DNA of 64,000 nucleotides from Planctomycetota bacterium. Its GTDB lineage: Bacteria; Planctomycetota; SZUA-567; H5-PLA8. A model generated the notes under the pieces. It worked only from the letters and a program-made list of their open reading frames with translations, did no database searches and was not told the DNA's origin. Of the stretch, positions 1-64,000 are shown in pieces. The stretch lies in assembly GCA_045863855.1 (NCBI GenBank), contig BTVV01000006.1, forward strand, positions 9,216-73,215. The letters are read 5' to 3'. Both the position numbers and the translations under genes were made by a program. Numbering within the stretch: the first letter of the stretch is position 1; each line of letters starts with the position of its first letter.

Positions 1-895
1 CCAGAAAAACGGCACTGCCGCCCAAGGTTCCCGAAAGCTCATCCACCTCGAAGGTGTAGGTAGCCGAACCGTTCAAACCCGAGTGAATGCCCGACGCATT
101 GGGAGTAATGAAGCCCGCAAAATTGGAAGCATCCCCGACGCTGATGGGAGTAAAGGTCGTGCTCAACGAGCCGCCGCCGAAGCGGTCGCCGCCGTTGGCG
201 TGAAGCTGGTATTGGTACGGGCTGCGCTGCAAGCCCGTAGGCAGGTCGTTCATCAACATGTCCGCGCTGCTGTCCGTCGGAAAGGCAATCGGGGGCGGGA
301 AGCGCACGCCTCCGCTGCCCACCGTGGAAGGGGTGACAACGTTGGTTGCGTCTTCGATGAAGGGCAACCCGCCTTCAAGGATGGGTTCAACGGTCATGCA
401 GTAGATGATGTCTTCGAGGTTCTTGGCCAACGGATCGGGATTCTGATCTTCCACACGAATGGTGAACATCACGTCATTCACGGGAAGGCAACTGGCATCG
501 TAATCCGCATACAAAATGGCACCGTCGTGGACCTCCGGCGTGGGAGCGCGCAGAATACCGGTCAAAATTCCCGTGGCACTGTCGATGGATAAGGTGCAGT
601 TGTCGGGAAGCGGAGCGACCGTCGAAAACTCGTAGGGCGGATAACCGTCCCGTACGTTGATGCGCCGCGTAAATTGCCGATTGACCACCGCATCGCCCAA
701 GTCGTAGCAAGCCGGGAGCGTATCGGTGTCCGATCCCGTGATGACCACAAACTCAGGCAACGTGCAGGTCGGAGGATCCTCAATTGCCCGCCCGCCCACC
801 TCGGGCGTGGCCAGCGCATAAGTGAAGCCCAGCGCCGCCAGGAGCACGCCCATGGCCAAAGGTGCGCTGGCCCGGTTCAGAATGGCTTTTAACAT
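1..895 (-). CDS. Hypothetical secreted protein, partial (C-terminus beyond window edge). N-terminus MLKAILNRASAPLAMGVLLAALGFTYALA has a signal peptide; the remainder is Thr/Ser/Gly-rich
   Basis: Reverse-strand frame starts at ATG 895-893 and is open to position 1. It is absent from the ORF track only because no stop lies inside the window. An SD-like GGGAGGA sits ~11 nt upstream, and an in-frame stop lies upstream at 985-983. The overlapping plus-strand ORF 83..592 has no protein-like features. Confidence 0.45.
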   Translation of the reverse strand, partial: MLKAILNRASAPLAMGVLLAALGFTYALATPEVGGRAIEDPPTCTLPEFVVITGSDTDTLPACYDLGDAVVNRQFTRRINVRDGYPPYEFSTVAPLPDNCTLSIDSATGILTGILRAPTPEVHDGAILYADYDASCLPVNDVMFTIRVEDQNPDPLAKNLEDIIYCMTVEPILEGGLPFIEDATNVVTPSTVGSGGVRFPPPIAFPTDSSADMLMNDLPTGLQRSPYQYQLHANGGDRFGGGSLSTTFTPISVGDASNFAGFITPNASGIHSGLNGSATYTFEVDELSGTLGGSAVFL

Positions 896-1243
896 CTTCA
901 AAACGTCCTCCCGTAGGGGTTACGGCGCCTGGCGACAAATCGCACAGACTTTCTCGTAGCCCTTAAGAGTAAACAACTTAGCTCAAGATAGCTCTTGTAG
1001 TCACTGCCACCAGTCCTGTCAAGCCTGCGCCCGGCAAGACGGCTTGGCGACCAGAGCTAGAGCATGCAGAACACCCCCGCGCAGGTTCGGCTCTGCACCT
1101 GGGGAACCCCCGCTCCCAGGTTCTGTGCAGCCTAGACCCGATTGAGCTTGAATCCCTAGATGATTTCTCGGCGATTTTCGGCTGGAGCGATATTGGAAAT
1201 CTTTGCACTAGAGCAAGTTCTGTTAATCGTGCTGCACGTAGGC

Positions 1244-4138
1244 TCAGCGTGCGGCTGGTTCGGGTTGCACAAGCGCAGGCTCTGCGGGCGCAGACGGGGC
1301 GCTCACGGGAGTGGGCTCCAATCGAATGTCGCTGTCCAGCTCAGATAGCAAGAGCCGCCAAAACCCAAAAACGGAGCGTTTGGCAAGTTCGTCGACCAGT
1401 TTGCCCTCGCGGTCGGTCTGGAGGCCGCCTAAGGCTTTCTGCACCTTCGGATCTTCGAAAGGCTTACGCAGCAGCGGCTGATAGCCATGGGCGTGAAAGA
1501 GCAACGCGCCGGCAGCCTGGAAGCGCACGTCGAACCGGCCGTCCGGACCGATCGGCACCTCACGCGTGGGCACGCCCGGCTCCAGGACGCAAACACGGCC
1601 TTTCAAAGGCGTTCCGGCCGGATCGCGCAAAACGCCACGCGCTCGGCATTGCGCCGGCTGGGGCCTTTCGCGTCCGCGGGAATCGAAGTAAATCGGGTTC
1701 GTCCAGGCGTCGCGCACGACTTCCTGGTGCTGGCCGCTGGTTTCCACCGCGCGCACGACGTACCACGCGTTGTGTTCTTCGCGGAACGGAAAGCGGAAGT
1801 CCTGGAGCAGCGTCAAACCTTCGGTCACTTTTTCGTTATGCAGGATTACGCCGTTACGCAGGATCTCGATCCGGTCCAAGCGTGCGCCTTGGGCCAACGA
1901 CGCGTAAGCCTGGATCTGAAGCTGCAGCGGACGCCCGTCCGCGGGCAGGCGGTCACCGGGTCCGCGGTCGCGTTCGAAGACTTTGACGAAGAGCGCCGGC
2001 CCGAAGCTGACCGTCGCATGACCTCCGCGCAGCGCCGCGACGACTTTATCCCGAGTGGGCAGGCCGTCCATGTGCACGAAGGTCTGGCCGTACGGCACGC
2101 GCCCGGCTTCCAGGCTGCCGCCCGACGCCCCTACGATGGAGACGGTGTAGCCTTCGTCGAGCAGATTGAACCAAATGCGCCTGGCGCTCTCCGAACCGTC
2201 GAAGGCCAAAGCGTCGTAGGCCGGACCGGTGACCGTGGCGAAAGGCAACTCCGTGGGCGCGTACAGCCGCGCGGAGCGGTCGGTAGTCCGGTAATAGCCG
2301 TCTTCGGCCAGGCGCGGGAGCAGCGGTAAAATCGCGCGCTGCGGATCGACCGAACGCAAGCCCGTCAGGTCGGTAAAGACCGTCAGCGCGCCACGGCTGC
2401 GCAGGTCTTCGAGGTGATCGCGCAGGGACTGGCGCGGATCGTTCAGGTGCGGCGGCAAGTCGTTCCAACCGGTCATGCCGACGCCAAGCACATTGCCGCA
2501 GAATGGATGCCGCGGGCCGCGGAACGCCGGAAGCAGGAGCAGCCGAGGGCCTTGCAGTTCGTCGAAGAAATCCAGCAGCTCATGCGGCGGATGCTGGTTT
2601 TCGTCGAGCCCCCAAGGCTGCGCGGCGCCCAGGATCTGGACGCCTTCGGCGTACGCGGCGAGGACCGCGTCGGCCAAGTTGGGGCGCTTGCCGCCCCAGA
2701 CCACGCGGTCTCCCCGGTCGGCGTTGAGTGCCAGATTCAAATCGGCGAGGTACCAGCCTTGGAACGCGAAATCCATATGCCGCGGCCGCGCCAAGACGGC
2801 TTCCACGGTCGCCACTTTTCCGGCTTCCACTTCCAGGCCCTTCAGGAAGGTCGAACGATACCGCCCGGCACTGACTTCGATCCGCACTTTGCCCGAAGCC
2901 ACCGGCACGCGGAACTGCCCGTTGCACCAGAAGCCCACGCCCGGCAGCGGCGCGCCGACGGCCAGATCGCTGGCATCGACGATCTTCACCCGGGCGGGAA
3001 TCGGTTGCCGCGTTTCCTGGTCCAGCACCACGCCTTGCAGGATGCCGCGGGGGCGGTCCTGCAGGAAAAACTGCAACGCGCGCAGCGCCTGCGGGTCGTC
3101 GGTCTCGATGTATTCGCCTTCATCTTCGGCCGTCGTACCGCGTTCGCCGGTTAACGCATCAGGCACGCTCGGCGGACCCGACGAAGGCTTATCGGGCGTG
3201 CGCTCTTTGAGCATCTGTTTGTTGTGTTCGATCACCTTCAGCAGCGAGCTGAGCCGGTCGTCCAGCTCTTCGCTGTTCTTCACGGGGCCCTTGCGCTGCT
3301 CCTGCTTCAGAATCTCGCTCAACGAGGGCGGGGTAGGCAGTTCCTCTTTGGGCTCGAGTTTGCGCTTGGGCGGCTTCCTGAGCGCAGCCTCCGCCTCGAT
3401 CTCGCCGCCGGTTCCTCGCGGAGCTGGCGTTGGGCCTGGCTGCGCGCCGGCGGCGGGCGGCGTTTCGGCCGGAACGGATAACGGCCGGGCCAGGGGCGTC
3501 GCGCCCACTTGCGCGCGCGGGTCGTCTAAGCCTTCACCCCAAGCAAATCGCGGGCGGTCCACGTCACGCGCGGTGGGCGCGCCGGCTGCCGGCGTAAGCG
3601 CGCGCAGCAGCGTCGGAATCGAACCCGCATCGGCCGGCCACGAGCGTGCGAATTCCGGATCGCCGCGGCGCGGCGCGAAACCGCTCGCGACTGGCGCTTC
3701 GCGGCGTTCGGCGTCCGGAGCTTCGCGTGCCGTGTCCAAAGGAAAGCTACGCCGAAATTCGGGATCGCCCGGACGAGGTCCCATGCGCGGCGCCGGCGAG
3801 GCGGGCGCCTCTTCTTCCGACATACTCCACGCGCGCTTGGCGGTCTGGGCCGGAACCAACCATTCGCCGTTCTCGCCCATTTCCAACACTTCGGCTGGTG
3901 GAAGCGGAACGGGAGGCGCGGGCGTCACCGGCGGCGTCACCGGCTTGGGCGGTTCGGGCGGCTTTTCTTGGTCGCCAGGAACGCGGGGCTCGGCTCCGGA
4001 TTCCGCGCGGACCAACCGCACCGGCGCTTCGCCGCCTGCGACCGGTACGTGCACCGCGCACGCCAGCACCCATGCCCAGATCCAACAGGCCGGCCAGTGA
4101 CTCTCGCGAGCGACGTTTAAGCGCACAAGCGGCTCCAC
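1244..4138 (-). CDS. Large secreted hypothetical protein (964 aa). It has an N-terminal signal peptide, a Pro-rich linker and a C-terminal carboxypeptidase-regulatory-like beta-sandwich region; the central domain is unassigned
   Basis: Long ORF with protein-like composition. Hydrophobic N-terminus (ACWIWAWVLACAVHVPVAGG) followed by PEPPKPVTPPVTPAPPVPLPP. No motif I can name with confidence. Confidence 0.6.
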   Translation of the reverse strand: MEPLVRLNVARESHWPACWIWAWVLACAVHVPVAGGEAPVRLVRAESGAEPRVPGDQEKPPEPPKPVTPPVTPAPPVPLPPAEVLEMGENGEWLVPAQTAKRAWSMSEEEAPASPAPRMGPRPGDPEFRRSFPLDTAREAPDAERREAPVASGFAPRRGDPEFARSWPADAGSIPTLLRALTPAAGAPTARDVDRPRFAWGEGLDDPRAQVGATPLARPLSVPAETPPAAGAQPGPTPAPRGTGGEIEAEAALRKPPKRKLEPKEELPTPPSLSEILKQEQRKGPVKNSEELDDRLSSLLKVIEHNKQMLKERTPDKPSSGPPSVPDALTGERGTTAEDEGEYIETDDPQALRALQFFLQDRPRGILQGVVLDQETRQPIPARVKIVDASDLAVGAPLPGVGFWCNGQFRVPVASGKVRIEVSAGRYRSTFLKGLEVEAGKVATVEAVLARPRHMDFAFQGWYLADLNLALNADRGDRVVWGGKRPNLADAVLAAYAEGVQILGAAQPWGLDENQHPPHELLDFFDELQGPRLLLLPAFRGPRHPFCGNVLGVGMTGWNDLPPHLNDPRQSLRDHLEDLRSRGALTVFTDLTGLRSVDPQRAILPLLPRLAEDGYYRTTDRSARLYAPTELPFATVTGPAYDALAFDGSESARRIWFNLLDEGYTVSIVGASGGSLEAGRVPYGQTFVHMDGLPTRDKVVAALRGGHATVSFGPALFVKVFERDRGPGDRLPADGRPLQLQIQAYASLAQGARLDRIEILRNGVILHNEKVTEGLTLLQDFRFPFREEHNAWYVVRAVETSGQHQEVVRDAWTNPIYFDSRGRERPQPAQCRARGVLRDPAGTPLKGRVCVLEPGVPTREVPIGPDGRFDVRFQAAGALLFHAHGYQPLLRKPFEDPKVQKALGGLQTDREGKLVDELAKRSVFGFWRLLLSELDSDIRLEPTPVSAPSAPAEPALVQPEPAAR

Positions 4139-4247
4139 CGACCGGATCGATGCAACCCCTTGATTCTAAGGCCGTTGCAGCAACAAACAAGGGGCTGGTT
4201 CGAGACCCTATTAAGACGCTTGAAGCCGCGCGCATAAGCCGTCAATT

Positions 4248-4931
4248 TTACGCCGCCGCCGGTATGCGCAGCGTTGCCGGCATGACTTGCGGCGTGAGCA
4301 CGCCCAGCGAAAGATATACCTTCATCAGATCGTCCACGCTCATCTCGGGGATGATTTGAACCGAGTCCTTCGGCGCGAAGATCAACCCGCCGGACATCGG
4401 CACTGGGCTGGTCGGTACGTACACGAGCAGCATCTCCTGCCCGCCCATGCGGTAGGTTTCCCGGTTGGCCAGCAGTCCCAGGAATCCCGCACTGCCTCCG
4501 GCTCCGAAAGTGCACGTACAGACGCTCATCTTGGCGAGGTCCTGTTCGCCGCTGCCTTTCATCAGGCCTACCACCTGGCTGACCGGCTTGTAGATGCTGC
4601 GAAAGATGGGGATCCGGTTGAGCAGGCCGTTAAAGATCGCCTCCAATTCGTGCCGCGCGAAGGTTCGGAACAACATACCCACCAGCCAGACGGCCACAAT
4701 CACGCACGCCCAGCCCATCAAAGCGGCCAAGGTATTGTGCTCGACGAATCGTTCGCCGAAACCGCGGATAAATTCTCCGACCGGCGTGCCTTTGCCAAAG
4801 AGGCCGCGTACCTGCTCCACCGCCCAGGCCATCAAGCCGATGGTGATCGCGATCGGCAGAAGCACCAGCGCGCCGGCGACGAAGTTATTCAGGACGCCGT
4901 GGGTCCAGAGCCAGTTGAAGAATCGAACCAT
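4248..4931 (-). CDS. DUF502-family membrane protein
   Basis: 227 aa with two N-terminal TM helices followed by a soluble domain (YVPTSPVPMSGGLIFAPKDSV), the architecture typical of DUF502. Confidence 0.6.
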   Translation of the reverse strand: MVRFFNWLWTHGVLNNFVAGALVLLPIAITIGLMAWAVEQVRGLFGKGTPVGEFIRGFGERFVEHNTLAALMGWACVIVAVWLVGMLFRTFARHELEAIFNGLLNRIPIFRSIYKPVSQVVGLMKGSGEQDLAKMSVCTCTFGAGGSAGFLGLLANRETYRMGGQEMLLVYVPTSPVPMSGGLIFAPKDSVQIIPEMSVDDLMKVYLSLGVLTPQVMPATLRIPAAA

Positions 4932-4994
4932 GTGCGCCTCCCCGAAGAACCGTACCGGTCCGGGCGCTGACGGAATTCGCCCGGCCGGGCGGCT

Positions 4995-6389
4995 TCAATT
5001 AAGCAATTTCTGGAAAGCCTTTACGGCTTCCTGGGCGCCCAGGAAACCAAAAAAGAGGAGCGTCAGTCCCAGTAAGAGGTTGATTACCCAGCCGCTTTTG
5101 AATCGATCGCCCACCCAGTCGCGCCGGTTGTTGAGGATCAGCAGCGTCAGAGCCAATAGCGGCATGAAGAACGCGCCGAAGATAGCGTACAAAAGCTGGA
5201 TGCGTTTGACCGGGAGCCACAACAAGACCATGGGCAAGAGCGCCAACGCGACCAAGTAGAATTTGTACTCCCGCGTCTTCGCCAGATCGACTTTTTCCTG
5301 CGCCGCCGAACGACCGCGGCAGAGCAGCACGAAGTCGGCGAAAAGATACGGTACGCCCTGCCAGACACCCAGCAGGCTGGAGAAGACCGCGCCCCAGAAC
5401 CCGAGCAAAAAGATCCAGCGACCCCACGGCCCCATCACCTCGCTCAGCCGACCGGCCAGGATGGGCGCGTAATCGTCGCCCTGTCCATCGAGCTTCAGCC
5501 CGCTGCCCAGGCTGATCATGGCCATCCCGAAGAGGGCGGTCAGAAGATAGCCCACGCCGAGGTCGAGCCGGCAGGCGCGCACGCCTGCCACGCCTTCGCG
5601 CCGCTCTTCGCGAATCCAGTAGCCGTAGCATAGGAGCGTGGCCGTCCCGCCCACGCCGCCCAGGACGCCCAGCACCCAGCCTAGGCTGGTCGAGAAGTCC
5701 GTGCCCGATCCGCTGCTGGGAATCCGGGGCACGAGAATGCCTTGAAGTACGGCGCTGGGATCGGGCTTCGCAAGTACCGCCGTGAGCAACACCGTGCCGA
5801 ACATGACCGCGATGCAGACGGCCATCGCAATCTCGAAGACCTTGAACCCGCCGAACCAGACCAGCAGAAGTCCCGCGAGGCTGTGCCCAATGCCCCAGAC
5901 AATCTTGTCCCGCCGCGCCGCGTCGCGCCGGGCAGCCTCTTCGCGAGAAGAAAGGCTGCCTTCGGACTCCCCTTCGCGCGCGACGACGGGCTCGGGTGCG
6001 TGCAGCGGCATCAGCCCGTGCCCGGCCACGCCGCAGCCGGACATCATCGCCGCACCGGTAAAGAACGACCACAGGAGGAGGTACGCGCCAAAGACCCAGC
6101 GAATCCAGCGCCCCAGCTTCTGGACCCAGCCTTCGAGCAGGGTCGTGCCCGTGGCCATCTGCCAGCGCGCGAGCCCTTCGTTCAGCACCCACTTCAGGAT
6201 CGCGCCGTACAACGCCGCCCAGAGGATGGCGAGTCCGAGCTTGGAACCGGCAAAGCCGGCGGTGAGCAAGTCGCCGCTGCCGACACCGGTAGCCGCCACC
6301 AGGATGCCCGGAAGGAGCATGGCGAGGCGAAAGCGGGGACGCTGGGCTTCGTGCAGGGACGGTTCCGGGGTATGCGCGGGCGCATTCAT
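4995..6389 (-). CDS. Polytopic membrane transporter, NRAMP-like (distant) divalent-metal transporter family
   Basis: 464 aa with ~11 hydrophobic segments and an MPLH motif reminiscent of the NRAMP TM6 MPH. The alternative frame 4999..6408 is Arg-rich low-complexity and was rejected. Confidence 0.45.
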   Translation of the reverse strand: MNAPAHTPEPSLHEAQRPRFRLAMLLPGILVAATGVGSGDLLTAGFAGSKLGLAILWAALYGAILKWVLNEGLARWQMATGTTLLEGWVQKLGRWIRWVFGAYLLLWSFFTGAAMMSGCGVAGHGLMPLHAPEPVVAREGESEGSLSSREEAARRDAARRDKIVWGIGHSLAGLLLVWFGGFKVFEIAMAVCIAVMFGTVLLTAVLAKPDPSAVLQGILVPRIPSSGSGTDFSTSLGWVLGVLGGVGGTATLLCYGYWIREERREGVAGVRACRLDLGVGYLLTALFGMAMISLGSGLKLDGQGDDYAPILAGRLSEVMGPWGRWIFLLGFWGAVFSSLLGVWQGVPYLFADFVLLCRGRSAAQEKVDLAKTREYKFYLVALALLPMVLLWLPVKRIQLLYAIFGAFFMPLLALTLLILNNRRDWVGDRFKSGWVINLLLGLTLLFFGFLGAQEAVKAFQKLLN

Positions 6390-6487
6390 GGGATCTCAGC
6401 CTATCCACCGCGTTCGAGCGCGCGCCAAGAAAAAGGGCGGGCCTGGCTGGCCCGCCCTCCTTAGGACGCGTACTCGAACGGCGTGGC

Positions 6488-9400
6488 TTACACGTGGGCG
6501 TTGTCCGCCGTCGCCGTCTTGGCCGGAGCGGAGGCGCGAACCGCCGCCATCGAACCCGAACCGAACCGTTCCAGCCACCACTTCGTCGCCGGAGCGGCCA
6601 CGAAGATCGAGCTGTAACAGCCGACGAAGATGCCGACGATGAACGGGAACGAAAGGTCCCGGATCGTCGGACCGCCCAGGATAAAGAGAGAAAGCGTCGC
6701 GAGCATCGTCGTGCCCGCCGTGATCAGCGTGCGCGTCAACGTCTGGTTCGTCGCTTCGTTGATGATTTCGCCCATATCCCGCGTGGGATGCTGCGACTTG
6801 ATTTCGCGGATACGGTCGAAGATCACGATCGTGTCGTTCACGGAGTAACCGATAATCGTCAGGATCGCGGCGACCATGTTCAGGTCCAGCAGGACCGGCA
6901 GGATGCCGGTGGCGTTGACGAGGCAGACGGCGCCGATGGTGACCGCGGCGTCGTGGAAAAGAGCCAAGCTGGCTCCGAAGCCCCAGGCGCCGCTGAACTC
7001 GAAGCGGAACCACAGGTACATGAAGATGCCGGCCAGCGCGGCCAGCAGCGCGACAAAGGCATCGCGGCGCATTTCGCCCGAGACCTGGCCGCCGTACTGC
7101 GTCTTGCGCCCGATCGCGCCTTCGACGCGGTGTTTGATGCTTGCCGAACGCAGCGCGCCCAGCACGCGCTGAAGCTCCAGCGCGTCCTCCGGCACGGGGG
7201 TCAACTCGACATACGCCCGCGTGCGGCCCACGGCTTCGTCGGCGACCGCCGCTCCGGCCTTCAGAGCTTGCAGCGTCTTTTTTACTTCCTGGTTTTCAGG
7301 TTCCTGCGCTACGGCTGCGACGGCCTTCTCGACCTCGGCCTTCAACTGCTCGTCGCTGGCATTCTGCTCGGAGTCCTTGTCGAAGCGGTCGAGCCGGATG
7401 CGGATGGCCTTGTGCTCCACCACTTCCACCGCGCGCGGCTCCAGCGGGCCTTTGAAGGCTTCCAGCAGCCGTTCGCCCAGCACTTCAATCACGGCCGCTT
7501 GGGTCACCCGCGTAGTGAGTGTGAAGCTCTTGTAGGTGTTGGTCCCTTCCTTCGGCGTACCGAACGGCTGCGCGTCCAGACGCACGGCGTCCCAGTCTTT
7601 AAGCACCTCCCCAATGCCGCCCGCCACTTCGAGCAGGCCTTCGGGTGTGATCTCCGAGCTGAGGCTGAACTGCGTCGTGCCCAGCACGGGCAGTTCCTTG
7701 ACCAGCGCTTCGCGCAGGTCGTGCCCCTTCTTGCCCGAAGCGGCCAGCGCTTCCAGCTTGCCCTTCGCCGCGTCCAGGTCGGCCCGAACCGTTTCGCGCA
7801 GCGTCTCCTCTACCGTCTTTTCGACACTGGCCCGGTCCTGCTCCTGTCCTTGGGCGAAATTGAACTGGATTAACGTTCCGCCCGTGAAATCCAGGTCGTA
7901 AATCTTGTTGCTGACGACGCCCATCATGACGAATCCCGCCAGCGAGAGCCCCACCAGCGACATCGAACCCACGATCCACGGCTTGCTCATGCCCATGTAA
8001 TCGAGATTCGGGTTCTTCATCATCTGCATCATGGGCAGACTCTCGATGGCATCGCGGGAGACCAGCCAGTCGAAAACTTGCCGGCAGATCCACAGGTTGG
8101 CCAGGATCGTGACCAAGATGCCCAAGGACAGCGTGACGGCGAAGCCGCGCACCGGTCCGGTGCCCAGGTAGTAGAGGATGATGCCGGAGAGCAGCGTGGT
8201 GAGCTGCGAGTCGAGGATCGTGACCACCGCGCGGTCGAAACCGTGTTGCACGGCCAGACGCACGGGCCTTCCGCGCGCCAATTCCTCGCGTATGCGCTCG
8301 AAGATCAGCACGTTGGCGTCGACGGCCATGCCCAGGGTGAGCAGGATACCGGCGATGCCCGGCAGGGTCATCGTGGCCTTAAAGAAGCCCAGCGCGCCCA
8401 GCAGGATGATCAGATTCAGCCCCAGGCAGACGACCGCGATGAAGCCGCTGACGCGGTAGTAGATCCAGATGAAGAACGCGACGAAGAACGCGCCCACCAG
8501 CGTCGCCAGGATGCCCGAATCGATCTGCTCGTGCCCCAGCGACGGACCGACCGTAAATTCGCTTTCCAGCACCACTTCCGCCGGCAGCGAACCCGCGTTC
8601 AGGACGTTCGAGAGTTCGCTCGCTTCTTCCTGACTGAAGTTGCCGGTAATCTGACAGCGCCCGCCCGTGATCGGCTCGTTGATGCGGGGAGCCGAGAAGC
8701 AGTTGCCGTCGAGCACGATCGCCATCTGCTCGCCCACGTTTGCCTGCGTGACCTGTCCGAAGTCCGTCGCGCCCTGCGCATCGAACTGGATATCGACCTG
8801 GAAACCGCCCTGTTCGTTGCGCGAGATGCCCGAGTGCGCGATACGCGATCCTTCCAGCATCGGCAATGCTTCGACGATGACCGGAATCCGTTCGACCTTC
8901 TTCTTGTCGTACGCGTCCTTACGCACTTCGAAGATCTGTTTGTAGCCGTCGGCTTCCTTGTCTTCCGACGCTTCCACCGCCTGAATGATCGCCTGCTGCT
9001 TGCTCGGATTCGCCACGAGGTGGAAGGTCAGACGGCCCTGCGTGCGAATGGCGCGCTTGATCTTTTCCACGTCTTCGGGGCTGGCCTTCGGCAACTGGAT
9101 GCGCAGCCGGTCGCTGCCGTACTTGGTGATGGGAATGCCTTTAGTGCCCGTCGGGTCGATACGCTTGCGCACAATGTCCGCGGCTTTCTCGGGCGCCGTG
9201 TCCTTACTCTGAGTCAGTGCGGTGATCAGGTCCTCGGTGTGGCGGAGGTCGTCGGCCTTGGCTTCACCGGTCTCCACCTTGCCGCGCAGACTGGCCACGC
9301 GCTCCTGCTCCTTGGCGATACGGCGGTCCGTCTCGCTGGTGTCCAGGCGGTAAATCAGTTCGGTGCCGCCGGCCAAGTCGATACCCATCGGGTAGATGCC

Positions 9401-9889
9401 GTTGGAACTCAGAAACCAGAAATATCCACCGAGCCCCCCGGTCATGATCATCACCAGCGCCATGCGCCAAGCCTGCTTCTGGAATAGAGGGCGGAATGCG
9501 CGGTGCAGAATGAAGATCATCGCAATCAGGCCCAACGCGCAGATCCAGGGGATCTGAGTGCTCGGCCGGATGTTCGAATCGAAGAACGCGTCGAGTTCCT
9601 TCGTATTCTGCGAATTGCGGATCTTGACGTACTCGTCCTTCTTGGAATCCGCGAGCGGCGTGTAGTACGCCTTGATCTCTTCCTTGCCCGGCGCGAGGAA
9701 GATTTCGTCCAAGCTCTGGTTGATCTGCTCCTGCGTCTCGCGGTCCTTGGCCCGGTCGTAAGCGTTGTCCACGAGCGAGACTTTGCGCCACTCGTGGAAG
9801 AGGGTGTAGGTGACCGCGCCGTAAGCGGCCGATCCGATCAGCAGCGCGATCAGGAACTGCGGCAGCAGCGACATCGTCTTGTTAGGCAT
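6488..9889 (-). CDS. secDF: Protein translocase subunit SecDF (fused SecD-SecF, 1133 aa)
   Basis: SecD signature IDLAGGTELIYRL and LTLPGIAGILLTLGMAVDANVLIFERIREE, then a SecF-like half (AWGFGASLALFHDAAVTIGAVCL ... SVNDTIVIFDRIRE). It lies downstream of yajC and tgt, the classic synteny. Confidence 0.9.
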   Translation of the reverse strand: MPNKTMSLLPQFLIALLIGSAAYGAVTYTLFHEWRKVSLVDNAYDRAKDRETQEQINQSLDEIFLAPGKEEIKAYYTPLADSKKDEYVKIRNSQNTKELDAFFDSNIRPSTQIPWICALGLIAMIFILHRAFRPLFQKQAWRMALVMIMTGGLGGYFWFLSSNGIYPMGIDLAGGTELIYRLDTSETDRRIAKEQERVASLRGKVETGEAKADDLRHTEDLITALTQSKDTAPEKAADIVRKRIDPTGTKGIPITKYGSDRLRIQLPKASPEDVEKIKRAIRTQGRLTFHLVANPSKQQAIIQAVEASEDKEADGYKQIFEVRKDAYDKKKVERIPVIVEALPMLEGSRIAHSGISRNEQGGFQVDIQFDAQGATDFGQVTQANVGEQMAIVLDGNCFSAPRINEPITGGRCQITGNFSQEEASELSNVLNAGSLPAEVVLESEFTVGPSLGHEQIDSGILATLVGAFFVAFFIWIYYRVSGFIAVVCLGLNLIILLGALGFFKATMTLPGIAGILLTLGMAVDANVLIFERIREELARGRPVRLAVQHGFDRAVVTILDSQLTTLLSGIILYYLGTGPVRGFAVTLSLGILVTILANLWICRQVFDWLVSRDAIESLPMMQMMKNPNLDYMGMSKPWIVGSMSLVGLSLAGFVMMGVVSNKIYDLDFTGGTLIQFNFAQGQEQDRASVEKTVEETLRETVRADLDAAKGKLEALAASGKKGHDLREALVKELPVLGTTQFSLSSEITPEGLLEVAGGIGEVLKDWDAVRLDAQPFGTPKEGTNTYKSFTLTTRVTQAAVIEVLGERLLEAFKGPLEPRAVEVVEHKAIRIRLDRFDKDSEQNASDEQLKAEVEKAVAAVAQEPENQEVKKTLQALKAGAAVADEAVGRTRAYVELTPVPEDALELQRVLGALRSASIKHRVEGAIGRKTQYGGQVSGEMRRDAFVALLAALAGIFMYLWFRFEFSGAWGFGASLALFHDAAVTIGAVCLVNATGILPVLLDLNMVAAILTIIGYSVNDTIVIFDRIREIKSQHPTRDMGEIINEATNQTLTRTLITAGTTMLATLSLFILGGPTIRDLSFPFIVGIFVGCYSSIFVAAPATKWWLERFGSGSMAAVRASAPAKTATADNAHV

Positions 9890-9998
9890 GACCCGTATCC
9901 TTTGTTAAAGCCGGCTTGCACGTCGAAAAGCGAATGCATCCCATCCGCGCGCTCTGCGCGGTCCTGCGCCCGATTCGATGCGGCGTGTACGGCGGTAG

Positions 9999-10451
9999 TC
10001 AGGCGGCAGGCGGTCCACGGGGAACGGCGGGAAGAGCGGTAAGCTGCGCCTGCGGGGCAGGCTGTGGTGCGCGTGCGAACTCCGGCGGCGCGAGCGCCTG
10101 GACCGGAACCCAAGCGGCCCGCCGCGGCAGAAGGGCCGCGGTCGGCACATGAAAACCTTCGTCCAGCAGGCGGCGTTCGAAGAGCGGCGCGGACGGAGCC
10201 TCGGCCTCGCCGCTTAATCCGCGCTCGATCGTCGGATGCGAAGGCGTGCGCCGTTCGGCGCCGTTATCGGAAGAAGGCCCTGCAAGCCCCAGCACCACCT
10301 GCACCGCCGCGCGGCGATCCGAGCCGGCCGGGTGCTCGATGACGCGCACCAGTTGCGAGACGGGCGTCCACGCCGCCGTCAACAGCGCCAGCAACACGCC
10401 CGTCAGGACGGGCGCGCAGAAGGCCGCGGGGCGGGTGGTGCGACGATTCAC
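9999..10451 (-). CDS. Small hypothetical membrane protein (150 aa) inserted between yajC and secDF
   Basis: GTG start overlaps the yajC TGA by 4 nt (GTGA), suggesting translational coupling. It has one N-terminal TM (PAAFCAPVLTGVLLALLTAAW) and an Ala/Pro-rich tail. High GC means the ORF could be spurious. Confidence 0.3.
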   Translation of the reverse strand: MNRRTTRPAAFCAPVLTGVLLALLTAAWTPVSQLVRVIEHPAGSDRRAAVQVVLGLAGPSSDNGAERRTPSHPTIERGLSGEAEAPSAPLFERRLLDEGFHVPTAALLPRRAAWVPVQALAPPEFARAPQPAPQAQLTALPAVPRGPPAA

Positions 10452-10822
10452 TTCTTCTCGGCCTCGGACTTGTGCTTCTTCGTGACGCCTTCGATCGAAC
10501 TGCGCCGGAAGCGCAGCTTGACGTTCTGCTTCGGATCCACCTGCAAGACCACGTCGTCGGCGTCCAACTTCACGATGGTGCCGTGCAAACCCCCAATGGT
10601 TACGACTTCATCTTTTTCTTCGATGGTGTTCAGCAATTCCTGGCGCTCTTTGCGGCGCTTGCTTTCAGGCCGCATGATCAGGACGTAAAAGATCAGGAAG
10701 AACGGAACGATAATCGTCAGCAGCGGCCCCAGCGCTTCAAGCCCTCCGGGCTGCCCGCCGCCGCCACTGGACTGCGCCAGCACCGACCACGCCATCAGCA
10801 ATGCCTGACTCATCGTGCTCAA
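10448..10822 (-). CDS. yajC: Preprotein translocase subunit YajC
   Basis: 124 aa with a single TM (LLTIIVPFFLIFYVLIMRPESKRRKE) and a C-terminal KK-rich tail. It sits between tgt and secDF. Confidence 0.85.
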   Translation of the reverse strand: MSTMSQALLMAWSVLAQSSGGGGQPGGLEALGPLLTIIVPFFLIFYVLIMRPESKRRKERQELLNTIEEKDEVVTIGGLHGTIVKLDADDVVLQVDPKQNVKLRFRRSSIEGVTKKHKSEAEKK

Positions 10823-11964
10823 CTTTGCTCGTCTGGGCCGTCCGTCTCGTCCGCCGGCCGGCCGTAGGCCCGTTCGAACGAAGTACGAAACGCCGCGAAG
10901 CGTCCGGCCCGGATCGCATCGCGGCTCTGCGCCATTAAACCGAGATAGAACGACACGTTATGCAGCGAGGTCAAAATAGCCGCGTTCATCTCCCGGGCAA
11001 GGAACAAATGGCGCAGGTAAGCGCGCGAACAGGTCCGGCAGGCGTAGCAGGAGCAGTTTGGGTCCAGCGGCGCCGGATCGTCCGCGAAGCGCGCGTTGCG
11101 AAGCCGCAGTGTGCCCGCCGACGTAAAGGCCATCGCGTTCCGACCGTTACGCGTCGGCAGCGTGCAATCGAACATGTCCAACCCGCAGCTCACGGCGTGC
11201 AGGAGGTCCAAGGGCGTGCCCATGCCCATCAGGTAGCGCGGCTTATCGGCCGGCAAAAGCGGCGCGCTGAAGGCGATCCCCGCGTGCATCGATTCGGTTG
11301 CCTCGCCGACGCTGAAGCCGCCCAGCGCGAAACCCGCGAACGGGAGCCGGCACGTGCCTTCGGCGCTGCGGCTGCGCAGTTCCGGATCGGTCCCGCCTTG
11401 CACGATGCCAAATAGGTTCACGTCCGGCCGGTCGAGCCGCTCCTTCCTTACTATGGCGCGTTCGGCCCAGCGGATCGAACGGTCCACTGCGTCCACCAAT
11501 TCTACGCGCGGGCACGGCAATTCCTTTAGATGGTCCAGCGGCATGATGATGTCCGCACCCAGTGCGCACTCCAGATCGACGACGCTTTCCGGCGTGAACA
11601 TCCGCACCGCGCCGTCCACCGGACTGGCGAATTCCGCGCCGTCCTCGCTGATCTTTCGCAGACCCGGCAGGCTGAAGATCTGGAAACCGCCGCTGTCGGT
11701 AAGCATCGGGCCGTTCCAGCCGCTGAATTTCTGCAGGCCGCCTAGTTGTTCGACACGCTTCTCGCCCGGCCGCCAGGCCAAGTGCAAGGCGTTGCCCAGG
11801 ACGATCTGCGCGCCGGCTTCGCGAAGCTGCGCCGGAAGCAGGCCCTTTACCGCCGCCAGCGTGCCCACCGGCATGAACGCCGGCGTCTCGAAGACGCCGT
11901 GCGCCGTCGCGACCTCGCCCGCGCGAGCCGCGCCGTCGTGTGCAAGAAGCGTGAATCGAAGCAT
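10819..11964 (-). CDS. tgt: Queuine tRNA-ribosyltransferase (tRNA-guanine transglycosylase)
   Basis: Conserved N-terminus MLRFTLLAHDGAARAGEVATAHGVFETPAFMPVGT plus GGFQIFSL and LMGMGTPLDLL. The listed ORF extends to a TTG at 12072; ATG at 11964 is the conserved start. Confidence 0.88.
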   Translation of the reverse strand: MLRFTLLAHDGAARAGEVATAHGVFETPAFMPVGTLAAVKGLLPAQLREAGAQIVLGNALHLAWRPGEKRVEQLGGLQKFSGWNGPMLTDSGGFQIFSLPGLRKISEDGAEFASPVDGAVRMFTPESVVDLECALGADIIMPLDHLKELPCPRVELVDAVDRSIRWAERAIVRKERLDRPDVNLFGIVQGGTDPELRSRSAEGTCRLPFAGFALGGFSVGEATESMHAGIAFSAPLLPADKPRYLMGMGTPLDLLHAVSCGLDMFDCTLPTRNGRNAMAFTSAGTLRLRNARFADDPAPLDPNCSCYACRTCSRAYLRHLFLAREMNAAILTSLHNVSFYLGLMAQSRDAIRAGRFAAFRTSFERAYGRPADETDGPDEQS

Positions 11965-12105
11965 GAACGCAGTGTACTCGGATTTTGGAGGGATGCGCTC
12001 GCGCTTCAGGGTGCCAAGCGTGACTCGATCTCCTGCCTTATAGAGCCCCGCACCCTTATTAATTAGCTCCAATCCAAAATCCAGATTCCAGAATCCTAAA
12101 TCGAA

Positions 12106-12987
12106 TCACTCGTACCGGTACTTGCCCGGCGTAATGCGGCACGCGCGCTTAAACGCTTTGACGAAGTAGCCGGTGCTCGCATATCCACAGGCTTGCGCGA
12201 TGCGGTCCAGCGTCCAGTCGCTGCGCTTTAGCAGATTCCGGGCGTGTTCGATGCGGATGCCTTCGAGGGTCTTCTGAAACGACCGGCCGCCGGCTTGCCG
12301 GCACAGCGCCGCGAGGTAATTCGGGTGCAAGTCCAGCGCCCGAGCCGCCTCCGCCCGGCTGACGCCCGCATCGGCGTAACGCTGATGCAAAAACTCGATC
12401 AGGCGCCCCCACGTGTAGCGCGCTTTGCTCTGCGCGGCCTCGGGCCGGTCTTCGGCCAGATGGGTCCGCGCCAGGCGCAAGAGCGCGACGAACAAGTGGC
12501 GCTCGGTCTGCGGGTCTTCGTGGCGCTGCGAGAGATCGGCCAAGGCGTCCACCGTCTGAGCCCCGGCGCCGGAAAGCGGTTCGGCGGTGTGATAAAAATA
12601 CGGCGTTCCGCCGTGCAAGCGACCGGGTTCCGAGAGATCGCCCAGCAGGACACGCAAGAAACTGCGCCGGAAGACCAAGCCGAAGAATACGCACGGCCGG
12701 TCGTACGCCGGGATCGACCACGCGTGCGGCGCCCAGAAGAGCGCTTGGCCGGGCGCGAGCGTGAAGTCCATCCGCCTTCCCGCGCGGCTCAACGCATGGG
12801 ACTGCTGTCCGCGCAGCATGATCTTCAGCCGCGGATGTTCGTCGATCTTGAGCGCTTGGTCGCCGGCACGCACCGGGCAAGGCGCGGGACTGCCCAAGTA
12901 CAGCGTCGAAAAATCGAAACGCTCCAGCATCCCGTCCAGCACACCCAGGAAGTACGCTCGGTCGGTGCGGAGCGGATAAATGCGCAT
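12106..12987 (-). CDS. AraC-family transcriptional regulator (cupin-like N-terminal domain plus C-terminal HTH)
   Basis: C-terminal AraC HTH signature (HPNYLAALCRQAGGRSFQKTLEGIRIEHARNLL...GYASTGYFVKAFKR). Confidence 0.85.
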   Translation of the reverse strand: MRIYPLRTDRAYFLGVLDGMLERFDFSTLYLGSPAPCPVRAGDQALKIDEHPRLKIMLRGQQSHALSRAGRRMDFTLAPGQALFWAPHAWSIPAYDRPCVFFGLVFRRSFLRVLLGDLSEPGRLHGGTPYFYHTAEPLSGAGAQTVDALADLSQRHEDPQTERHLFVALLRLARTHLAEDRPEAAQSKARYTWGRLIEFLHQRYADAGVSRAEAARALDLHPNYLAALCRQAGGRSFQKTLEGIRIEHARNLLKRSDWTLDRIAQACGYASTGYFVKAFKRACRITPGKYRYE

Positions 12988-13091
12988 GAGCGTCGTGACC
13001 TTACAAAAGTGCTATTAAACGTACTTCCTTACCATGGCCAAGCTTTCTCGGCAACGGGTAGATTGTCCGCATCACGGAGATCGCGACGCCG

Positions 13092-13922
13092 ATGCACGAC
13101 CCGCAAACGAATTGGAAGGCAGCGTACCGCGAGCAAGGTTTCGCGGTGGTTCCGGGTCTGCTTCCTACGGCCGCGTTTGAACCGCTGTGCTCGGATATCG
13201 AAGCCGCGGTCGAGCGCCATGCGCAGGAGCTGTTCCAAGAGGGGAAAGTAGCGGATATCTGCGCGCGTGAACCCTACGACCGCCGGCTGGCCAAGCTCTA
13301 TACTGGACGTGACATGGGCGTGCGCATGTGGGACCAGGCCTTGCGTTCGTCTACGCTGCAGGACTTCGCCTCCCAACCGGCCCTCGCGGGGGTCTTGGCC
13401 GAACTGCTGGGCCCGGAGGTCTGCTTCAGCGGCGATTTTCACCTGCGCCCCAAGCTGCCCGAAAGTAGTCTTACGTCTTTTCCATGGCACCAGGACAGCC
13501 AGTACTACGGACCGCTCACGCGGCACATGGCGATCGTCACCGCCTGGGTGCCGCTGGTCGATGTGGACGAGTCCAACGGCTGTCTGTGGGTCATCCCCGG
13601 GAGCCAGCGCTGGGGCCTCCTCGACGGCGCGCGTGGAAGCGACCAGAACATCCGCACCTTCGAAGATGTCGAGCGGCGCGGCCGGGCGGTTCCGGTGCCG
13701 ATGAAGCGCGGCGACGTGCTCTTCTTCGGCAACCTCACGTTCCATGCGAGCAAACTCAACCGTACCGACCGCGTGCGCTGGAGCCTCGATCTGCGTTACT
13801 ACGAGCGGGCCGAAGCGCGCCCGCGCGAGCCGCTCGAGACCGAGGCGTACGCCTACTTCACCGGAAAACTGCGCGCCGCCGGAAGAGAACCGATGCCCGT
13901 GCGCCAGCCCGCACTGTCTTGA
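13092..13922 (+). CDS. Phytanoyl-CoA dioxygenase (PhyH) family Fe(II)/2-oxoglutarate oxygenase
   Basis: PWHQDSQYYGP ... VWVPLVDVDESNGCLWVIPGSQRWG ... LTFHASKLNRTDRVRWS. Confidence 0.75.
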   Translation: MHDPQTNWKAAYREQGFAVVPGLLPTAAFEPLCSDIEAAVERHAQELFQEGKVADICAREPYDRRLAKLYTGRDMGVRMWDQALRSSTLQDFASQPALAGVLAELLGPEVCFSGDFHLRPKLPESSLTSFPWHQDSQYYGPLTRHMAIVTAWVPLVDVDESNGCLWVIPGSQRWGLLDGARGSDQNIRTFEDVERRGRAVPVPMKRGDVLFFGNLTFHASKLNRTDRVRWSLDLRYYERAEARPREPLETEAYAYFTGKLRAAGREPMPVRQPALS

Positions 13923-13942
13923 AAGCCTTGGGAGCCCGAACC

Positions 13943-15376
13943 ATGGATCGCCCCAGTCGAACCTTCGTGCGCACCGTTCCCGTCCTGGATCGATACGACT
14001 TGGTCGTCTGCGGCGGCGGCCCCAGCGGCATTCCGGCCGCGCTGGCAGCCTCACGCGAGGGACTCAAGGTTCTGCTTGTCGAACAGACCGGCCAGCTTGG
14101 TGGCGTCGGGACCAGCGCCGGGGTCAGCCATCTGCTCGGCGGACGCCTCCCCGATAACTCAGGCTGGTGTGTTGCCGGCATCTTCAAGGAGTTGGTCGAG
14201 GGGCTCGCCGCGCGCGGCGGCGCCATCGATCCGCGCACGATCCGCGGCGAACGATTCAGTCCCTTCGGGTGGACAGGGAAGGTATCGAGCATCACCTACG
14301 GCGTGCCGTTCGATCCCATCGCCATGGCCGCCTACCTCGACGAGCGGATGCTGGAGGCCGGCGTCGACGTGCTTTATTTCACTGCCTTCGTCGATGTGGA
14401 GCGGGATGCCGCGGGCCAGCGCGTCGAGCGCGTGGTGCTCTTCAACAAGAGCGGGCTTCACGCGTACGCCTGCGCGGCCGTGGTCGACGCCACCGGCGAC
14501 GCGGATGTCGCCGCGCGCGCCGGTTGTCCGGTGGTCAAAGGACGTCCCGAAGACGGCCTGATGACGCCCGCCACGCTGATGTTCCACGTCGACCGTGTCG
14601 ATCAGGACACGCTGGCCGGCGAAATCTACCGCACCGGCTCCAACCGTTTTCGCGAATTGATCGCCAACCTTCGCGCACTGGGCGAATGGGACTTCCCGTA
14701 CGAGATCTTCATCACCGTCCAGCTTCACGAAAAAGGCACGCTGATGGTCAACACCACGCGCATCTGCGACGTCGACGGTACCGACGGCCGCTCGCTCTCG
14801 CGCGGCATGATGCAGGGCCGCCGCGAGGTCCAGCGCCTCTTCGCACTGATGCGCAAGCACTTTCCAGGTTTTGCGGACGCGCGGATCAAACTTGTCGCGC
14901 CTGTGCTGGGCGTGCGCGAGACGCGCCGCATCGTCGGAAACTACGTCTACTCCGTCGCCGACGTGCTGGCCGCGCGCGACTTCGAAGACACCATCGGCTT
15001 CAGCGGCTACCCGTGGGATCTTCCCGATCCCCAACGTCCCAGCCACCAGCCGCTGCACGAACGCAAGGTCGGGCTCCCGCGCCCCGCCACGCCGATTCCG
15101 TATCGTGTGCTCGTGCCGCGCGGCGTCGCGAACGTGATCTGCCCCGGCCGTGCGATTTCCGTCGAGCGTGACGTGCTGGGGCCCTTGCGCGAAATGGGCC
15201 CGTGCTATGCCATGGGGCACGCCGCGGGTCTGGCATCCGTTCCGGTTGCGCGCGAGGGCGTGGCCTATGCGGAGGTGAATGTAGAAGCCCTGAAGATTCG
15301 CCTGCGCGCCGATGGTGCGGCGGTCGATGCGCCCATTCACGACCCCGGGATCGGCTTGGTCGCGACAATCGTGTGA
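13943..15376 (+). CDS. FAD-dependent oxidoreductase (PVC-type FAD_oxidored family)
   Basis: Rossmann dinucleotide motif DLVVCGGGPSGIPAALAASREGLKVLLVEQTGQLGG right after ATG 13943. The track ORF 13484.. is an upstream over-extension overlapping the PhyH gene. Confidence 0.75.
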   Translation: MDRPSRTFVRTVPVLDRYDLVVCGGGPSGIPAALAASREGLKVLLVEQTGQLGGVGTSAGVSHLLGGRLPDNSGWCVAGIFKELVEGLAARGGAIDPRTIRGERFSPFGWTGKVSSITYGVPFDPIAMAAYLDERMLEAGVDVLYFTAFVDVERDAAGQRVERVVLFNKSGLHAYACAAVVDATGDADVAARAGCPVVKGRPEDGLMTPATLMFHVDRVDQDTLAGEIYRTGSNRFRELIANLRALGEWDFPYEIFITVQLHEKGTLMVNTTRICDVDGTDGRSLSRGMMQGRREVQRLFALMRKHFPGFADARIKLVAPVLGVRETRRIVGNYVYSVADVLAARDFEDTIGFSGYPWDLPDPQRPSHQPLHERKVGLPRPATPIPYRVLVPRGVANVICPGRAISVERDVLGPLREMGPCYAMGHAAGLASVPVAREGVAYAEVNVEALKIRLRADGAAVDAPIHDPGIGLVATIV

Positions 15377-15409
15377 ACCCTTCCATTCAACGCTAAGGAA
15401 ACTCTAACC

Positions 15410-16696
15410 ATGCCTGCATGGACTGCCGAACCCCTGCACGATCGAATCGTCATTCGCGGACTGGCTTTTTCCGCCACGCTTCCGCCGCTCGGATTCCAAA
15501 CCGACGCAGCGCTCGGACTGGTCCGTCCTTCCGCGATGTGCGGAAAGGTGCTGCATACGAACGAGCACGGCGGGCTTTTCGAGACGCGCGCGACGATAAC
15601 GCCTTCTGGCGACTACCTGCTCATGTTTCCGGATTCGCTTCCAAACACGAACGACAAGTACAACGGCCACTACGGCGGGAAAAAGGAGCTGACCAACCGG
15701 CTCGTGGCCTTTCGTTCGAAAGACGGCGGCGAGACCTGGAGCGGCCCCACGGTCCCGTTCGAGATCGACTACAACCAGCACGGCTTCATCCCGCTGATTC
15801 CGCGCGGCTCCAAGCGCATCTACGGCTTCGGCACCCAGCCGATTTGGAACGAGTTCAGCACCGAACGCGGGCAGGGCGAGAACGCGCCCATAGGATTTCG
15901 CTACAGCGACGACGACGGGTACACGTGGTCCGATGTCACGCTGATCCGCCCCGTCAACGATCCGGGCTTCAAAGGCATGTCGGTGATGCGGATGTGCGAA
16001 ACGGCTTCCGGCGCGTGGTTGCTGGGCGCGCACGAAGGCGATTGGTCCTACAAGCCGCTGATGACCCGCCAGTACATCCTGCGCAGTGAAGACCAAGGCC
16101 AGACCTGGCACGTGCTGCCCCACGCGCGCCACGGCGGCTGGTGCGTCCCGCAATTCAACCGCATGGACGAAGGCCGACCGATCGACCTCGGCGAGGGCCG
16201 CGCGTTCTGCATGATCCGAACCTGCGAAGGTCATTTGTGGGGCGCCTGGAGCGACGACAACGGCAAAAGCTGGACCGCACCCAAGCCCACGCCGCTCGTG
16301 CATCCCGACGCGCCACCGATGCTTTTCCATCTCAGCGACGGGAAAACGCTCGCCGCCTTCCACCATAACGAGCACGCCGATCTGAATTACCAGGGCCTCG
16401 ACGGCCGTAACGAATGCCAGAGTCCGCGGCGGCAAGTCTGGGTCAGCTTTTCAAGCGACGGCGCTCGTACCTGGAGCGAGCCGCGCTTCGTGCTCGCGAA
16501 CGCGCTGGCCCCGCGTCACAACAACGCCTGGATGGACCACCAGTGCTCGTACCTCGATGCCTTTGCCGATCGCGGCGAGTTGCACCTCTTCATGCCGCAC
16601 CGCTGGCATCGCGCGCTCCACCTGCGCATCGCCGAAAAAGAACTCCTGGCGCTGCCCACGGCGAAAGAGCTCTCGCGTTTGAACTCTGAGTCCTGA
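15410..16696 (+). CDS. BNR/Asp-box repeat glycoside hydrolase (exo-alpha-sialidase-like beta-propeller)
   Basis: Five Asp-box motifs (SKDGGETWS, SDDDGYTWS, SEDQGQTW, SDDNGKSWT, SSDGARTWS). No obvious signal peptide. Confidence 0.75.
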   Translation: MPAWTAEPLHDRIVIRGLAFSATLPPLGFQTDAALGLVRPSAMCGKVLHTNEHGGLFETRATITPSGDYLLMFPDSLPNTNDKYNGHYGGKKELTNRLVAFRSKDGGETWSGPTVPFEIDYNQHGFIPLIPRGSKRIYGFGTQPIWNEFSTERGQGENAPIGFRYSDDDGYTWSDVTLIRPVNDPGFKGMSVMRMCETASGAWLLGAHEGDWSYKPLMTRQYILRSEDQGQTWHVLPHARHGGWCVPQFNRMDEGRPIDLGEGRAFCMIRTCEGHLWGAWSDDNGKSWTAPKPTPLVHPDAPPMLFHLSDGKTLAAFHHNEHADLNYQGLDGRNECQSPRRQVWVSFSSDGARTWSEPRFVLANALAPRHNNAWMDHQCSYLDAFADRGELHLFMPHRWHRALHLRIAEKELLALPTAKELSRLNSES

Positions 16697-16702
16697 AAAG
16701 GA

Positions 16703-17464
16703 ATGCGCATGAACGAACCGAAGCTGCCCCATGCGGATGTCTTGCAACTCGCGCGCTGGAATACGCCGACGATTTTCAACGGCTGGGAGCAGATCACCCA
16801 ACGCAACGCCGCGCGTGAAGGCTTCAACCTCGAAGAGGTCCGCGATTACATGCCGCAGATGGGGCCCATGGCGGGCTGGGCCGTCACGGTGGTCGTCGAA
16901 CCCGGCAACCCCAAGCATCCGAAGACGAATCCGCACGCGTGGTCGCAGTACCGCGCGTACGTGGCCGGCCTTCCGGGTCCCAAGATCGTGGTCGTGCAGG
17001 ACCTCGACAAACCCGCGCTGTACGGAGCCTTTTGGGGCGAAGTGAACAGCAGCATGCATCGCGCACTTGGCTGCGTCGGCACGATCATCGACGGCGGCAT
17101 TCGCGACGTCGACGAGATGACCCAATCGGGCTTCAAAGCGCTCGCGCGGCGTCTCTGCGTCGGGCACGCCTTTTCGACGCCCGTGCGCTGGGGCTGCGAG
17201 GTCGAGGTCTTCGGCCGAACGATCCAGCCCGGCCAATTCATCCACGCCGACAAGCACGGCTTCCTGGCCGTCCCCGACGCAGACCTGCCCGGTCTGCTCG
17301 ACGCCGCGCGCTTTATGGACGCGAACGAATGCGAGACCGTGATCCCGGCCGCCAAAGGAAGCGCCGGAAAGGCCGCGCCGGAAATCTGTGCGGTGCTGGA
17401 CGCCGCGGGCGCCGAGTTCGGCCGCCGAGCCAAGGCCAAATTCGGACGCAAAGGCGAATGGTAA
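16703..17464 (+). CDS. RraA-family protein (RraA/4-hydroxy-4-methyl-2-oxoglutarate aldolase-like)
   Basis: RraA-like core ...ALYGAFWGEVNSSMHRALGCVGTIIDGGIRDVDE... Confidence 0.6.
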   Translation: MRMNEPKLPHADVLQLARWNTPTIFNGWEQITQRNAAREGFNLEEVRDYMPQMGPMAGWAVTVVVEPGNPKHPKTNPHAWSQYRAYVAGLPGPKIVVVQDLDKPALYGAFWGEVNSSMHRALGCVGTIIDGGIRDVDEMTQSGFKALARRLCVGHAFSTPVRWGCEVEVFGRTIQPGQFIHADKHGFLAVPDADLPGLLDAARFMDANECETVIPAAKGSAGKAAPEICAVLDAAGAEFGRRAKAKFGRKGEW

Positions 17465-17511
17465 ACGCGCCGACTCGTGCGGCGCCCGCTTCGAAGACTG
17501 AGCGCGCGTGA

Positions 17512-18339
17512 CTATTCGCCGCCCATTTCCGAGGTATCGTCCCGCGGCCCTGCCTCTGCCGGCTCCGCAGGCGCCGGATGTACGAGGAAGTCGTCGGCAT
17601 ACGCGAAGCCGGTCCTCGGTTGCGCTTCCCAGAAGATCGTGGCGCTCCGATTTTCCGGACCGGTGGTGAACACCAGTTCTACTTCACGGTACTCGCGCGC
17701 TTCGGTCTTCAGGCGCATGGTCTCGCCGCCGAAATCTTCGACGCCAAGTTCGGACTCGCCTTCGTCGCATTGCAAGTACGCGCGCAGCCGGTAGGCCGTG
17801 TTGGGCGCCAGTTCGGCGATTTTTTGCTGCAGCCGAGCGCCGCCCGCGCCGATGCGCGCGGCGAACGAACCGCTGAACGGGCGTTCCCGCGCCAGCGTGA
17901 CGCTGCCGCGGGCGCGCCATGGCCCCAGCGGTTGGGACTCGAAGCCTGGATTGAGCGCCAAGTTGGCCGGACGGCGCGCATCCGTTCCCGGTAAGGTCTT
18001 GGGCTTGGAAACGGGCCGAATCTCGTCGCCCGTCAGCTTGATCGCCGGGTGCAGCAGGATCAGCAGTCCCAGCGTGAACAGCATCGAGCCCAGCGCGAAG
18101 AATATGAAGACGCTCAACCGCGAGCCGATACGAGGCAGCTCGGCATTGGGGTCGCTGTCGCGTGCGGCGCGGTTACGGGAGGAACTCGCGGGAGACGATG
18201 CCATGGGTTGCGATCGGGCGCGGACGTCCTTTCTTTCTCTCCCTAGCGGGACGCCGAGCATACCCCCGGCCTTCGATCTGCCAAGGAGCGGGGGCTGAAC
18301 TTCCGGCGTACCGGACTTGTTGGGCATCCGCAGTTGCAA
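17512..18339 (-). CDS. Membrane-anchored protein with a CBM4/9-like carbohydrate-binding domain
   Basis: One TM (LSVFIFFALGSMLFTLGLLILL), then a beta-sandwich with an NPGFE motif. The start is uncertain (alternative ATG at 18204). Confidence 0.5.
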   Translation of the reverse strand: MQLRMPNKSGTPEVQPPLLGRSKAGGMLGVPLGRERKDVRARSQPMASSPASSSRNRAARDSDPNAELPRIGSRLSVFIFFALGSMLFTLGLLILLHPAIKLTGDEIRPVSKPKTLPGTDARRPANLALNPGFESQPLGPWRARGSVTLARERPFSGSFAARIGAGGARLQQKIAELAPNTAYRLRAYLQCDEGESELGVEDFGGETMRLKTEAREYREVELVFTTGPENRSATIFWEAQPRTGFAYADDFLVHPAPAEPAEAGPRDDTSEMGGE

Positions 18340-18393
18340 GCGGGGCGCGCTTGCTACAGGCTTTTAAGACCCCCTTACGAAGGAGCGCAGCGA

Positions 18394-19358
18394 TGGAATA
18401 CGGCCGTGTCCCGGGCATCGAGCAGCCCGTCTCCCGCCTCGTGCTCGGCACCATGATCGTCAACTCCGACGATACCGAACGCAGCTTCGCGCTTCTCGAC
18501 GCCTTCGCCGCAGCCGGCGGGAACACGCTCGACAGCGCGCACATATACGGCGGAGGCAAGAGCGAGCGCGGCATCGGCGCGTGGATGGAAGCGCGGGGCA
18601 ACCGGGACAAGGTGCTGGTCATCTCGAAGTGCTCGCACCCCAATGGCGACCGCAAGCGCGTCACGCCGTACGATATCGCCAGCGACCTCCACGATTCGCT
18701 CGCGCGCCTGCGCACCACCTACATCGACTTGTACTTCCTGCATCGCGACGATCCCCAACTGCCCGTCGGACCCATCGTCGAAGCGCTCAACGAACACAAG
18801 ACCGCCGGGAAGATCCGCGCGTTCGGCGGGAGCAACTGGACCCACGAGCGCCTCGCAGAAGCCAACGAGTACGCGTACAAGAAGAGCCTCACCCCGTTCA
18901 CGCTTTCCAGCCCCAACTTCTCGCTGGCCGATCAGGTCAAAAGCCCTTGGGGTCCGGACTGCGTCACCATCAGCGGTCCGCGCAACGACGCGGCGCGGAA
19001 ATGGTACGCCGAACAGAAGATGCCGGTCTTCGCGTGGTCCAGCCTTGCCCGCGGCTTTTTTAGCGGGCGCCTGAACCGCGAGAACCATAAGGAAGCGGCG
19101 CTCGATCCCAGTGTCGTGCACGCTTACTGTTACGAAGAAAATTTCAAGCGCCTCGACCGCGCCGCCGAACTCGCCAAGGAAAAGAACGCCACAGTCCCGC
19201 GCATCGCGCTCGCTTGGGTGCTTGCGCAGCCTATCGAGATCTACGCGCTGATCGGCGCCGCCAACCAGCAGGAGATCGACGAGAACCTTAAGGCGCAGAG
19301 TTTGAAGCTCACGCCCGCCGAACGCGATTGGCTGGACTTGCGCAGCGAAACGCGCTGA
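18394..19358 (+). CDS. Aldo/keto reductase family oxidoreductase
   Basis: MEYGRVPGIEQPVSRLVLGTM...LDSAHIYGGGKSERGIGAW... is a typical AKR N-terminus. The track ORF start at 18162 is an over-extension. Confidence 0.85.
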
Positions 19359-19407
19359 GCGCCACGGCTGTTCGAACGGCCGCCGTGCTTCGTCCGGAGG
19401 ACGACCG

Positions 19408-20184
19408 ATGCAACTGAACGAAGCCGAACGGGCGAGCGGGACGCTTTCCGCGGCCTCGCTGGCCCAAGCGGTGGAACTGGTTCGGCACGACGGCTATGTG
19501 GTGTTCGAAGCGGTGCTTCCGCGCGAGTTCATCTCCGAATTGCGGGCGGCATTTCTACCGCTGCTCGAAGAGACGGTGCGGCGCCAGCCCGAGAATCGCG
19601 GCTCGCGGCGCTATCAGATGCATCTCCCGTTCAAGCCGCCTTTCTGCGATGCGCGCTTCATCGAACACCCCATCGCACTGGCCGTCGTCGAAACGATCCT
19701 GGGCAGCGACTGCGTCTGCCAATATTTCGCCAGCGATACGCCCCTGCTGGGCAGCGACTACCAGGCGGTGCACAGCGACATTCACCCGCTTTTCCCCGAG
19801 AGCGATCTGATCGTGCCGGCCTACGGGCTGGTGGTGAACGTGAACCTCGTCGATTTTACGCCCGAGAACGGCCCGCTCGAGATCTGGCCGGGCGGGACGC
19901 ATAAGATGCCCGGAGGCGTGGACCTCAAAGGACTCGCGCCGAGGATGCTCAGCCATGCGGTCCACATGCCGGCCGGTTCGATCCTGATTCGCGACCTGCG
20001 CGCTTGGCACCGCGGGACGCCCAACCGAACCGCTGAGCCGCGTCCGAACTTGGCTCTGATTTACGCGCGGCACTGGTTCAAGACCAGCTATCCGCCGATT
20101 CGCATTCCGCGCGCCGAGTTCGAGAAACTCTCCGAGCGCGCCAAGAAGCTGTTCCGGTTCGAGCAGGTCTTGCAAGACGCATGA
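19408..20184 (+). CDS. Phytanoyl-CoA dioxygenase (PhyH) family protein, second paralog
   Basis: HSDIHPLFPES...PENGPLEIWPGGTHK...AWHRGTPN motifs. Confidence 0.7.
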   Translation: MQLNEAERASGTLSAASLAQAVELVRHDGYVVFEAVLPREFISELRAAFLPLLEETVRRQPENRGSRRYQMHLPFKPPFCDARFIEHPIALAVVETILGSDCVCQYFASDTPLLGSDYQAVHSDIHPLFPESDLIVPAYGLVVNVNLVDFTPENGPLEIWPGGTHKMPGGVDLKGLAPRMLSHAVHMPAGSILIRDLRAWHRGTPNRTAEPRPNLALIYARHWFKTSYPPIRIPRAEFEKLSERAKKLFRFEQVLQDA

Positions 20185-20187
20185 GTC

Positions 20188-23100
20188 CTATTTAAGCGCG
20201 GCCTGCAGCTTTGCGATACCCTGCGCCACCGTACGTTTGAAGGCTTCCATTTTCTCTGAGCTGAACGGGTTGTCGGCCTTGCCTTCGCCATCGCGAGCGT
20301 CGGCATTCGACTTGCCAAACGTGAGCTGCGCGAGCACGCTGTCGATCGCCGTTTGAAGCGCCTGCGCTTCGGCCGACGCCTTGCCGGAGGCCTGTGCTTC
20401 CTTAATGAGTTTGCCCGCGGCTTCCAGGTAGCGATGGTCCCAGCAACCCGCGCGGATCCATTCCCAGATCGGCGTGCTGCGCAGGCCGCGCGTGGACGGA
20501 TACGTCACGCCGTAATGCGCTTCGTTGTGCGACGCAAGATAGAAGTTCCCGTACGTCCCGCCGCCGTTGTAGACCCACTGGAAGAAGCCCTGAACGCCGT
20601 ACTTCGTGCGCGCGAAGTACATGTACGTCCCGAAGCTGAAGCGGTTCATGCCGGTGTTGTAGAGCCACAAGCGTCGTCCCGCCTTGGATACGACCTCGGC
20701 ATCGCGCGGTGAGTGCAGCCCCGCGCCCCAGGTGTCGATATCGGCCAGCGCTTCGGCCATGCCCGGCGGCGTTTTCGCGGGATCGCCGAGGTAGCTGCTG
20801 TCGAAGGCCACGAAGCGGAAGCCCGGCGCGCTCTCCTGCAGGATGCGGTGATGCTCCGCCAGCTTCGCGGGGACGCTGCCCGGGTGGACGATGTACTCGT
20901 CGTCGGTGCAAAAGGCGATGGGCAGCCAGTTCTTTTCCTTGGCGTGCACGCGCACCGCGTCGAAATAAGCCTTCACCAGTTCGGCGTAGCTCGACGCGCC
21001 CCACTTCTTCGCTTCGGCGGCGTGATCGGTCTGCACGCGCAGCGAGACGCCCGTCCCGATTCCGTAGCCGTTCAGTTCCTGCGTGAAGCCCGCCGCGCGC
21101 GCCAGCTCCATCCAGCGGTCCATGCTGGAGAAATCGATCTCTGCCTTGCCGTTCTCGAACTTCTTGAGTGGGATGGCCACCAGCGGATCGACGCTGGTCA
21201 GGCCGTGCGCGCGCGCATCGGCGAGTATCTCCTTCCACGCCTGCCAATACGATTCGCCCGTGGGGTCCAGGGCCAGGTACGCTTGCGATGGCCCCATCAT
21301 GAACATACCCATCGGGAACGACGGCTCGGGGAGCTTCAATCCCCAGACCTTGAGCGAGACGGGAACTTTCAGCTCGGGAAATTGAGCGCCGGACAGCGCC
21401 AGTTCGCCCGCGTAGGAGCCGGTTTCGGCGTCCTCGGGCAGCTCGAACGTGATCCAGAAGGAGCGCGTCACGCCGGGGCGCAGTTCGACGGGACGCACGG
21501 AAACTTCATCCAGGTACTTCGGTGTGATCACATAGACGGCGGTCCGGTTCAGCGCCTTGTAGCGCAGCACACGCACCTTCGCGGCCAGCGTCTTGCCCGA
21601 ATGCGCGTGCTTCACCGTGCAACTCGCGCGCTCGATCGCGCCAAGGTTCTTGAGCGGCAGCAATCCGAAGCAGCCGTTTACGGGCTCGCCCGGCGCGCCG
21701 GCCAAGTCCAGCGCGGTGCGCTTGGCTTCTTCCGCGCTGGGCTGCGAATTCACTTCGACGATCCGGTCGGACGCATGCACGAAAGGCACGTACCCGCGCG
21801 CCTTCTCTTCGGTCGAGGTTTCGTACGCGGGCCCTGCCGGAGGCAGCTTTTCGACGTGCTGCGCCTGGAACTGGTCCTTGCGGAACCCGTCGAAGCCGGC
21901 CAGCCAGCGCTCCGCGTCGTTGGCGCTATCCTTTGGCCAGATCGCCAAGCCGTTGAGCATCACGCTCCACCACGCGCCTTCGAAATCGAGCTTGAGCTGC
22001 CCGCCGGTTACTTGGACTTCGAAGCGTTGCGGCATGAACAGTTTGGCGATGTACTTCTCGTACAGATCGTCGCCGGGCAGGTCCTCCTCATCCTGGAAGC
22101 GATGCTCGTAGGCCTTGAAGCTTTCTGCGTTGAAGATCTGCTCGACGACCGTCTTCCCATTGGCGCGGACGACGCGGCGTTCGAAGGTCTGCCCCCAGCC
22201 ATTCCCCGGCGCGCCGAGCATCAGCCAGACGCCGTAGGTTCCGTCGGGCAGATCGATTGCGAAGCTCGCGTTCGTGGGCTGGCAGAAATCGCGGCACAGA
22301 TCGTCCGCCGGCCGGTGCCGGCCCAGCACCTCGTTGATGTCGAAGTCGCGCCCGAACTGCCCGCCGGGCAGCCAGCCGAAGCCTTTGCCCGCCGCGTACG
22401 CGTCCTCGCGCGAGACCTTCGTGAACGCCGGCATCACCGCGGCGTTTTGCGGGCCGAAGTCGAAGCGCTTCAAGCCCGCGACGGGAATCTCCTCGACGCC
22501 CTTCACCAGCCGCACGTTGTCGATGAAGATCGTGGCTCGATCCACCGCCAGGTTGAATTTCTTGATCTCCTTCACCTCGATGGACTTACCGCCGTTGGGG
22601 CCGGTCATGCCCCCGACCGAAAGGCGCAGCGTGTTCAGCCCCGGCTTGAGCATGCGTTCCCAGTTGTGGCGGTCCCAGTAGCCGGCGTTCACGTCCTTGG
22701 CCCGGATCCAGCCGCTGACGCCCACCGGTTTGTCCGATGGATTAAAGATATCGATCGCCAACGTGTCGTAGCTGCTCCAGTCGGCTTCGAAGCCGCTGAA
22801 CTGCACGTTTCCCGCCGGCGCGCGGCTTTCCAGCTTCAGCGCCTGCTTTCCTTCCGTGGCATGCTCGGCGGCGGGCGCCATCGAAGACTTGCCTTTGAAG
22901 TCCTCGGGATAGTCTTCCAATTCGATCTTGCCCGGGTCCGAACCTTCGAACGAATAGAGCACCTTCGTCTCGAAGCTTCCGGTGCCCTTCACGAGCCGCG
23001 CGTGATCCAGGTAGATCGTTGCCGGTGACTTCGGATCGTCGCTCGCGAACTGAATCGCGATCATCTCCAGGTTCTTGAGATCCAACGCGCCCTTGCCGTT

Positions 23101-23532
23101 CTGGCGGTTCAGGAGCCCGAGCGAGAAGGCGAGCTTGCGTTTGCCCGGTTGCAGCGTGAACTCGTAGTTGTACCGCGTCCACCAGTCCTTCCCATCCTTG
23201 TCGCGGATAAAGCCCGCGACCTTGACCGCGCCGCCTTCGACGAAGACGTCGTACACCAGTTGGTCGTACTCGCCCCACTTCCCGGCGTAATTGGTCCCCG
23301 CAAAAAAGAAGACGTTGGGCGAGAAGGGCTGGTCGAGCTTCACCTTTCCCGCGAACTTCCCCTGCGTCGCGTGGTCCGGTACGCATTCGATCCGCTCTGG
23401 AAATTCGAACGCCTGCTGCCGCGATTCGAAATCGAAGAGCAGCGCTTCCTGTTCGCTTGCGCCAAGTCCGGCGGCGGCCGGCAGCAGCACGGTGAGCAGG
23501 AAGGCGAAGCGAGTCATGGCGGTCATAGGCAA
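20188..23532 (-). CDS. Large secreted multidomain protein (1114 aa) with two N-terminal tandem ~150-aa CBM-like beta-sandwich repeats; the catalytic domain is unassigned
   Basis: Signal peptide MTRFAFLLTVLLPAAAGLGA. There is an internal duplication (FDFESRQQAFEFPE.../FEGSDPGKIELEDYPED...). Confidence 0.6.
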   Translation of the reverse strand: MPMTAMTRFAFLLTVLLPAAAGLGASEQEALLFDFESRQQAFEFPERIECVPDHATQGKFAGKVKLDQPFSPNVFFFAGTNYAGKWGEYDQLVYDVFVEGGAVKVAGFIRDKDGKDWWTRYNYEFTLQPGKRKLAFSLGLLNRQNGKGALDLKNLEMIAIQFASDDPKSPATIYLDHARLVKGTGSFETKVLYSFEGSDPGKIELEDYPEDFKGKSSMAPAAEHATEGKQALKLESRAPAGNVQFSGFEADWSSYDTLAIDIFNPSDKPVGVSGWIRAKDVNAGYWDRHNWERMLKPGLNTLRLSVGGMTGPNGGKSIEVKEIKKFNLAVDRATIFIDNVRLVKGVEEIPVAGLKRFDFGPQNAAVMPAFTKVSREDAYAAGKGFGWLPGGQFGRDFDINEVLGRHRPADDLCRDFCQPTNASFAIDLPDGTYGVWLMLGAPGNGWGQTFERRVVRANGKTVVEQIFNAESFKAYEHRFQDEEDLPGDDLYEKYIAKLFMPQRFEVQVTGGQLKLDFEGAWWSVMLNGLAIWPKDSANDAERWLAGFDGFRKDQFQAQHVEKLPPAGPAYETSTEEKARGYVPFVHASDRIVEVNSQPSAEEAKRTALDLAGAPGEPVNGCFGLLPLKNLGAIERASCTVKHAHSGKTLAAKVRVLRYKALNRTAVYVITPKYLDEVSVRPVELRPGVTRSFWITFELPEDAETGSYAGELALSGAQFPELKVPVSLKVWGLKLPEPSFPMGMFMMGPSQAYLALDPTGESYWQAWKEILADARAHGLTSVDPLVAIPLKKFENGKAEIDFSSMDRWMELARAAGFTQELNGYGIGTGVSLRVQTDHAAEAKKWGASSYAELVKAYFDAVRVHAKEKNWLPIAFCTDDEYIVHPGSVPAKLAEHHRILQESAPGFRFVAFDSSYLGDPAKTPPGMAEALADIDTWGAGLHSPRDAEVVSKAGRRLWLYNTGMNRFSFGTYMYFARTKYGVQGFFQWVYNGGGTYGNFYLASHNEAHYGVTYPSTRGLRSTPIWEWIRAGCWDHRYLEAAGKLIKEAQASGKASAEAQALQTAIDSVLAQLTFGKSNADARDGEGKADNPFSSEKMEAFKRTVAQGIAKLQAALK

Positions 23533-23566
23533 CTCCTATAAGGTAAGACCCGAATCCCGAATTCGT

Positions 23567-24715
23567 TCACGTGGCGCGCGGAACGGCCAAGCTCTCGCGG
23601 CCGACAAAAGAGACGGGGAACACCTCGCGCCGCGCAAGCAGTTCCGGCCGGGCGATGCGCTCGCGCAGCAGACGCACCGCCGCCGCGCCGGAGGGTTCCA
23701 ACTCCATGTGTACCGACGAAAGCCCCGGCGAAGAAAAGTAGCCCATCTCGCCGAAGCCCACGATGCTGATGTCTTCGGGCACGCGTAAGCCGGCATCTTT
23801 CGCCGCGGCCAGCGCGCCCAAAGCCATCTCGTCGGTCGTGCAGGCCAAGGCCGTGGGCGGCGGACCGGCGCAAAAGAGCCGCGCAGCGCAGTCGTACGCT
23901 TGTCGTCCGCTCGGCGGAACCGGCATCAGGCGCTCGGGCAAAAGGTCGATCCCGCGCGACCGGAACGCGCGCTCGAAGCCGGCCTTGCGGTCGGCGGCGA
24001 TCTCGCCCAGTACCGCGCTGCGCGGATCGTCGCTCGATGCATGCACGAAAAACGCGGCGTCGCGGTGACCCAGATCCAGCAAGGCCGAAGCCGCGAGGTA
24101 TCCGCCTTCCTCGTTGGCGTGCGTCACGAAATCGAAGGCCGCCGGATGCGACGGCATCGCGCAGTCGTACAACACCGTCGGCTTGCCCGTTCCCAGCAGC
24201 GCATACAGCGTGGGGCGGTCGGTGATGCCGATTACGATCACACCGCTTAAGTCCGCTTCGTGCGCAAGGCGGAGCGCCAAGTCGTCGGCGTGCTTTTCTA
24301 ACAGCGGGCGCATGCCCAGCGAAACGCCGGCGCCGCATTCCAAGTGCATGCCTTGCAGCACACGTGCGTAAAATAATCCATCGCGAGCGTCGATCCGCTC
24401 GCCGCGAATCACGAGCCCCACCTTGCTCGCCGCACCAAGTGCTGCTATGGGCGGCAACTCGGGTGGCGCGGGCTCCGCGCCAGGACGCCTCACGAACGTC
24501 CCGCGCCCGGAGATCCGCTGCAACAAGCCTTCTTCCGTCAGCTCGACCAGCGCCCGCCGGACCGTCATCCGGCTTAAACCCAGCTCGTCCGCCAAGCTCC
24601 GTTCGTCCGGAATCGGCTGGTCAGCCAGAAAGCGCCCGGCCAGAATTTCACGCTTCAAGCTTTCCTTGACCTGGAGGTAAAGCGGCATTGGGTCATCGCG
24701 GCGCAAGCTGATCAT
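23567..24715 (-). CDS. GntR-family HTH regulator fused to a LacI/periplasmic-binding-protein-type sugar-binding domain
   Basis: N-terminal GntR HTH ([31 protein letters not shown]), then PBP-type fold (VGLVI...). Confidence 0.75.
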
Positions 24716-24792
24716 AGACCGGAATACACCCGACTATACCAGGATGTCAATAATTTCGATATTTCACGTAACCTATTTAACTATATACACTT

Positions 24793-24820
24793 AAAAAGAA
24801 AGCCTCCCGCGAAGGGAGGC
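24793..24820 (-). terminator. Putative intrinsic terminator for the small minus-strand gene 24848..25054
   Basis: The perfect 7-bp GC-rich stem gcctccc/gggaggc (24802-24808/24814-24820) with loop gcgaa is followed on the minus strand by TTTCTTTTT (plus aaaaagaaa, 24793-24801). It lies 28 nt downstream of the ORF stop. Confidence 0.55.
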
Positions 24821-24847
24821 ATTCAAGAACATGGGAAAAGCAAGAGC

Positions 24848-25054
24848 TTAGTTTGCACAGGCGCTCGCACCGGTTTCCTGGACCGCCTTAAGCGTCTCGA
24901 CCAGCAACTCCCGCCGCCGCCGCTCACGCTCCAAGCGATCCGTATCCGCGCCTTCGTTCCGCATGCGCTCCAAACGCATATCCACCACTTCACAGACCGT
25001 GTGCAGCATCCGCACCGTATCCTCTACCGTCCGCAGTTTCGTGATCGTCTTCAT
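24848..25054 (-). CDS. Small hypothetical protein (68 aa, charged/helical) in an AT-rich intergenic island
   Basis: ATG at 25054 is preceded on the minus strand by GGGAGG with a 9-nt spacer (the track start 25063 is 3 codons upstream). The stop is followed by the intrinsic terminator. No recognised family. Confidence 0.5.
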   Translation of the reverse strand: MKTITKLRTVEDTVRMLHTVCEVVDMRLERMRNEGADTDRLERERRRRELLVETLKAVQETGASACAN

Positions 25055-25436
25055 AGTCTGCATCCTCCCGGTTGATTATCGACAGCGCCGGGTTCGCACT
25101 TCACTTCGTTCAACGTTCTTGGCCTTGAAAGCCTTCGATCAAAGTATGGCTTCGGCTCAAGACTCTATTCCTTTTAACGAAACGAACCCTTTCGCAGTCA
25201 CGCATCGAATTCTTGCACGCGTGCAGGACTCTTTTAAGCCTCTTTGGCGAGCGCGGCGCTCTACAAATCAGTGACGTACGTAAGCGTACTGGCTTGAATG
25301 TATTTTCAATCATGCGGCGATCGGCGCTCGATGCGGTCTGGGGCCACTTGCGGCGCGCCCGAGGCCCGGTAACCTGATCCGCTTTCCCGCCGTGTGCGCC
25401 TGACGCTGCGGTGGGCTTCGCGAAAGGACTCCTGTC

Positions 25437-26651
25437 ATGGCCGAGAAGTGCATTCTCCTTTACTCCGGCGGGCTCGATACGAGCGTCATCGTTCACTGGC
25501 TGGCGCAGAAGGGGTACGAAGTCGTCTGCGTGACCATCGACGTCGGTCAGCAGGAAGACATCCAGTTCGAGAAGAAAGCGCTCGGCAGCGGTGCGTCGAA
25601 GTTCATGATCCGCGACATCACCGAGGAGTTCGTCAAGCAGGGCGTCTATCAGTGCATTCGCGCGCAGGCCAAATACGAAGGACGCTACCTGCTCGGGACG
25701 AGCATCGCGCGCCCGTTCATGATCAAGGCCATCTGCGATGTGGCCAAAGCCGAAGGCACGTCCGTCATCGCGCACGGCGCGACGGGCAAAGGCAACGACC
25801 AGTGCCGCTTCGAGTTGGCCGCGTATGCGCTGGTGCCCGGCGCGAAGATTATCGCGCCTTGGCGCGACGCCGAATTCCGCAAGCTCATCCCCGGTCGCAA
25901 AGAAGCCATCGAGTACGCCGCCAAGCACGGCATTCCGATCCAGGCCAGCGCCTCCAAGCCCTGGTCCACCGATCCGAACATCCAGCACCGCAGCCACGAG
26001 GCCGGCGAACTGGAAGATCCGTGGCTGCGCCCGCGCGACGAGATGTACCAACTCGTCACGCCGCCCGCAAAAGCGCCGGACAAGACCGAGACGGTGGAGA
26101 TCGAATTCGAACGCGGCTACCCGGTGGGCTTGAACGGCAAGCTGCTCGAGCCCGTGGCGCTGCTCAACGAATTGAACACCATCGCCGGGCGCAACGGGGT
26201 GGGGATCGTCGATATGGTCGAGAACCGCTTCGTGGGCATGAAAAGCCGTGGAGTCTACGAAGCCCCCGGGGCGACGGTGCTGTACGAAGCGCACCGCGAT
26301 CTTGAAGGCATCACCCAAGACCGCAAGGTCGCTCAAATCCGCGACGGCCTGATCCCGACGTACGCGCAGCTCGTCTACGACGGCTTCTGGTTCCATCCGG
26401 CCAAGGAATGCCTGGACGCGCTGATCGACGAATCGCAGCGCCACGTGACCGGCACGGTGAAGCTCGAACTTTACAAGGGCGGCGTGCGTACGGTGGGCCG
26501 CAAGAGTCCCCACAGCCTCTACGACGAATCGGTCGCGACGATGGAAGGCGGCGGGAGCTACAACCAGGACGACGCGACCGGATTCCTGCGCATCCAGGGT
26601 CTGCCCACGCGCATCCAGGCGCAGATTCGCGCGCGCGGAACCAAGCGCTAA
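25437..26651 (+). CDS. argG: Argininosuccinate synthase
   Basis: N-terminal PP-loop LLYSGGLDTS, ...IAHGATGKGNDQCRFELAAYAL..., ~400 aa. Confidence 0.92.
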   Translation: MAEKCILLYSGGLDTSVIVHWLAQKGYEVVCVTIDVGQQEDIQFEKKALGSGASKFMIRDITEEFVKQGVYQCIRAQAKYEGRYLLGTSIARPFMIKAICDVAKAEGTSVIAHGATGKGNDQCRFELAAYALVPGAKIIAPWRDAEFRKLIPGRKEAIEYAAKHGIPIQASASKPWSTDPNIQHRSHEAGELEDPWLRPRDEMYQLVTPPAKAPDKTETVEIEFERGYPVGLNGKLLEPVALLNELNTIAGRNGVGIVDMVENRFVGMKSRGVYEAPGATVLYEAHRDLEGITQDRKVAQIRDGLIPTYAQLVYDGFWFHPAKECLDALIDESQRHVTGTVKLELYKGGVRTVGRKSPHSLYDESVATMEGGGSYNQDDATGFLRIQGLPTRIQAQIRARGTKR

Positions 26652-26734
26652 GCGCGGCGTCGAAACCAAGCCACGTTTAATGTCCATAAAGCTCCGCGGG
26701 CGACCACCGCGGAGTTTTCATTTGGCGCGTGGAT

Positions 26735-28477
26735 TCATGACGTAGGCGGGGTCTTGCGCAGCAGGTCGATTCGCCCGCGATGATAGACCCATCCGTACAG
26801 CCCGTAGAACAACAGCGGACCCAGGTGCAGGCCCCCCAGCGCCAGAAGCAAGTGCGTCCATTCGTTCGAGTACAGGAAAAAGATGGCACCGGCCAGACCC
26901 ATTCCGATGGGCAACACGGCGATAAACAAGATCGTCAAGTTGGTGAAGCTTAGTGACTCCAGATCGTCCGTCCCGCCCGCAAAGCGCATCGTCGCGATCA
27001 GCGGTTGAAAGGCCAGGGCGATCCAGACCGCCTTCACGGCCACCAGCGCGCCGCTCAGCGCCGTGCCGCCCCAATAGTTGGAGTTGATCGCCCAGCTTGC
27101 CGCATGGACCGTGGCCAAGGGGAGCCAGAAAAGCGCGCGCAGAGTCGCGGTCTTTATGAAGATCCTCGACATCTGCGCGTACCCCACCGGATAGAAGCTG
27201 TGGCGCGGCCCGAACTGATTCCCGCAAGGCAGCATGGCGAAGCCGCAGTCGTAACCGCCCGAAATGCCGAAGGCCCAGAGCGTCGCCAAGATTGCCGGAA
27301 GCAGGTGCACCCATCCCGGCAGCCAAGGCGCAAGCCAGATCAAGGCCACGCCCAAGACGGTCAGTGCCGCTGCGAACCGCCAGCCGCCGGTCCATGAAGG
27401 CGGGGCGCCCTCCATGAAGGCCGCGATGGTACGCTCGCGCGGTGTGAACCAGCGCCCGGCGCAGCGTTCGATAAATCCCAATTCCTCCCAGCGCCAGCCC
27501 GGCGCACGCAACATTTCACGTGCCGAGGCTTCGCAGGCCGCCTCGTACTCCGTTCGCAAGAGCGCGCGTGCGGCGTCGCGGTCGGCTTCGAGCACACGCG
27601 CTTCAAGTTCCGGTATCTCTTTATCCGGCGGCGGATCGAGGCGCGCATCCAGGTTCGCGTCGAGATGGCTTTCCGCCGTGGCCTGCGAGATCGCCCGGTC
27701 CAGGGGCATCTCGTATTGCCGCGCGGCCCAATGCAGCGCCGGACCGCATGCGTAGATCAGCAGGATCGCCGGAATCGTCGCCAGGACGGCCCAGGGATCG
27801 CCGCCCAGCACGCCCTCCAACAACGCCATGTTGGTCCAGCCGGCCGGAACGGCCAATTGTGCCATGGGCGGCAATTGCGGCAGAAAGGAGCTGCGGAATA
27901 CGAACATCACCCATGCGCCGACGCTTAGAATGCCGCCGGCCAGCCCCAAAGGCCAATGCGGCACGAACGCCGCGGCCATGGCCGCCAGCGCGACGACGCA
28001 TTCGCCCTGCAGCCAAGCCAGCATCGGCACCGCCAGCCAGCGCCAGCCGTTCAGGCCGGCGACCAGCCCTGTTACCGTGTAGGCCGCGGCGAATACGAAC
28101 GCATAGCCCCAGGCTTGCCGCCGCGTCCGCGCCCATTGATACATGAAGAAATCCCGGTCGCGCATGGGCAACGCCGCCAGCGCGACGAACTCCGGGCCTC
28201 CGCCCAGCCGGCCGAGCAGGTCATGGGCTTGGCGCAGCGCCTGACCGGTGGTCCACATCGCGATCAGCAGCAGGACGCCCGGCATCGCATTGGGTTCGTG
28301 CACGGCGGCGAACAAGAACAGGAGTGCGAACAGCCACCACAGCCAAGCGCCTTGAATCGTGCGCCGATGCGCCTTGCGTACGCGCTTGTATTCGCGCCAG
28401 AGTTCGGACGAATCGCGCAGCGCCGTACGCGCCGCAGCGCGCAGCCGCTTCCGAAGCGCCCGATCGGACAGATTCAA
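26735..28477 (-). CDS. Polytopic membrane protein, putative atypical ABC exporter permease (~580 aa)
   Basis: More than 10 hydrophobic segments. The TTG start at 28477-28475 overlaps the TGA of the upstream ABC ATPase (TTGA, 2-nt overlap). The track start 28753 (GTG) is an over-extension into the ATPase gene. Confidence 0.5.
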   Translation of the reverse strand: MNLSDRALRKRLRAAARTALRDSSELWREYKRVRKAHRRTIQGAWLWWLFALLFLFAAVHEPNAMPGVLLLIAMWTTGQALRQAHDLLGRLGGGPEFVALAALPMRDRDFFMYQWARTRRQAWGYAFVFAAAYTVTGLVAGLNGWRWLAVPMLAWLQGECVVALAAMAAAFVPHWPLGLAGGILSVGAWVMFVFRSSFLPQLPPMAQLAVPAGWTNMALLEGVLGGDPWAVLATIPAILLIYACGPALHWAARQYEMPLDRAISQATAESHLDANLDARLDPPPDKEIPELEARVLEADRDAARALLRTEYEAACEASAREMLRAPGWRWEELGFIERCAGRWFTPRERTIAAFMEGAPPSWTGGWRFAAALTVLGVALIWLAPWLPGWVHLLPAILATLWAFGISGGYDCGFAMLPCGNQFGPRHSFYPVGYAQMSRIFIKTATLRALFWLPLATVHAASWAINSNYWGGTALSGALVAVKAVWIALAFQPLIATMRFAGGTDDLESLSFTNLTILFIAVLPIGMGLAGAIFFLYSNEWTHLLLALGGLHLGPLLFYGLYGWVYHRGRIDLLRKTPPTS

Positions 28478-29217
28478 GCGTCGCCGTCCTCTGCGCGCAG
28501 CCGCGCGAACAGATCTTCGAGCACGCCTCCGTTCGAGCCCATGGCGGCGCGCAGCGCTTCGAGCCGGTCGAAGGCGCGCACCTGGCCCTTGTGGATGACG
28601 CAGACCCGGTCGGAGAACGCCTCGGCGAGATCCAGAAGTTGCGTGGTGTAGAGCACGGTTCGCCCGCGCTTGGCCGCTTCGCGTGAGGCGCGCTTGAAGC
28701 TGGAAATTCCATGCGGATCCATGCCGCTCGCGAACGGCTCGTCCAGCAACCACAACTCGGGGTCCACCGCCAGCAGTCCCGCAAGGGCCGATTTGTAAGC
28801 TTGCCCGCGCGAGAGCGCCTGCGCCGGCGCGTCGATCAGGGGCAGAAGGTCGAAATCCTTGAGCAGTCCGACGATGCGATCTTCCCAGCCCGGCTGCGCA
28901 TCGGCTTCGTACAGTTTAAGAACGGAAGTAAGGTGGTGGATCAGCGTTCCGCCAGGCACCAGCGGCGGGAAATCGGGCAAAAAGAAGAACTTCCGGCGCA
29001 GATCCAGACGGTCGCGCGCGAATCGTTCGCCATCGTAGCGAATCATTCCGCGATCGGGTGCGGCGATGCCGGCCAGGCAGCGCAGCAGGGTGGTTTTACC
29101 GGCCCCGTTGAGTCCGAGGACGGCCACGATCTGTCCCGGCTCGATCTCGAGGTCGACATCGGCCAGCGCGTTCAGCCCGCCGTAGCGTTTGGACAGGCCG
29201 ATCAGTTCGATCCGCAT
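28474..29217 (-). CDS. ABC transporter ATP-binding protein
   Basis: Walker A GLNGAGKTTL, signature LSRGQAYKSALAGLL, Walker B LWLLDEPFASGMD. Confidence 0.88.
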   Translation of the reverse strand: MRIELIGLSKRYGGLNALADVDLEIEPGQIVAVLGLNGAGKTTLLRCLAGIAAPDRGMIRYDGERFARDRLDLRRKFFFLPDFPPLVPGGTLIHHLTSVLKLYEADAQPGWEDRIVGLLKDFDLLPLIDAPAQALSRGQAYKSALAGLLAVDPELWLLDEPFASGMDPHGISSFKRASREAAKRGRTVLYTTQLLDLAEAFSDRVCVIHKGQVRAFDRLEALRAAMGSNGGVLEDLFARLRAEDGDA

Positions 29218-29277
29218 GCCTTCGGTTATCGGCTCGAAGCGCGTCCGGTCAAGCGCGGCCTTCGAACCGCTCGGGCC

Positions 29278-31689
29278 TTACTCGAGCGGTGTCAACGTCA
29301 GGGTCGCCGGATCCAACCGCAGCACCATGACCTCCATGCGGCTGCAGTTTTTAATCCGCACGACTGCTTTCAGTTCGGGATCGTAGATCGGCGAGAAATC
29401 GCGGCCGGCCGCATTGGGGAACTGGAATTTGTCTCCCGTGCAAGGAGCCGTGAACCACTTTCGTTCGCCGAGCTTGTAGAAATACAGTTGCTCAGGAGCG
29501 GCCTTGTCCTGGGTACAGACCAGCAGCGCCGCGTCCAGTTCGGGGATGTACGTCGAATCGCCGTGCGCTTTGACGAGCGGCTTGCCTTGAAGCTGTTCCT
29601 TCGCCCACTGCTTTGCCTTGAAGTCGAAGCACCATACCTCGCCGGTGTCGCGCGCGAAGTAAACCAGCCGGTCGCGCTTCGTATCGTGGCATAGGTGCCC
29701 GTGCTCGTCGTGTTTGGGACCGCTTCCCGAAATCACCTCTTCCCACTTGCCGGCAGCCACATTGGCCTTGGCCAGCGTTCCCGTGCTGTACGCGTACAGG
29801 CCGTGCGGCGTGGAACAGAACGAGACTTGCGACGCGACGCCGTATTTGCCAGGGCAGACCCCGATGTTCGTGACGAACATGCGGTGCTTGAGGTCGTACA
29901 CGTCGCCGATGTAGGTAATCAGGCTGTTGCTCGCGATGTCGATCCCGTAGCTCTTGCGCGAATGCGTCGGCAGCAGCGACCAGCCTCCGGCGCTGATGCC
30001 TGGCGGGCCGGAGACCATTCCGTGCAGCCAGACGGGGTTGTAGTTGGGCGCGTCGGCCATGCCGACCCAGCGGTCCATTCCCACGTCGTACTCGATCACG
30101 TCGGCGCCGGGGTAGGTGCTGTGTCCGCCGCCCCAAGCGTAGGCGCGGTGGGTGCGCGGATCGTAAATGTTGCTGCCCCAATCGCGCCCCGGCGGCACCC
30201 AAGGCGGCTTGCGCAGCACCCAAGTGTTTGCCGGCTGTGCGGCGACCGCGGCCAGCCCGGCCTTCGGATCCTTCGAAGCCAGTTCCCCGGCCAGATACTC
30301 GTCGGGGAGTTTCGAACCCCAGCCCTTGCCTTTGCAGTGGTAATCGAGCTTCGGGTCGCGAGCCGCATCCGTGGGCGCCTTCGGCGCGGACGCCACATCC
30401 AGCTTTAGCGTGAAGACCGGCATCTTGTTGTTGCGCGATGGATTCGGGTATGCCGCCAGGACCACCAGGCCGCGCTTGGGATCGAAGTCCGCGCTGGCGT
30501 GAGCCGCTGGCGCGGGGAGATCCAGCCCCAGCTTCGTCCATTCCCCCTTGACCGTGTTGAAGGCCCAGGTGTCCTTCAGCGGCGTCCAGTTCCCGCCGTA
30601 TCCGCCCACCAGCAGCAGCGTCTTCTGGGCGGGTACGTAGACCAGCGCGTGGCCCGCTCGCGCCTGCGGCGAGACCGGCGTCTTCACCTCGCTCCAGGCA
30701 CGGCTGGCGCAATCGTATACCCACGTGTCGCCGATACAGCGCATCAGGTCGTCGCCGCCGAAAAGCACGATCTTCTTCGCGTCCGAGTCGTAGGCCAGGC
30801 CCGGCAGGATGCGCGCGCCGGGTTGCTTGCTCAGCGGCTGTTCGATCGCCTTCCAGCTCTTCGTGCTCTCCGAAAAGGTCCAGGTGCCGCAATGCGACGG
30901 ATACCAGCGCCGGGCGGAGGTCACGCCCGAATCGTCCGGCGTCAGCCGCCGCACGCGCTTGGCCGCTTCGTCAAAGATCCAGTCGCCCGGCTTCACCGGT
31001 TCCTTGTCCGCGCTCATCCGGCCCCACACCCCGCCCCCGCCGAACGAGACCGCCTCCTTGTTGTGCGCGTCGTAGCAGAGCGCGCCCCATAACGGGAGCC
31101 GCTTGCCCGCCTTGTTCGCCGCCTCGCCCACCGGCACCGGCAGCACCGCCTTCGCCGCCGGGTTGTACGCCTCGAAGTCCTCGCTCATCGAGAGCGGACT
31201 CAGGAGCGGCTCCCACACCACGCTTTCCGGATCGAGCAGCCAACCGGCGGTCGGTTGCTTTTTCGACGACCACCACCACTCCTGTTTGAGAAACAGAATC
31301 TTCTTCAGCCCCGGCAGGTAGACATAGCCCTTGGGCGAATCGAACGTGTCGGGCGTAGCGGGCGTCTTTCCCGGAGCAAACTCCCACTTGGGGTTCTCGA
31401 AAGAGATTTTGCGCAGGCCGGGGCCTTCCTTGGCTTCCGTTTCGGTCAGCATCGGCGCGACCACGCCGCAGTCACGGTCCGCGAGCCAGAGGAAAGCCGG
31501 TCCGGTGAGGCTCGGCCAGTTGCCCTTGGGCGGCGGATACGTCCCGTCGCCCAGCGGTGTCCAGACATTTACCTGCGGATTCCCGAGGTTCGGCTGCGCT
31601 TCGGAGGCGCGCACCAGCGCTGCGGCCAACACGGCACATGCGAGTAACAGAGCGATTCTTGGCATGGAGGCGCCTCTTTTTGTGTTCAT
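29278..31689 (-). CDS. Secreted Kelch-repeat beta-propeller protein (803 aa), paralog 1 of 3
   Basis: Signal peptide (IALLLACAVLAAALVRASEA). There are multiple Kelch-like blades (LFGGDD, LLLVGGYGGN, W/Y spacing). A shared paralog motif YAWGGGHSTY is present. The ATG overlaps the upstream gene stop (ATGA). Confidence 0.7.
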   Translation of the reverse strand: MNTKRGASMPRIALLLACAVLAAALVRASEAQPNLGNPQVNVWTPLGDGTYPPPKGNWPSLTGPAFLWLADRDCGVVAPMLTETEAKEGPGLRKISFENPKWEFAPGKTPATPDTFDSPKGYVYLPGLKKILFLKQEWWWSSKKQPTAGWLLDPESVVWEPLLSPLSMSEDFEAYNPAAKAVLPVPVGEAANKAGKRLPLWGALCYDAHNKEAVSFGGGGVWGRMSADKEPVKPGDWIFDEAAKRVRRLTPDDSGVTSARRWYPSHCGTWTFSESTKSWKAIEQPLSKQPGARILPGLAYDSDAKKIVLFGGDDLMRCIGDTWVYDCASRAWSEVKTPVSPQARAGHALVYVPAQKTLLLVGGYGGNWTPLKDTWAFNTVKGEWTKLGLDLPAPAAHASADFDPKRGLVVLAAYPNPSRNNKMPVFTLKLDVASAPKAPTDAARDPKLDYHCKGKGWGSKLPDEYLAGELASKDPKAGLAAVAAQPANTWVLRKPPWVPPGRDWGSNIYDPRTHRAYAWGGGHSTYPGADVIEYDVGMDRWVGMADAPNYNPVWLHGMVSGPPGISAGGWSLLPTHSRKSYGIDIASNSLITYIGDVYDLKHRMFVTNIGVCPGKYGVASQVSFCSTPHGLYAYSTGTLAKANVAAGKWEEVISGSGPKHDEHGHLCHDTKRDRLVYFARDTGEVWCFDFKAKQWAKEQLQGKPLVKAHGDSTYIPELDAALLVCTQDKAAPEQLYFYKLGERKWFTAPCTGDKFQFPNAAGRDFSPIYDPELKAVVRIKNCSRMEVMVLRLDPATLTLTPLE

Positions 31690-32828
31690 TTGGCCGTGCC
31701 GGGCAGGCTGCCAGGGGTGTCGGAAAGTTTGAACGCAACGGTTTTCCAGCCGCGGCCAACGATCAGGTGAACGTTGTTCACCGGGTCATAATCGTGGCGG
31801 TGGCGGATCATCTTTTCACCCACCAGCGCTTCGGCGTTCGAGCCTGTCTTGTACCAGCGGTTATCGCGGGGGCTGAAATAGAAGAAATCTCCTTCGGCGA
31901 AAACGACGAAGACGCGATTGCGCGGATCGTAGACCGCGTTGCAGTCGTGCGTGGCCGGTGCTTCGCCCTGCGTCTCGACGGTCGTCCACTGTCCGCTCTT
32001 GAGGTCATATTTGCAGAAGAGCTTGTTCTGCGGAGTTTCTTTAGGTCCGCGCGGGAGCGCCACCAGCGCTTCCTCGTCGGGGAAATACTCCAGGCCCGCA
32101 TAGGAGTACGGCAGACCTTTCGGAATCTTGCCCAGATCGCGCACCTCCTCGGTCTTCCAGTTCACCGCGCGAAAGGTCCCGGTCTGCGCGTAAAAGTAAA
32201 TCCAGTCGGGCTCCTTGGGCCAGACCGCGGAGCCGACATGATTCATCGCCAGCCCGGCCTTTTTGCTTACCGACCACTCGCGTTTGACCGGATCGAACGT
32301 CCACAGCCCCGAGCCTTTGTAGCATTCCTTGTAAACCGTTCCGTCGAGGTACGAGCCGCCGATTTCACCCACCAACTGAGTGCAGATCATCAGCGACTGG
32401 TTGGGCGGCACCACCAGTCCGTCGTACGTGTGGCGGCTGGAAGCGTAAATCTTGCCTTGGTATCTGAGACCGCCAAGGGGCTTCTTTTCCGCGTCGAAGA
32501 GCGCATTCTCGCGGGTGTACTCTTTCGGCGAGATGTCCGGACTGAGTTCGGACCATTGCAACGTGGCGGGATCGAATTCATGAACGCTGTTGGGAAACTT
32601 GCGCGTCGCGTGCCCGCCGCCGAAGGCGTAGAAGCGGTGGCGGTGCGGATCGTAGACGATGCCGCTGAAATCGAGCACATTGCCGTCGCCTTTGTAGCCC
32701 TCGCTGGCCAGCAGCGCGGACTTCTCGGCCAGACCGGCGAGCTTGGGATGGGGCGCGAACCGGGCCGCCGGTTCGCCCGCGTACGACGCCGCGGCAATGC
32801 TCAACAGCACGAACAGGATCGAACGCAT
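31686..32828 (-). CDS. Secreted Kelch-repeat beta-propeller protein (~380 aa), paralog 2 of 3
   Basis: Start MRSILFVLLSIAAASYAG (signal peptide) at 32828; the track start 32927 is an extension. Shared motif YAFGGGHATR. Confidence 0.7.
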   Translation of the reverse strand: MRSILFVLLSIAAASYAGEPAARFAPHPKLAGLAEKSALLASEGYKGDGNVLDFSGIVYDPHRHRFYAFGGGHATRKFPNSVHEFDPATLQWSELSPDISPKEYTRENALFDAEKKPLGGLRYQGKIYASSRHTYDGLVVPPNQSLMICTQLVGEIGGSYLDGTVYKECYKGSGLWTFDPVKREWSVSKKAGLAMNHVGSAVWPKEPDWIYFYAQTGTFRAVNWKTEEVRDLGKIPKGLPYSYAGLEYFPDEEALVALPRGPKETPQNKLFCKYDLKSGQWTTVETQGEAPATHDCNAVYDPRNRVFVVFAEGDFFYFSPRDNRWYKTGSNAEALVGEKMIRHRHDYDPVNNVHLIVGRGWKTVAFKLSDTPGSLPGTAK

Positions 32829-32839
32829 AGTGCATTTCC

Positions 32840-35179
32840 TCACTTGAGCGGCTGTGCGCCGAGCGTCGCCGCGTCCACCTTCAACACCTGGAGGCAGCCC
32901 TTCTTGAGCGCGCACAGCGTGCCCCAAACTAAATCGCGCTTCGCGTCGTACACGAGGCCCAGGTCCACACTGGAGCCGGCCTTGCCGCGATTCATGAATT
33001 CCGCGCCAGGCATCTTTGCGGCCACCCAGCGGTTCTTTTCACAGTCGTAGAAAGGAACCACGAGACCGCCTTCGCCCTGCAAGAGGAAACCGAGCATGAC
33101 CAGATCGCTCTTGGGCAGATAGACCGATTCGCGCGCAAACCGGCTTCCCTTGATCAGGTCCATGCCTTCGGGGTTAAGTTTCTTGACCTCGCCGCTCTTC
33201 AGGTCCGCGGACCAGACCTGACCGTGCGGGCCTTCCTTGCCGGTTGAGGTGGTGAAAAGCAGCCGGTCGCGCTTCGAGTCGTAGGTGACCGTCGAAGCGT
33301 CGCAGACCGTGTGAGGCAGCGGTTCGCCGGTGGTCGGGATTTCCTTCCAGACCTTCCCGCTTTCCAGCTTCCACAGGCCGTGCTTGGATTGGTTTTGCTT
33401 GGTCTGAGTCCAGCAGATCATGCCGCTGGGTGTCGAGACCAGGTAGTTGATGTACTTACTGACGGCGAAGGGCAGGTCTTCGAACTTTTCCGCGTGCGGC
33501 CACGTCCGTGCGATCGGATCGTAAAAAAGCGTCATCCGAGTCTTAATGTATACGACGCGCTTGGTCGTCGGGTCGTACTCGTAGGCTTGGTAATTATGAT
33601 TACCCCAAGGCGCCCCGTTGAACCCCCACATCCCGGGGCCGTTCAGGTCGTAGTTGAATTCCAGCGCGAACTGCGGCCGGCACGCGATGCTCCAGCGCCC
33701 GGTGGCGATATCGTAGTGCGCCATGTCGTTGCCGAAGTACGAACTGTGCCCGCCGCCCATGTGGAGGATCTGGTCGCGATCGGTGTCCAGCGCCACGGTG
33801 CTCCACCCGCCGCCTTGCCGGTTCTCCGGCCAGCGCGGGCACTCCAGCGCCGTCCAGGTGTTGGGCGTAAGGTTTTTCAGCACGGCCGCCGTGGCGGAAA
33901 CGTCCGGCTCGGGGACATCCTTCGTGTACCACTCGGGATCGAACGAGCCGCTGCGGAACTCGAGCGTCCCCGGCGGCACTCCGAATTTGGAGGTGCCTTC
34001 GGAGTCGTGCGCGGAGGCGTCAAGCCGGCAGAGCCAAGCGCTGTGCGCACTGCCTTTTTGGGTGCCGGGACCGATCCATAACACCGTATCGTCATCGGAG
34101 ACTGCGGCTACTGCGGCGCTATCGGCTCCGCCTCGGCCCGTGTAGTCGGCCGGCCCGTTCTGCTCGAAGCGGCGAATCAGCTTCCAGTCGTTTGCCACGA
34201 CATCGTAGTTCCATACCTCGAAAGGGAGTGGCTTGTATAGGGTGGCGCAATACGCAGTGGACGAGGTGTAGCCCTTGCCCCCCAGCAGAACGATCTTCCC
34301 GCTCTTCGGCAGACGCAGCAGCGCGTGCCCGAATCGCGGCGCAGGATTAATCGGCGGCTTCCGCTCTTCCCATGTGCGTGTCGCACAGTCGTAGACCCAG
34401 GTGTCCGCATAAAGCTGGTCGAGGCGGTCGCCGCCAAAGAGGACGATCTTTTTCGTGGCCGGGTCGAAGACCATCGGCGCGAGCGCGCGCGGCGGCGGTT
34501 CGACGGCAAGCTCCAGCTTGCGCCAATCGTTCTTCTCGGTCCCGTACACCCACGTGCCCGGCGCGCCGTTCTCCGTCGCCACGCCGCAGCCGCCGAAAAG
34601 CAGGATCTCCTTGTTCGCTTCGTCCGCGCACAGTGCCGACCAACTCAGGCTTTCGCGGTACGAATTGACGGCGGGCATCGGGCCGACCGGCGCTTTCAAG
34701 TCCTCCCATGTACGCGCCTGCGGATCGTAGCGCAGCACGCGCCCGCAGATCAGCGCGTAGACCTTTCCGTCCCACGGTGCTCGCGTGTAGTGGTACCACA
34801 GGCACATATGCCGCCGGTTCGGACGTTGCAGGCCTTCGTCGTCGCCCAAGCCGAAGAAGGGGCTCTTGAAGCCCACGTCCTTGACGTTGCCGGTCTCGCC
34901 GCCGCGACCCTCGGCGCCTTTGGGAAGTTCGTTGCGCCACTGCCTGTCCGCCGGATCGAAGCTCATCACGTCGTACGGACGTTCGCCGGTGAAGTGGTGG
35001 CTGATGGCGCCGCAGAAATACACGAAGCGTTTCAGCTCCGGTGACCAGACCAGGCCTGGAGAAAAACCGGGGCCGAGTCCGTTTTCGGTCACTTTGGTCC
35101 ACTCGTTAGCCGCGGGTTCGCCGCCCATGAGCGGCATGGCGAGGCCGGCCAGCAGGAGCAACAGAGGCAGGTGCTTCAT
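32840..35179 (-). CDS. Secreted Kelch-repeat beta-propeller protein (779 aa), paralog 3 of 3
   Basis: Signal peptide MKHLPLLLLLAGLAMPLMG. There are multiple Kelch-like blades. Shared motif ILHMGGGHSSYFG. Confidence 0.7.
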   Translation of the reverse strand: MKHLPLLLLLAGLAMPLMGGEPAANEWTKVTENGLGPGFSPGLVWSPELKRFVYFCGAISHHFTGERPYDVMSFDPADRQWRNELPKGAEGRGGETGNVKDVGFKSPFFGLGDDEGLQRPNRRHMCLWYHYTRAPWDGKVYALICGRVLRYDPQARTWEDLKAPVGPMPAVNSYRESLSWSALCADEANKEILLFGGCGVATENGAPGTWVYGTEKNDWRKLELAVEPPPRALAPMVFDPATKKIVLFGGDRLDQLYADTWVYDCATRTWEERKPPINPAPRFGHALLRLPKSGKIVLLGGKGYTSSTAYCATLYKPLPFEVWNYDVVANDWKLIRRFEQNGPADYTGRGGADSAAVAAVSDDDTVLWIGPGTQKGSAHSAWLCRLDASAHDSEGTSKFGVPPGTLEFRSGSFDPEWYTKDVPEPDVSATAAVLKNLTPNTWTALECPRWPENRQGGGWSTVALDTDRDQILHMGGGHSSYFGNDMAHYDIATGRWSIACRPQFALEFNYDLNGPGMWGFNGAPWGNHNYQAYEYDPTTKRVVYIKTRMTLFYDPIARTWPHAEKFEDLPFAVSKYINYLVSTPSGMICWTQTKQNQSKHGLWKLESGKVWKEIPTTGEPLPHTVCDASTVTYDSKRDRLLFTTSTGKEGPHGQVWSADLKSGEVKKLNPEGMDLIKGSRFARESVYLPKSDLVMLGFLLQGEGGLVVPFYDCEKNRWVAAKMPGAEFMNRGKAGSSVDLGLVYDAKRDLVWGTLCALKKGCLQVLKVDAATLGAQPLK

Positions 35180-35255
35180 GCGAGTCTCCTTTTGCTCACA
35201 GCCTGGATTGTGCCGGCCGCCAGCGTACGAACTCTTGAAGCCGATCGAACCGGAC

Positions 35256-36395
35256 TCACGCGCCGACGTCCCCGCCGCGCCGCAACGCTTCTTCCGCCGC
35301 TTGCGGGCGAATCAGGCTTACGCGCACGTCGATGCGGCAGGCCGGACCGTCAGGCTGAGCGCGCCGTTCGCGCAAGCGGCTCAACGCCAGCCGCGCCATT
35401 TCCGACGGTTTCCAGACCAGCGTCGCCGGAACATCACCGCCCAGAAACGCCGGCGCCAGCGTCTCGCGGTACTCGTACGCATTGGCCCAGCCGACCAACT
35501 CCACGTCCTTGCCCACTTTAAAGCCCGCCTGCCGGATCCCATCTGCCGCGCCCAGCGTCATCGCCACCCAAGGGCAGATCAGCGCCGTCGGCCGATCCGC
35601 GGCGCTCAGCAGCGCCTGGACCTGACGCGCCGCGCCTACCGCATCTTCGTTCGAAGCGATGATCGCCAGATGCCGGGGATCGAAATCCAGCCCCGCGTCG
35701 TTCAAGCCTGCGCGCGCGCCCGCGAAGCGTTCGCGCCAGTGTGCAAAGCCCCGCGTCGGACCCACCCAGCCGATCCGCGTGTGGCCCTGTGCCACCGCAT
35801 ACGCCGCGCCCAACCGCACGCCGTCCACGTTGTCTTGGATCACCATGTCCACGCCCGGCTCGGTCGAATGCGCATCGACCACAACAAACGGCAGCCCGGA
35901 TTGCTGCGCCGCGCGGATCAGAGGAAGTTCACTCCCGTCCAACAGCACCGCTTGCACGCGGGCTTCGGCCAATTCACGGAAGACTTCCGCCGCCGGACGC
36001 CCTTTACAGCCCACCGCCAGCAAGGTTCCGCTAGCCCCCACATGCGCTTGCTGAAACGCGTTCAGGATCTGAGCGTGTGTCGAATCCCAGCGTTCGTGAG
36101 GCCCCGCCTGCGCCAGTACGTACGCCACCGTCTGCACAGGGGAATGGGCGCTTGAGCGCGGGCGCACGCGGTATCCTTTAGAGGGCACCGGCTCCAACAA
36201 GCCTTCCGCCACCAACCGCGCCAGCGAGCGTCGCACCGTCACCCGGCTTACCTTGTAGCGCTGGCCCAACTCGCGCTCCGCCGGTAAGTACGCATCCGGA
36301 CCCCACTGCACGCCGCCGACGAAGGCTCGTAGCGTCTCCGCAAGGTCGTCCGTCAGGTTTCGGCGAGCGGTTAAGAGCTTGGTCTGCATCGGCAT
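35256..36395 (-). CDS. GntR-family HTH regulator fused to a LacI/PBP-type ligand-binding domain (paralog of 23567..24715)
   Basis: LPAERELGQRYKVSRVTVRRSLARLVAEGLL HTH, then a PBP fold. It lies 76 bp upstream of, and co-oriented with, the Kelch/ABC gene string. Confidence 0.75.
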   Translation of the reverse strand: MPMQTKLLTARRNLTDDLAETLRAFVGGVQWGPDAYLPAERELGQRYKVSRVTVRRSLARLVAEGLLEPVPSKGYRVRPRSSAHSPVQTVAYVLAQAGPHERWDSTHAQILNAFQQAHVGASGTLLAVGCKGRPAAEVFRELAEARVQAVLLDGSELPLIRAAQQSGLPFVVVDAHSTEPGVDMVIQDNVDGVRLGAAYAVAQGHTRIGWVGPTRGFAHWRERFAGARAGLNDAGLDFDPRHLAIIASNEDAVGAARQVQALLSAADRPTALICPWVAMTLGAADGIRQAGFKVGKDVELVGWANAYEYRETLAPAFLGGDVPATLVWKPSEMARLALSRLRERRAQPDGPACRIDVRVSLIRPQAAEEALRRGGDVGA

Positions 36396-36400
36396 TCCTT

Positions 36401-36432
36401 TGGTATTAAACTGATACTATAGAGGTATATAC
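36401..36432. promoter_or_regulatory. Candidate operator/promoter elements upstream of the GntR/LacI-hybrid regulator: inverted repeat GTAT-N7-ATAC (36403-36417) and 8-bp palindrome GTATATAC (36425-36432)
   Basis: AT-rich palindromes in the otherwise GC-rich DNA immediately 5' of the regulator start (36395). GntR operators are typically GT...AC palindromes. The 9-mer TATATACAC also occurs upstream of the paralogous regulator (24783-24791). Confidence 0.3.
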
Positions 36433-36579
36433 ACCGGCGATGGCGTATCGCGCTGGATCTTTTTGATTTCTATTACTGTAGATGTGAAATGGAGTTGCGT
36501 GATATCGACTAGATTCATTAAGTGTCACGCCCGGACTTGTGTTCAACCCACCCCAATAGGCATGAGCGATCGCCTGGGA

Positions 36580-37143
36580 CTACAGTTCCCGAAGGGCCAA
36601 GTTAATCCAGCCGGAGTCCCAGTGGTGCTTCAGGTCGGGTCGAGGCAGGAACGTGTGCGCCGCCCTTGCGCGCTTCAACGCTTCGGACAGTTCGACCATC
36701 TCCGTATGAAAGTTCGCGCCAGAAATCAGAATCAGCCGATGCGTTAGCGATACCGCAGTGCGAAAGGTCTCCAGGTTTTCCATAGGCAGGTCCGTGCGCC
36801 ATGCTTCATCGCCAGGATAAAAAGGAGCCGTACCCCAATTGGGGAGTTTCCTGCGCGCGACCGGCGCATCGAAGATCACAGTTGCCGCGATTCGGTGCGG
36901 AAGTTCCCGCGCCAAGTTCCAGGCGCCCAATCCCGACTTGCTGAAGCCGAACAGCACCATCCGTTCCGCGCCCAGCGCTTCAATTTGCGCGGCGGCTTCG
37001 CGGCGCACCTGAGCGTTGTACCAGACCAGATGCGGAAAGCGGACCGTGTGGATGCGCAGGTCCGGCCGTCCGCTAATCCGATCCGGGCTGGAGCCAAAGG
37101 TTAGGTCGTTCGGCTCGGTGGCGGGCAGGAAAACGAGATGCAT
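36580..37143 (-). CDS. Alpha/beta-hydrolase-fold protein (putative esterase)
   Basis: GFSKSG nucleophile elbow (GxSxG), ~187 aa. Confidence 0.5.
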   Translation of the reverse strand: MHLVFLPATEPNDLTFGSSPDRISGRPDLRIHTVRFPHLVWYNAQVRREAAAQIEALGAERMVLFGFSKSGLGAWNLARELPHRIAATVIFDAPVARRKLPNWGTAPFYPGDEAWRTDLPMENLETFRTAVSLTHRLILISGANFHTEMVELSEALKRARAAHTFLPRPDLKHHWDSGWINLALREL

Positions 37144-37316
37144 TCGTAAAGCTCCCCGCTCATGTGCGCCAAGCGCCGCCGCATGACACTCGTTCGATTA
37201 AAGATTACCTCATTTAACAAAATGGGCGGATTGCCTACCACAAAACGAGCGTAACCTCGTTCTACTCCGGGTCTTTGCTTGCAACCGGGTGGCGTTTAGG
37301 ACGCACAGGAGCACGC

Positions 37317-37691
37317 ATGGTCATCGAGTATGCCGTAACTATCGTCGAGTCGAGGACGGGAACCAAGGCTGCGCGTCTGGAGGTCGTCGGAGGGCTTGAT
37401 CCCAATACGCTTGACTCGTTTAAGGAAGTCGTCGAGAAGCTCTTCGATCGTGGCGCGCGCAATCTGATTCTCGACTGCTCACGGACCAAATTCATCAGTT
37501 CCAGCGGCTTGGCCGCATTGCTGAACTTCTCGGATCGCTTTGCGGTCGCCGGCGGCGGCATGGCTATGACGCACGTTCCGCACAACATCTTGCGCGTGAT
37601 TTACCTGATGGGGTTCGATAAGCACCTTACCGTTTTTGCCGACGACGCTACCGCGCTGGTCTGGTTCAAAGGCATCGCGATGGGCATGTGA
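37317..37691 (+). CDS. STAS-domain protein (anti-sigma-factor antagonist, SpoIIAA-like)
   Basis: ...NLILDCSRTKFISSSGLAALLNF... matches the STAS fold. The start is chosen at MVIEYA; the track start 37275 is possibly extended. Confidence 0.6.
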   Translation: MVIEYAVTIVESRTGTKAARLEVVGGLDPNTLDSFKEVVEKLFDRGARNLILDCSRTKFISSSGLAALLNFSDRFAVAGGGMAMTHVPHNILRVIYLMGFDKHLTVFADDATALVWFKGIAMGM

Positions 37692-37702
37692 TCGCGCCAG
37701 AC

Positions 37703-38065
37703 TTACGGATCGCGGTGCACCGTTTCAGGCGCGAAGGCCGGCAGACAAACAGCGACATACTCCGCGCCTTCGGGCTCGGGCGAACTGTAGCGCACCCATT
37801 CGCCCGGATGCGCGATGACGGCTTGGCCCGCGCGGATTTCCAACGCGCCGTCTTCGAAATCCACGCGCAAAAGCCCGCGCAGCACCAACGTGTACTCCGC
37901 GAATTCCGGGCGCTGTCCGGGCTCGATCCAGCCGCCCGGCGAAACCATCCGCGCGACGCTGACGCTTCGCGTTCCCGAATTCACCGCGCCCACGAATTCC
38001 TCGATGCGTTTGGGCTTATTCCCCGCCGCTTGAATCACCGTGGGTTGTTCGATCTTCGTGGGCAT
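37703..38065 (-). CDS. Cupin-domain protein
   Basis: ...EYTLVLRGLLRVDFEDGALEIRAGQAVIAHPGEWVRY... is a cupin beta-barrel pattern. The start is uncertain (track 38119). Confidence 0.5.
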   Translation of the reverse strand: MPTKIEQPTVIQAAGNKPKRIEEFVGAVNSGTRSVSVARMVSPGGWIEPGQRPEFAEYTLVLRGLLRVDFEDGALEIRAGQAVIAHPGEWVRYSSPEPEGAEYVAVCLPAFAPETVHRDP

Positions 38066-38169
38066 GCGCGCGCTCCTGGGCCGCCAGGGCACCATCCCAT
38101 GCCGGGCGTGCGGATGCAACGGAGCGGTGCGCGAGTGCGGTCAACGCGTGGTAGAGCCGGCCCGCGCTT

Positions 38170-41100
38170 CTACTTCTCGTCTTCTTCCGCATCTTCGGAG
38201 AGCGCGCGGTAATACTGATCGACGAGCGTGCGGTATTCCTTCGGCGCCTGCTCGTCCTCTTCGGCGCGGATCTCGCGCGCTTTCAGCAAGCGCTCCACCC
38301 GGCCGTGCAGACCGCTACTGACTTGATCGAGCGCCTTCTTGGCGCGCTTGAGCGGCTCGCCGCCGCGTTCGGTTTCGGGCGTTTCTTGCGGCGGCCCGGG
38401 TTGCTTCGAAGCTTGCGCTTGCGCCTGCTGCAGTTCCTTCATCGCCTGCTGAAGCTGGCCCAACTCCGGTGCGCCGGGCTCCAGCCGCTCCAGTTTCGGT
38501 TCGAGCTTCTTCAGATCTTGCTCCAGCTTCTGTGCGGCTTCTTTGGCTTCCTTGGGCTGACCGGGTTCTTGGCCGGGCTCCGACTGCGGCTGGCCTTCCT
38601 TCGGATCCTGCGCCAGCTTCTTGGCCTGTTCGGCCGCTTGGCGCGCTTCCTGCTCCAGCGCCTGGAGCTTGGAAAGCGCATCGCCCGTCGCCTCGGCCTG
38701 GAACTGTTCGAGCTTCTGCTCGATCTTTTTCACCTTCTCGGCCAACTCCTGGCCCTGTTTGCCGGCTTGTTCCGGAGTCGGCGTGGGGCGGTCCTGGCGT
38801 TCGGCGGCCTTCTTGGGATCGCCGATCTGCTCCATCCCTTGCGCCAGCGCTTCCATGTTCTGCGGGAGTTTCTCTTCGGCCGAGACGTCCTTGGCTTCCT
38901 GCGCCACCTGTGCGGCCGCGGGATTGGCTTCGCGCGCCAGCGCTTCCAAACCTTCGAGTTCCTTTTCGAGCCGCTTGGCGAGGCGCGCGGCTTGCTGCTG
39001 CTTGGCGGCGGCTTCGTCGCGCTTCTCGGCCGCTTCGCCGGCCAGCGGCTTTTCAGCGGCATCCTTGGGCAATTCGCCCGCCGTCGCGGCGGCTTGTTCC
39101 TGTTGCTCGCGCGTCTGCTTGGCCAGTTCCTGCGCGGCCTTGGCTTTTGCTTCCAGCGACTTCCCGGCGGCGCGTTCCAGCTCGCTCACCGCTCGCTTCA
39201 GCGCTTTCTCGGCATTCTCGGCCGCGGGTTTGGCGTTCTCGGTATCCTGTCCCGCCAGCTTGGCCGCGGCTTCGCGCGCCTGCTCGGCCGCCTGTTGCAA
39301 CTGCTGGCTCGGACGTTCGCCGTTGCCTTGATTCTTCAGCGCTTCCAGATTCTTGGTCTGCTGCGCGAGCGACTCCGCGGCGTCGGCCACCTTCTGTTCT
39401 TGCTCGGCCAATTGGATCGGATCGCGCTTTTCGGCAAGGCCCTGGCCGACCTTTTCCTGCTGCTGAGTCAGTTGTTTCGTCTGCTCCAGCGCTTCGGCCA
39501 GCTTCGCCATGTCCGCGGCCTGCGTCTTATTCAGCGCATCCTGCACCGACCTCGCCATGGCATCCATGGCGCGAGCGGCCTTGCGCTGATCGTGCTCCGC
39601 CTGCTCCGCCGCGCCTTGCTTCAACGCCTGTTCGGCCTTCTCCGCCGATTCGCGGCCCGGCGCGCCCGCGGCGGCCTGTTGCTGCGCTTCCTTTAAGGAC
39701 TCCGCGCCTTGCAGTCCTTCCCGTTTCGCGCGATCCGCCGCCTTTTGAAGCCGATCGGCCAGATCCTTCAAGTCCTGGCCGACTTCACCCTGCTTGCGCG
39801 CCATATGGCTCATCTGGGCCTGTGTCTGCTGCGATTCGCCTTGCGCGCCCGGTTGCTGGCCGGGTTGAGGCTGCTGGCCAGGTTGTGGCTGCTGTCCAGG
39901 TTGCGGTTGCTGTCCAGGCTGTGGTTGCTGACCGGGCTGTGGTTGCTGACCGGGCTGGGGTTGCTGACCGGGCTGGGGCTGTTGTCCTGGTTGAGGTTGC
40001 TGTCCGGGCTGGGGTTGTTCCCCCTGCTTCGGATCCTGCTTCTGCCCCGGCTGCGGCTGAGTGTCGCGCTGCATGTCCTGATTGGCCTGCGCGAGTTGCT
40101 GTTGGCGCTGGGCAAGTTCCTCCGCGTCGCGCTGCAGGTTCGCCATCTCTTTGCGAAGTTGCTGCTCCATCGCGTCGCGCGCAGCCTTCTTGGCTTGCTC
40201 CAGATTGCGTCCGGCCTGTTCGGCGTTCTGCTTGGCGTCCTGAGGCTTATTCTTTTCCAGATCCTTCTGCGCTTGCTCCAGCTTCTGCCCGGCCTCTTGA
40301 AGCTGATCGGCACTAGGCTGCAATTCTGGATTGCGGCGGGCCAGTTCGCGGAACTTTTCTTCGCGCGCCTTGGCTTCGTCGGCCAGCTTCTTGAGCGCGT
40401 CCTGCTGCTTGCGCGTCAGTTCGCGCTGCTCTTTCTCGCGCTTCTTTTCTTCTTCGGTGGGCGGCTGGCCCAGGTTGCGCGGCGGGGGCTGGTCGAGCTG
40501 CATTTTTTCCAGCCGCTCGATCTCGCGTTCGATCTCCTTCTCGCGCTCCAGCATCGGCGGCAGTTCGGCCATCTCTTCGCGCGCCTGCTGCTGGTCCTGC
40601 TGCTCCTGGCTCTGCTTTTTCTTGCGGTTCTTGCGCGACTGCTGGTTCATCGCAGACTTGAAGCGCGGGTCGCCTTCCTTGTCGGAAAGCAGCAACCGGC
40701 GCGTCTCGGAAAGATGGCGTAACGACTCCATCTCCGGCGGCACGGCCGGTTCGGGGCGGTTTCCGGTCAGTTCGTTCCCGGCCTCGGTCATCTTTTCCGA
40801 GGCCTGCTCCATATGCTTCAGTTCCTTCTCGCCGATCGGATTCGGCTGCGGCTGCGGGCCGGGCGGATGGCCGTCTGTGGCGCGCGGTTCTTCCTCGGCC
40901 GGCGCTTCGGCTTTGGCCAGTTCTTCTTTGATCGTGGCGGTCAGTTCGTCGAGCTTCTGCTTCAAGTCCAATTGCGCCTGAGCCGTCTTCAGTGCATCCT
41001 TCTTTTCCTGCTCGGCGCGCTTCTGGGCCGCTTCGGGATCGGGCTGCTTCGCGCCGGGCTCATCCAGCGTATTGCGCAGCCGCGCCATCGCGAACGTCTC

Positions 41101-42774
41101 TTTCAGCAGCTTCTTCTGCACTTCGATCAGCTTATCGAGCTGCCGCACCGACTCCGGCGTGGGCTGGTTTTGCGGCATGTCGGGGTTTTGCGGCGCGTCG
41201 TATTCTTCTTCGTCGTACACGGTCAGGAAATGAATATCGCTCTTGGCCACCTTAGGGCCGTTCAGCGTATCGTTGTCCAGCGCATAGGCGTAATAGGCGA
41301 GCACCTCGCCGCCCTTCAGCCCAAGGCTGCCCATGTCCCACTTGAGCTTCCCCTCGGCCAGCGTCGGAGCCGGTTCGAAGCGCCGCACCATCTTCTTCTC
41401 TTCTTCCATGCCCAAGCTGTGGTAAATGCCCAGTTCGAGCAACCCCACGTCGTCGGTCCCTTCGATCTCCAGCTCGATGGTCTGCTCGCGGTGGATCATC
41501 AGGTCGCGCGCGGGCTTCTTGATCTTCACGCGCGGCTTCTGGTCTTCGAGCGCCTGGATGCGGTAGCTCGCGGCGCTGCGGTTCGAGCGACCTTTCGGAT
41601 CCTCGACGCGGAGCTGGTAACGGTCGTCGCCGGTGACGGTGAAACTCAATTCGCCCTTGCGGCCCTCGATCTTCGCGAATTCCGCGCTGCGCCCCGATTC
41701 GAAGGTGGCTTCCGCGCCGGCCAAATGCGTATTCGCTTCGATCCGCACCGTCACCTGCGTGCCTTTTAAGGCACGCACTTCGCCCATGCCCGCGGGCAGG
41801 ACTTCGGGCGCCTTGCCGGTGTACGCGGGGTATTCGAGTTTCACGTCGAACTCGTCGATCTGCGGTTCCTGGTACACGTTCAGCGTGAACGGTTCGCTTT
41901 CGGCGTCGCCCGCCTTCACCATGCAGGTGACCGGTTCCAGCAGGCGGCGCAGCGTCACGTGGTACGCGCCGTCCTCGCCGCGTTCCATCAGGCGATGCTC
42001 CCACGGCGCTTCCGGATCGTCGCCCGTGCGCACCAGCAGCGTCGCTTCGTCGGGCCGGCGTCCCGATACTTCGACCGTGACCGGGACGCTCGTCTCGACG
42101 GGGAACTCCCCGCCGGCCGGTTCGATGCGTTCGATCAGCGTCAACGTCGGAGCGGGCACCGCGGCGGTGGGCATCAGAAAACGCTGGAATGTGGCGCTGA
42201 AGAGGCGCGGGTTGATCGCTCCGTAAAGCCCTACGCCCGCGGCCACGACGAAAGCGGCCAGCAACGCCCAGCCGGCCGCCCGCCAGCGGACCGTGCGCCG
42301 GAAATCCAGCGGTTCGGCGCGGCGCTGCGCTTGTTCCAGCAGCGCGCCGACCAGCGCGGGACTTGAGGTGGCTTCCGCGAGCTTCGCGTCACGCCCGAAC
42401 TCCAGCGCCGTCGAAAGCTGCGCTTCCAGTTCGGGGTAAGCGCCTTCCACTTCCCGCGCCACATGAACCGTGCCGCCCAGCTTTTTCCAGGGACGCACCA
42501 CCACCCACGCCAGCACCGCGCCCACGCCGCCCAGCGTCAGCGCCAGCCAGAAGAGCCGCGAACCCACAGAGAGCTTGAAGAGGACGTCGATCAGACTGAA
42601 GCCGAGGAACGCCGCCGCAAAGACCGCCAAGCCCAGCAAGGCGCCGGTCGCCAGGAACTTCATGCGATGACGCCGCCGCACGCCCTCCACGCGCCCCTCG
42701 ATTTGCGCCCACGCATCCCGTGCGCGACCGGTGAGCTGCGGTTTGACGGGTGGCGGTTGAGTGGTCGTCGACAT
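38170..42774 (-). CDS. Giant membrane-anchored protein (1534 aa): N-terminal 2-TM anchor, beta-rich region (~aa 200-520), then ~900 aa of E/K/A/Q-rich predicted coiled coil including (QPQPGQ)9, and a C-terminal conserved-looking tail (KEYRTLVDQYYRALSED)
   Basis: ATG 42774 is preceded by AAGGAG at 7-nt spacing. Both TM helices are evident. The gene is co-oriented with and 125 bp downstream of a BatA_N+vWA gene, and may correspond to the uncharacterised large TM proteins found next to Bat/MoxR-type genes in PVC bacteria. Confidence 0.7.
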   Translation of the reverse strand: MSTTTQPPPVKPQLTGRARDAWAQIEGRVEGVRRRHRMKFLATGALLGLAVFAAAFLGFSLIDVLFKLSVGSRLFWLALTLGGVGAVLAWVVVRPWKKLGGTVHVAREVEGAYPELEAQLSTALEFGRDAKLAEATSSPALVGALLEQAQRRAEPLDFRRTVRWRAAGWALLAAFVVAAGVGLYGAINPRLFSATFQRFLMPTAAVPAPTLTLIERIEPAGGEFPVETSVPVTVEVSGRRPDEATLLVRTGDDPEAPWEHRLMERGEDGAYHVTLRRLLEPVTCMVKAGDAESEPFTLNVYQEPQIDEFDVKLEYPAYTGKAPEVLPAGMGEVRALKGTQVTVRIEANTHLAGAEATFESGRSAEFAKIEGRKGELSFTVTGDDRYQLRVEDPKGRSNRSAASYRIQALEDQKPRVKIKKPARDLMIHREQTIELEIEGTDDVGLLELGIYHSLGMEEEKKMVRRFEPAPTLAEGKLKWDMGSLGLKGGEVLAYYAYALDNDTLNGPKVAKSDIHFLTVYDEEEYDAPQNPDMPQNQPTPESVRQLDKLIEVQKKLLKETFAMARLRNTLDEPGAKQPDPEAAQKRAEQEKKDALKTAQAQLDLKQKLDELTATIKEELAKAEAPAEEEPRATDGHPPGPQPQPNPIGEKELKHMEQASEKMTEAGNELTGNRPEPAVPPEMESLRHLSETRRLLLSDKEGDPRFKSAMNQQSRKNRKKKQSQEQQDQQQAREEMAELPPMLEREKEIEREIERLEKMQLDQPPPRNLGQPPTEEEKKREKEQRELTRKQQDALKKLADEAKAREEKFRELARRNPELQPSADQLQEAGQKLEQAQKDLEKNKPQDAKQNAEQAGRNLEQAKKAARDAMEQQLRKEMANLQRDAEELAQRQQQLAQANQDMQRDTQPQPGQKQDPKQGEQPQPGQQPQPGQQPQPGQQPQPGQQPQPGQQPQPGQQPQPGQQPQPGQQPQPGQQPGAQGESQQTQAQMSHMARKQGEVGQDLKDLADRLQKAADRAKREGLQGAESLKEAQQQAAAGAPGRESAEKAEQALKQGAAEQAEHDQRKAARAMDAMARSVQDALNKTQAADMAKLAEALEQTKQLTQQQEKVGQGLAEKRDPIQLAEQEQKVADAAESLAQQTKNLEALKNQGNGERPSQQLQQAAEQAREAAAKLAGQDTENAKPAAENAEKALKRAVSELERAAGKSLEAKAKAAQELAKQTREQQEQAAATAGELPKDAAEKPLAGEAAEKRDEAAAKQQQAARLAKRLEKELEGLEALAREANPAAAQVAQEAKDVSAEEKLPQNMEALAQGMEQIGDPKKAAERQDRPTPTPEQAGKQGQELAEKVKKIEQKLEQFQAEATGDALSKLQALEQEARQAAEQAKKLAQDPKEGQPQSEPGQEPGQPKEAKEAAQKLEQDLKKLEPKLERLEPGAPELGQLQQAMKELQQAQAQASKQPGPPQETPETERGGEPLKRAKKALDQVSSGLHGRVERLLKAREIRAEEDEQAPKEYRTLVDQYYRALSEDAEEDEK
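39848..40017. repeat. About 9.5 copies of a near-perfect 18-bp tandem repeat inside the giant gene, encoding (QPQPGQ)n
   Basis: Units (c[ac]gg[ct]tg[tgac]ggttgctg[ta]c) are directly visible at 39848-40017. The translated track shows QPQPGQ x9. Confidence 0.85.
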
Positions 42775-42899
42775 GCCGTTACTCCTTCGCGGGCATCGGT
42801 CTTAGGCACCGCAGAGAACGCTGAGCGCGCAGAGATTCTCGAGGGCTCATGCGCCAAGGTACCTCAGCGCGTTCCGCGTTCGCGGCGGTGAACTCAAGC

Positions 42900-45098
42900 T
42901 TAGTCTCCCCAGAAGTCACGCAACGCTACTTCCAACAGCAGGCAGGCCAGCGCGGCCACCAGCAAGTAGCGCCAATCGGGTGCTTGAGCTTTCAGTTCCT
43001 CGTCGGCCTGGAGGGCCAGCTTCGGGCCCTCATCCGGATCTTCTTCCTTAAGGTTGGACGCATAAAGGGCTTGTATGGCGGCTAAATCCTCGGCTTTCAG
43101 TTCACTTTCCGCCGGGTCCAGATTGACCGCCCACTGCGCTTGTTCAGCCAATTGCCCGGGCTGATAGGTGGCCGTGTAAAGACCTACCGTGTCTGTAGTT
43201 AGATGGTCGGATCCGGTCAAATCCAGGGTGTCGTTGTGCGGCGCGGGACGGGCCAGGCGAACGGTCGTCTGCGGTTGGAGGGCCAAGCCCGCCAAAGTCA
43301 GGTCTTCGCCCACCGTCAGTTGCCGCTGCGCCCCTTGCTCGATTCCAGACAGATGCTTTACGATCTGGTGCATCAGCGGGACGAAAACGGTCCGCTTGGG
43401 CAGGTCGGTATCCTTCTCCGGACGCGGCAGGAAGCTGAACATCAGCACGCGCCCCAAGCCGAAGGGGCGTTCGACGGTCATGGGACTCCCGTCGCTGAAC
43501 GTCGCCAGCACCTGCCCCGGTGGGCGCTCGCCGGCCGACAAGTCCTTCGGGTCGGGCTTGAAGTGACGCAGGAACTTGGGCCGCCGCAGTTCCTGCTCGA
43601 TTTCGCCCTTAAACGGTGCAAAGAGCGGGTGGTCCACCGCGAACGTATCCAGCGAACTGAAGCGCGCTTCTACCAGATTGCCTTCGAAGCGTTCTCCCGG
43701 CCGCGCGGGCAGCAGCCCCTTACCTTCTTTCCAAAACGGTCCGTTGTAGAAGCCCGTGGCCAGCGTGCCGTCGCTGCGGCCCAGGAAGAGCACCAGATTC
43801 AGCCCGGCTTGAACCGCTTGCTCCAAGGTGGCCAGCGTTGCGGCCGGCAATTCGGTGACGCCGACCAGGAAGAGCACGTCGGCGCCTTTCAGCACGGCCG
43901 GAGTCAGATCCCGCGCGGCGACGGTATCGACGCGTACGGCTCCGGGGGGAACCTCCTTGGGCGCTTCGCCTCCGCGCGGGCGCGGATCCAGCGCCATGCG
44001 CACGTAGTACGACTCGTCGAGCCACGCGCCGGATTCGCGCAACCGGTCTTCGGCGATCACCGCCCGGATACTGTCGCGCAGATGCAGTGCGAAGAAACGC
44101 CGGTCGTCGTCGGGCAGCACGTCGCGCCCGTCGATCTCCACCCGCCCGTGCACCGGGCCTGCTTTGGGGAATAGCGCGGTGAGTTCGATGTCGCGCGCAT
44201 CCCGCGGACCCAGCCCCACAGTCCGCTGCGCGAGAATCTTGTCGCCGCTCAACAGCCGCACTGCCAACGCCGAGGCTTCTCCGTCGCCGTGGTTGCTGAG
44301 GCGCACGGCGAACCGGACCGGCCGGCCCTCCAACCATACGTCGCTCTTGGCCCGTACTTCGTCGAGGCTCAAGTTGTTCAGTTTGCCTGGGACTTTGCCG
44401 TCCGCGTGCGGCGGCCGGATCTCGATCTGGACCGGACGCGGCATGGTGACCGCGCGCTGGCCGGTTTCGGCCAGCGCCGTACGGTCCATCTGATTGAGCT
44501 GCAAGTCGCTGATCAGAAGCACCCGCCGCCGCGGCGCGGCGCTGTCGGCGAGCAAATCGAGCGCCGTCTGCAGCGCTTGAGCCGGATCGCCGCGCACGAA
44601 ACCGGGACGCGTGCGTTTGGCCAGCGCTTCCTTGGTGGCCTCGAAATTTCGCGCCAGTTCCACCTCCGGCCGTCCCGGATCGCCCGTCAGTACAAGCCCC
44701 AAGCGTTCCAGGTTCTTCGCGGATGCCGCGACCAGCGCCTGATCGACCGCCATCTGCCAGCGCGTGGTCGAACCGTCCTGCGCGGCCATGCTGGGCGAGT
44801 CGTCCAGCACCAGCACCAAGTCCTCGCGCAATTCGCCTGAAGGACCGGCCAGCACGGCGCCCGCCCGGTACGGCCTCGCAAAGGCCAGTGCGATCAGGAT
44901 GCAGGCCGCGCAGCGCAACAGCAGCAGCAGCAAATCGCGCAGCCGCAAGCGGCGCGTCTCGCGCAGGACCGATTCGCGCAAGAAGCGCAGCGACGAGAAG
45001 ACCAGCGTGCGCTTGCGAAGCTTGAAGATGAGGTGAATCACCACCGGGAGGGCGAAGGTGGCGGTGCCGGCTAGGAAGAGCGCGTTCAAGAAGCCCAT
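42900..45098 (-). CDS. BatA-like protein: aerotolerance-regulator N-terminal double-TM domain (BatA_N) plus von Willebrand factor A domain and a long C-terminal extension
   Basis: N-terminus FLNALFLAGTATFALPVVIHLIFKLRKRTLVFSSLRFL (BatA_N pattern), vWA MIDAS VLVLDDSPSM, and a C-terminal TM. Confidence 0.75.
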   Translation of the reverse strand: MGFLNALFLAGTATFALPVVIHLIFKLRKRTLVFSSLRFLRESVLRETRRLRLRDLLLLLLRCAACILIALAFARPYRAGAVLAGPSGELREDLVLVLDDSPSMAAQDGSTTRWQMAVDQALVAASAKNLERLGLVLTGDPGRPEVELARNFEATKEALAKRTRPGFVRGDPAQALQTALDLLADSAAPRRRVLLISDLQLNQMDRTALAETGQRAVTMPRPVQIEIRPPHADGKVPGKLNNLSLDEVRAKSDVWLEGRPVRFAVRLSNHGDGEASALAVRLLSGDKILAQRTVGLGPRDARDIELTALFPKAGPVHGRVEIDGRDVLPDDDRRFFALHLRDSIRAVIAEDRLRESGAWLDESYYVRMALDPRPRGGEAPKEVPPGAVRVDTVAARDLTPAVLKGADVLFLVGVTELPAATLATLEQAVQAGLNLVLFLGRSDGTLATGFYNGPFWKEGKGLLPARPGERFEGNLVEARFSSLDTFAVDHPLFAPFKGEIEQELRRPKFLRHFKPDPKDLSAGERPPGQVLATFSDGSPMTVERPFGLGRVLMFSFLPRPEKDTDLPKRTVFVPLMHQIVKHLSGIEQGAQRQLTVGEDLTLAGLALQPQTTVRLARPAPHNDTLDLTGSDHLTTDTVGLYTATYQPGQLAEQAQWAVNLDPAESELKAEDLAAIQALYASNLKEEDPDEGPKLALQADEELKAQAPDWRYLLVAALACLLLEVALRDFWGD

Positions 45099-45201
45099 GC
45101 GAGCTTTAGTCTAGCGGAGCCCGCGCGGGGCGAAAGGCCAAGCCAGGGAAGAAGCAGACCTGGGTATACTTCCAGGAACGGGGGATGCAGGCTGGCTTAC
45201 G

Positions 45202-45627
45202 CTACGCGTCGCGGTCTTCGAGCGGCATCGCCTGCGGCTCGATGTTGCCGATATCGCGCCCTTCGGCGGCGGCCTTCTTCTTCTCGTTCCAGCGCTTGAC
45301 CCAGTTCTCCCAGCTCCGCCCGGCCGCCGGATCGACGCCTGTGAAGGCGACGCCCGCGATCTGCTTGTAGGGAATGGTCTGCTGATCGTCCTGGCCGCGC
45401 GGAATGAACTCGATATAGGGCTCCGGGGCGCCCGCTTCCCGATTGAACACAAATCCCACGCGCTCCTCGCCGCCCACGAGGATCAGCGTCACGTCGCCGC
45501 GGTAGTCGAAGGCTTCTTCGAGCACCAGGCGCTTATCGGCCTCGGTCTCGATCTTCGGCGTCCACTTTTCGAGCGTCTTGCGGCTCTTGATCTCTTCGTG
45601 GATCGTGCTGTGCTTTTCCTGCGGCAT
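45202..45627 (-). CDS. Hypothetical protein (141 aa) immediately downstream of hpnH
   Basis: An ORF co-oriented with hpnH and 80 bp downstream of it; it has a charged N-terminus. No recognisable motif. Confidence 0.4.
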   Translation of the reverse strand: MPQEKHSTIHEEIKSRKTLEKWTPKIETEADKRLVLEEAFDYRGDVTLILVGGEERVGFVFNREAGAPEPYIEFIPRGQDDQQTIPYKQIAGVAFTGVDPAAGRSWENWVKRWNEKKKAAAEGRDIGNIEPQAMPLEDRDA

Positions 45628-45707
45628 GGCGGACTCCTTGGCGCATCAACAACAAGAAGGGGCGCTCAATGGCGCCCCGGCTCTTGTGCGTATTCTCGAT
45701 TCACGGC

Positions 45708-46829
45708 TCAGTCCGCGGCGGCGGCGCTGATCGGTTCCGGCTGTTCGAGCTTGCGTGGCTTGTTGGGCCGGTTCGCCGGCACGTGCATCGGCTTCTCGTA
45801 CGTCCCGACACTCTTGCCCGATAGCACGAACCATGCCGTGCGCGCAAAGCCGCGCAGGCTGCCGAAGGTGTAATCCACGCTGGTCGGTTCGTAGCCGCAG
45901 TGAACCATGCAGTCCTTGCACTTCTCGTTTCCGCTGCGCCGCCCGTAAGCGTCCCAGTCGGTCGTCTCCATCAGCTCCTTGAAGGTCTTGGTGTAGCCTT
46001 CCTGAAGCAAATAGCAGGGCTTCTGCCAGCCGAACATGTTGTACGTCACGTTGCCCCAAGGCGTGCACTCAAGGTCGATGTAGCCCATCAGGAAGTCCAG
46101 GAAGAGCGGCGACTGGTTGAAGACCCAGGAACGCTTCTTGTTCTGGAACATCTTACGGAACATCTCGTTGCTCTTCTGGCGCTTGAGGAAATGTTCCTGG
46201 TCGGGCGCCTTCTGGTAGCTGTAGCCGGGCGAGACCATCATGCCCTCGACGCCCAGTTCCATCATCTCGTCGAAGAAGCGGCGGTACTTCTCGGGTTCGG
46301 CGCCGTCGAAGAGCGTCGTGTTCGTCGTCACGCGGAAGCCGCGCTTGATCGCCTCGCGAATCGCTTCCGTGGCCTTCGCGTAGGTGCCTTCGCGGCAGAC
46401 CGCGAAGTCGTGCTCGTCGCGCGCGCCGTCCATATGAATGCTGAACGTGAGGTACTTGCTCGGCGTAAAGACGCCCTGCTCGAGCCGCTCTTTCAGCAGG
46501 ATCGCGTTGGTGCAGAGGTAGATGTACTTCTTGCGCTCGACCAGCCCCTTCACGATCTCGCCGATCTGCGAATGCATCAACGGCTCGCCGCCGGGGATGC
46601 TGACCATCGGCGTGTCGCACTCGTCGACGGCTTTGAAGCATTGCTCGGGCGAGAGTTCCTTGCGCAGAATGTGGCCGGGATACTGGATCTTCCCGCAGCC
46701 CGCGCAAGCCAGATTGCACCGGAACAACGGCTCCAGCATCAGCACCAACGGGTAGCGCTTGATGCCTTTAAGCTTCTGCTTGATGACGTAAGACGCCACC
46801 GTAGCCATCTGCGAAACAGGAACGCCCAT
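45708..46829 (-). CDS. hpnH: Hopanoid-biosynthesis-associated radical SAM protein HpnH (adenosylhopane synthase)
   Basis: N-terminal YPLVLMLEPLFRCNLACAGCGKI (CxxxCxxC radical-SAM cluster in the HpnH-typical context), ~373 aa. Confidence 0.78.
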   Translation of the reverse strand: MGVPVSQMATVASYVIKQKLKGIKRYPLVLMLEPLFRCNLACAGCGKIQYPGHILRKELSPEQCFKAVDECDTPMVSIPGGEPLMHSQIGEIVKGLVERKKYIYLCTNAILLKERLEQGVFTPSKYLTFSIHMDGARDEHDFAVCREGTYAKATEAIREAIKRGFRVTTNTTLFDGAEPEKYRRFFDEMMELGVEGMMVSPGYSYQKAPDQEHFLKRQKSNEMFRKMFQNKKRSWVFNQSPLFLDFLMGYIDLECTPWGNVTYNMFGWQKPCYLLQEGYTKTFKELMETTDWDAYGRRSGNEKCKDCMVHCGYEPTSVDYTFGSLRGFARTAWFVLSGKSVGTYEKPMHVPANRPNKPRKLEQPEPISAAAAD

Positions 46830-47005
46830 GGAGCGAAATCTCCCCGGACCTGCACCAGTGCGGTTTAGTGACCCAAGCTAGGTTTGTTAAGCTAACCGGA
46901 CTGAGTCGGAGTTCAACCCTGTACCCCACCATTCCACGTTGTGCATCTAAAGCCTTTGAAAAAGTGAATTTAACCCTTGCGCCTGATGATACCCAAAGCT
47001 ATCAT

Positions 47006-47021
47006 TTAACCATATGGTTAA
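47006..47021. promoter_or_regulatory. 16-bp perfect palindrome TTAACCATATGGTTAA overlapping the arsR-family start codon; candidate autoregulatory operator
   Basis: Perfect dyad in an AT-rich divergent intergenic region between hpnH and the ArsR gene. ArsR/SmtB repressors bind dyads at their own promoters. Confidence 0.4.
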
Positions 47022-47436
47022 TAATTCAGAACTCGTTTTGGATGCAACCTTTGCGGCGCTCGCCGATCCCACCCGTCGAGCCATTTTGACTCGCTTGGCA
47101 GAAGGGGAGACGTCCGTCGGCGAACTGGCCGCGCCGTTTGAAATCAGCTTACCGGCGATCAGCAAGCACCTTCGGGTGCTCGAGCGGGCCGGACTTCTGA
47201 AGCAGGAAAAGGACGGCCGGCTGCGGCGTTGCAAGCTGGAAGCTCAGCCCCTGCGGGATGCACAGGTCTGGATCGAGCGCTACCGGATGTTCTGGGAAGG
47301 GCAGTTGGACCAACTGGCCGCTTATCTGGCCAAGCAAGCGGAAGCGCTGCCAACGCAGCAACCTCTAGCGGAGCGAACCCCCGATGGAACTGCTCAAGCC
47401 GGACCGTCAGACCCTGATTCTGCGCCGAACCATTAA
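47014..47436 (+). CDS. ArsR/SmtB-family transcriptional regulator
   Basis: ALADPTRRAILTRLAEGETSVGELAAPFEISLPAISKHLRVLERAGLL is the canonical ArsR HTH. Confidence 0.85.
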   Translation: MVNNSELVLDATFAALADPTRRAILTRLAEGETSVGELAAPFEISLPAISKHLRVLERAGLLKQEKDGRLRRCKLEAQPLRDAQVWIERYRMFWEGQLDQLAAYLAKQAEALPTQQPLAERTPDGTAQAGPSDPDSAPNH

Positions 47437-47833
47437 AGCGCCTCGCAAGCAGGTGTACGCGGCGTGGACGCAGCCCGAGCACCTGCTGCGGTGGTGGGGT
47501 GCGGGCCCTGAATACGAACCGGTAATCGCCGAACTGGAGTTGAAGCCTGGAGGCGCGTATCGCTTCGGTATGCGGCATAAAACGAAAGGCGTTCGGCATA
47601 TTGCCACGGGCATCTTTAAAGAGATCGTGCCCGACACCAAGCTCGTCTTGACCTGGACCTGGGAGGGCAAGGCTCAGATCGACACGCAGGTCACCATCGA
47701 ATTCCAAGACGCGCCCGGCGGCACGTTGCTGACGCTGACCCACACCGGTTTCCCGGCCGAACCGATGCGCGACGATCACGGCCAAGGCTGGAGCGGCGCT
47801 ATGGAGAACCTGGCGCGCGCTTGCGAACGCTGA
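47384..47833 (+). CDS. SRPBCC-superfamily protein (AHSA1/activator of Hsp90 ATPase homolog-like)
   Basis: It has the typical size and a W-rich pattern (LLRWWGAG...LTWTWEG...), and is adjacent to ArsR as usual. Confidence 0.7.
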   Translation: MELLKPDRQTLILRRTIKAPRKQVYAAWTQPEHLLRWWGAGPEYEPVIAELELKPGGAYRFGMRHKTKGVRHIATGIFKEIVPDTKLVLTWTWEGKAQIDTQVTIEFQDAPGGTLLTLTHTGFPAEPMRDDHGQGWSGAMENLARACER

Positions 47834-47864
47834 AACTCGAACGTTACGCGAAAGGACGATACGC

Positions 47865-48368
47865 ATGAGCTTGATCGAACAGTACTTTCAGCAAACGGGC
47901 ATGCTCCGAGGCTTCCAGACCAAGCTTCTGGACGGATTGGACGATGCTCAGGGCTACTGGCAGCCCAGTCCGAACATTCCACCCATCGCTTGGCACTTGG
48001 GGCACATGATTTACGTCGAGGCTTCGGTCTTCCTGGGCCTCGTGAAGGGCGCGGCCGATCCGGAGATCGGGAGCTACCAGAAGCATTACCGGATGGGGAC
48101 TGTGCTGCCGGAACCGATCGCGGCGCTCCCCAAACTCTCCGAGGTCCGCAAACTGGGAGAAGCGTGGCGTCCGCGGGTGGCAGAGTTTCTGAAGACCCTG
48201 AATCCGCACGAACTCGAACGGCCGCTGAACGTTCCGGCCGGCATCGAGGTGCCCGCGTTTCTGAAAACAACGGGCGATTGCCTCCGCGCCTTGGCCGTTC
48301 ACGAAGGACATCACAACGGCGAGATCAGCCTGTTGCGGCGTCTGCAGGGCTTGCAAGGATTCATTTGA
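47865..48368 (+). CDS. DinB/YfiT-like (DinB_2) metal-dependent protein
   Basis: Conserved His pattern (AWHLGHM ... HEGHHNGEI). Confidence 0.65.
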   Translation: MSLIEQYFQQTGMLRGFQTKLLDGLDDAQGYWQPSPNIPPIAWHLGHMIYVEASVFLGLVKGAADPEIGSYQKHYRMGTVLPEPIAALPKLSEVRKLGEAWRPRVAEFLKTLNPHELERPLNVPAGIEVPAFLKTTGDCLRALAVHEGHHNGEISLLRRLQGLQGFI

Positions 48369-48405
48369 AACGCGGCGATTGCAGCATGAATTAAGGATTT
48401 CAGCC

Positions 48406-48861
48406 ATGGTGAAGCGGGCAGACTCTTCCTTGATCCTGAACCTCTCGCGGGTATTGGATGCTTCGCGCGAACGGGTCTGGTACGCGTGGACCGATCCGCT
48501 CAGGCTCAAGGAATGGTTCGCACCCAGCGCGGGGATGGGTACTTGCCTGGCCGAAGTGGACTTCCGGCCTGGCGGCGCGTGGCGCATCGGGATGGGACAG
48601 GCGCGGGATCCCATCTTGATTGCGGGCCGCTACCTCGAGATCGTTCCTCCGGAAAAGCTCGTCTTCACCTGGAACTGGCCTCCGGGCATGTTCGAATCCC
48701 TGCGCGAGACTCAGGTTACGATCTTGCTTAAGGATCTGGGCAGCGGAAAGACCGAACTGACCCTGCGCCACGAAGGCTTTAATACCGCGCAGGAGCGCGA
48801 CGACCACGCCTGGGGATGGAACGGCTGCCTGGGGCAATTGGCCGAACGGCTGGCGCGCTGA
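48406..48861 (+). CDS. SRPBCC-superfamily protein (AHSA1-like), second paralog
   Basis: ATG 48406 follows AAGGA. It is similar to 47384..47833 (WYAWTDPLRLKEWF...FTWNWP...). Confidence 0.7.
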   Translation: MVKRADSSLILNLSRVLDASRERVWYAWTDPLRLKEWFAPSAGMGTCLAEVDFRPGGAWRIGMGQARDPILIAGRYLEIVPPEKLVFTWNWPPGMFESLRETQVTILLKDLGSGKTELTLRHEGFNTAQERDDHAWGWNGCLGQLAERLAR

Positions 48862-49179
48862 TTAATTGCTGGTCAGGAAATAGGCTGCGATTGCGGCGGC
48901 CAGCACCGTTACGGCGATGATTGCCGGGCGCAGCCATTCCATGCGCGCCTGTTCCTTAAGTTGCGGTAGCGCCACCGATTTGCGGGAAGTGGACGTTTCC
49001 GGCGACGCGGCAGCTTTGGCGCGCTCTTTATATTTGGTATAGCAGACCTTACAGACCGGCTTTTCGAACGCCGCGCTTTGGTAGGCTTCGCCTAACAATT
49101 CGATGCGGCAACTTGCGCAGCGTGCACCCATTTCGTGCACCGGCCGCAAATCAATCATCGACGAACTATCACCTGCCAT
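48862..49179 (-). CDS. Small zinc-ribbon protein with a C-terminal TM anchor
   Basis: CASCRIE...CKVCYTKY (CxxC...CxxC) plus C-terminal LRPAIIAVTVLAAAIAAYFL. The start is chosen at MAGDSSS; the track ORF extends to 49416. Confidence 0.4.
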   Translation of the reverse strand: MAGDSSSMIDLRPVHEMGARCASCRIELLGEAYQSAAFEKPVCKVCYTKYKERAKAAASPETSTSRKSVALPQLKEQARMEWLRPAIIAVTVLAAAIAAYFLTSN

Positions 49180-49473
49180 GAAGCACGCTCCCGTTGAAAC
49201 CGCCAAGGCAAAGGCGAGTCTAGCTGAGCAACCATGTGGGGCCAGCCCAATCCCTCGAAAAAAGGTCCAAGAAAACGCTCCTTTCGACTTGGTCTCTTCT
49301 TGTATCGACTTACTCAGACTGCACTTGTGACCGGCGCAGGCGACTCGATGCGGTCCATCGCCGGGTACGACCTGTCCAATCGCGCTTGCCCCTCGGCGCG
49401 GCGCGAGTATGGTCACGCGCTTCCGGCGCAGCCCTTCGGCGCGCTAACCACCAAGTCCTCAAGGAGACGTAAC

Positions 49474-49890
49474 ATGCGCAAGCATTGGATGGCCGGCGCG
49501 CTGGTGCTGGCTCTGACGTTCGTAACGAGCCACGTTCGGGCGGCAGAAGGCGATGAGAGGCTAAAGCTGCTCGAACCCACCGTTGACAAGATGCTCAAGG
49601 CCTACAACGACGGCGACCACAAGACCTTCAACGGGGAGTACGCCAAGATGATGGCGGCCGTGGCCACCGAGCAGATGTTCACGAACATGTTCATCAACAT
49701 GTACAAGAAAGAGTACGGGAACTACGTCTCGAAGGAGTTGATCAAGAACGAGACGGTACTGACGGGCGATATGCCGCTGCTGGTCTTTCAGGCCAAGTTC
49801 GAGAAGAACGAGAAGATCAAAGTAAGCGTGAACTTCACCAAGGACGGCGACGCCCTGAAGGTGATGCAGATGCGCTTCGACAAGATGTAA
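49474..49890 (+). CDS. Small secreted hypothetical protein (138 aa)
   Basis: Signal peptide MRKHWMAGALVLALTFVTSHVRA. The segment is K/N-rich and lower in GC than its surroundings. Confidence 0.55.
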   Translation: MRKHWMAGALVLALTFVTSHVRAAEGDERLKLLEPTVDKMLKAYNDGDHKTFNGEYAKMMAAVATEQMFTNMFINMYKKEYGNYVSKELIKNETVLTGDMPLLVFQAKFEKNEKIKVSVNFTKDGDALKVMQMRFDKM

Positions 49891-51069
49891 TCAAGTACTC
49901 TTGCGGGGAGCGCGGCGTCTGGAACGCGCGGGCTCCTTCGCGGGCGGTGCTTCGGCGGCCGGCGCCTCGGCAGGGGTTCCGGCCGCTTCCTTTTGCGCTC
50001 TGCGCCGTGCGCCGCCCCGGCGCCCCCGGCGCCTGCGTGGGCGTTCGGCCGCCGCGGCGCTCGCGGCGGCAGGATCTTCTTCCGAAATCCGCTGGCGCGC
50101 TTCCAGAGCCTGCGCTTCGGCTTCCGACAGGCGCGGGCCTTCGTCGTCCGCGTCGTCGTCGAGTACGGCCTCCGTCTCCGGCTGCGGCGGCGGATCGATG
50201 CGATCGGCAACGGGAGCGGCCCGAGGTGGCGAAGCGGCGGGAGAAGCCGCGGGCGCCGAACGGCCCGAGGTGCGCGCGCCGTTCTCTAATTCGGGGCCGA
50301 AACGCGTGACGATGTAGGTCCGGTTGCTTTCGTCGCGGCGCAGTTCCACCAGCCCGCGCGCCTGCGCGTCTTCCAGTAGCTTACTGAAGGTCTTGTAGCC
50401 GTAATAGCCCTCGTTGAACGCCGGGCGCTTGCGCTGCATGGTCTCCTTCACCATGCTCGACCAGAGCGTGTCCCGATTTTCGCGGCGCAGCGCCTCGCAC
50501 GACTCGACCAGCAACTCGAAGAGTTTGCGGCGCTTCTCGTCCAGGCTCTCGGCCACCGGCTTAGGCACCACCGGCGCGATCACCGGCGCGGTCAGGTCTT
50601 CGTAGTAGATAAATTCGTCGCAGTTGTCACGGAGCAGTTCGCTGGTGCTGGCCTGCATGCCCAACCCGATCACATGCTTCCCATTCTCTTTCAGCTTGCT
50701 GACCAGCGGAGAGAAATCGCTGTCGCCGCTGACGATCACGATCGTATCGATGTGCTCTTTGCTGTAGCCCAGGTCCATGGCGTCCACGACCAGCCGGATA
50801 TCCGCGCTGTTTTTGCCCGTGATGTGCCGGCGCGGAATCTCGATCAATTCCACCGCGGCTTCGTGGAGGTCGGTCGTGTAATTCTGGAAGCGCTTCCAAT
50901 CGGCGTACGCGCGCTTGACTACGATATTGCCCTTCTCGACCAGCCGGCGCAAAACGCGCGCGATGTCGAAGCGCATGTTCGGGCCGCGGAAGCCCAGCGC
51001 CAGGTTTTCGAAGTCGATGAAGACGGCCAACAGGCGGCGGCGTTCGGTGGGGATTGGCTGCGCATTCAT
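49891..51069 (-). CDS. NYN-domain (LabA-like PIN ribonuclease) protein with OST-HTH/LOTUS domain and Arg-rich C-terminal tail
   Basis: LLAVFIDFENL...VVDAMDLGY...IVIVSGDSDFSPLV (NYN acidic residues), then a LOTUS-like helix-turn-helix, then an RRRRGRRGGARRR tail. Confidence 0.7.
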   Translation of the reverse strand: MNAQPIPTERRRLLAVFIDFENLALGFRGPNMRFDIARVLRRLVEKGNIVVKRAYADWKRFQNYTTDLHEAAVELIEIPRRHITGKNSADIRLVVDAMDLGYSKEHIDTIVIVSGDSDFSPLVSKLKENGKHVIGLGMQASTSELLRDNCDEFIYYEDLTAPVIAPVVPKPVAESLDEKRRKLFELLVESCEALRRENRDTLWSSMVKETMQRKRPAFNEGYYGYKTFSKLLEDAQARGLVELRRDESNRTYIVTRFGPELENGARTSGRSAPAASPAASPPRAAPVADRIDPPPQPETEAVLDDDADDEGPRLSEAEAQALEARQRISEEDPAAASAAAAERPRRRRGRRGGARRRAQKEAAGTPAEAPAAEAPPAKEPARSRRRAPRKST

Positions 51070-51252
51070 GATTGGAAGTCCTCGGGTACGGCGAACGGGC
51101 GTTACGCTACTCGGGTTCGGGTGTTTTCCGCAAGGCGGTCAGAGTGGGAACCGCAAATCGAGGCCCCGGAATCCCGCTATCGAGTTAATATTGCGCCGCA
51201 TGGGGCCGGGTGCGAATCTGTTACCGTAATCGCTTCTTCCGGAGGGGTTTCC

Positions 51253-51768
51253 ATGATCCGCATACTGCAAGGCGACCTCACTGCGCAAGCGCTGGACGCG
51301 ATCGTCAACGCCGCGAACACCGAATTAAAGCTCGGCTCCGGAGTGGCCGGGGCGATTCGCAAGCACGGCGGGCCTACGATCCAGCAGGAATGCGATGCGC
51401 ACGGTCCGGTCGAACTGGGCGGCGCGGCGCTGACGGGGGCCGGCGACCTGCCCGCGAAGCATGTGATCCACGCCGCCGGAATGCATCTGGGCGGGTCGGT
51501 CACGACTCGATCCCTGACCGATGCCACCCGCAACAGCCTCGACTTGGCCGAACGGCACCAACTCGTCAGTCTGGCCTTTCCCGCCATTGGGACCGGCGTG
51601 GGCGGCTACGCACTCGCCGATTGCGCCCGCGTCATGCTTACGCTGGCCGACGAACACCTGCGCCGCCCCGGCGTGAGCTTGAAGGAAGTGCGGTTTGTGC
51701 TTTTCGACGCGCCAGCTTGCGAGGCCTTCCGGCAAGCGGCGCGGGACCTGGGCATCGAGACGGCATAG
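51253..51768 (+). CDS. Macro-domain protein (O-acetyl-ADP-ribose deacetylase, YmdB-like)
   Basis: IVNAANTELKLGSGVAGAI...GGAALTGAGDLPAKHVIHAAGMH...LAFPAIGTGVGG. ATG 51253 follows GGAGGGG. The track ORF 50674.. is an over-extension. Confidence 0.85.
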   Translation: MIRILQGDLTAQALDAIVNAANTELKLGSGVAGAIRKHGGPTIQQECDAHGPVELGGAALTGAGDLPAKHVIHAAGMHLGGSVTTRSLTDATRNSLDLAERHQLVSLAFPAIGTGVGGYALADCARVMLTLADEHLRRPGVSLKEVRFVLFDAPACEAFRQAARDLGIETA

Positions 51769-51912
51769 GAACCTCGAGTCGTTCACAGGAATTCAGGCGG
51801 CGGCGTCGCGCCTGCTTTCTGACCTCTCGCATTTCGGCGCTCCATTAGAATCCGAAGCCATGAACCACCCGCCGCGACGCTGCGTTGATTGGGGTACAGG
51901 AGCGGGCCGGCG

Positions 51913-53748
51913 ATGAGCTTCGCGCACCCTTGGGCGCTTGTCTTGTTTCCCGCAGGCGTGGCGATCTTGCTGCTCCTACAGCTTTACCGCGAACGCCGCC
52001 GCGAACTCTACGCGGGCAGCTTGCTGCTCTGGAAACGCGTAGCCGTTCAAGTCAGCGCTCCGCCGCGTACGCTGAACCTTCTCGATCCTCCTTTTCTGCT
52101 CCAGGCCGCCGCACTGTTGGGTATCGCCTTTGCGCTGGCCGGTCCGGCGTGGCGTGGTCAGACGGCTCCAGGCCGGTTCGTGGCGATCTTGTTGGATAAC
52201 GGTCCCTCGGCGCGGGCTATGCTTCCTGGCGGCCGGCGCGGTTGGGAACTCGTGGAAGCTTCGGCGCACGAAGCGCTTGATGCGCTGCAATCCGATGATC
52301 GCGTGGCGCTGCTGGTGGCCGCGCCCGTACCGCGCCCGCTTACGCCGAGCGCCGGCGTCTCGCCGGACGAAGCGCGCTCCGTCCTCAAGCAGGTGCTGCC
52401 CGCGCTCACTGGTCCATCGGCGGGCGAAGCGGCTCGTGCGCTCTTGGATGCCGCACGCGCGCTGGGGCCAAACGATGCGCCTCCGGTGGCCTTGGCTTTT
52501 TCGATGCGCGAGGCTCCGGCGGATGCCGGCACAGCCGTGCATTGGACGACGCTCGGTCCAGGCGGGAGGCTCAATAACGCGGCGCTGGTGGCCCTGGGCA
52601 GCGAACAAGTCCCCCAGCCGGCGGCGGATGGGGGCGAGCGGGAAACCGAAGTGCTGGTCCAGGTGCGCAACTTTTCCGCCCATGCGGCAGTCGGCAAGGT
52701 TGCTTGGAGAACGCTCGACCCGCTAGGAGCGTTGCCCGGCTCGCGCGAGGTTCGGTTGCAGGCAAGCGGTCAAGCCGGCGATGCCGTAGGCGTGGCGTTT
52801 CGGGTGCCGGGCGAATCCCTTCCCTTTCTGGAAGTCCGTTGGAAGGACGAGGCCGGTCCCGACGCACTACCCGAAGACGACCGCCTGGTGCTGGCACCTC
52901 GCCCGCAGTCCGCGCCGCGGGTGCGCTTCCATGGCAACGCGCCAGCGGTGGAACTCCTTTTTCGAGCAGGCGCGCAAGCGGACCTGGCTGCACTCACCGA
53001 TCCGAGCCCCGTCGACCTGGAGGTTTACGTCGATCAAGTGCCCGAGCAAGGCGCTCCCGACGGCGCACGAGCGCTTTTGCTGATCGCGCCGCCTGCGGCG
53101 TTCGCGTCCTTCGAGGTAGGCGGCGGAACGCTGAAGTATCCGAGCGTACGTGTGGGGGATGACGATCCGTTGACGCGTGGATTTGCGGCCGGTGGCGGTG
53201 GCTTGGCCTTGCCAGTCGCCGCCGCTCGCGAATTGGAAGCCGTCGCGAATTTGAAGATATTGCTACAGGATGCCACAGGCCGCCCTCTGGCGGCACGTTT
53301 CCGGTTGCCAGGGAACCGTCCCGGTTTCGTGCTCGCCTGGGCGCCGGGTGACGAACTGCAGAAGCAGAGCACGCATCAAGCGGCCGCGACGCTCTTGCTG
53401 CGCATGCTCCGCGAAGCGCACGGGAATCAAGAGCCGTACGCGGCGGCACGCGCGGCGGAGTTGGAACGCGCCGCTGCCGCGCCGCTTCCGTTGGAGGAGC
53501 CGGCCGGGTTAAGCCTCACGGCCGGATTCGGGGTGCTCGATATCGAAACCTCCGATCTCGCGCTGGGTGCGCCTCAAGCCGCCGCGCTCGACTGGGCAGC
53601 ATTGCTTCCCGTCGCAACGCCGCGCGATTTGCCGCTATGGCCGTTGGGGGTGCTCCTCGCGCTATTGGCCTGGGTGGTGGAGTTAAGCTTGGGCCGGAGC
53701 CGCACGCGGGCAGGCGTGGCGATTGGGGCCGTGCCGGCAAATACCTAG
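51913..53748 (+). CDS. BatA_N-domain membrane protein with degenerate vWA-like region (no intact MIDAS) and C-terminal TM
   Basis: N-terminus MSFAHPWALVLFPAGVAILLLLQLYRERRRELYAGSLLLW matches the BatA_N pattern. The sequence ILLDNGPSARAM lies where DxSxS would be. The C-terminus is hydrophobic. Confidence 0.6.
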   Translation: MSFAHPWALVLFPAGVAILLLLQLYRERRRELYAGSLLLWKRVAVQVSAPPRTLNLLDPPFLLQAAALLGIAFALAGPAWRGQTAPGRFVAILLDNGPSARAMLPGGRRGWELVEASAHEALDALQSDDRVALLVAAPVPRPLTPSAGVSPDEARSVLKQVLPALTGPSAGEAARALLDAARALGPNDAPPVALAFSMREAPADAGTAVHWTTLGPGGRLNNAALVALGSEQVPQPAADGGERETEVLVQVRNFSAHAAVGKVAWRTLDPLGALPGSREVRLQASGQAGDAVGVAFRVPGESLPFLEVRWKDEAGPDALPEDDRLVLAPRPQSAPRVRFHGNAPAVELLFRAGAQADLAALTDPSPVDLEVYVDQVPEQGAPDGARALLLIAPPAAFASFEVGGGTLKYPSVRVGDDDPLTRGFAAGGGGLALPVAAARELEAVANLKILLQDATGRPLAARFRLPGNRPGFVLAWAPGDELQKQSTHQAAATLLLRMLREAHGNQEPYAAARAAELERAAAAPLPLEEPAGLSLTAGFGVLDIETSDLALGAPQAAALDWAALLPVATPRDLPLWPLGVLLALLAWVVELSLGRSRTRAGVAIGAVPANT

Positions 53749-53849
53749 CACCATTCGGCGCACGTTCACGACGGTCTTCAAAATCGAGAATAGGGGCGCC
53801 CGCCGTATGGCGATTGCCACCGCGCCCCGCTCTCGGTATAGAAACGTCA

Positions 53850-54325
53850 TGCAACGCTCGATTCGGACGGTTCTTCCTTTGGCGCTTTTGGCGCTCGTGC
53901 TTGCCGGTTGCTTCGGCGGTGGCGAACGCACCGATACCGCTCGCGCGGCAGCCGTGTCCTTCAGCGGCTACGCCTGGGACGGGCAGGCCAGCGGCTATAC
54001 CTTCAAGACGACGACCGATCAGGCCGCGCAGGCCGGCTTGTCGGCGCTGCGTAAGCACGGCTTTATGGTCGAGCCGTACGACGCCAAGCGTTCGGGCGGC
54101 GCTCCGAAGCTGCGTGGGAAGACCAAGGCCAACCTCGACGCCGAGATCAACCTCCAGCTCGTTTCGCCCAGCACCGTGGACTGCAAGGTGAAGATCGGCT
54201 CGCTCGGCGACCGTACGGCGTCCGAGACCGTTCTCGAAAGCATGCGCGTTCAGCTCGAACGCTCGGAGCGTTCCGCGCCGCCTCCCGCGCCGGCCGCGAA
54301 GCCCGCCGAGAAGAAAGCGCCATGA
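53850..54325 (+). CDS. Lipoprotein (lipobox LAGC)
   Basis: MQRSIRTVLPLALLALVLAGCFGG. Its stop overlaps the cysteine synthase start (ATGA). Confidence 0.55.
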
Positions 54326-55287
54326 GCCGCCCGGCGGGATTGCTGGAGCATGCCGGGCAAGCCGTGGGCTGGACACCGCTCGTCGAAATCCAACGCTTGG
54401 GCAAGGGACTTCCCGGCCGGGTCGCGGTGAAGCTGGAGTACTTCTCGCCCGGCGCGAGCATCAAGGATCGCCCGGCGCTCGCCATCGTCGAAGCCGCCGA
54501 ACGCGCCGGGGTGCTGCGCAAAGGCCAACGCATCGTCGAAAAGACGAGCGGAAACATGGGCGCGGGACTCGCCTGGGCCTGTGCGATCAAAGGGTATCGT
54601 TTCACGGCGGTGCTGAGTGTCGGGAATACGCCCGAGCGCAGCCAGATGATCAAGGCCTTCGGCGCCGAAGTCGTTAAGGTTCGCCAGGCTCCCGGCGCCA
54701 AACCGGGGCAGGTCAGCAAAGAAGATTTGGATCTCGTCGAGGCCGAGACGCAAAAGCTGGTCAAGAAATACAAGGCGTTCCGGCCCGACCAGTTCAACAA
54801 CCCCGGATCGGTCAGGGCGCACCGCTTCGGGACGGGTCCGGAAATCTGGGAACAGACCGCAGGGCGCGTCACGCATTTCTGTTCGTTCGCCGGTTCCAGC
54901 GGCACACTGATCGGGACCGCTCAAGCCTTAAAGGAGCGCCACGCCGGCGTGCGCGTGTTCGCCGTCGAACCCGCTCAAGCGCCGTTTCTGGCCGGAAAGC
55001 CCGTGCGGGACACGCGGCATGCGATTCAAGGCGGCGGCTATGCCGTCGAGCCGGGGATTTACGACCGCGGTGTGGTGGACGCTTACCTTACGGTGACCGA
55101 CGTAGAAGCCACGCGCACCGCCCGAGCGCTGGCCGCGAGCGAAGGGATCATGGGTGGGTTTTCAACCGGCGCCAACGTCGCCGCCGCGCTGCAATTGGCC
55201 CGAAAGGCACCGCGCGGGAGCCTGATCGTTACCGTCGCGTGCGACAGCGGCTTGAAGTATCTCTCGACGGATCTATACGAAGCCTGA
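54322..55287 (+). CDS. Cysteine synthase/PLP-dependent beta-replacement enzyme (CysK/CysM/CBS family)
   Basis: KLEYFSPGASIKDRPA (PLP-lysine motif), TSGNMGAGLA, GSSGT. Confidence 0.85.
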   Translation: MSRPAGLLEHAGQAVGWTPLVEIQRLGKGLPGRVAVKLEYFSPGASIKDRPALAIVEAAERAGVLRKGQRIVEKTSGNMGAGLAWACAIKGYRFTAVLSVGNTPERSQMIKAFGAEVVKVRQAPGAKPGQVSKEDLDLVEAETQKLVKKYKAFRPDQFNNPGSVRAHRFGTGPEIWEQTAGRVTHFCSFAGSSGTLIGTAQALKERHAGVRVFAVEPAQAPFLAGKPVRDTRHAIQGGGYAVEPGIYDRGVVDAYLTVTDVEATRTARALAASEGIMGGFSTGANVAAALQLARKAPRGSLIVTVACDSGLKYLSTDLYEA

Positions 55288-55647
55288 AATGGCGTCATCT
55301 CCCCGCGCTGCGGGATCGGCGAGAAAATTCGTGCCGGTTGATTTGCTTATCGAATGCGCTTGAGGTTAGTTGAGTTCCCATACAGGCCGAAGTACCGGCG
55401 CCCCACTTGGCCGCGCCAGACCTGAGGTTATGCGCCATGTTGTTCATCGCGATACACCGCTCCGGCAGTCCAGCCGTTACACGCGGCTGAGCTCCGTGAT
55501 GGTTGCGCCGTCCGCGCAACACCATCTTCCAACCTGACCCGGGCATGCGCGCGTTTGCGCGAACGTGCCCATTCGCCCGACACGCGCCGCCCTTGCGGCT
55601 GCCGCGGATCGAATTCCATTGTCCAGCCTTTTCCTGGATCGTCGCAC

Positions 55648-56601
55648 ATGAAGCACGCGCAGATTGACGAGATTCTTCACACTCTGCCTCGGCCGCGGCA
55701 GGTGTACCACTATTTCAGGGATCGTTACGCGTTGGAACTGCTCGCATGGGCCTGCGGCGAAGGGCGCAAGATCGCGGACCTGAAATGCGCGTCCGAGGCT
55801 CGATTCCTGCAGAAGCCGGCGGTCAAAGCGGTGCTTTCGCGGTGTGGGGGCGGAACGCTTTCGGCTCTCGACCTTCAATCCTGGTGGCCGCCGGATTACC
55901 AGACCTACATGCTTACGTTTGGCCGGCACGGACTCGAGCGCAAACGTAGCCGGCGCGAATGCGAACAGATATCGCGCCGAGGACAGAACCTGGTCCTGAA
56001 GCTGTGTCTGACCCGCGCGCATGACGCATTCTGCAAGAAGCTGCTGGGACCGGAGCGCATGGTACATTACTGGAGTCACTTTTCCGATGAAGGCGGCTTA
56101 CCGGTTCTGGCCTGGACGCGCTTGGACGTGGAACTGGACGACGACGAGGTGCTGATCGAGGAACTGCAGAACGACTGGATCCGCGATGTCGTACGCGAGC
56201 GCCGACACGAAGGGCCGATGACGCCCGAGGTATGGCGCACCGGCGGGAAGTATTCCTGGTGGTTCGGCCTCAATCGGCGTGAACTCGAACGCTATTACGC
56301 GGAGGTGATCGAGCCGCACCTCAAGATTTGGGATGAAGCCTTGTTGCTGGCGACGCTTCTATTCGTGCGCAACGAACTGGGCGTGCGGCGCGTGTATTAT
56401 CACACGCCGTCCTCTAGCAATGTATTGAAGCGATTTTCACGGTATTGGCACCCGCCGCGCAGCCTATACACCGAACTGCCTCGCCGCTTCGGCTTTCGGG
56501 AAACGCTGGCACCGCCGAAGATGGTGGCGCGGGCGGCGGGACGGCGCTTCGACCGAGCTCGGCGGGAGGGCCGGGTGGGCTGGTTCTTCCGGGAACTGTA
56601 A
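55648..56601 (+). CDS. Hypothetical protein (317 aa), Trp/Arg/Cys-rich, no recognisable domain
   Basis: Clean ORF between housekeeping genes and preceded by 360 bp of non-coding DNA. Its composition is protein-like. Confidence 0.5.
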   Translation: MKHAQIDEILHTLPRPRQVYHYFRDRYALELLAWACGEGRKIADLKCASEARFLQKPAVKAVLSRCGGGTLSALDLQSWWPPDYQTYMLTFGRHGLERKRSRRECEQISRRGQNLVLKLCLTRAHDAFCKKLLGPERMVHYWSHFSDEGGLPVLAWTRLDVELDDDEVLIEELQNDWIRDVVRERRHEGPMTPEVWRTGGKYSWWFGLNRRELERYYAEVIEPHLKIWDEALLLATLLFVRNELGVRRVYYHTPSSSNVLKRFSRYWHPPRSLYTELPRRFGFRETLAPPKMVARAAGRRFDRARREGRVGWFFREL

Positions 56602-56709
56602 CCGCTGCCGCACTTGCGCGGCGCTTGACCCTCCGGCATCATTAATAAAGTGGGCCGGGAGGCGACTCCCGGCCCTTTTCACGCCACCCGCGAATCGAGG
56701 CCGCTTGCC

Positions 56710-58023
56710 ATGGACAGCTTTAAGTACAAGGATGGAACGCTTTACGCCGAGGACGTTCCCGCGCGCAAGATCGCCGAGGAAGTCGGCACGCCCGCGTATG
56801 TCTACTCCCGCGAGACGCTGCTCGACCATTACACCAAGATCGACAAGGCCTTCGCTGAAGTCCCGCACCTGATCTGCTATTCGGTCAAAGCCAACAGCAG
56901 CTTGGGCGTGCTCGCCATTCTCGAACACGCCGGCACGGGCTTCGACGTCGTCAGCGGCGGCGAACTGGCCCGCGTGCAGAAGATCGGCGCGGACATGAAG
57001 AAGGTCGTCTTCGCGGGCGTGGGCAAAGGCGATGCCGAACTCGTTCAGGCGCTGCGCGCCGGAATCCTTATGTTCAACGTCGAGTCCGAAGCCGAACTGG
57101 AGAACATCGACCGTCTCGCCGGGCAGCTCAAGGCCGAAGGTGACATGAAAGAGCCCGCTCGTGTGGCGCTGCGGGTGAACCCCGACGTGGACCCCAAGAC
57201 GCACGCGTATATCACCACGGGCAAAAAGGAGAATAAGTTCGGCGTCGACCTCGAACGCGCCAGCGGCATCATCGCCGCCGCCAAGAAGCATGCGCACGTC
57301 CGCGTCACCGGGATACACGCGCATATCGGCAGCCAGATCACCGATGTGACGCCATATCAGGAATCGCTGACGAAGGTGGTGAGTTTCATCAAGGCGCACC
57401 GCGGCAAGGACGTTCCGATCCAGTACCTCAACAGCGGCGGCGGCTTCGGCATTTATTACGCCGACCGCAAGGCGCAGCCGGCGGCGAAGTTTGCCGAAGT
57501 GATCGTGCCGATGGTGAAGGACAGCGGCTGTACCCTGGTGCTCGAACCCGGCCGCTTCATCTGCGGCAACGCCGGCATTCTGCTGACACGCGTGACTTAC
57601 GTGAAGGAGAGCGGCAACAAGCGTTTTCTGATCGTCGATGCGGGGATGAACGATCTTGCGCGCCCGACGCTGTACGGCGCGTTCCACGAGATCTGGCCCG
57701 TCGAGGCCGCGGAACTGCCGCCTACGCGCGGAGGCAAGCCCGCCGAGGGTGAGGCGTACGCCGTCAGCGACGTGGTGGGGCCCATCTGCGAGAGCGGCGA
57801 CTTCCTGGCCAAGGACCGCGCGCTGCCCAAGGGCTTGGCGCGCGGCGATCTGCTGGCCGTATACAGCGCCGGAGCCTACGGCTTCGTCATGGCGGGCAAC
57901 TACAACACGCGCCCCTTCGTGCCGGAAGTGATCGTGAAAGGCGGAGCCCATTACGTCGTCAACCGCCGCCAGACGGTCGAAGAACTGCTCGCGCGCGAAA
58001 GCGTGCCGCAGGATCTGCTCTAA
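56710..58023 (+). CDS. lysA: Diaminopimelate decarboxylase
   Basis: LYAEDVPARKIAEEVGTPAYVYS...ICYSVKANSSLGVL...GGGFGI... are typical LysA motifs. The start is ATG 56710. Confidence 0.9.
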   Translation: MDSFKYKDGTLYAEDVPARKIAEEVGTPAYVYSRETLLDHYTKIDKAFAEVPHLICYSVKANSSLGVLAILEHAGTGFDVVSGGELARVQKIGADMKKVVFAGVGKGDAELVQALRAGILMFNVESEAELENIDRLAGQLKAEGDMKEPARVALRVNPDVDPKTHAYITTGKKENKFGVDLERASGIIAAAKKHAHVRVTGIHAHIGSQITDVTPYQESLTKVVSFIKAHRGKDVPIQYLNSGGGFGIYYADRKAQPAAKFAEVIVPMVKDSGCTLVLEPGRFICGNAGILLTRVTYVKESGNKRFLIVDAGMNDLARPTLYGAFHEIWPVEAAELPPTRGGKPAEGEAYAVSDVVGPICESGDFLAKDRALPKGLARGDLLAVYSAGAYGFVMAGNYNTRPFVPEVIVKGGAHYVVNRRQTVEELLARESVPQDLL

Positions 58024-58032
58024 GCGCGGCTC

Positions 58033-58785
58033 GTGATCCAGTCCACGAATACCGCTTCGCGTCTCTGCGCTGCCGTCATCGTCGCGGCGGGTTCCAGTTC
58101 GCGCATGGGCGGGAAAGTCCGCAAACCGTATCTGAAGCTGCGCGGTAAACCGATCCTCGCCTGGACCGCCTTGGCGCTCGCGCGGGTGCCGGGGCTTGAG
58201 CAACTCGTGGTTGTCACGCGTCCTGAGGACCGCCGCCGCGCGCGGTCGGCCGTGAAACTCGCCAAGTTGCCCAAGCGCATCGAAGTGGTCTTTGCCGACG
58301 GCGGCGCGCGCCGCCAAGACAGTGTGCGCAACGGTTTGCGCGCGACGGCGCCGGGCGCCGAACTGGTCTTGATCCATGATGCCGCGCGACCATTCCCGCC
58401 GCCGGAGGCGATTCGCCAGGCACTCGACGCCGCGGCGCGTTTGGGCGCGGCGATCCTGGCCATGCCCGTGCGCGATACGCTGAAGAAGGAAACGGCGCGG
58501 CATTCGAACCCGGACGCGCCTCCGGTCTCGTCCGAGACCGTACCGCGCGCGGGACTCTGGCAGGCCCAGACTCCGCAGATTTTCCGGCGTGCACTCATCC
58601 TTGAACTGGCCGATCGGCTTCAGAAGCAGGCGCCTAACGTGGAAGTCACCGACGACGCCGCCGTATGCGAACGCTTCCGCCAGCCCGTCGCGCTGATCGA
58701 GTCCAGCAGCACCAACCTCAAGATCACGCGCCCCGAAGATGTCGCCATCGCCGAAGCGTTTTTGAAACTCGGGCTCGTTCGCTAA
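58033..58785 (+). CDS. ispD: 2-C-methyl-D-erythritol 4-phosphate cytidylyltransferase
   Basis: AAVIVAAGSSSRMGG...KPYL...IHDAARPF... It has a GTG start at 58033. Confidence 0.85.
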   Translation: MIQSTNTASRLCAAVIVAAGSSSRMGGKVRKPYLKLRGKPILAWTALALARVPGLEQLVVVTRPEDRRRARSAVKLAKLPKRIEVVFADGGARRQDSVRNGLRATAPGAELVLIHDAARPFPPPEAIRQALDAAARLGAAILAMPVRDTLKKETARHSNPDAPPVSSETVPRAGLWQAQTPQIFRRALILELADRLQKQAPNVEVTDDAAVCERFRQPVALIESSSTNLKITRPEDVAIAEAFLKLGLVR

Positions 58786-58932
58786 GTTGCCGCTTCCCGC
58801 CGGATCGTTTGCACCAAACGGAAGCCCGGCGCTCGCCGCGCACTCGATGACTCGCCGCACAAAATAAAGCTCCCCATCCCGGGCCACGGGATGGGGAGAG
58901 GTAAGGCGTGGTGCGGACGGGCTCGGTTTCGC

Positions 58933-60534
58933 TTAGCGCAAACCGGCCAGTTCCTGCAGCATGTGCCAGTTCTTCAGGCGGTCGGCCTGAGACGCGAGCA
59001 GCGTTTCGGAAGGATTGCCTTCCTTGTCGAAGTGCTTGGCAAAGCGGCCTTCGGTGCGCGCAAAGTAGGTGAAGTCGACGGGTTCCTTGGTCTTGGGATT
59101 CAGGTACCAGTCGTCCTTCATCGCCGGATTTCCGGCCAGCGAGAGGCGCTCCTTCATGCGCTCGCCCTTGCGCGGATCGTACATGATCAGCGGGAAGGCG
59201 CGGGATTCGACGGCCAACTTGGCCTGATGGCCGGCCATGTTGTCCGCGACGCCGTGTTCGGGCTGGCAGGTCGTGTAGACGTTGATCACCGCCGGGCCGT
59301 CGAACTCGTTGGCCGCCATCACCGCTTTGTAGAAGTGGTTGATGTGCGCGCAGGTGGTCTGAGCGACCAGGGTTTCGGGGTGCATCATGCAGATGGTGGC
59401 AAGTTCCTTGCGGCGTTCGGTCTTGCCGCCCTGCGCCTTGCCGTGCGCCGACATCTTGGTTTCCTGGCCGGTGTAGGTGCTGGTCGACGCCTGGCCGCCG
59501 GTGTTGCTGTAGACCTGCGTGTCGAGCACCAGGACCTTGATGTCCATGCCGCTGGCGAGCATGCGGGAGAGCGACTGGAAGCCGATGTCGTTCATCGCAC
59601 CGTCGCCGCCGATGACCCAGAGGCGCTTGTTCTTCCAGCCCTTTTGGTTCCAGCGCGCGCGGACGCCCATGGCGTCGGCGGGGCCGTTCTCGAAGAGGCT
59701 GTTGGTCCACGGCACCAAGTAGGGGTTATACGGATAGGTGCTCGTGTACACCGTGTTGCAACCCGTGGAAGCGACGAGGCCGATGTTCTCCTTGCCGGCC
59801 TGGAATGCGGTGGCAGCCAGCATCATGCGCAACGCCGTTGCTTCGCCGCAGCCGGCGCAGGAACCGGCGCCGCCGACGTACAGTAGCGCTTTCTCGACGA
59901 GCATCAGGTCGCTGACGATGCGCTCGTTGACGTACTCCATCGGCGTATCCGGTAGCTTCTTGTAGACCTGCCAGTCCTTGCGGTAGGTCTCGAGGTTTTC
60001 GTCGGTCTTCTTGACCATCTTCAGCGCCGCGTGGCTGCCGCAGACTTCAACGCATTCGGCGCAGCCCTTGCACTTTGTCGGGTCGATGAAGATGCCGAAG
60101 AGCCCCGGCTCTTTCTTTTGCTTTTCGTACGTGACGTGGAACTTCTGCGTCTTGGTGAACTGCTTGGCCACGTGCGCGCGGTAATCGGGATCGGCGATCC
60201 CGTTCAATTCGGCCTCGAGCGCCGGGTTTTTGACCACCTTGCCGAGGATGGCCGTGTCCGGGCACTCGACGACGCATTCCATGCAAGCCACGCAGTTTTC
60301 CGGGATGAATTCCGGAATCTCGGGGGCGATGTAGGAGAAGTCGCGCATCACGCCGGTGCCGGCGGGAATCAAGCTGCGCGAGAGATCGCGATCGGCTTCG
60401 AGTTCCAACTCGGCAACGCCGCGCTCGTACGCGGTAATGACGCGCTCGTTAAAGTCGGCTACATCGAGCACGGACTCATCAAGGTGATGCGGGGCTTCCT
60501 TGACGGCCTGAATGGGTTTCGCGGAGTCGATCAT
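58933..60534 (-). CDS. Pyruvate:ferredoxin (flavodoxin) oxidoreductase family, C-terminal module (2x[4Fe-4S] ferredoxin domain plus TPP-binding domain)
   Basis: CVACMECVVECP and CKGCAECVEVC ferredoxin motifs, and a TPP motif GGDGAMNDIG. The ATG is preceded by GGAAAAGGA. Confidence 0.85.
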   Translation of the reverse strand: MIDSAKPIQAVKEAPHHLDESVLDVADFNERVITAYERGVAELELEADRDLSRSLIPAGTGVMRDFSYIAPEIPEFIPENCVACMECVVECPDTAILGKVVKNPALEAELNGIADPDYRAHVAKQFTKTQKFHVTYEKQKKEPGLFGIFIDPTKCKGCAECVEVCGSHAALKMVKKTDENLETYRKDWQVYKKLPDTPMEYVNERIVSDLMLVEKALLYVGGAGSCAGCGEATALRMMLAATAFQAGKENIGLVASTGCNTVYTSTYPYNPYLVPWTNSLFENGPADAMGVRARWNQKGWKNKRLWVIGGDGAMNDIGFQSLSRMLASGMDIKVLVLDTQVYSNTGGQASTSTYTGQETKMSAHGKAQGGKTERRKELATICMMHPETLVAQTTCAHINHFYKAVMAANEFDGPAVINVYTTCQPEHGVADNMAGHQAKLAVESRAFPLIMYDPRKGERMKERLSLAGNPAMKDDWYLNPKTKEPVDFTYFARTEGRFAKHFDKEGNPSETLLASQADRLKNWHMLQELAGLR

Positions 60535-60593
60535 GGGTGCATCCTTTTCCTATGGCCTAGTGTGACGATTCGATCGCGTAAGCCGTTCTACGC

Positions 60594-62573
60594 TCAGTTC
60601 CCGCCCGCGGATGCGGCCTGCACGGTATTTTCTCCGATCACAGCGCGGGGGATTTCGAGGAACTCTTTGAACCCGCGCGTGATCGCCGCCATGTTTTCGG
60701 CCACGACCTTGTCGCCGCGCTTGCCCCAGTATTTGCGCACGACCTTCTCGATGCCGGCGAAGACCTGCTCGTCGGTCAGGGCCAAGCGCTTCTGGAAAGG
60801 CGTGATCTTCATAAACGTGCCGACCAGCACCACGCCTTGCATGCGCATCAGCAGATCGGGGATCGAGCAAACTTCGCGCGCGACCTTGACCATGTCCATG
60901 TAGTACACGCGCACACGCTTCTCGCGGATGATCTCTTTCGCGTACGCCGGGATGCCCGCCCAGACCAATTCAGGCGTCTCCTTGTCCGACTGCATGAAGA
61001 CCGCGCCATGGTCGGCGATACCCATCAGCGGATTTCCGCTGACGAAGGCGTTGATGTCGTTGACAACCACCAGCTCGATGTTTTCCAGTTCGCAGTGCGT
61101 GCGGACGTGGTCTTTGGCAATGGTGAGGTAATAGGTGGTCGGGAGCCCCTTCTTTTCGCTGCCGTATTTCGGATAAGCCTGCACGTCCATGCCGAAGGTC
61201 TCTCCGGCGATGGTCGCGATGACCTTGTTCGTCGTCACAGAGCCGAAACCGCCGACCGAATGCCCGCGCATCGAGAATGCGCCTTCCGGCCGGACGTCCG
61301 GATCGTCGCTGATATCCAGCGCCAGCGGATGCTTGATGCCCAGCACGTAGTAGTGCTTCGGCTTCGGAGCCATCATGTTCTGCACGGCGGCCCAGAAGTG
61401 GCCGGGGCGGCAGTCGCGGCTGCCCAAACCCGCCGAGACGCTGAAGATCGGCGGAATGCGCTCGACCTTCGGCATGTGGTTCAATCCCGCGACCGCGTCG
61501 CAAAAGGCGGCCTTGAGGTCGCGCGTGAGCGGGTTGCTGGGCGCAAGCGGATCGTCCATGCGCTCCAGCACCGTGACGCCCTTCATGTTTTTGAGCGCCG
61601 CGAGGAGCTGCTTGTCGGGGAAGGGGCGGTAGCTGGTGACGTGCACCACGCCAACCTTGACCTTCTTCTCTTCGCGGATCCAGTCCACCGTGGCCATGGC
61701 CGTTTCGGCCAGACCGCCCATCGCGACGAGCGCGTATTCGGCGTCGTCCATCTTGTAGCACTCGATGAAGTCGTAGCGCCGGCCGGTAAGGCGGTAGAAC
61801 TCTTCGAACGCTTCGCTCAGGGCATTGGGCACGCGCGCGTAGAAGTAGCGCTGCGCGATCTTGCCCTTCATGTAGCTGTCCTGGTTCTGCACCACGCCGG
61901 ACATCACGGGGCTGTCGGGGTCCATCAGGTTGCGCAGCTTCTTGTTCGGATCGCCGACGTACTCCTTCATGAAGTCCTTCTCGGGCAGGCGCACGTTTTC
62001 GACGGTGTGCGTCGTGAGAAAGCCGTCCTGCACGTTCAAGAAGGGCGTCTCGCTGGCCTCGGCGGCACGGCGGGTGATCAGCGCGAGGTCGCCGGATTCC
62101 TGGGCGTTCTTGGCGAAGACGATGCCCCAGCCCGTGTCGGCGACGCCCATCACGTCGTCGTGGCCGGCATGCACGTTCAAGCCCTGGCTGGTCAGCGCGC
62201 GGGCGCCGATGTGGAAGACGATCGGCAGGCGCTTGCCGCTGATCGTGTACAGCACTTCCTTCATCAGGATCAGGCCTTGGCCCGAGGTGAAGTTCGTCAC
62301 CCGGCCGCCGGCTACCGCGAAGCCTTCGCAGGACGAGGCGCTGGAGTGTTCGCTTTCCGGTTCGATGAAGGCGAGCGTTTCGCCCCACAGATTCTTGAGC
62401 CCGTTCGCCACGGCTAACTGAAAGCCGCCGCCCATCGTCGTCGAACTGGTGATCGGATACGCGCATGCGCCTTGGCAGACGTGCGTCTCGACCCATACGA
62501 CCGTCGCCGCACCGTCGCCCGTCGTCGGAATACCCGGATACGGGAATTCGGACTTGTTGGGTTCGTTCGACAT
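60594..62573 (-). CDS. Pyruvate:ferredoxin (flavodoxin) oxidoreductase family, N-terminal module (domains I-III)
   Basis: N-terminus ...TTGDGAATVVWVETHVCQGACAYPITSSTTMG... is a typical PFOR start. It ends 59 bp before the C-terminal-module gene. Confidence 0.85.
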   Translation of the reverse strand: MSNEPNKSEFPYPGIPTTGDGAATVVWVETHVCQGACAYPITSSTTMGGGFQLAVANGLKNLWGETLAFIEPESEHSSASSCEGFAVAGGRVTNFTSGQGLILMKEVLYTISGKRLPIVFHIGARALTSQGLNVHAGHDDVMGVADTGWGIVFAKNAQESGDLALITRRAAEASETPFLNVQDGFLTTHTVENVRLPEKDFMKEYVGDPNKKLRNLMDPDSPVMSGVVQNQDSYMKGKIAQRYFYARVPNALSEAFEEFYRLTGRRYDFIECYKMDDAEYALVAMGGLAETAMATVDWIREEKKVKVGVVHVTSYRPFPDKQLLAALKNMKGVTVLERMDDPLAPSNPLTRDLKAAFCDAVAGLNHMPKVERIPPIFSVSAGLGSRDCRPGHFWAAVQNMMAPKPKHYYVLGIKHPLALDISDDPDVRPEGAFSMRGHSVGGFGSVTTNKVIATIAGETFGMDVQAYPKYGSEKKGLPTTYYLTIAKDHVRTHCELENIELVVVNDINAFVSGNPLMGIADHGAVFMQSDKETPELVWAGIPAYAKEIIREKRVRVYYMDMVKVAREVCSIPDLLMRMQGVVLVGTFMKITPFQKRLALTDEQVFAGIEKVVRKYWGKRGDKVVAENMAAITRGFKEFLEIPRAVIGENTVQAASAGGN

Positions 62574-62644
62574 GCTGATTCCCCTTAAGTGTCTCGATGG
62601 CGTTCCAGTGGCGCGCGTGGCTCACACGCCGCTACTATCCTGAC

Positions 62645-62661
62645 TTAGGTCACTTTAGGTC
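62645..62661. promoter_or_regulatory. Direct repeat TTAGGTC x2 with 10-bp periodicity in the divergent PFOR/LysR intergenic region
   Basis: ttaggtcactttaggtc is directly visible at 62645-62661, ~70-90 bp upstream of the PFOR start. It is a candidate regulator site. Confidence 0.25.
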
Positions 62662-62779
62662 TGGAGGCTTGTGCGCCGACCTAACTCTATGCCTGTTTAA
62701 AGGGTACCTTGTTTAGAAGGGGCGTACACTATATGGTTTGAATTGCTGCCATATTTTTTGCTTATGGGAGATTAACTCC

Positions 62780-63652
62780 ATGGACCTCAACCAGTTACGC
62801 TACTTCATCGAAGTGGCCAAAATCCGAAATTTCACCCGAGCCGCAAAGAATTGCCACGTGGCCCAACCGGCGCTCAGCCAGCAAATCCGTAAGCTGGAAG
62901 CTCAACTGAACTTAAAGCTTCTCAAACGGTTGCCTCGCGGTGCGGAATTGACGCGCGAAGGCGAGGTCTTTCTGCCTTACGCCGAACAGGTGCTCAGTGC
63001 GCTGAACGAGGCGCAAGGCGTTGCCGAAGAACTCCGCGGAGCCAGCCGCGGCGTCGTGCGCATCGTCACGCTGCCCAGCGCGTGCGTTTACGTGCTTCCG
63101 CCTAAAATCGCCGCGTTCAAACGCGACCACCCGCGCGTGGACATCGTACTCGAAGAGACGGTGAGCGCGAATATCCCCAACCTGGTTTTGAGCGGCGGCT
63201 TCGATCTGGGCGTCACCCAAGCGCTCGCACCGATTCCGCGCATGCGCCGCGCGCTGATTCAGCGCGAGGATCTCCTGCTAGCCGTAGGCGAGAACCACCC
63301 GCTCGCCGCGCGCCAGGAACTGAAACTCGCCGAGGCTTCCGGCGAGACGTTCGTCGTGACCAAAAAGGACACCGAGTTCCGGCACTTGGCCGAAGACTTG
63401 TGCCGCCGCGCAGGATTTGAAATGGGCACCGCGTTCGAGGCCGACCACTTCGATTCGATCCAGGCGTACTGCGCCGTGGGCATCGGCGTGGGGTTGATTC
63501 CGCGTTCGGTGATCCTGACGACGCTGGAGCCCGCGCCGCACTACTTGCGCATTACGCATCCGAAGGCGCAGCGGCATCTGTGGCTGGTCTGGCCGGAAGC
63601 GGGTCTGCAGAACAAGGCCGCCCAAGCGATCATGCCGTATTTGACGCAATAG
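62780..63652 (+). CDS. LysR-family transcriptional regulator
   Basis: MDLNQLRYFIEVAKIRNFTRAAKNCHVAQPALSQQIRKLEAQL. It is divergent from the PFOR genes. Confidence 0.85.
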   Translation: MDLNQLRYFIEVAKIRNFTRAAKNCHVAQPALSQQIRKLEAQLNLKLLKRLPRGAELTREGEVFLPYAEQVLSALNEAQGVAEELRGASRGVVRIVTLPSACVYVLPPKIAAFKRDHPRVDIVLEETVSANIPNLVLSGGFDLGVTQALAPIPRMRRALIQREDLLLAVGENHPLAARQELKLAEASGETFVVTKKDTEFRHLAEDLCRRAGFEMGTAFEADHFDSIQAYCAVGIGVGLIPRSVILTTLEPAPHYLRITHPKAQRHLWLVWPEAGLQNKAAQAIMPYLTQ

Positions 63653-63664
63653 GGTAGGCCGCGC

Positions 63665-64000
63665 TTACTTAAAAAGCTGCACGCCTTCGGTGGTGGTGAC
63701 CACCAGCCGTCCGGGCAGGATGGCGATGCCGCCGCGGACAATCTCGCCTTGCTGCACAAGGCTGAACGCGTCTTCGGCAAGCGTCTCGCCGGCGCGATCC
63801 AGGGCCGGATCGAACTTGAAGCGCGTCACCCCGGCGTGGGCTCCGGCGTAAAGATAACCGCGTCCGTCGAGCGCCATAGCCGTCACGGCGCTGGTTCCGC
63901 GCAGCGAGGCGGCGGCGCCCTTGGGCAGGCTGAGCCGGTTACCGAGCGCAAGCACGCCATTCCCCAGCGGCCACGTGGAAACCGAACCGCCGCCGGAGGC
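63665..64000 (-). CDS. Hypothetical protein, partial (N-terminus beyond window edge)
   Basis: The ORF is open to the window end and its composition is protein-like. Confidence 0.3.
   Translation of the reverse strand, partial: ASGGGSVSTWPLGNGVLALGNRLSLPKGAAASLRGTSAVTAMALDGRGYLYAGAHAGVTRFKFDPALDRAGETLAEDAFSLVQQGEIVRGGIAILPGRLVVTTTEGVQLFK

Follow-up and report, generated by a model that had tools for sequence, protein, structure and literature searches.

Does a run of six genes in a 64,000-nt stretch of Planctomycetota DNA (the window) encode one system, in which exported Kelch proteins are paired with a dedicated transporter under a sugar-type regulator, as was proposed in an earlier, sequence-only reading? 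ORF coordinates (Table 1) confirm that all six genes are tightly packed on the minus strand, with Kelch proteins of the lengths then given (779, ca. 380 and 803 aa). The intergenic gaps, in gene order, are of 76, 11, -4 (ATGA), 60 and -4 nt (TTGA); only the last of these had been described differently, as an overlap of 2 nt. Pfam analysis identified a GntR HTH and Peripla_BP_1/3/4 domains in the regulator, Kelch repeats in each of the three propellers (K1, K2 and K3) and an ABC_tran domain in the ATPase. While the layout of a six-gene operon holds, its proposed end point does not, as co-orientation extends past the membrane protein gene to a 525-aa ORF located 47 nt downstream, and the first textbook terminator occurs only beyond this ORF. 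A GC-rich hairpin between the membrane protein gene and this ORF is a weak candidate for a terminator and was not detected by a consensus terminator scan. Based on the data presented below, the explanation that we regard as probable is that this run of genes consists of two independent modules, adjacent by chance: a Planctomycetota regulator-Kelch operon (module A) and an autonomous type V ABC exporter (module B).

Table 1. Features of the six-gene region and its borders, in window coordinates and in gene order.
Feature	Position	Strand	Length	Description
GGTGTATATACC box	36424-36435	-		AT-rich stretch ca. 30 nt upstream of the regulator ATG
Regulator	35256-36395	-	379 aa	
K1	32840-35179	-	779 aa	Predicted exported two-propeller Kelch protein; Pfam Kelch and N-terminal hydrophobic segment
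K2	31686-32828	-	380 aa	Predicted exported single six-bladed Kelch propeller; FGGGH at 69-73, SRHTY at 131-135; ATG within a longer TTG ORF
K3	29278-31689	-	803 aa	Predicted exported two-propeller Kelch protein; Pfam Kelch and N-terminal hydrophobic segment; ATGA overlap with K2
Spacer hairpin	29266-29290			Covers the K3 stop codon
K3-ATPase spacer	29218-29277	-	60 nt	Boundary of the two modules; GC-rich hairpins, no T-run
ABC ATPase	28474-29217	-	247 aa	
Membrane protein	26735-28477	-	580 aa	TTG start; 4-nt overlap with the end of the ATPase gene
GC-rich hairpin	26692-26714	-		CTCCGCGG-N7-CCGCGGAG then CTTT; immediately precedes the start codon (ATG) of the downstream ORF
Downstream ORF	25110-26687	-	525 aa	
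Textbook terminator	24793-24820			
GTGTATATA box	24779-24792			Upstream of another AraR-type regulator gene

The regulator has the architecture of AraR. Its N-terminus matches the GntR winged HTH (PF00392, residues 16-77, E 4e-13; score 49 bits, cutoff 27), its C-terminus (residues 109-362) matches Peripla_BP_3, _4 and _1, all above cutoff, and its PDB matches comprise LacI/PurR/RbsR-like cores together with both halves of AraR (3tb6, E 1e-4; 4egy, E 2e-4). These data agree with the GntR/LacI hybrid originally suggested, and the same chimera of an N-terminal GntR winged HTH and a C-terminal GalR/LacI-type effector domain has been described for the AraR subfamily of the GntR family (PMC1950556). 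The likeness to AraR of B. subtilis lies in this architecture, in the direct matching of both AraR halves and in a location next to exported-protein genes in carbohydrate-gene neighbourhoods. The window regulator nevertheless differs from AraR by a very low sequence similarity, by its association with Kelch propellers whereas AraR has arabinose catabolic and transport targets, and by the high multiplication of such regulators in these PVC genomes, with 2 copies in the window and 3-4 in locus L008. LacI-type domains also sense molecules other than sugars, for instance nucleobases in the case of PurR. The GGTGTATATACC box is a candidate promoter -10 element and/or operator, and similar GTGTATATA boxes were found upstream of other AraR-type regulator genes, one in the window and two in L047.

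All three Kelch proteins start with a single, signal-peptide-like hydrophobic segment, in line with the signal peptides first proposed, and a signal-like N-terminus also occurs in 37 of 38 K2 homologues. The Kelch repeats of K2 form a six-bladed propeller, which matches only the C-terminal propeller of K1 and K3. A shared [FW]GGGH motif had been put forward as the mark of a locally amplified family; it is present in K2 (FGGGH) and K3 (WGGGH) but reads MGGGH in K1, and in all three it falls within an aligned block of ca. 18 residues that corresponds to one blade. Local amplification is not borne out, since K1 and K3 are only 26% identical over ca. 690 aa, and K2 and the C-terminus of K3 only 22%, which points to ancient paralogues and to no recent amplification. 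The GGGH and SRHTY loops are invariant across the K2 family; GGGH is kept in K1 and K3, while SRHTY is not clearly kept. The invariant polar residues (H73, S131, R132, H133, T134 and Y135) follow the predicted strands 65-69 and 126-129 of adjacent blades and, judging from these positions and from what is generally known of Kelch folds, would cluster on one face of K2.

The regulator and K1, K2 and K3 form a conserved unit in Planctomycetota. This unit recurs in distant MAGs of the phylum, in which K2 is 38-58% identical, with 1 to 5 Kelch genes per array and a regulator adjacent in 10/10 independent K2 loci having a visible flank. In L004, L005, L007, L009, L045, L047 and L051, the regulator either adjoins the K2 homologue or heads the Kelch array, is co-directional and is separated by gaps or overlaps of no more than 25 nt; in L008 it is transcribed divergently, and in L049 it lies directly downstream. 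Regulator orthologues 50-56% identical to that of the window head the Kelch arrays of L045, L046, L051 and L052. In L052, the C-terminal part of the regulator orthologue precedes K1 and the order is that of the window (regulator, K1 at 77%, K2 at 56% and a partial K3 at 44%), while L045 and L046 contain the regulator (53-56%), an 886-aa Kelch protein, K2 (56%), a 430-aa Kelch protein and the K1 (62%) and K3 (52%) orthologues. K1, K2 and K3 orthologues thus occur together in these three loci, the distribution of the K1 and K3 families being that seen within loci retrieved through K2. GH123-like and PcRGLX/GH127-like genes flank the K2 homologues of L004 and L005, GH neighbours being limited to these two of the distant K2 loci, and the window itself contains, 3 kb downstream, a GH123-like gene accompanied by an AraR-type regulator of its own.

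In module B, the ATPase (PF00005, ABC_tran, E 5e-24) has intact Walker A and Walker B motifs, the catalytic Glu of the latter included, and an intact LSRGQ signature, together with Asp82 at the position of the Q-loop Gln and Gln193 at that of the H-loop His; in an alignment with ABCA3, PQ stands opposite PD and TH opposite TQ. Among 23 members of the ATPase family, G-x-NGAGKT(T), LSRGQ and LLDEP vary little or not at all, and the canonical residues are replaced throughout, by Asp (21/23) or Glu (2/23) in the Q-loop and by Gln (23/23) in the H-loop. These non-canonical loops cast doubt on module B as a high-turnover pump. The top NCBIfam matches (DrrA/CcmA/GldA/NodI) are all under cutoff, the PDB matches include 4rvc, ABCA3/4/7, Rv1218c, LptB and NosF, and the protein is an ABC-2/ABCA-like ATPase.

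The polytopic membrane protein had been said to resemble no standard permease. This holds for its sequence, as no Pfam family, ABC2_membrane families included, matched it or any of 57 members of its family, but not for its predicted fold: the AF2 model displays two helical membrane bundles (residues ca. 24-254 and 362-566) with a cytoplasmic helical insert of ca. 100 residues in between, and corresponds to the transmembrane domains of type V (ABC-2/ABCG/ABCA) proteins such as Rv1217c. According to this model, both TMDs are probably fused in one polypeptide and the ATPase is encoded separately, a fusion for which there is a precedent (PMC11406275); no internal duplication between the two halves was detected by hhalign (probability 0.4%). 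Module B is likened to Rv1217c-Rv1218c of Mycobacterium tuberculosis, a type V ABC exporter whose TMDs are fused. It differs from this system in that the two membrane proteins have no detectable similarity in sequence, in the cytoplasmic insert between the halves and in the Gln and Asp that replace the H-loop His and the Q-loop Gln of the ATPase. Type V or ABC-2 systems comprise ABCG/ABCA, NosFY, Wzm-Wzt, KpsMT and CcmAB; unlike module B, the bacterial ones usually have half-size TMD subunits of ca. 250 aa, a recognisable ABC2_membrane Pfam domain and a canonical H-loop His.

An exhaustive HMM search indicated that the membrane protein belongs to a family of at least 728 clusters at 50% identity for which there is no Pfam model; k-mer-indexed searches, using either the single sequence or a 57-sequence profile, returned the same 2 relatives. 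With a subset of 14 aligned sequences centred on the FSxGTNDT motif, the pair was sampled in 36 other loci, mostly from Verrucomicrobiota and totalling 324 kb. An ATPase 53-62% identical to that of the window lies immediately upstream of the membrane protein in 22/22 loci having enough upstream DNA, its C-terminus is found at the contig edge in 3 further loci, and the 4-nt overlap recurs wherever ORFs were called. The ATPase and the membrane protein are an autonomous, translationally coupled and widespread pair. Third neighbours recur in 3 of the 36 loci at most, this figure being reached by GFO/IDH/MocA oxidoreductases (3/36) and AraR-type regulators (3/36), and the sampled neighbours are unrelated (RsgA, KaiC, JetD, Dus, DUF554). 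No match to K1, K3 or the K2 HMM was detected in the 324 kb of pair loci (0/36) and, conversely, the pair is absent from the K2 loci (0/9). Of the proposed association, the regulator-Kelch unit is retained across genomes and the ABC pair stands apart; modules A and B are evolutionarily unlinked, their adjacency being particular to this lineage.

A single six-gene system, in which the ABC pair would have been recruited in this lineage, for instance to export a surface glycan or lipid remodelled by the Kelch proteins, with all genes under the sugar-sensing regulator, is unlikely. The common strand and the short K3-ATPase spacer are in its favour, as is the conservation of the whole arrangement in closely related MAGs (>=90% identity). 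Because this spacer contains no canonical terminator or promoter, the consensus scan giving nothing above shuffled expectation, one transcript may well cover both the Kelch genes and the ABC pair in this lineage, and the pair could have been co-opted. Against this, the linkage is lost at greater distance, as indicated by the counts above, and the gene after the K3 orthologue of L046 is on the opposite strand. The Kelch proteins moreover carry their own Sec-type signals and therefore have no need for an ABC exporter; on this ground, they were rejected as cargo of the ABC pair.

Within the two-module explanation, the role of the propellers can be read in several ways. That they are NanM/YjhT-type sugar mutarotases, part of the sialic-acid or nonulosonic-acid processing module once suggested for this locus, is very improbable: none of K1, K2 and K3 matched any NCBIfam family, NanM/mutarotase models included, at E <=0.1, YjhT ranks only 14th for K2, at 11% identity and behind unrelated eukaryotic Kelch domains, it is missing among the profile-versus-PDB sequence matches, and no locus examined contains sialic-acid catabolic or transport genes. 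For K2, NanM is not a nearer match than generic Kelch domains are, and the GGGH and SRHTY motifs, specific to the family of K2, set it apart from NanM. It is scarcely credible that they are copper radical oxidases resembling galactose or glyoxal oxidase; the Pfam matches to the generic "Galactose oxidase, central domain" Kelch_3/Kelch_4 models and the conserved His and Tyr residues would fit, but neither the accessory domains (Glyoxal_oxid_N, GO-like E-set) nor the Cys-Tyr cofactor of these enzymes were found, and a galactose oxidase identity was rejected for K2, which has no signature of this enzyme. Less improbable than these two readings, though still rather unlikely, is the view that K1-K3 are exported but have no catalytic activity and serve in binding, be it in lectin-like capture of glycans, in adhesion or as components of a surface layer; the paralogues would then have different ligands under control of a sugar-type regulator. 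The structurally closest Kelch domains are mostly binding modules (LZTR1, muskelin, KLHDC2/3/10, Keap1), K1-K3 have no match to any catalytic family in Pfam, NCBIfam or profile-versus-PDB searches, and multi-paralogue arrays are common among binding proteins. Kelch-fold enzymes are represented by the plant specifier proteins (NSP1, ESP, TFP), which, unlike the exported K1-K3, are cytosolic and act on glucosinolate aglucones, with 13-20% identity. Literature searches on Kelch proteins in Planctomycetota or in polysaccharide use retrieved nothing relevant.

Taking the two modules as independent, an AraR-type repressor, probably autoregulated, would head the Kelch array. When no effector is present, it would be bound close to the AT-rich promoter that precedes the regulator gene, from which a sugar-like effector would release it. 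The Sec-exported propellers would then act on a carbohydrate substrate outside the cytoplasm, K1-K3 probably differing in specificity, with an active or binding site made of loops of the canonical Kelch ligand face, including GGGH and SRHTY in K2; catalysis, by glycan cleavage or modification, is favoured over pure binding. The most likely role of the Kelch genes would thus be that of an exported, carbohydrate-acting protein set that is derepressed by sugar. Module B would associate its fused TMDs with a homodimeric ATPase encoded by a gene of its own, in the manner of Rv1217c-Rv1218c, and presumably work as an exporter, in a conserved context that is unrelated to Kelch proteins. More tentatively, K2-type propellers and their K1/K3 relatives may represent a previously unrecognised family of exported Kelch-scaffold carbohydrate-active enzymes, in which the loops carrying the invariant His73, Arg132, His133 and Tyr135 would be catalytic, and which would have expanded in Planctomycetota into arrays of 2-5 paralogues that a repressor of the AraR type controls; secondarily, the ABC pair may represent a widespread, un-named type V subclass. 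If the latter is true, both nucleotide sites would be devoid of the switch His and of the Q-loop Gln, implying an unusual catalytic cycle.

In wastewater, soil and marine environments, complex glycans are degraded by Planctomycetota and related groups, a large share of whose exported proteins are functionally unassigned. Recognising the modules as unlinked guards against annotating them, misleadingly, as a "Kelch-ABC system". The large membrane protein family now has both a fold and a partner, and the family-wide swap of two catalytic-site residues in its ATPase bears on ABC mechanism. Finally, the regulator-linked, exported Kelch array with its invariant polar motif can be put to the test at little cost as a possible new family of carbohydrate-active or carbohydrate-binding proteins.

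The six co-oriented ORFs of the sequence-only reading were all located on the minus strand of the window, which derives from the Planctomycetota MAG AMXMBFR7. From the regulator to the membrane protein, their intergenic gaps are 76, 11, -4 (ATGA), 60 and -4 (TTGA) nt, as previously listed except that the TTGA overlap, given as -2, comprises four bases. The main features are listed in the table.

Features of the six-gene region, its surroundings and related loci
Feature	Position	Strand	Description
GGTGTATATACC box	36424-36435	minus	AT-rich stretch, ~30 nt before regulator start
Regulator	35256-36395	minus	379 aa; Pfam GntR HTH and LacI-type Peripla_BP domains
K1	32840-35179	minus	779 aa; Pfam Kelch repeats
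K2	31686-32828	minus	380 aa; Pfam Kelch repeats
K3	29278-31689	minus	803 aa; Pfam Kelch repeats
ABC ATPase	28474-29217	minus	247 aa; Pfam ABC_tran
Membrane protein	26735-28477	minus	580 aa, TTG start; no Pfam match
GC hairpin	26692-26714	minus	abuts ATG of 525-aa ORF
525-aa ORF	25110-26687	minus	co-oriented, 47 nt downstream of membrane protein
68-aa ORF	24848-25054	minus	followed by the terminator
Intrinsic terminator	24793-24820	minus	GCCTCCC-TTCGC-GGGAGGC and T-run, textbook form
Second AraR-architecture regulator	23567-24715	minus	26% identical to the first
GH123-like protein	20188-23532	minus	1114 aa; after the second regulator, 3 kb downstream
DUF4175 protein	38170-42774	minus	1534 aa; very rich in Ala, Glu, Gln, Lys; coiled-coil-like
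Further Kelch-array subfamily	L045 7718-9010; L047 10011-11282; L051 1678-2985; L009 11181-12416		~411-435 aa; recurs beside K2 homologues

Genomic context was examined for eleven K2 homologues sharing 38-58% identity with K2. A regulator of AraR architecture (GntR HTH plus LacI/GalR-type effector domain) lies immediately upstream and co-directional in five loci (L004, L005, L007, L009 and L047). In L045 and L051 it stands at the head of a Kelch array that includes the K2 homologue; L008 has it divergently oriented and L049 directly downstream, and in L052 the C-terminal part of the regulator orthologue precedes K1. L052 repeats the order of the window, with identities of 54% for the visible part of the regulator, 77% for K1, 56% for K2 and 44% for K3, the latter cut by the contig end. 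The L045/L046 array comprises a regulator (53-56%), an 886-aa Kelch protein, K2 (56%), a 430-aa Kelch protein and orthologues of K1 (62%) and K3 (52%). From this placement and orthology, a conserved unit emerges that consists of a regulator and one to five exported Kelch genes in an array, and regulator-K1-K2-K3 is one instance of it. The further Kelch subfamily listed in the table is absent from the window; its L009 member retains both of the His positions found in the K2 motifs (GANH, AHTW). In L004 and L005 the K2 homologues are flanked by GH123-like and PcRGLX/GH127-like genes, and the GH123-like gene of the window mirrors the former.

The ABC pair behaves as a separate unit. A k-mer search turned up just two proteins related to the membrane protein; an exhaustive profile search gave 728 representative clusters with E of 1e-3 or below (200 at 1e-30), of uniform size (~540-600 aa) and matching end to end. 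Among 36 independent loci, mostly from Verrucomicrobiota with some from Acidobacteriota, an ATPase 53-62% identical to that of the window lies immediately upstream in 22 of the 22 with enough upstream DNA, overlapping by 4 nt wherever ORFs were called, and three further loci show its C-terminus at the contig edge. No match to K1, K3 or the K2 HMM occurs in the 324 kb of these loci, no third gene family recurs beside the pair in more than three of them, and sampled neighbours are unrelated. Likewise, downstream sequence could be seen for nine K2 loci, and the pair is in none of them; the next gene after the K3 orthologue of L046 is a Peptidase_C39 gene on the opposite strand. These data speak against the earlier view of the six genes as one system, and on present evidence the pair stands beside the Kelch array by adventitious linkage.

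In the source organism, read-through from K3 may co-express the ABC pair. The spacer of 60 nt between them contains GC hairpins and, when scanned, no T-run or promoter match. Reading downstream from the regulator gene, the intrinsic terminator is the first canonical one, so the transcription unit could reach as far as that. The intervening 525-aa ORF has no match in Pfam or PDB sequences; it recurs in the near-identical contig L002 but in none of the other ABC-pair loci. Elsewhere in the window, the DUF4175 protein produces a strong AT skew (-0.4 to -0.5) and adjoins a BatA/VWA protein (42900-45098).

The GntR/LacI hybrid proposed for the regulator is real according to Pfam, yet this is a known architecture, that of AraR, with its chimeric GntR and GalR/LacI organisation (PMC1950556). 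The protein matches LacI, PurR and RbsR cores and, weakly, both B. subtilis AraR domains (C-terminal, 3tb6; N-terminal, 4egy). Boxes similar to that before its start precede other AraR-type regulator genes (window 24779-24792; L047 near 7620 and 11410). Such genes repeatedly carry a G(G)TGTATATA box ~30-110 nt upstream, in a 64% GC genome; the box may serve as a -10 element typical of the lineage or as an operator that the genes share.

K1, K2 and K3 have no NCBIfam family at all, and each carries one N-terminal hydrophobic segment, in keeping with the predicted signal peptides. The motif reported as [FW]GGGH is common to all three, but it reads M/F/W-GGGH and belongs to a block of ~18 residues that can be aligned. 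K1 and K3 are two-propeller proteins with 26% identity over ~690 residues; K2 pairs only with their C-terminal propeller, at 22% identity in the case of K3. Paralogy is therefore ancient, and the local amplification previously suggested was not a recent one. Searches detected 42 homologues of K2, almost all of them ~380-400 aa long and from Planctomycetota MAGs. Among 38 family members 23-66% identical to K2, 37 have a signal-like N-terminus, and invariant columns include F69-G-G-G-H73, S131-R-H-T-Y135, W185, W325 and Y347. In the AF2 model of K2 (pLDDT 92, pTM 0.90), the GGGH and SRHTY motifs come straight after two strands, 65-69 and 126-129, that belong to neighbouring blades. As Kelch propellers are generally built, the motifs would lie in the loops that follow the diglycine strand, on the face where ligands usually bind. 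Neither NanM nor galactose oxidase appears among the matches of the family profile to PDB sequences; no invariant Cys occurs among the 38 members, and no GO accessory domain was found by Pfam. A Fibrobacteres homologue (P0032, 44% identity) bears a C-terminal T9SS sorting domain, an independent line which indicates, from sequence, that the family would work outside the cell.

For the "atypical giant permease" of the ABC pair, no Pfam model was matched by any of 57 family members and NCBIfam has no family. Its AF2 model (pLDDT 84) displays two helical membrane bundles with a ~100-residue cytoplasmic helical insert between them, and each structural match spans ~170-235 residues, the size of one TMD. 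Rv1217c-Rv1218c provides a solved precedent with two TMDs fused in one chain and a separate NBD homodimer (PMC11406275). The modelled protein can thus be classed as a strongly diverged ABC-2-type membrane component, in which two TMDs are probably fused. The ATPase has only sub-threshold NCBIfam matches (DrrA, CcmA, GldA and NodI types), its nearest solved relatives being 4rvc, ABCA3/4/7, Rv1218c, LptB and NosF. In 23 members (that of the window and L003, L010, L012-L025, L027, L029-L033), Walker A, LSRGQ and Walker B-Glu show little or no variation, the H-loop His is replaced by Gln in all 23, and the Q-loop Gln by Asp in 21 and Glu in 2; every other ABC motif is intact. If the ATPase works as a homodimer, neither ATP site would be canonical, and the catalytic site is unusual and probably slow. 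The pair most likely forms an autonomous type V ABC system, presumably an exporter, with a possibly lipophilic substrate.

As to the Kelch array, its AraR-type repressor presumably controls its own expression at the promoter in front of its gene; a sugar-like effector would release it, and the Sec-exported propellers would then act on carbohydrate outside the cytoplasm. That they are lectin-like binding proteins is a serious alternative; the invariant His/Arg/His/Tyr set, together with the GH neighbours, leads us to favour catalysis. The initial observation is confirmed and its interpretation borne out in part. Regulator architecture and transporter class are of known kinds, and the Kelch array, though uncharacterised, is a conserved variant of the sugar-regulated type of operon for exported proteins.

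Follow-up and report, generated by a model that had tools for sequence, protein, structure and literature searches.

A BatA-DUF4175 gene pair in Planctomycetota as a reduced version of a MoxR-linked gene cluster

Judged by gene content and order, two adjacent genes in the 64-kb window (the whole stretch of Planctomycetota DNA analyzed here) are a reduced version of a multi-gene, MoxR-linked cluster found in other Planctomycetota and beyond. One encodes a BatA-type protein and the other a large membrane protein of the DUF4175 family, here called the giant. The system is real, yet its kind is already known, since Pfam lists DUF4175 and the family comprises more than 10,000 clusters at 50% identity (10,881 at E ≤ 1e-3).

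The Gene Pair

Both ORFs were confirmed (Table 1), as were the gap between them and the Shine-Dalgarno sequence of the giant (AAGGAG, 42787-42782, 7 nt ahead of the ATG), all as given in the preliminary description. The two genes have dN/dS values of 0.03-0.07 against a 93%-identical relative and are genuine coding genes. Co-transcription is likely, because a scan of the gap found no terminator-like hairpin.

Table 1. Coordinates of the gene pair and its features within the window.
Feature	Position	Strand	Basis or detail
BatA-type protein	42900..45098	-	732 aa
BatA_N double-TM domain, aa 1-77	44868..45098	-	PF07584, TIGR02226, hydropathy, charge counts
VWA domain, aa 94-212	44463..44819	-	VWA_2, 37.8 bits (cut-off 27)
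CARDB-like Ig domain (~aa 256-326), then GATase1-like/ThuA-like domain (~aa 340-600)	43299..44333	-	
C-terminal TM anchor of BatA, aa 708-731	42906..42977	-	hydropathy; W-R and TM conserved
Intergenic spacer, 125 bp	42775..42899	-	between BatA and giant
DUF4175-family giant	38170..42774	-	1534 aa; PF13779, 53.6 bits (cut-off 27.3)
Membrane module of the giant	42214..42774	-	hydropathy, AF2, K/R distribution, conserved columns
Three Ig/FN3-like beta-sandwiches, predicted periplasmic (aa 212-301, 306-409, 415-520)	41215..42141	-	
Q/A/E/K-rich spacer, ~970 aa (aa 541-1509)	38248..41154	-	
18-bp tandem repeat	39850..40017	-	9.3 copies, encodes (QPQPGQ)n
Conserved C-terminal motif, aa 1510-1528, APKEYRTLVDQYYRALSED	38191..38247	-	

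The BatA-type Protein

The BatA label, given in the preliminary description to a 732-aa protein with a double-TM BatA_N domain and a VWA domain, holds up. BatA_N matches PF07584 with 63.7 bits (cut-off 25.9) and TIGR02226 with 71 bits (cut-off 23). Within the VWA domain, the MIDAS residues D99-x-S101-x-S103 and D198 are kept in at least 60-90% of 58 homologues, a set in which no conserved candidate for the MIDAS threonine was found. The CARDB match is weak in the window protein, and homologues are annotated with CARDB, ThuA, ABC_transp_aux, and DUF4350. A Planctomycetota MAG encodes the same protein at 100% identity (GMV79385.1, AMXMBFR7_05690). The window BatA also aligns over 562 columns with the VWA+GATase1_like operon partner of other loci (~750-785 aa; hhalign probability 99.5%, E 3.8e-23).

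The loop joining TM1 to TM2 (aa 26-55) has 11 K/R and is therefore predicted to be cytoplasmic, with everything beyond TM2 predicted to be periplasmic. BatA is thus predicted to be membrane-anchored at both ends, with two N-terminal TM helices and one at the C-terminus. For the BatA homologue BB0173, a periplasm-facing VWA domain has been demonstrated experimentally (PMC5700661). We infer the topology of both BatA and the giant from the positive-inside rule together with this tested homologue.

The DUF4175-family Giant

DUF4175 had been named as a family to compare with the giant, and the giant matches it above the Pfam gathering threshold, with the best stretch at aa 287-466 against profile positions 175-335; the Ig region alone scores 48 bits. 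TIGR02302, a group of alphaproteobacterial low-complexity membrane proteins related to DUF4175, was not recovered, as the giant has no NCBIfam match at E ≤ 0.01. Orthologues of the giant are 1430-1657 aa long. The protein contains a single cysteine.

Three hydrophobic segments are found (TM1, 40-62; TM2, 73-95; TM3, 165-187), and not two N-terminal TM helices as first described. The N-terminal segment (aa 1-39, 9 K/R) is predicted to be cytoplasmic, as is a conserved helical domain of ~70 aa between TM2 and TM3 (aa 96-164). By the positive-inside rule, the last 1350 aa are extracytoplasmic, and AF2 models of the giant and of a short homologue agree in layout, with TM helices first and a large part outside the membrane after them. 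The beta-rich domain of ~300 aa in the preliminary description resolves into three beta-sandwiches covering aa 212-520 (AF2 pLDDT 87), and the invariant residues of this region are P304, P316, Y318, D411, P414, and D441-D442.

The E/K/A/Q-rich composition reported for the long region that follows is confirmed over ~970 aa, but its interpretation as a coiled coil, and as a continuous rod of 100 nm, is not. The spacer contains 73 prolines (7.6% P), its longest proline-free run is 79 aa, and helix-prone stretches of 35-79 aa are parted by Pro/Gly breaks. Only 13.6% of its residues are LIVMFWY, 34% are charged, and 16% are Q. Six or more of the eight a/d positions are hydrophobic in 3% of 28-aa windows, and neither a 3.5-residue spectral peak above shuffles nor a coherent heptad was detected. 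Given the prolines, the few a/d hydrophobics, and the missing periodicity, a canonical continuous coiled coil is not supported. With many prolines and no heptad regularity, the spacer may be a flexible element and not a rigid ruler. Pairs capable of i/i+4 salt bridges are enriched (0.093 vs 0.056). Profile matches of the giant to designed helical bundles and to ApoA-IV reflect composition only.

By dN/dS, the spacer is under strong purifying selection (0.028, compared with 0.026 for the Ig domains, against the 93%-identical relative), and it retains 52% identity where domain identity is 61%. The (QPQPGQ)n repeat lies within a Q/P/G-rich hinge (aa 895-996) whose position is kept in several orthologues. 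The closest relative differs from the window by a single repeat unit. Spacers of 278-1248 aa occur in DUF4175 proteins, with ~70 aa in a short subfamily and ~900-1100 aa across the clade of the window; the family median is ~600 aa, and the ~970 aa of the giant lie near the long end. The expectation of conserved ends around a variable middle is borne out, with the ends kept and spacers running from ~70 to ~1250 aa.

The tail that had merely looked conserved is conserved family-wide. We define its motif as P-x-E-[YF]-x-x-L-[IV]-x-x-Y-[FY]-[RK]-x-L-S, present in the tails of the clade; of 182 DUF4175-family proteins, 98 have a looser degenerate version within their final 45 aa, many of the others being truncated. 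In the giant, the motif has its aromatic and aliphatic residues at a spacing of 3,1,3,1,3, consistent with an amphipathic helix, and an acidic end follows.

Gene Neighborhood

In Pirellulales and other lineages, the canonical cluster reads [MoxR]-DUF58-BatA-VWA/GATase1_like-DUF4175-DUF4159(-HEAT/thioredoxin) (loci L002, L003, L018, L019, L021, and L023). The clade of the window keeps just BatA-DUF4175, at times with VWA/GATase1_like and HEAT genes. The window and six further loci of this clade (L001, L005, L007, L009, L011, and L024), whose flanks are unrelated, all have BatA immediately upstream of the giant. Profile searches and tblastn found neither MoxR nor DUF58 among the ~45 ORFs of the window, and both are likewise absent within 10 kb of the pair in the six clade loci. 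The module is thus decoupled, as the preliminary description had proposed. Its assignment of the pair to a Bat/MoxR-associated envelope gene set also stands, and the lack of homologues that would have refuted it was not seen: in many other genomes, homologues of the N- and C-terminal regions of the giant accompany BatA-like genes, directly adjacent in the clade and with one gene in between in the canonical cluster.

DUF4159 is found near DUF4175 in seven of the nine distinct non-clade loci where a neighbor could be seen, usually directly downstream (it is present in L002, L003, and L018-L023), and is absent from the window and from the clade loci. Both partners are predicted to face the periplasm, DUF4159 by its signal peptide and the VWA/GATase1_like protein by a double membrane anchor of the BatA kind.

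Comparison with Known Systems

Like the giant, DUF4175 proteins in general combine an N-terminal TM region, a predicted extramembrane Q/G/E-rich low-complexity region, and a conserved C-terminal motif. Unlike most non-clade loci, the window lacks the adjacent DUF4159 partner. The Pirellulales cluster (for example in Mariniblastus fucicola CP042912 and Blastopirellula) contains homologous BatA and DUF4175 genes in the same order and orientation, and its components share 25-27% identity with the window proteins in the N-terminal module. However, that cluster has six genes, of which the window retains two, directly adjacent, and its DUF4175 proteins are 930-948 aa long, as opposed to 1534 aa.

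The Bat (Bacteroides aerotolerance) operon and BB0173 share with the window BatA the double-TM BatA_N domain and a VWA domain, which in the window protein keeps the D-x-S-x-S and D198 residues of the MIDAS. Classical Bat operons instead encode BatB-E (TPR, BatD), without DUF4175 as they are described (PMC5700661; PMC3557215). The Rhizobium leguminosarum genes RL3499-RL3502, as summarized in PMC3893208, encode MoxR, DUF58, and two membrane proteins. These resemble the pair by that description in having double-TM and VWA-type membrane proteins, but they are MoxR-linked, whereas the window contains no MoxR or DUF58.

TolA and TonB resemble the giant by functional analogy only, having an N-terminal inner-membrane anchor and a long, low-complexity helical or Pro-rich spacer that crosses the periplasm to a docking element at the C-terminus. 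The giant differs in having three TM helices as well as three Ig domains, and a C-terminal motif of ~19 aa in place of a folded domain; it shows no sequence similarity to them and no TolA/TonB Pfam match, and the window contains no ExbB/TolQ-type gene or TolQR/ExbBD-like motor. In the searched literature, the sole experimentally studied DUF4175-labelled protein is AdvA of Acinetobacter baumannii, a short essential division protein whose DUF4175 match covers its N-terminal two-TM region (PMC7481262). Set beside the giant by description, AdvA probably shares just this TM-region match, and no experiment on a DUF4175 protein with the architecture of the giant appeared in the same literature.

Proposed Function and Alternative Explanations

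Our preferred, though tentative, reading is that the pair belongs to a scaffold or tether that is anchored in the inner membrane and reaches into the periplasm. In its favor count the family membership and domain architecture, the predicted topology, the synteny, the predicted periplasmic orientation of the partners, the conserved ends around a variable middle, the low dN/dS of the spacer, and the phenotypes in envelope integrity and morphology of related Rhizobium MoxR clusters (RL3499, as cited in PMC3893208). Counting against it, Leptospira strains with deleted Bat genes were without a phenotype in morphology or growth (PMC3557215), the usual non-clade neighbor DUF4159 is missing from the window, and in the AF2 model of a full-length short homologue the C-terminal motif docks nowhere and has a tail pLDDT below 50. 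The proline-rich, heptad-free spacer speaks against a scaffold acting as a rigid ruler. The same composition, the (QPQPGQ)n repeat, and low AF2 confidence past the Ig domains would suit a disordered, hydrated polyampholyte brush, an entropic spacer or hydrogel that fills the periplasm with no specific docking partner. We consider such a brush unlikely: the low dN/dS and retained identity of the spacer imply sequence-specific constraint unusual for pure disorder, a tail motif conserved across ~100 diverse proteins argues for a specific binding event, and the excess of i/i+4 salt-bridge pairs favors stable helices. Rather improbable is a role in a periplasmic redox or oxidative-damage system, after the original 'aerotolerance' idea, in which DUF4175 would scaffold thiol-redox partners. 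Canonical clusters do continue into thioredoxin-domain/HEAT and cytochrome c554-like proteins, DUF4159 ends in a CCCCGG motif, a paralogue (L016) adjoins a DsbH-like thioredoxin/DsbD_N protein, and reductants partly rescue a Bat mutant phenotype according to work reviewed in PMC3557215. Yet the genes flanking the pair, both in the window and in its closest relatives, include none with a redox function, the giant offers but one cysteine, and Leptospira Bat proteins showed no oxidative-stress role (PMC3557215).

The long helical low-complexity region might also suggest a cytoplasmic SMC-like or cytoskeletal coiled coil, or else a surface adhesin that is secreted or tail-anchored. Pfam and NCBIfam searches returned no SMC, adhesin, or secretion-domain match, the bulk of the giant is placed outside the cytoplasm, Ig/FN3 modules typically belong to proteins outside the cytoplasm, and the giant has N-terminal TM anchors, not a cleavable signal peptide or C-terminal sorting signal. 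With heptad regularity also absent, such identities are very improbable, and the SMC-like or adhesin match that could have displaced the envelope assignment was not found. Equally far-fetched is the idea that the pair is what a decaying MoxR operon has left behind, or that the two genes are neighbors with unrelated functions. The missing MoxR, DUF58, and DUF4159 genes and a frameshift that splits the giant in L001 would fit decay, but that frameshift is seen in one MAG assembly, both genes evolve under the low dN/dS given above, at least six genomes have the two ORFs intact, with adjacency kept despite differing flanks, and ~55 clusters of BatA orthologues occur in metagenomes.

For the scaffold or tether, we infer a physical interaction between BatA and the giant as well as a tethering or spacing function. 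BatA, anchored at both ends, would display its MIDAS-type VWA, Ig-like, and GATase1-like domains into the periplasm, and the VWA/MIDAS domain would supply a metal-dependent protein-protein contact. The giant would contribute three TM helices, a cytoplasmic helical domain, a membrane-proximal Ig/FN3-like trio, a hinged spacer, and the tail motif. By a logic like that of TolA and TonB, in which a low-complexity spacer links an N-terminal anchor to a docking element at the C-terminus, the DUF4175 spacer may project the docking motif from the membrane towards a distal partner. Candidates for this partner are the outer membrane, the cell wall, and other proteins of the periplasm.

The BatA–giant gene pair

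The pair of genes encoding a BatA_N and VWA protein (BatA) and a DUF4175-family protein (the giant) is no new kind of system. It is a member of a catalogued, very large, and uncharacterised family, in a reduced arrangement common to a clade of uncultured Planctomycetota. Confidence in the identity, architecture, and topology of the system is high. The interpretation offered in the preliminary description was mostly sensible, and both ORFs that it reported were found in their places (see the table below).

Judged from their sequences, BatA and the giant are genuine coding genes. They are separated by a 125-bp gap that places AAGGAG 7 nt ahead of the giant's ATG and that, when checked for a terminator-like hairpin, contained none. 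Selection was gauged against L007, a locus from the MAG H5_PLA8 with 93% DNA identity. The dN/dS ratio is 0.053 for the BatA gene, 0.067 for the transmembrane (TM) and cytoplasmic part of the giant, 0.026 for its Ig domains, and 0.028 for its long Q/A/E/K-rich region (the spacer); the C-terminal tail shows no change. GMV79385.1 (AMXMBFR7_05690), encoded in a Planctomycetota MAG, matches the BatA protein with 100% identity, and the exact sequence of the giant is absent from the protein collection by exact look-up. No Rfam or tRNA features were found in the window.

Features of the BatA–giant region and of two related loci
Feature	Sequence	Position	Strand	Product or detail
SecD-SecF fusion	Window	6488-9889	-	1133 aa
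Second GntR-HTH/periplasmic-binding-domain regulator	Window	23567-24715
Three consecutive large Kelch-repeat proteins	Window	29278-35179	-	803, ~413, and 779 aa
GntR-HTH/periplasmic-binding-domain regulator	Window	35256-36395		Upstream of the Kelch-repeat genes
Giant ORF	Window	38170..42774	-	1534 aa
18-bp tandem repeat	Window	39851-40017		9.3 copies; encodes (QPQPGQ)n
AAGGAG	Window	42787-42782		Ahead of the giant
BatA ORF	Window	42900..45098	-	732 aa
Small ORF	Window	45202-45627	-	141 aa; GC3 0.87
GC-rich terminator-like hairpin	Window	45678-45659		Near HpnH
HpnH adenosyl-hopene transferase	Window	45708-46829	-	TIGR03470, 529.7 bits
Second BatA-like paralogue	Window	51889-53748	+	611-619 aa; probable start 51913; AMXMBFR7_05800
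DUF3568 lipoprotein-like gene	Window	53723-54325	+	Follows and overlaps the second BatA-like paralogue
Orthologous giant	L001 (MAG GCA_027493525.1)	10001-14496		Called as two overlapping genes, 702 + 827 aa
DUF4175-like paralogue with its neighbours	L016	3427-13252		Paralogue of 1099 aa; 27% identity

Domain Organization of BatA

Residues 1-77 of BatA correspond to BatA_N/TIGR02226 (63.7 and 71 bits in Pfam and NCBIfam), and residues 94-198 to VWA_2 (Pfam, 37.8 bits). In an alignment of 58 homologues, the MIDAS residues D99-x-S101-x-S103 and D198 are conserved, and no conserved MIDAS threonine was identified. The other 500 aa, as read from sequence comparison, have relatives too. CARDB matches weakly at aa 256-326, homologues are annotated as CARDB, ThuA, ABC_transp_aux, or DUF4350, and aa 52-661 align with the ~750-785-aa VWA+GATase1_like proteins of related clusters in profile-profile comparison (probability 99.5%, E 3.8e-23). 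Together with a third TM helix at the C-terminus (aa 708-731), these matches give the layout TM-TM-VWA-Ig-GATase1-like-TM. The loop between TM1 and TM2 carries 11 K/R, so the positive-inside rule predicts that the 630-aa body is periplasmic. The same orientation has been demonstrated by experiment for BB0173, a BatA-type protein (PMC5700661).

N-terminal Module and Topology of the Giant

The giant matches Pfam DUF4175 (PF13779) with 53.6 bits, at a gathering score of 27.3, and has no match in NCBIfam. An AF2 model of aa 1-568, built from a 33-sequence alignment (mean pLDDT 86.9), shows a pair of long TM helices; after these come a cytoplasmic segment of four helices (aa 102-161), TM3 (aa 165-187), and three beta-sandwiches (aa 212-301, 306-409, and 415-520). 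Hydropathy likewise gives three TM segments, and the preliminary count of two TM helices is corrected to three by hydropathy, the AF2 model, and the K/R counts. There are 9 K/R before TM1, 1 in loop 63-72, 10 in loop 96-164, and 2 after TM3. This distribution predicts that the N-terminus and the 70-aa loop are cytoplasmic and that everything past aa 188 is periplasmic. A sequence profile search of the PDB returned no solved relative. Membership in the SMC, adhesin, TolA, TonB, or BatD families was rejected: neither Pfam nor NCBIfam gave any support for it at a threshold as loose as E<=1.

The Spacer

The spacer was analysed as aa 541-1505. By composition it is 16% Q, 15% A, 14% E, 10% K, 9% L, and 7.6% P, and LIVMFWY account for only 13.6% of its residues. 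It contains 73 prolines, and its longest proline-free run is 79 aa. At least 6 of 8 a/d positions are hydrophobic in only 3% of 28-aa windows, and Fourier analysis gave no 3.5-residue peak above shuffled controls. A weak helix-like signal (3.35-3.7 residues) is limited to aa 976-1505. Opposite charges at i/i+4 are enriched (0.093 vs 0.056 +/- 0.006), and PDB profile matches are confined to designed helical bundles and ApoA-IV and are driven by composition.

The heptad and Fourier analyses, which supply the coiled-coil prediction proposed in the preliminary description, reject a continuous coiled coil. A rigid coiled-coil rod of ~100 nm, the length estimated there for a fully helical coil, is unsupported given the prolines, the few hydrophobic residues, and the missing heptad. 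From its composition and periodicity, the spacer is better seen as a series of charged segments prone to form helices, each 35-79 aa long and joined to the next by Pro/Gly breaks; the segments may resemble single alpha-helices.

A Q/P/G-rich hinge lies at aa 895-996, at the same position in several orthologues, and the 18-bp tandem repeat encodes part of it. L007 has exactly one repeat unit fewer than the window; thus, copy number varies within an otherwise strongly conserved gene. The spacer can still be aligned, at 52% identity against 61% for the folded domains. Despite its low complexity, it is, by its dN/dS relative to L007, under strong purifying selection.

The C-terminal Motif and Length Variation

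The tail that had looked conserved in the preliminary description proves to be a family signature. Aligned tails yield the consensus P-x-E-[YF]-x-x-L-[IV]-x-x-Y-[FY]-[RK]-x-L-S, and a looser degenerate pattern based on it occurs within the last 45 residues of 98 of the 182 family proteins collected, many of the others being truncated metagenomic fragments. Of these matches, 80 were long enough to be tabulated, and in all of them the central Tyr is invariant. Y1514, L1517, V1518, Y1521, Y1522, and L1525 are spaced 3,1,3,1,3 and would therefore share one helix face. A subfamily of 600-620 aa retains the half-motif ADYFNLLSG. A full-length AF2 model of one complete short homologue (P0015, 619 aa), made to see whether the motif folds back onto the N-terminal module, reproduces that module and leaves the tail helix undocked at pLDDT below 50, a level uninformative about docking.

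Comparison of orthologues, also proposed earlier, found conserved ends and a middle of lineage-specific length. The distance from the third Ig domain to the motif runs from ~70 aa in the 600-620-aa subfamily, by way of 278 aa, up to 1248 aa; the median is close to 600 aa. By lineage, the spacer reaches ~1000 aa in this clade, whose giants total 1430-1657 aa, compared with ~400 aa in Pirellulales and ~70 aa in one subfamily.

Family Size and Gene Neighbourhoods

An exhaustive phmmer search with aa 1-568 of the giant over 1.84 billion cluster representatives returned 10,881 DUF4175 homologues at E<=1e-3 and 6,510 at E<=1e-10. Lengths among the best-scoring matches listed run from fragments up to 1784 aa, with apparently complete proteins from ~600 aa. 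The locus search used a narrower alignment and recovered mainly the close clade.

Homologues do lie near BatA-like genes in other genomes, as the preliminary description had anticipated, both in canonical clusters and in loci of this clade. The canonical order is [MoxR]-DUF58-BatA-VWA/GATase1_like(~750 aa)-DUF4175-DUF4159, often followed by cytochrome c554-like and thioredoxin/HEAT proteins. It occurs in Mariniblastus (L002), Blastopirellula (L003/4), L018, L019, L021, and L023; MoxR is present in L002, L003, and L021 and absent from L018 and L023. Partial forms are L022 (DUF4175-DUF4159-c554-Trx/HEAT) and L020 (DUF4159 near DUF4175). Signal peptides are present on the DUF4159 proteins, the GATase1_like proteins are anchored at two points in the manner of BatA, and DUF58 has no TM helix. 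The canonical system thus combines cytoplasmic MoxR and DUF58 with at least four periplasm-facing components.

BatA stands immediately ahead of the giant in the window, L007, L001, L005, and L009. L011 and L024 have the order BatA-giant-VWA/GATase1_like-HEAT, and L012-L014 giant-VWA/GATase1_like-HEAT. The flanks of the pair vary by genome, so the adjacency itself is conserved. MoxR, DUF58, and DUF4159 were not found in the loci of this clade within the flanks retrieved (up to 10 kb each side). Pfam searches of ~45 ORFs and tblastn found no MoxR, DUF58, DUF4159, GATase1_like partner, or HEAT gene in the 64-kb window, in agreement with the MoxR/DUF58 absence noted before, and hhalign detected no VWA/GATase1_like or HEAT partner among the unannotated ORFs.

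In four of five DUF4159 genes examined (L002, L003, L021, and L022, but not L018), the protein carries a C-terminal CCCCGGNE motif. A 4-nt overlap between DUF4159 and the stop codon of DUF4175 is frequent and is suggestive of translational coupling. In the split giant of L001, the frame changes near aa 590-670 according to tblastn, through either a real disruption or a frameshift in the assembly. The L016 paralogue, from the same genome as L009, and the Mucilaginibacter homologue L017 showed no cluster association. Neighbours of the former encode a DsbH-like thioredoxin/DsbD_N protein, a 607-aa unknown protein, and a DUF6288 protein, a different and possibly redox-linked context.

Other Genes in the Window

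The second BatA-like paralogue is encoded on the opposite strand, 7 kb away from the pair, an arrangement kept in L007. It has BatA_N (27.8 bits), a degenerate MIDAS (LLDNGPS), and a C-terminal TM helix. It was considered as the GATase1_like partner and rejected, as hhalign matches it to the BatA family (probability 98% over aa 1-344). Upstream of BatA lies HpnH, a hopanoid side-chain biosynthesis gene. The 141-aa ORF between them has no Pfam match; it is kept in L007, and in more distant relatives it was not seen ahead of BatA. The remaining neighbours are listed in the table.

Possible Functions of the Pair

The Bat cluster is tied to aerotolerance in Bacteroides, and a Bat/MoxR-linked cluster to stress tolerance in Francisella. 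To our knowledge, in the time since the 1999 description of the Bat operon, no mechanism has been assigned to DUF4175 or to the membrane proteins associated with Bat/MoxR. The MoxR-linked RL3499 of Rhizobium, as cited in PMC3893208, is connected with envelope integrity and morphology, and in Leptospira "Bat function remains elusive" (PMC3557215). In the searched literature, no experiments on DUF4175 proteins with this architecture were found, nor any functional work on such DUF4175 or DUF4159 proteins; DUF4175 is mentioned there solely as the Pfam label given to the N-terminal TM region of A. baumannii AdvA (PMC7481262).

The anatomy of the two proteins tentatively favours an inner-membrane-anchored scaffold extending into the periplasm, a reading given slightly less than an even chance. 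The Ig domains would be positioned close to the membrane, the constrained, lineage-specific spacer would bear the conserved docking helix outward, and neighbouring BatA would supply a MIDAS-type protein-protein contact. The small cytoplasmic domain of the giant, which is conserved, would be the obvious point of MoxR/DUF58 action in canonical clusters. TolA and TonB follow the same logic, without homology. Confidence in a tether function as such is low.

Four rival readings were weighed. The proline-rich, heptad-free spacer could form a disordered periplasmic brush, which is unlikely. Thioredoxin, c554, and Cys-rich neighbours in canonical clusters speak for a redox-linked scaffold, itself quite unlikely. 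It is very improbable that the giant is a cytoplasmic coiled coil or a surface adhesin, its spacer being predicted to be periplasmic, and just as improbable that a pair with conserved adjacency and low dN/dS is a decaying remnant or a chance association.

The planctomycetal periplasm is unusually wide and variable. A bolder form of the scaffold proposal, and quite an unlikely one, is that the spacer is a genetically encoded distance-setter or tether of the periplasm, whose lineage-specific length would fix the reach of the docking motif from the inner membrane, and that the pair would act autonomously, without the MoxR/DUF58 ATPase module.

DUF4175 alone comprises more than 10,000 50%-identity clusters, and Bat/MoxR-associated membrane proteins are very widespread. 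To these families the analysis adds an anatomy (TM helices and Ig domains, three of each, with a cytoplasmic helical domain, a spacer of variable length, and a conserved C-terminal motif), a family-wide motif with conserved ends set against lineage-specific spacer length, and strong purifying selection on a "low-complexity" spacer. A natural minimal two-gene version could make the system easier to dissect genetically in a relative that can be cultivated. Should the spacer indeed set or bridge distances in the envelope, this would be relevant to the way in which Planctomycetota construct their enlarged periplasm.
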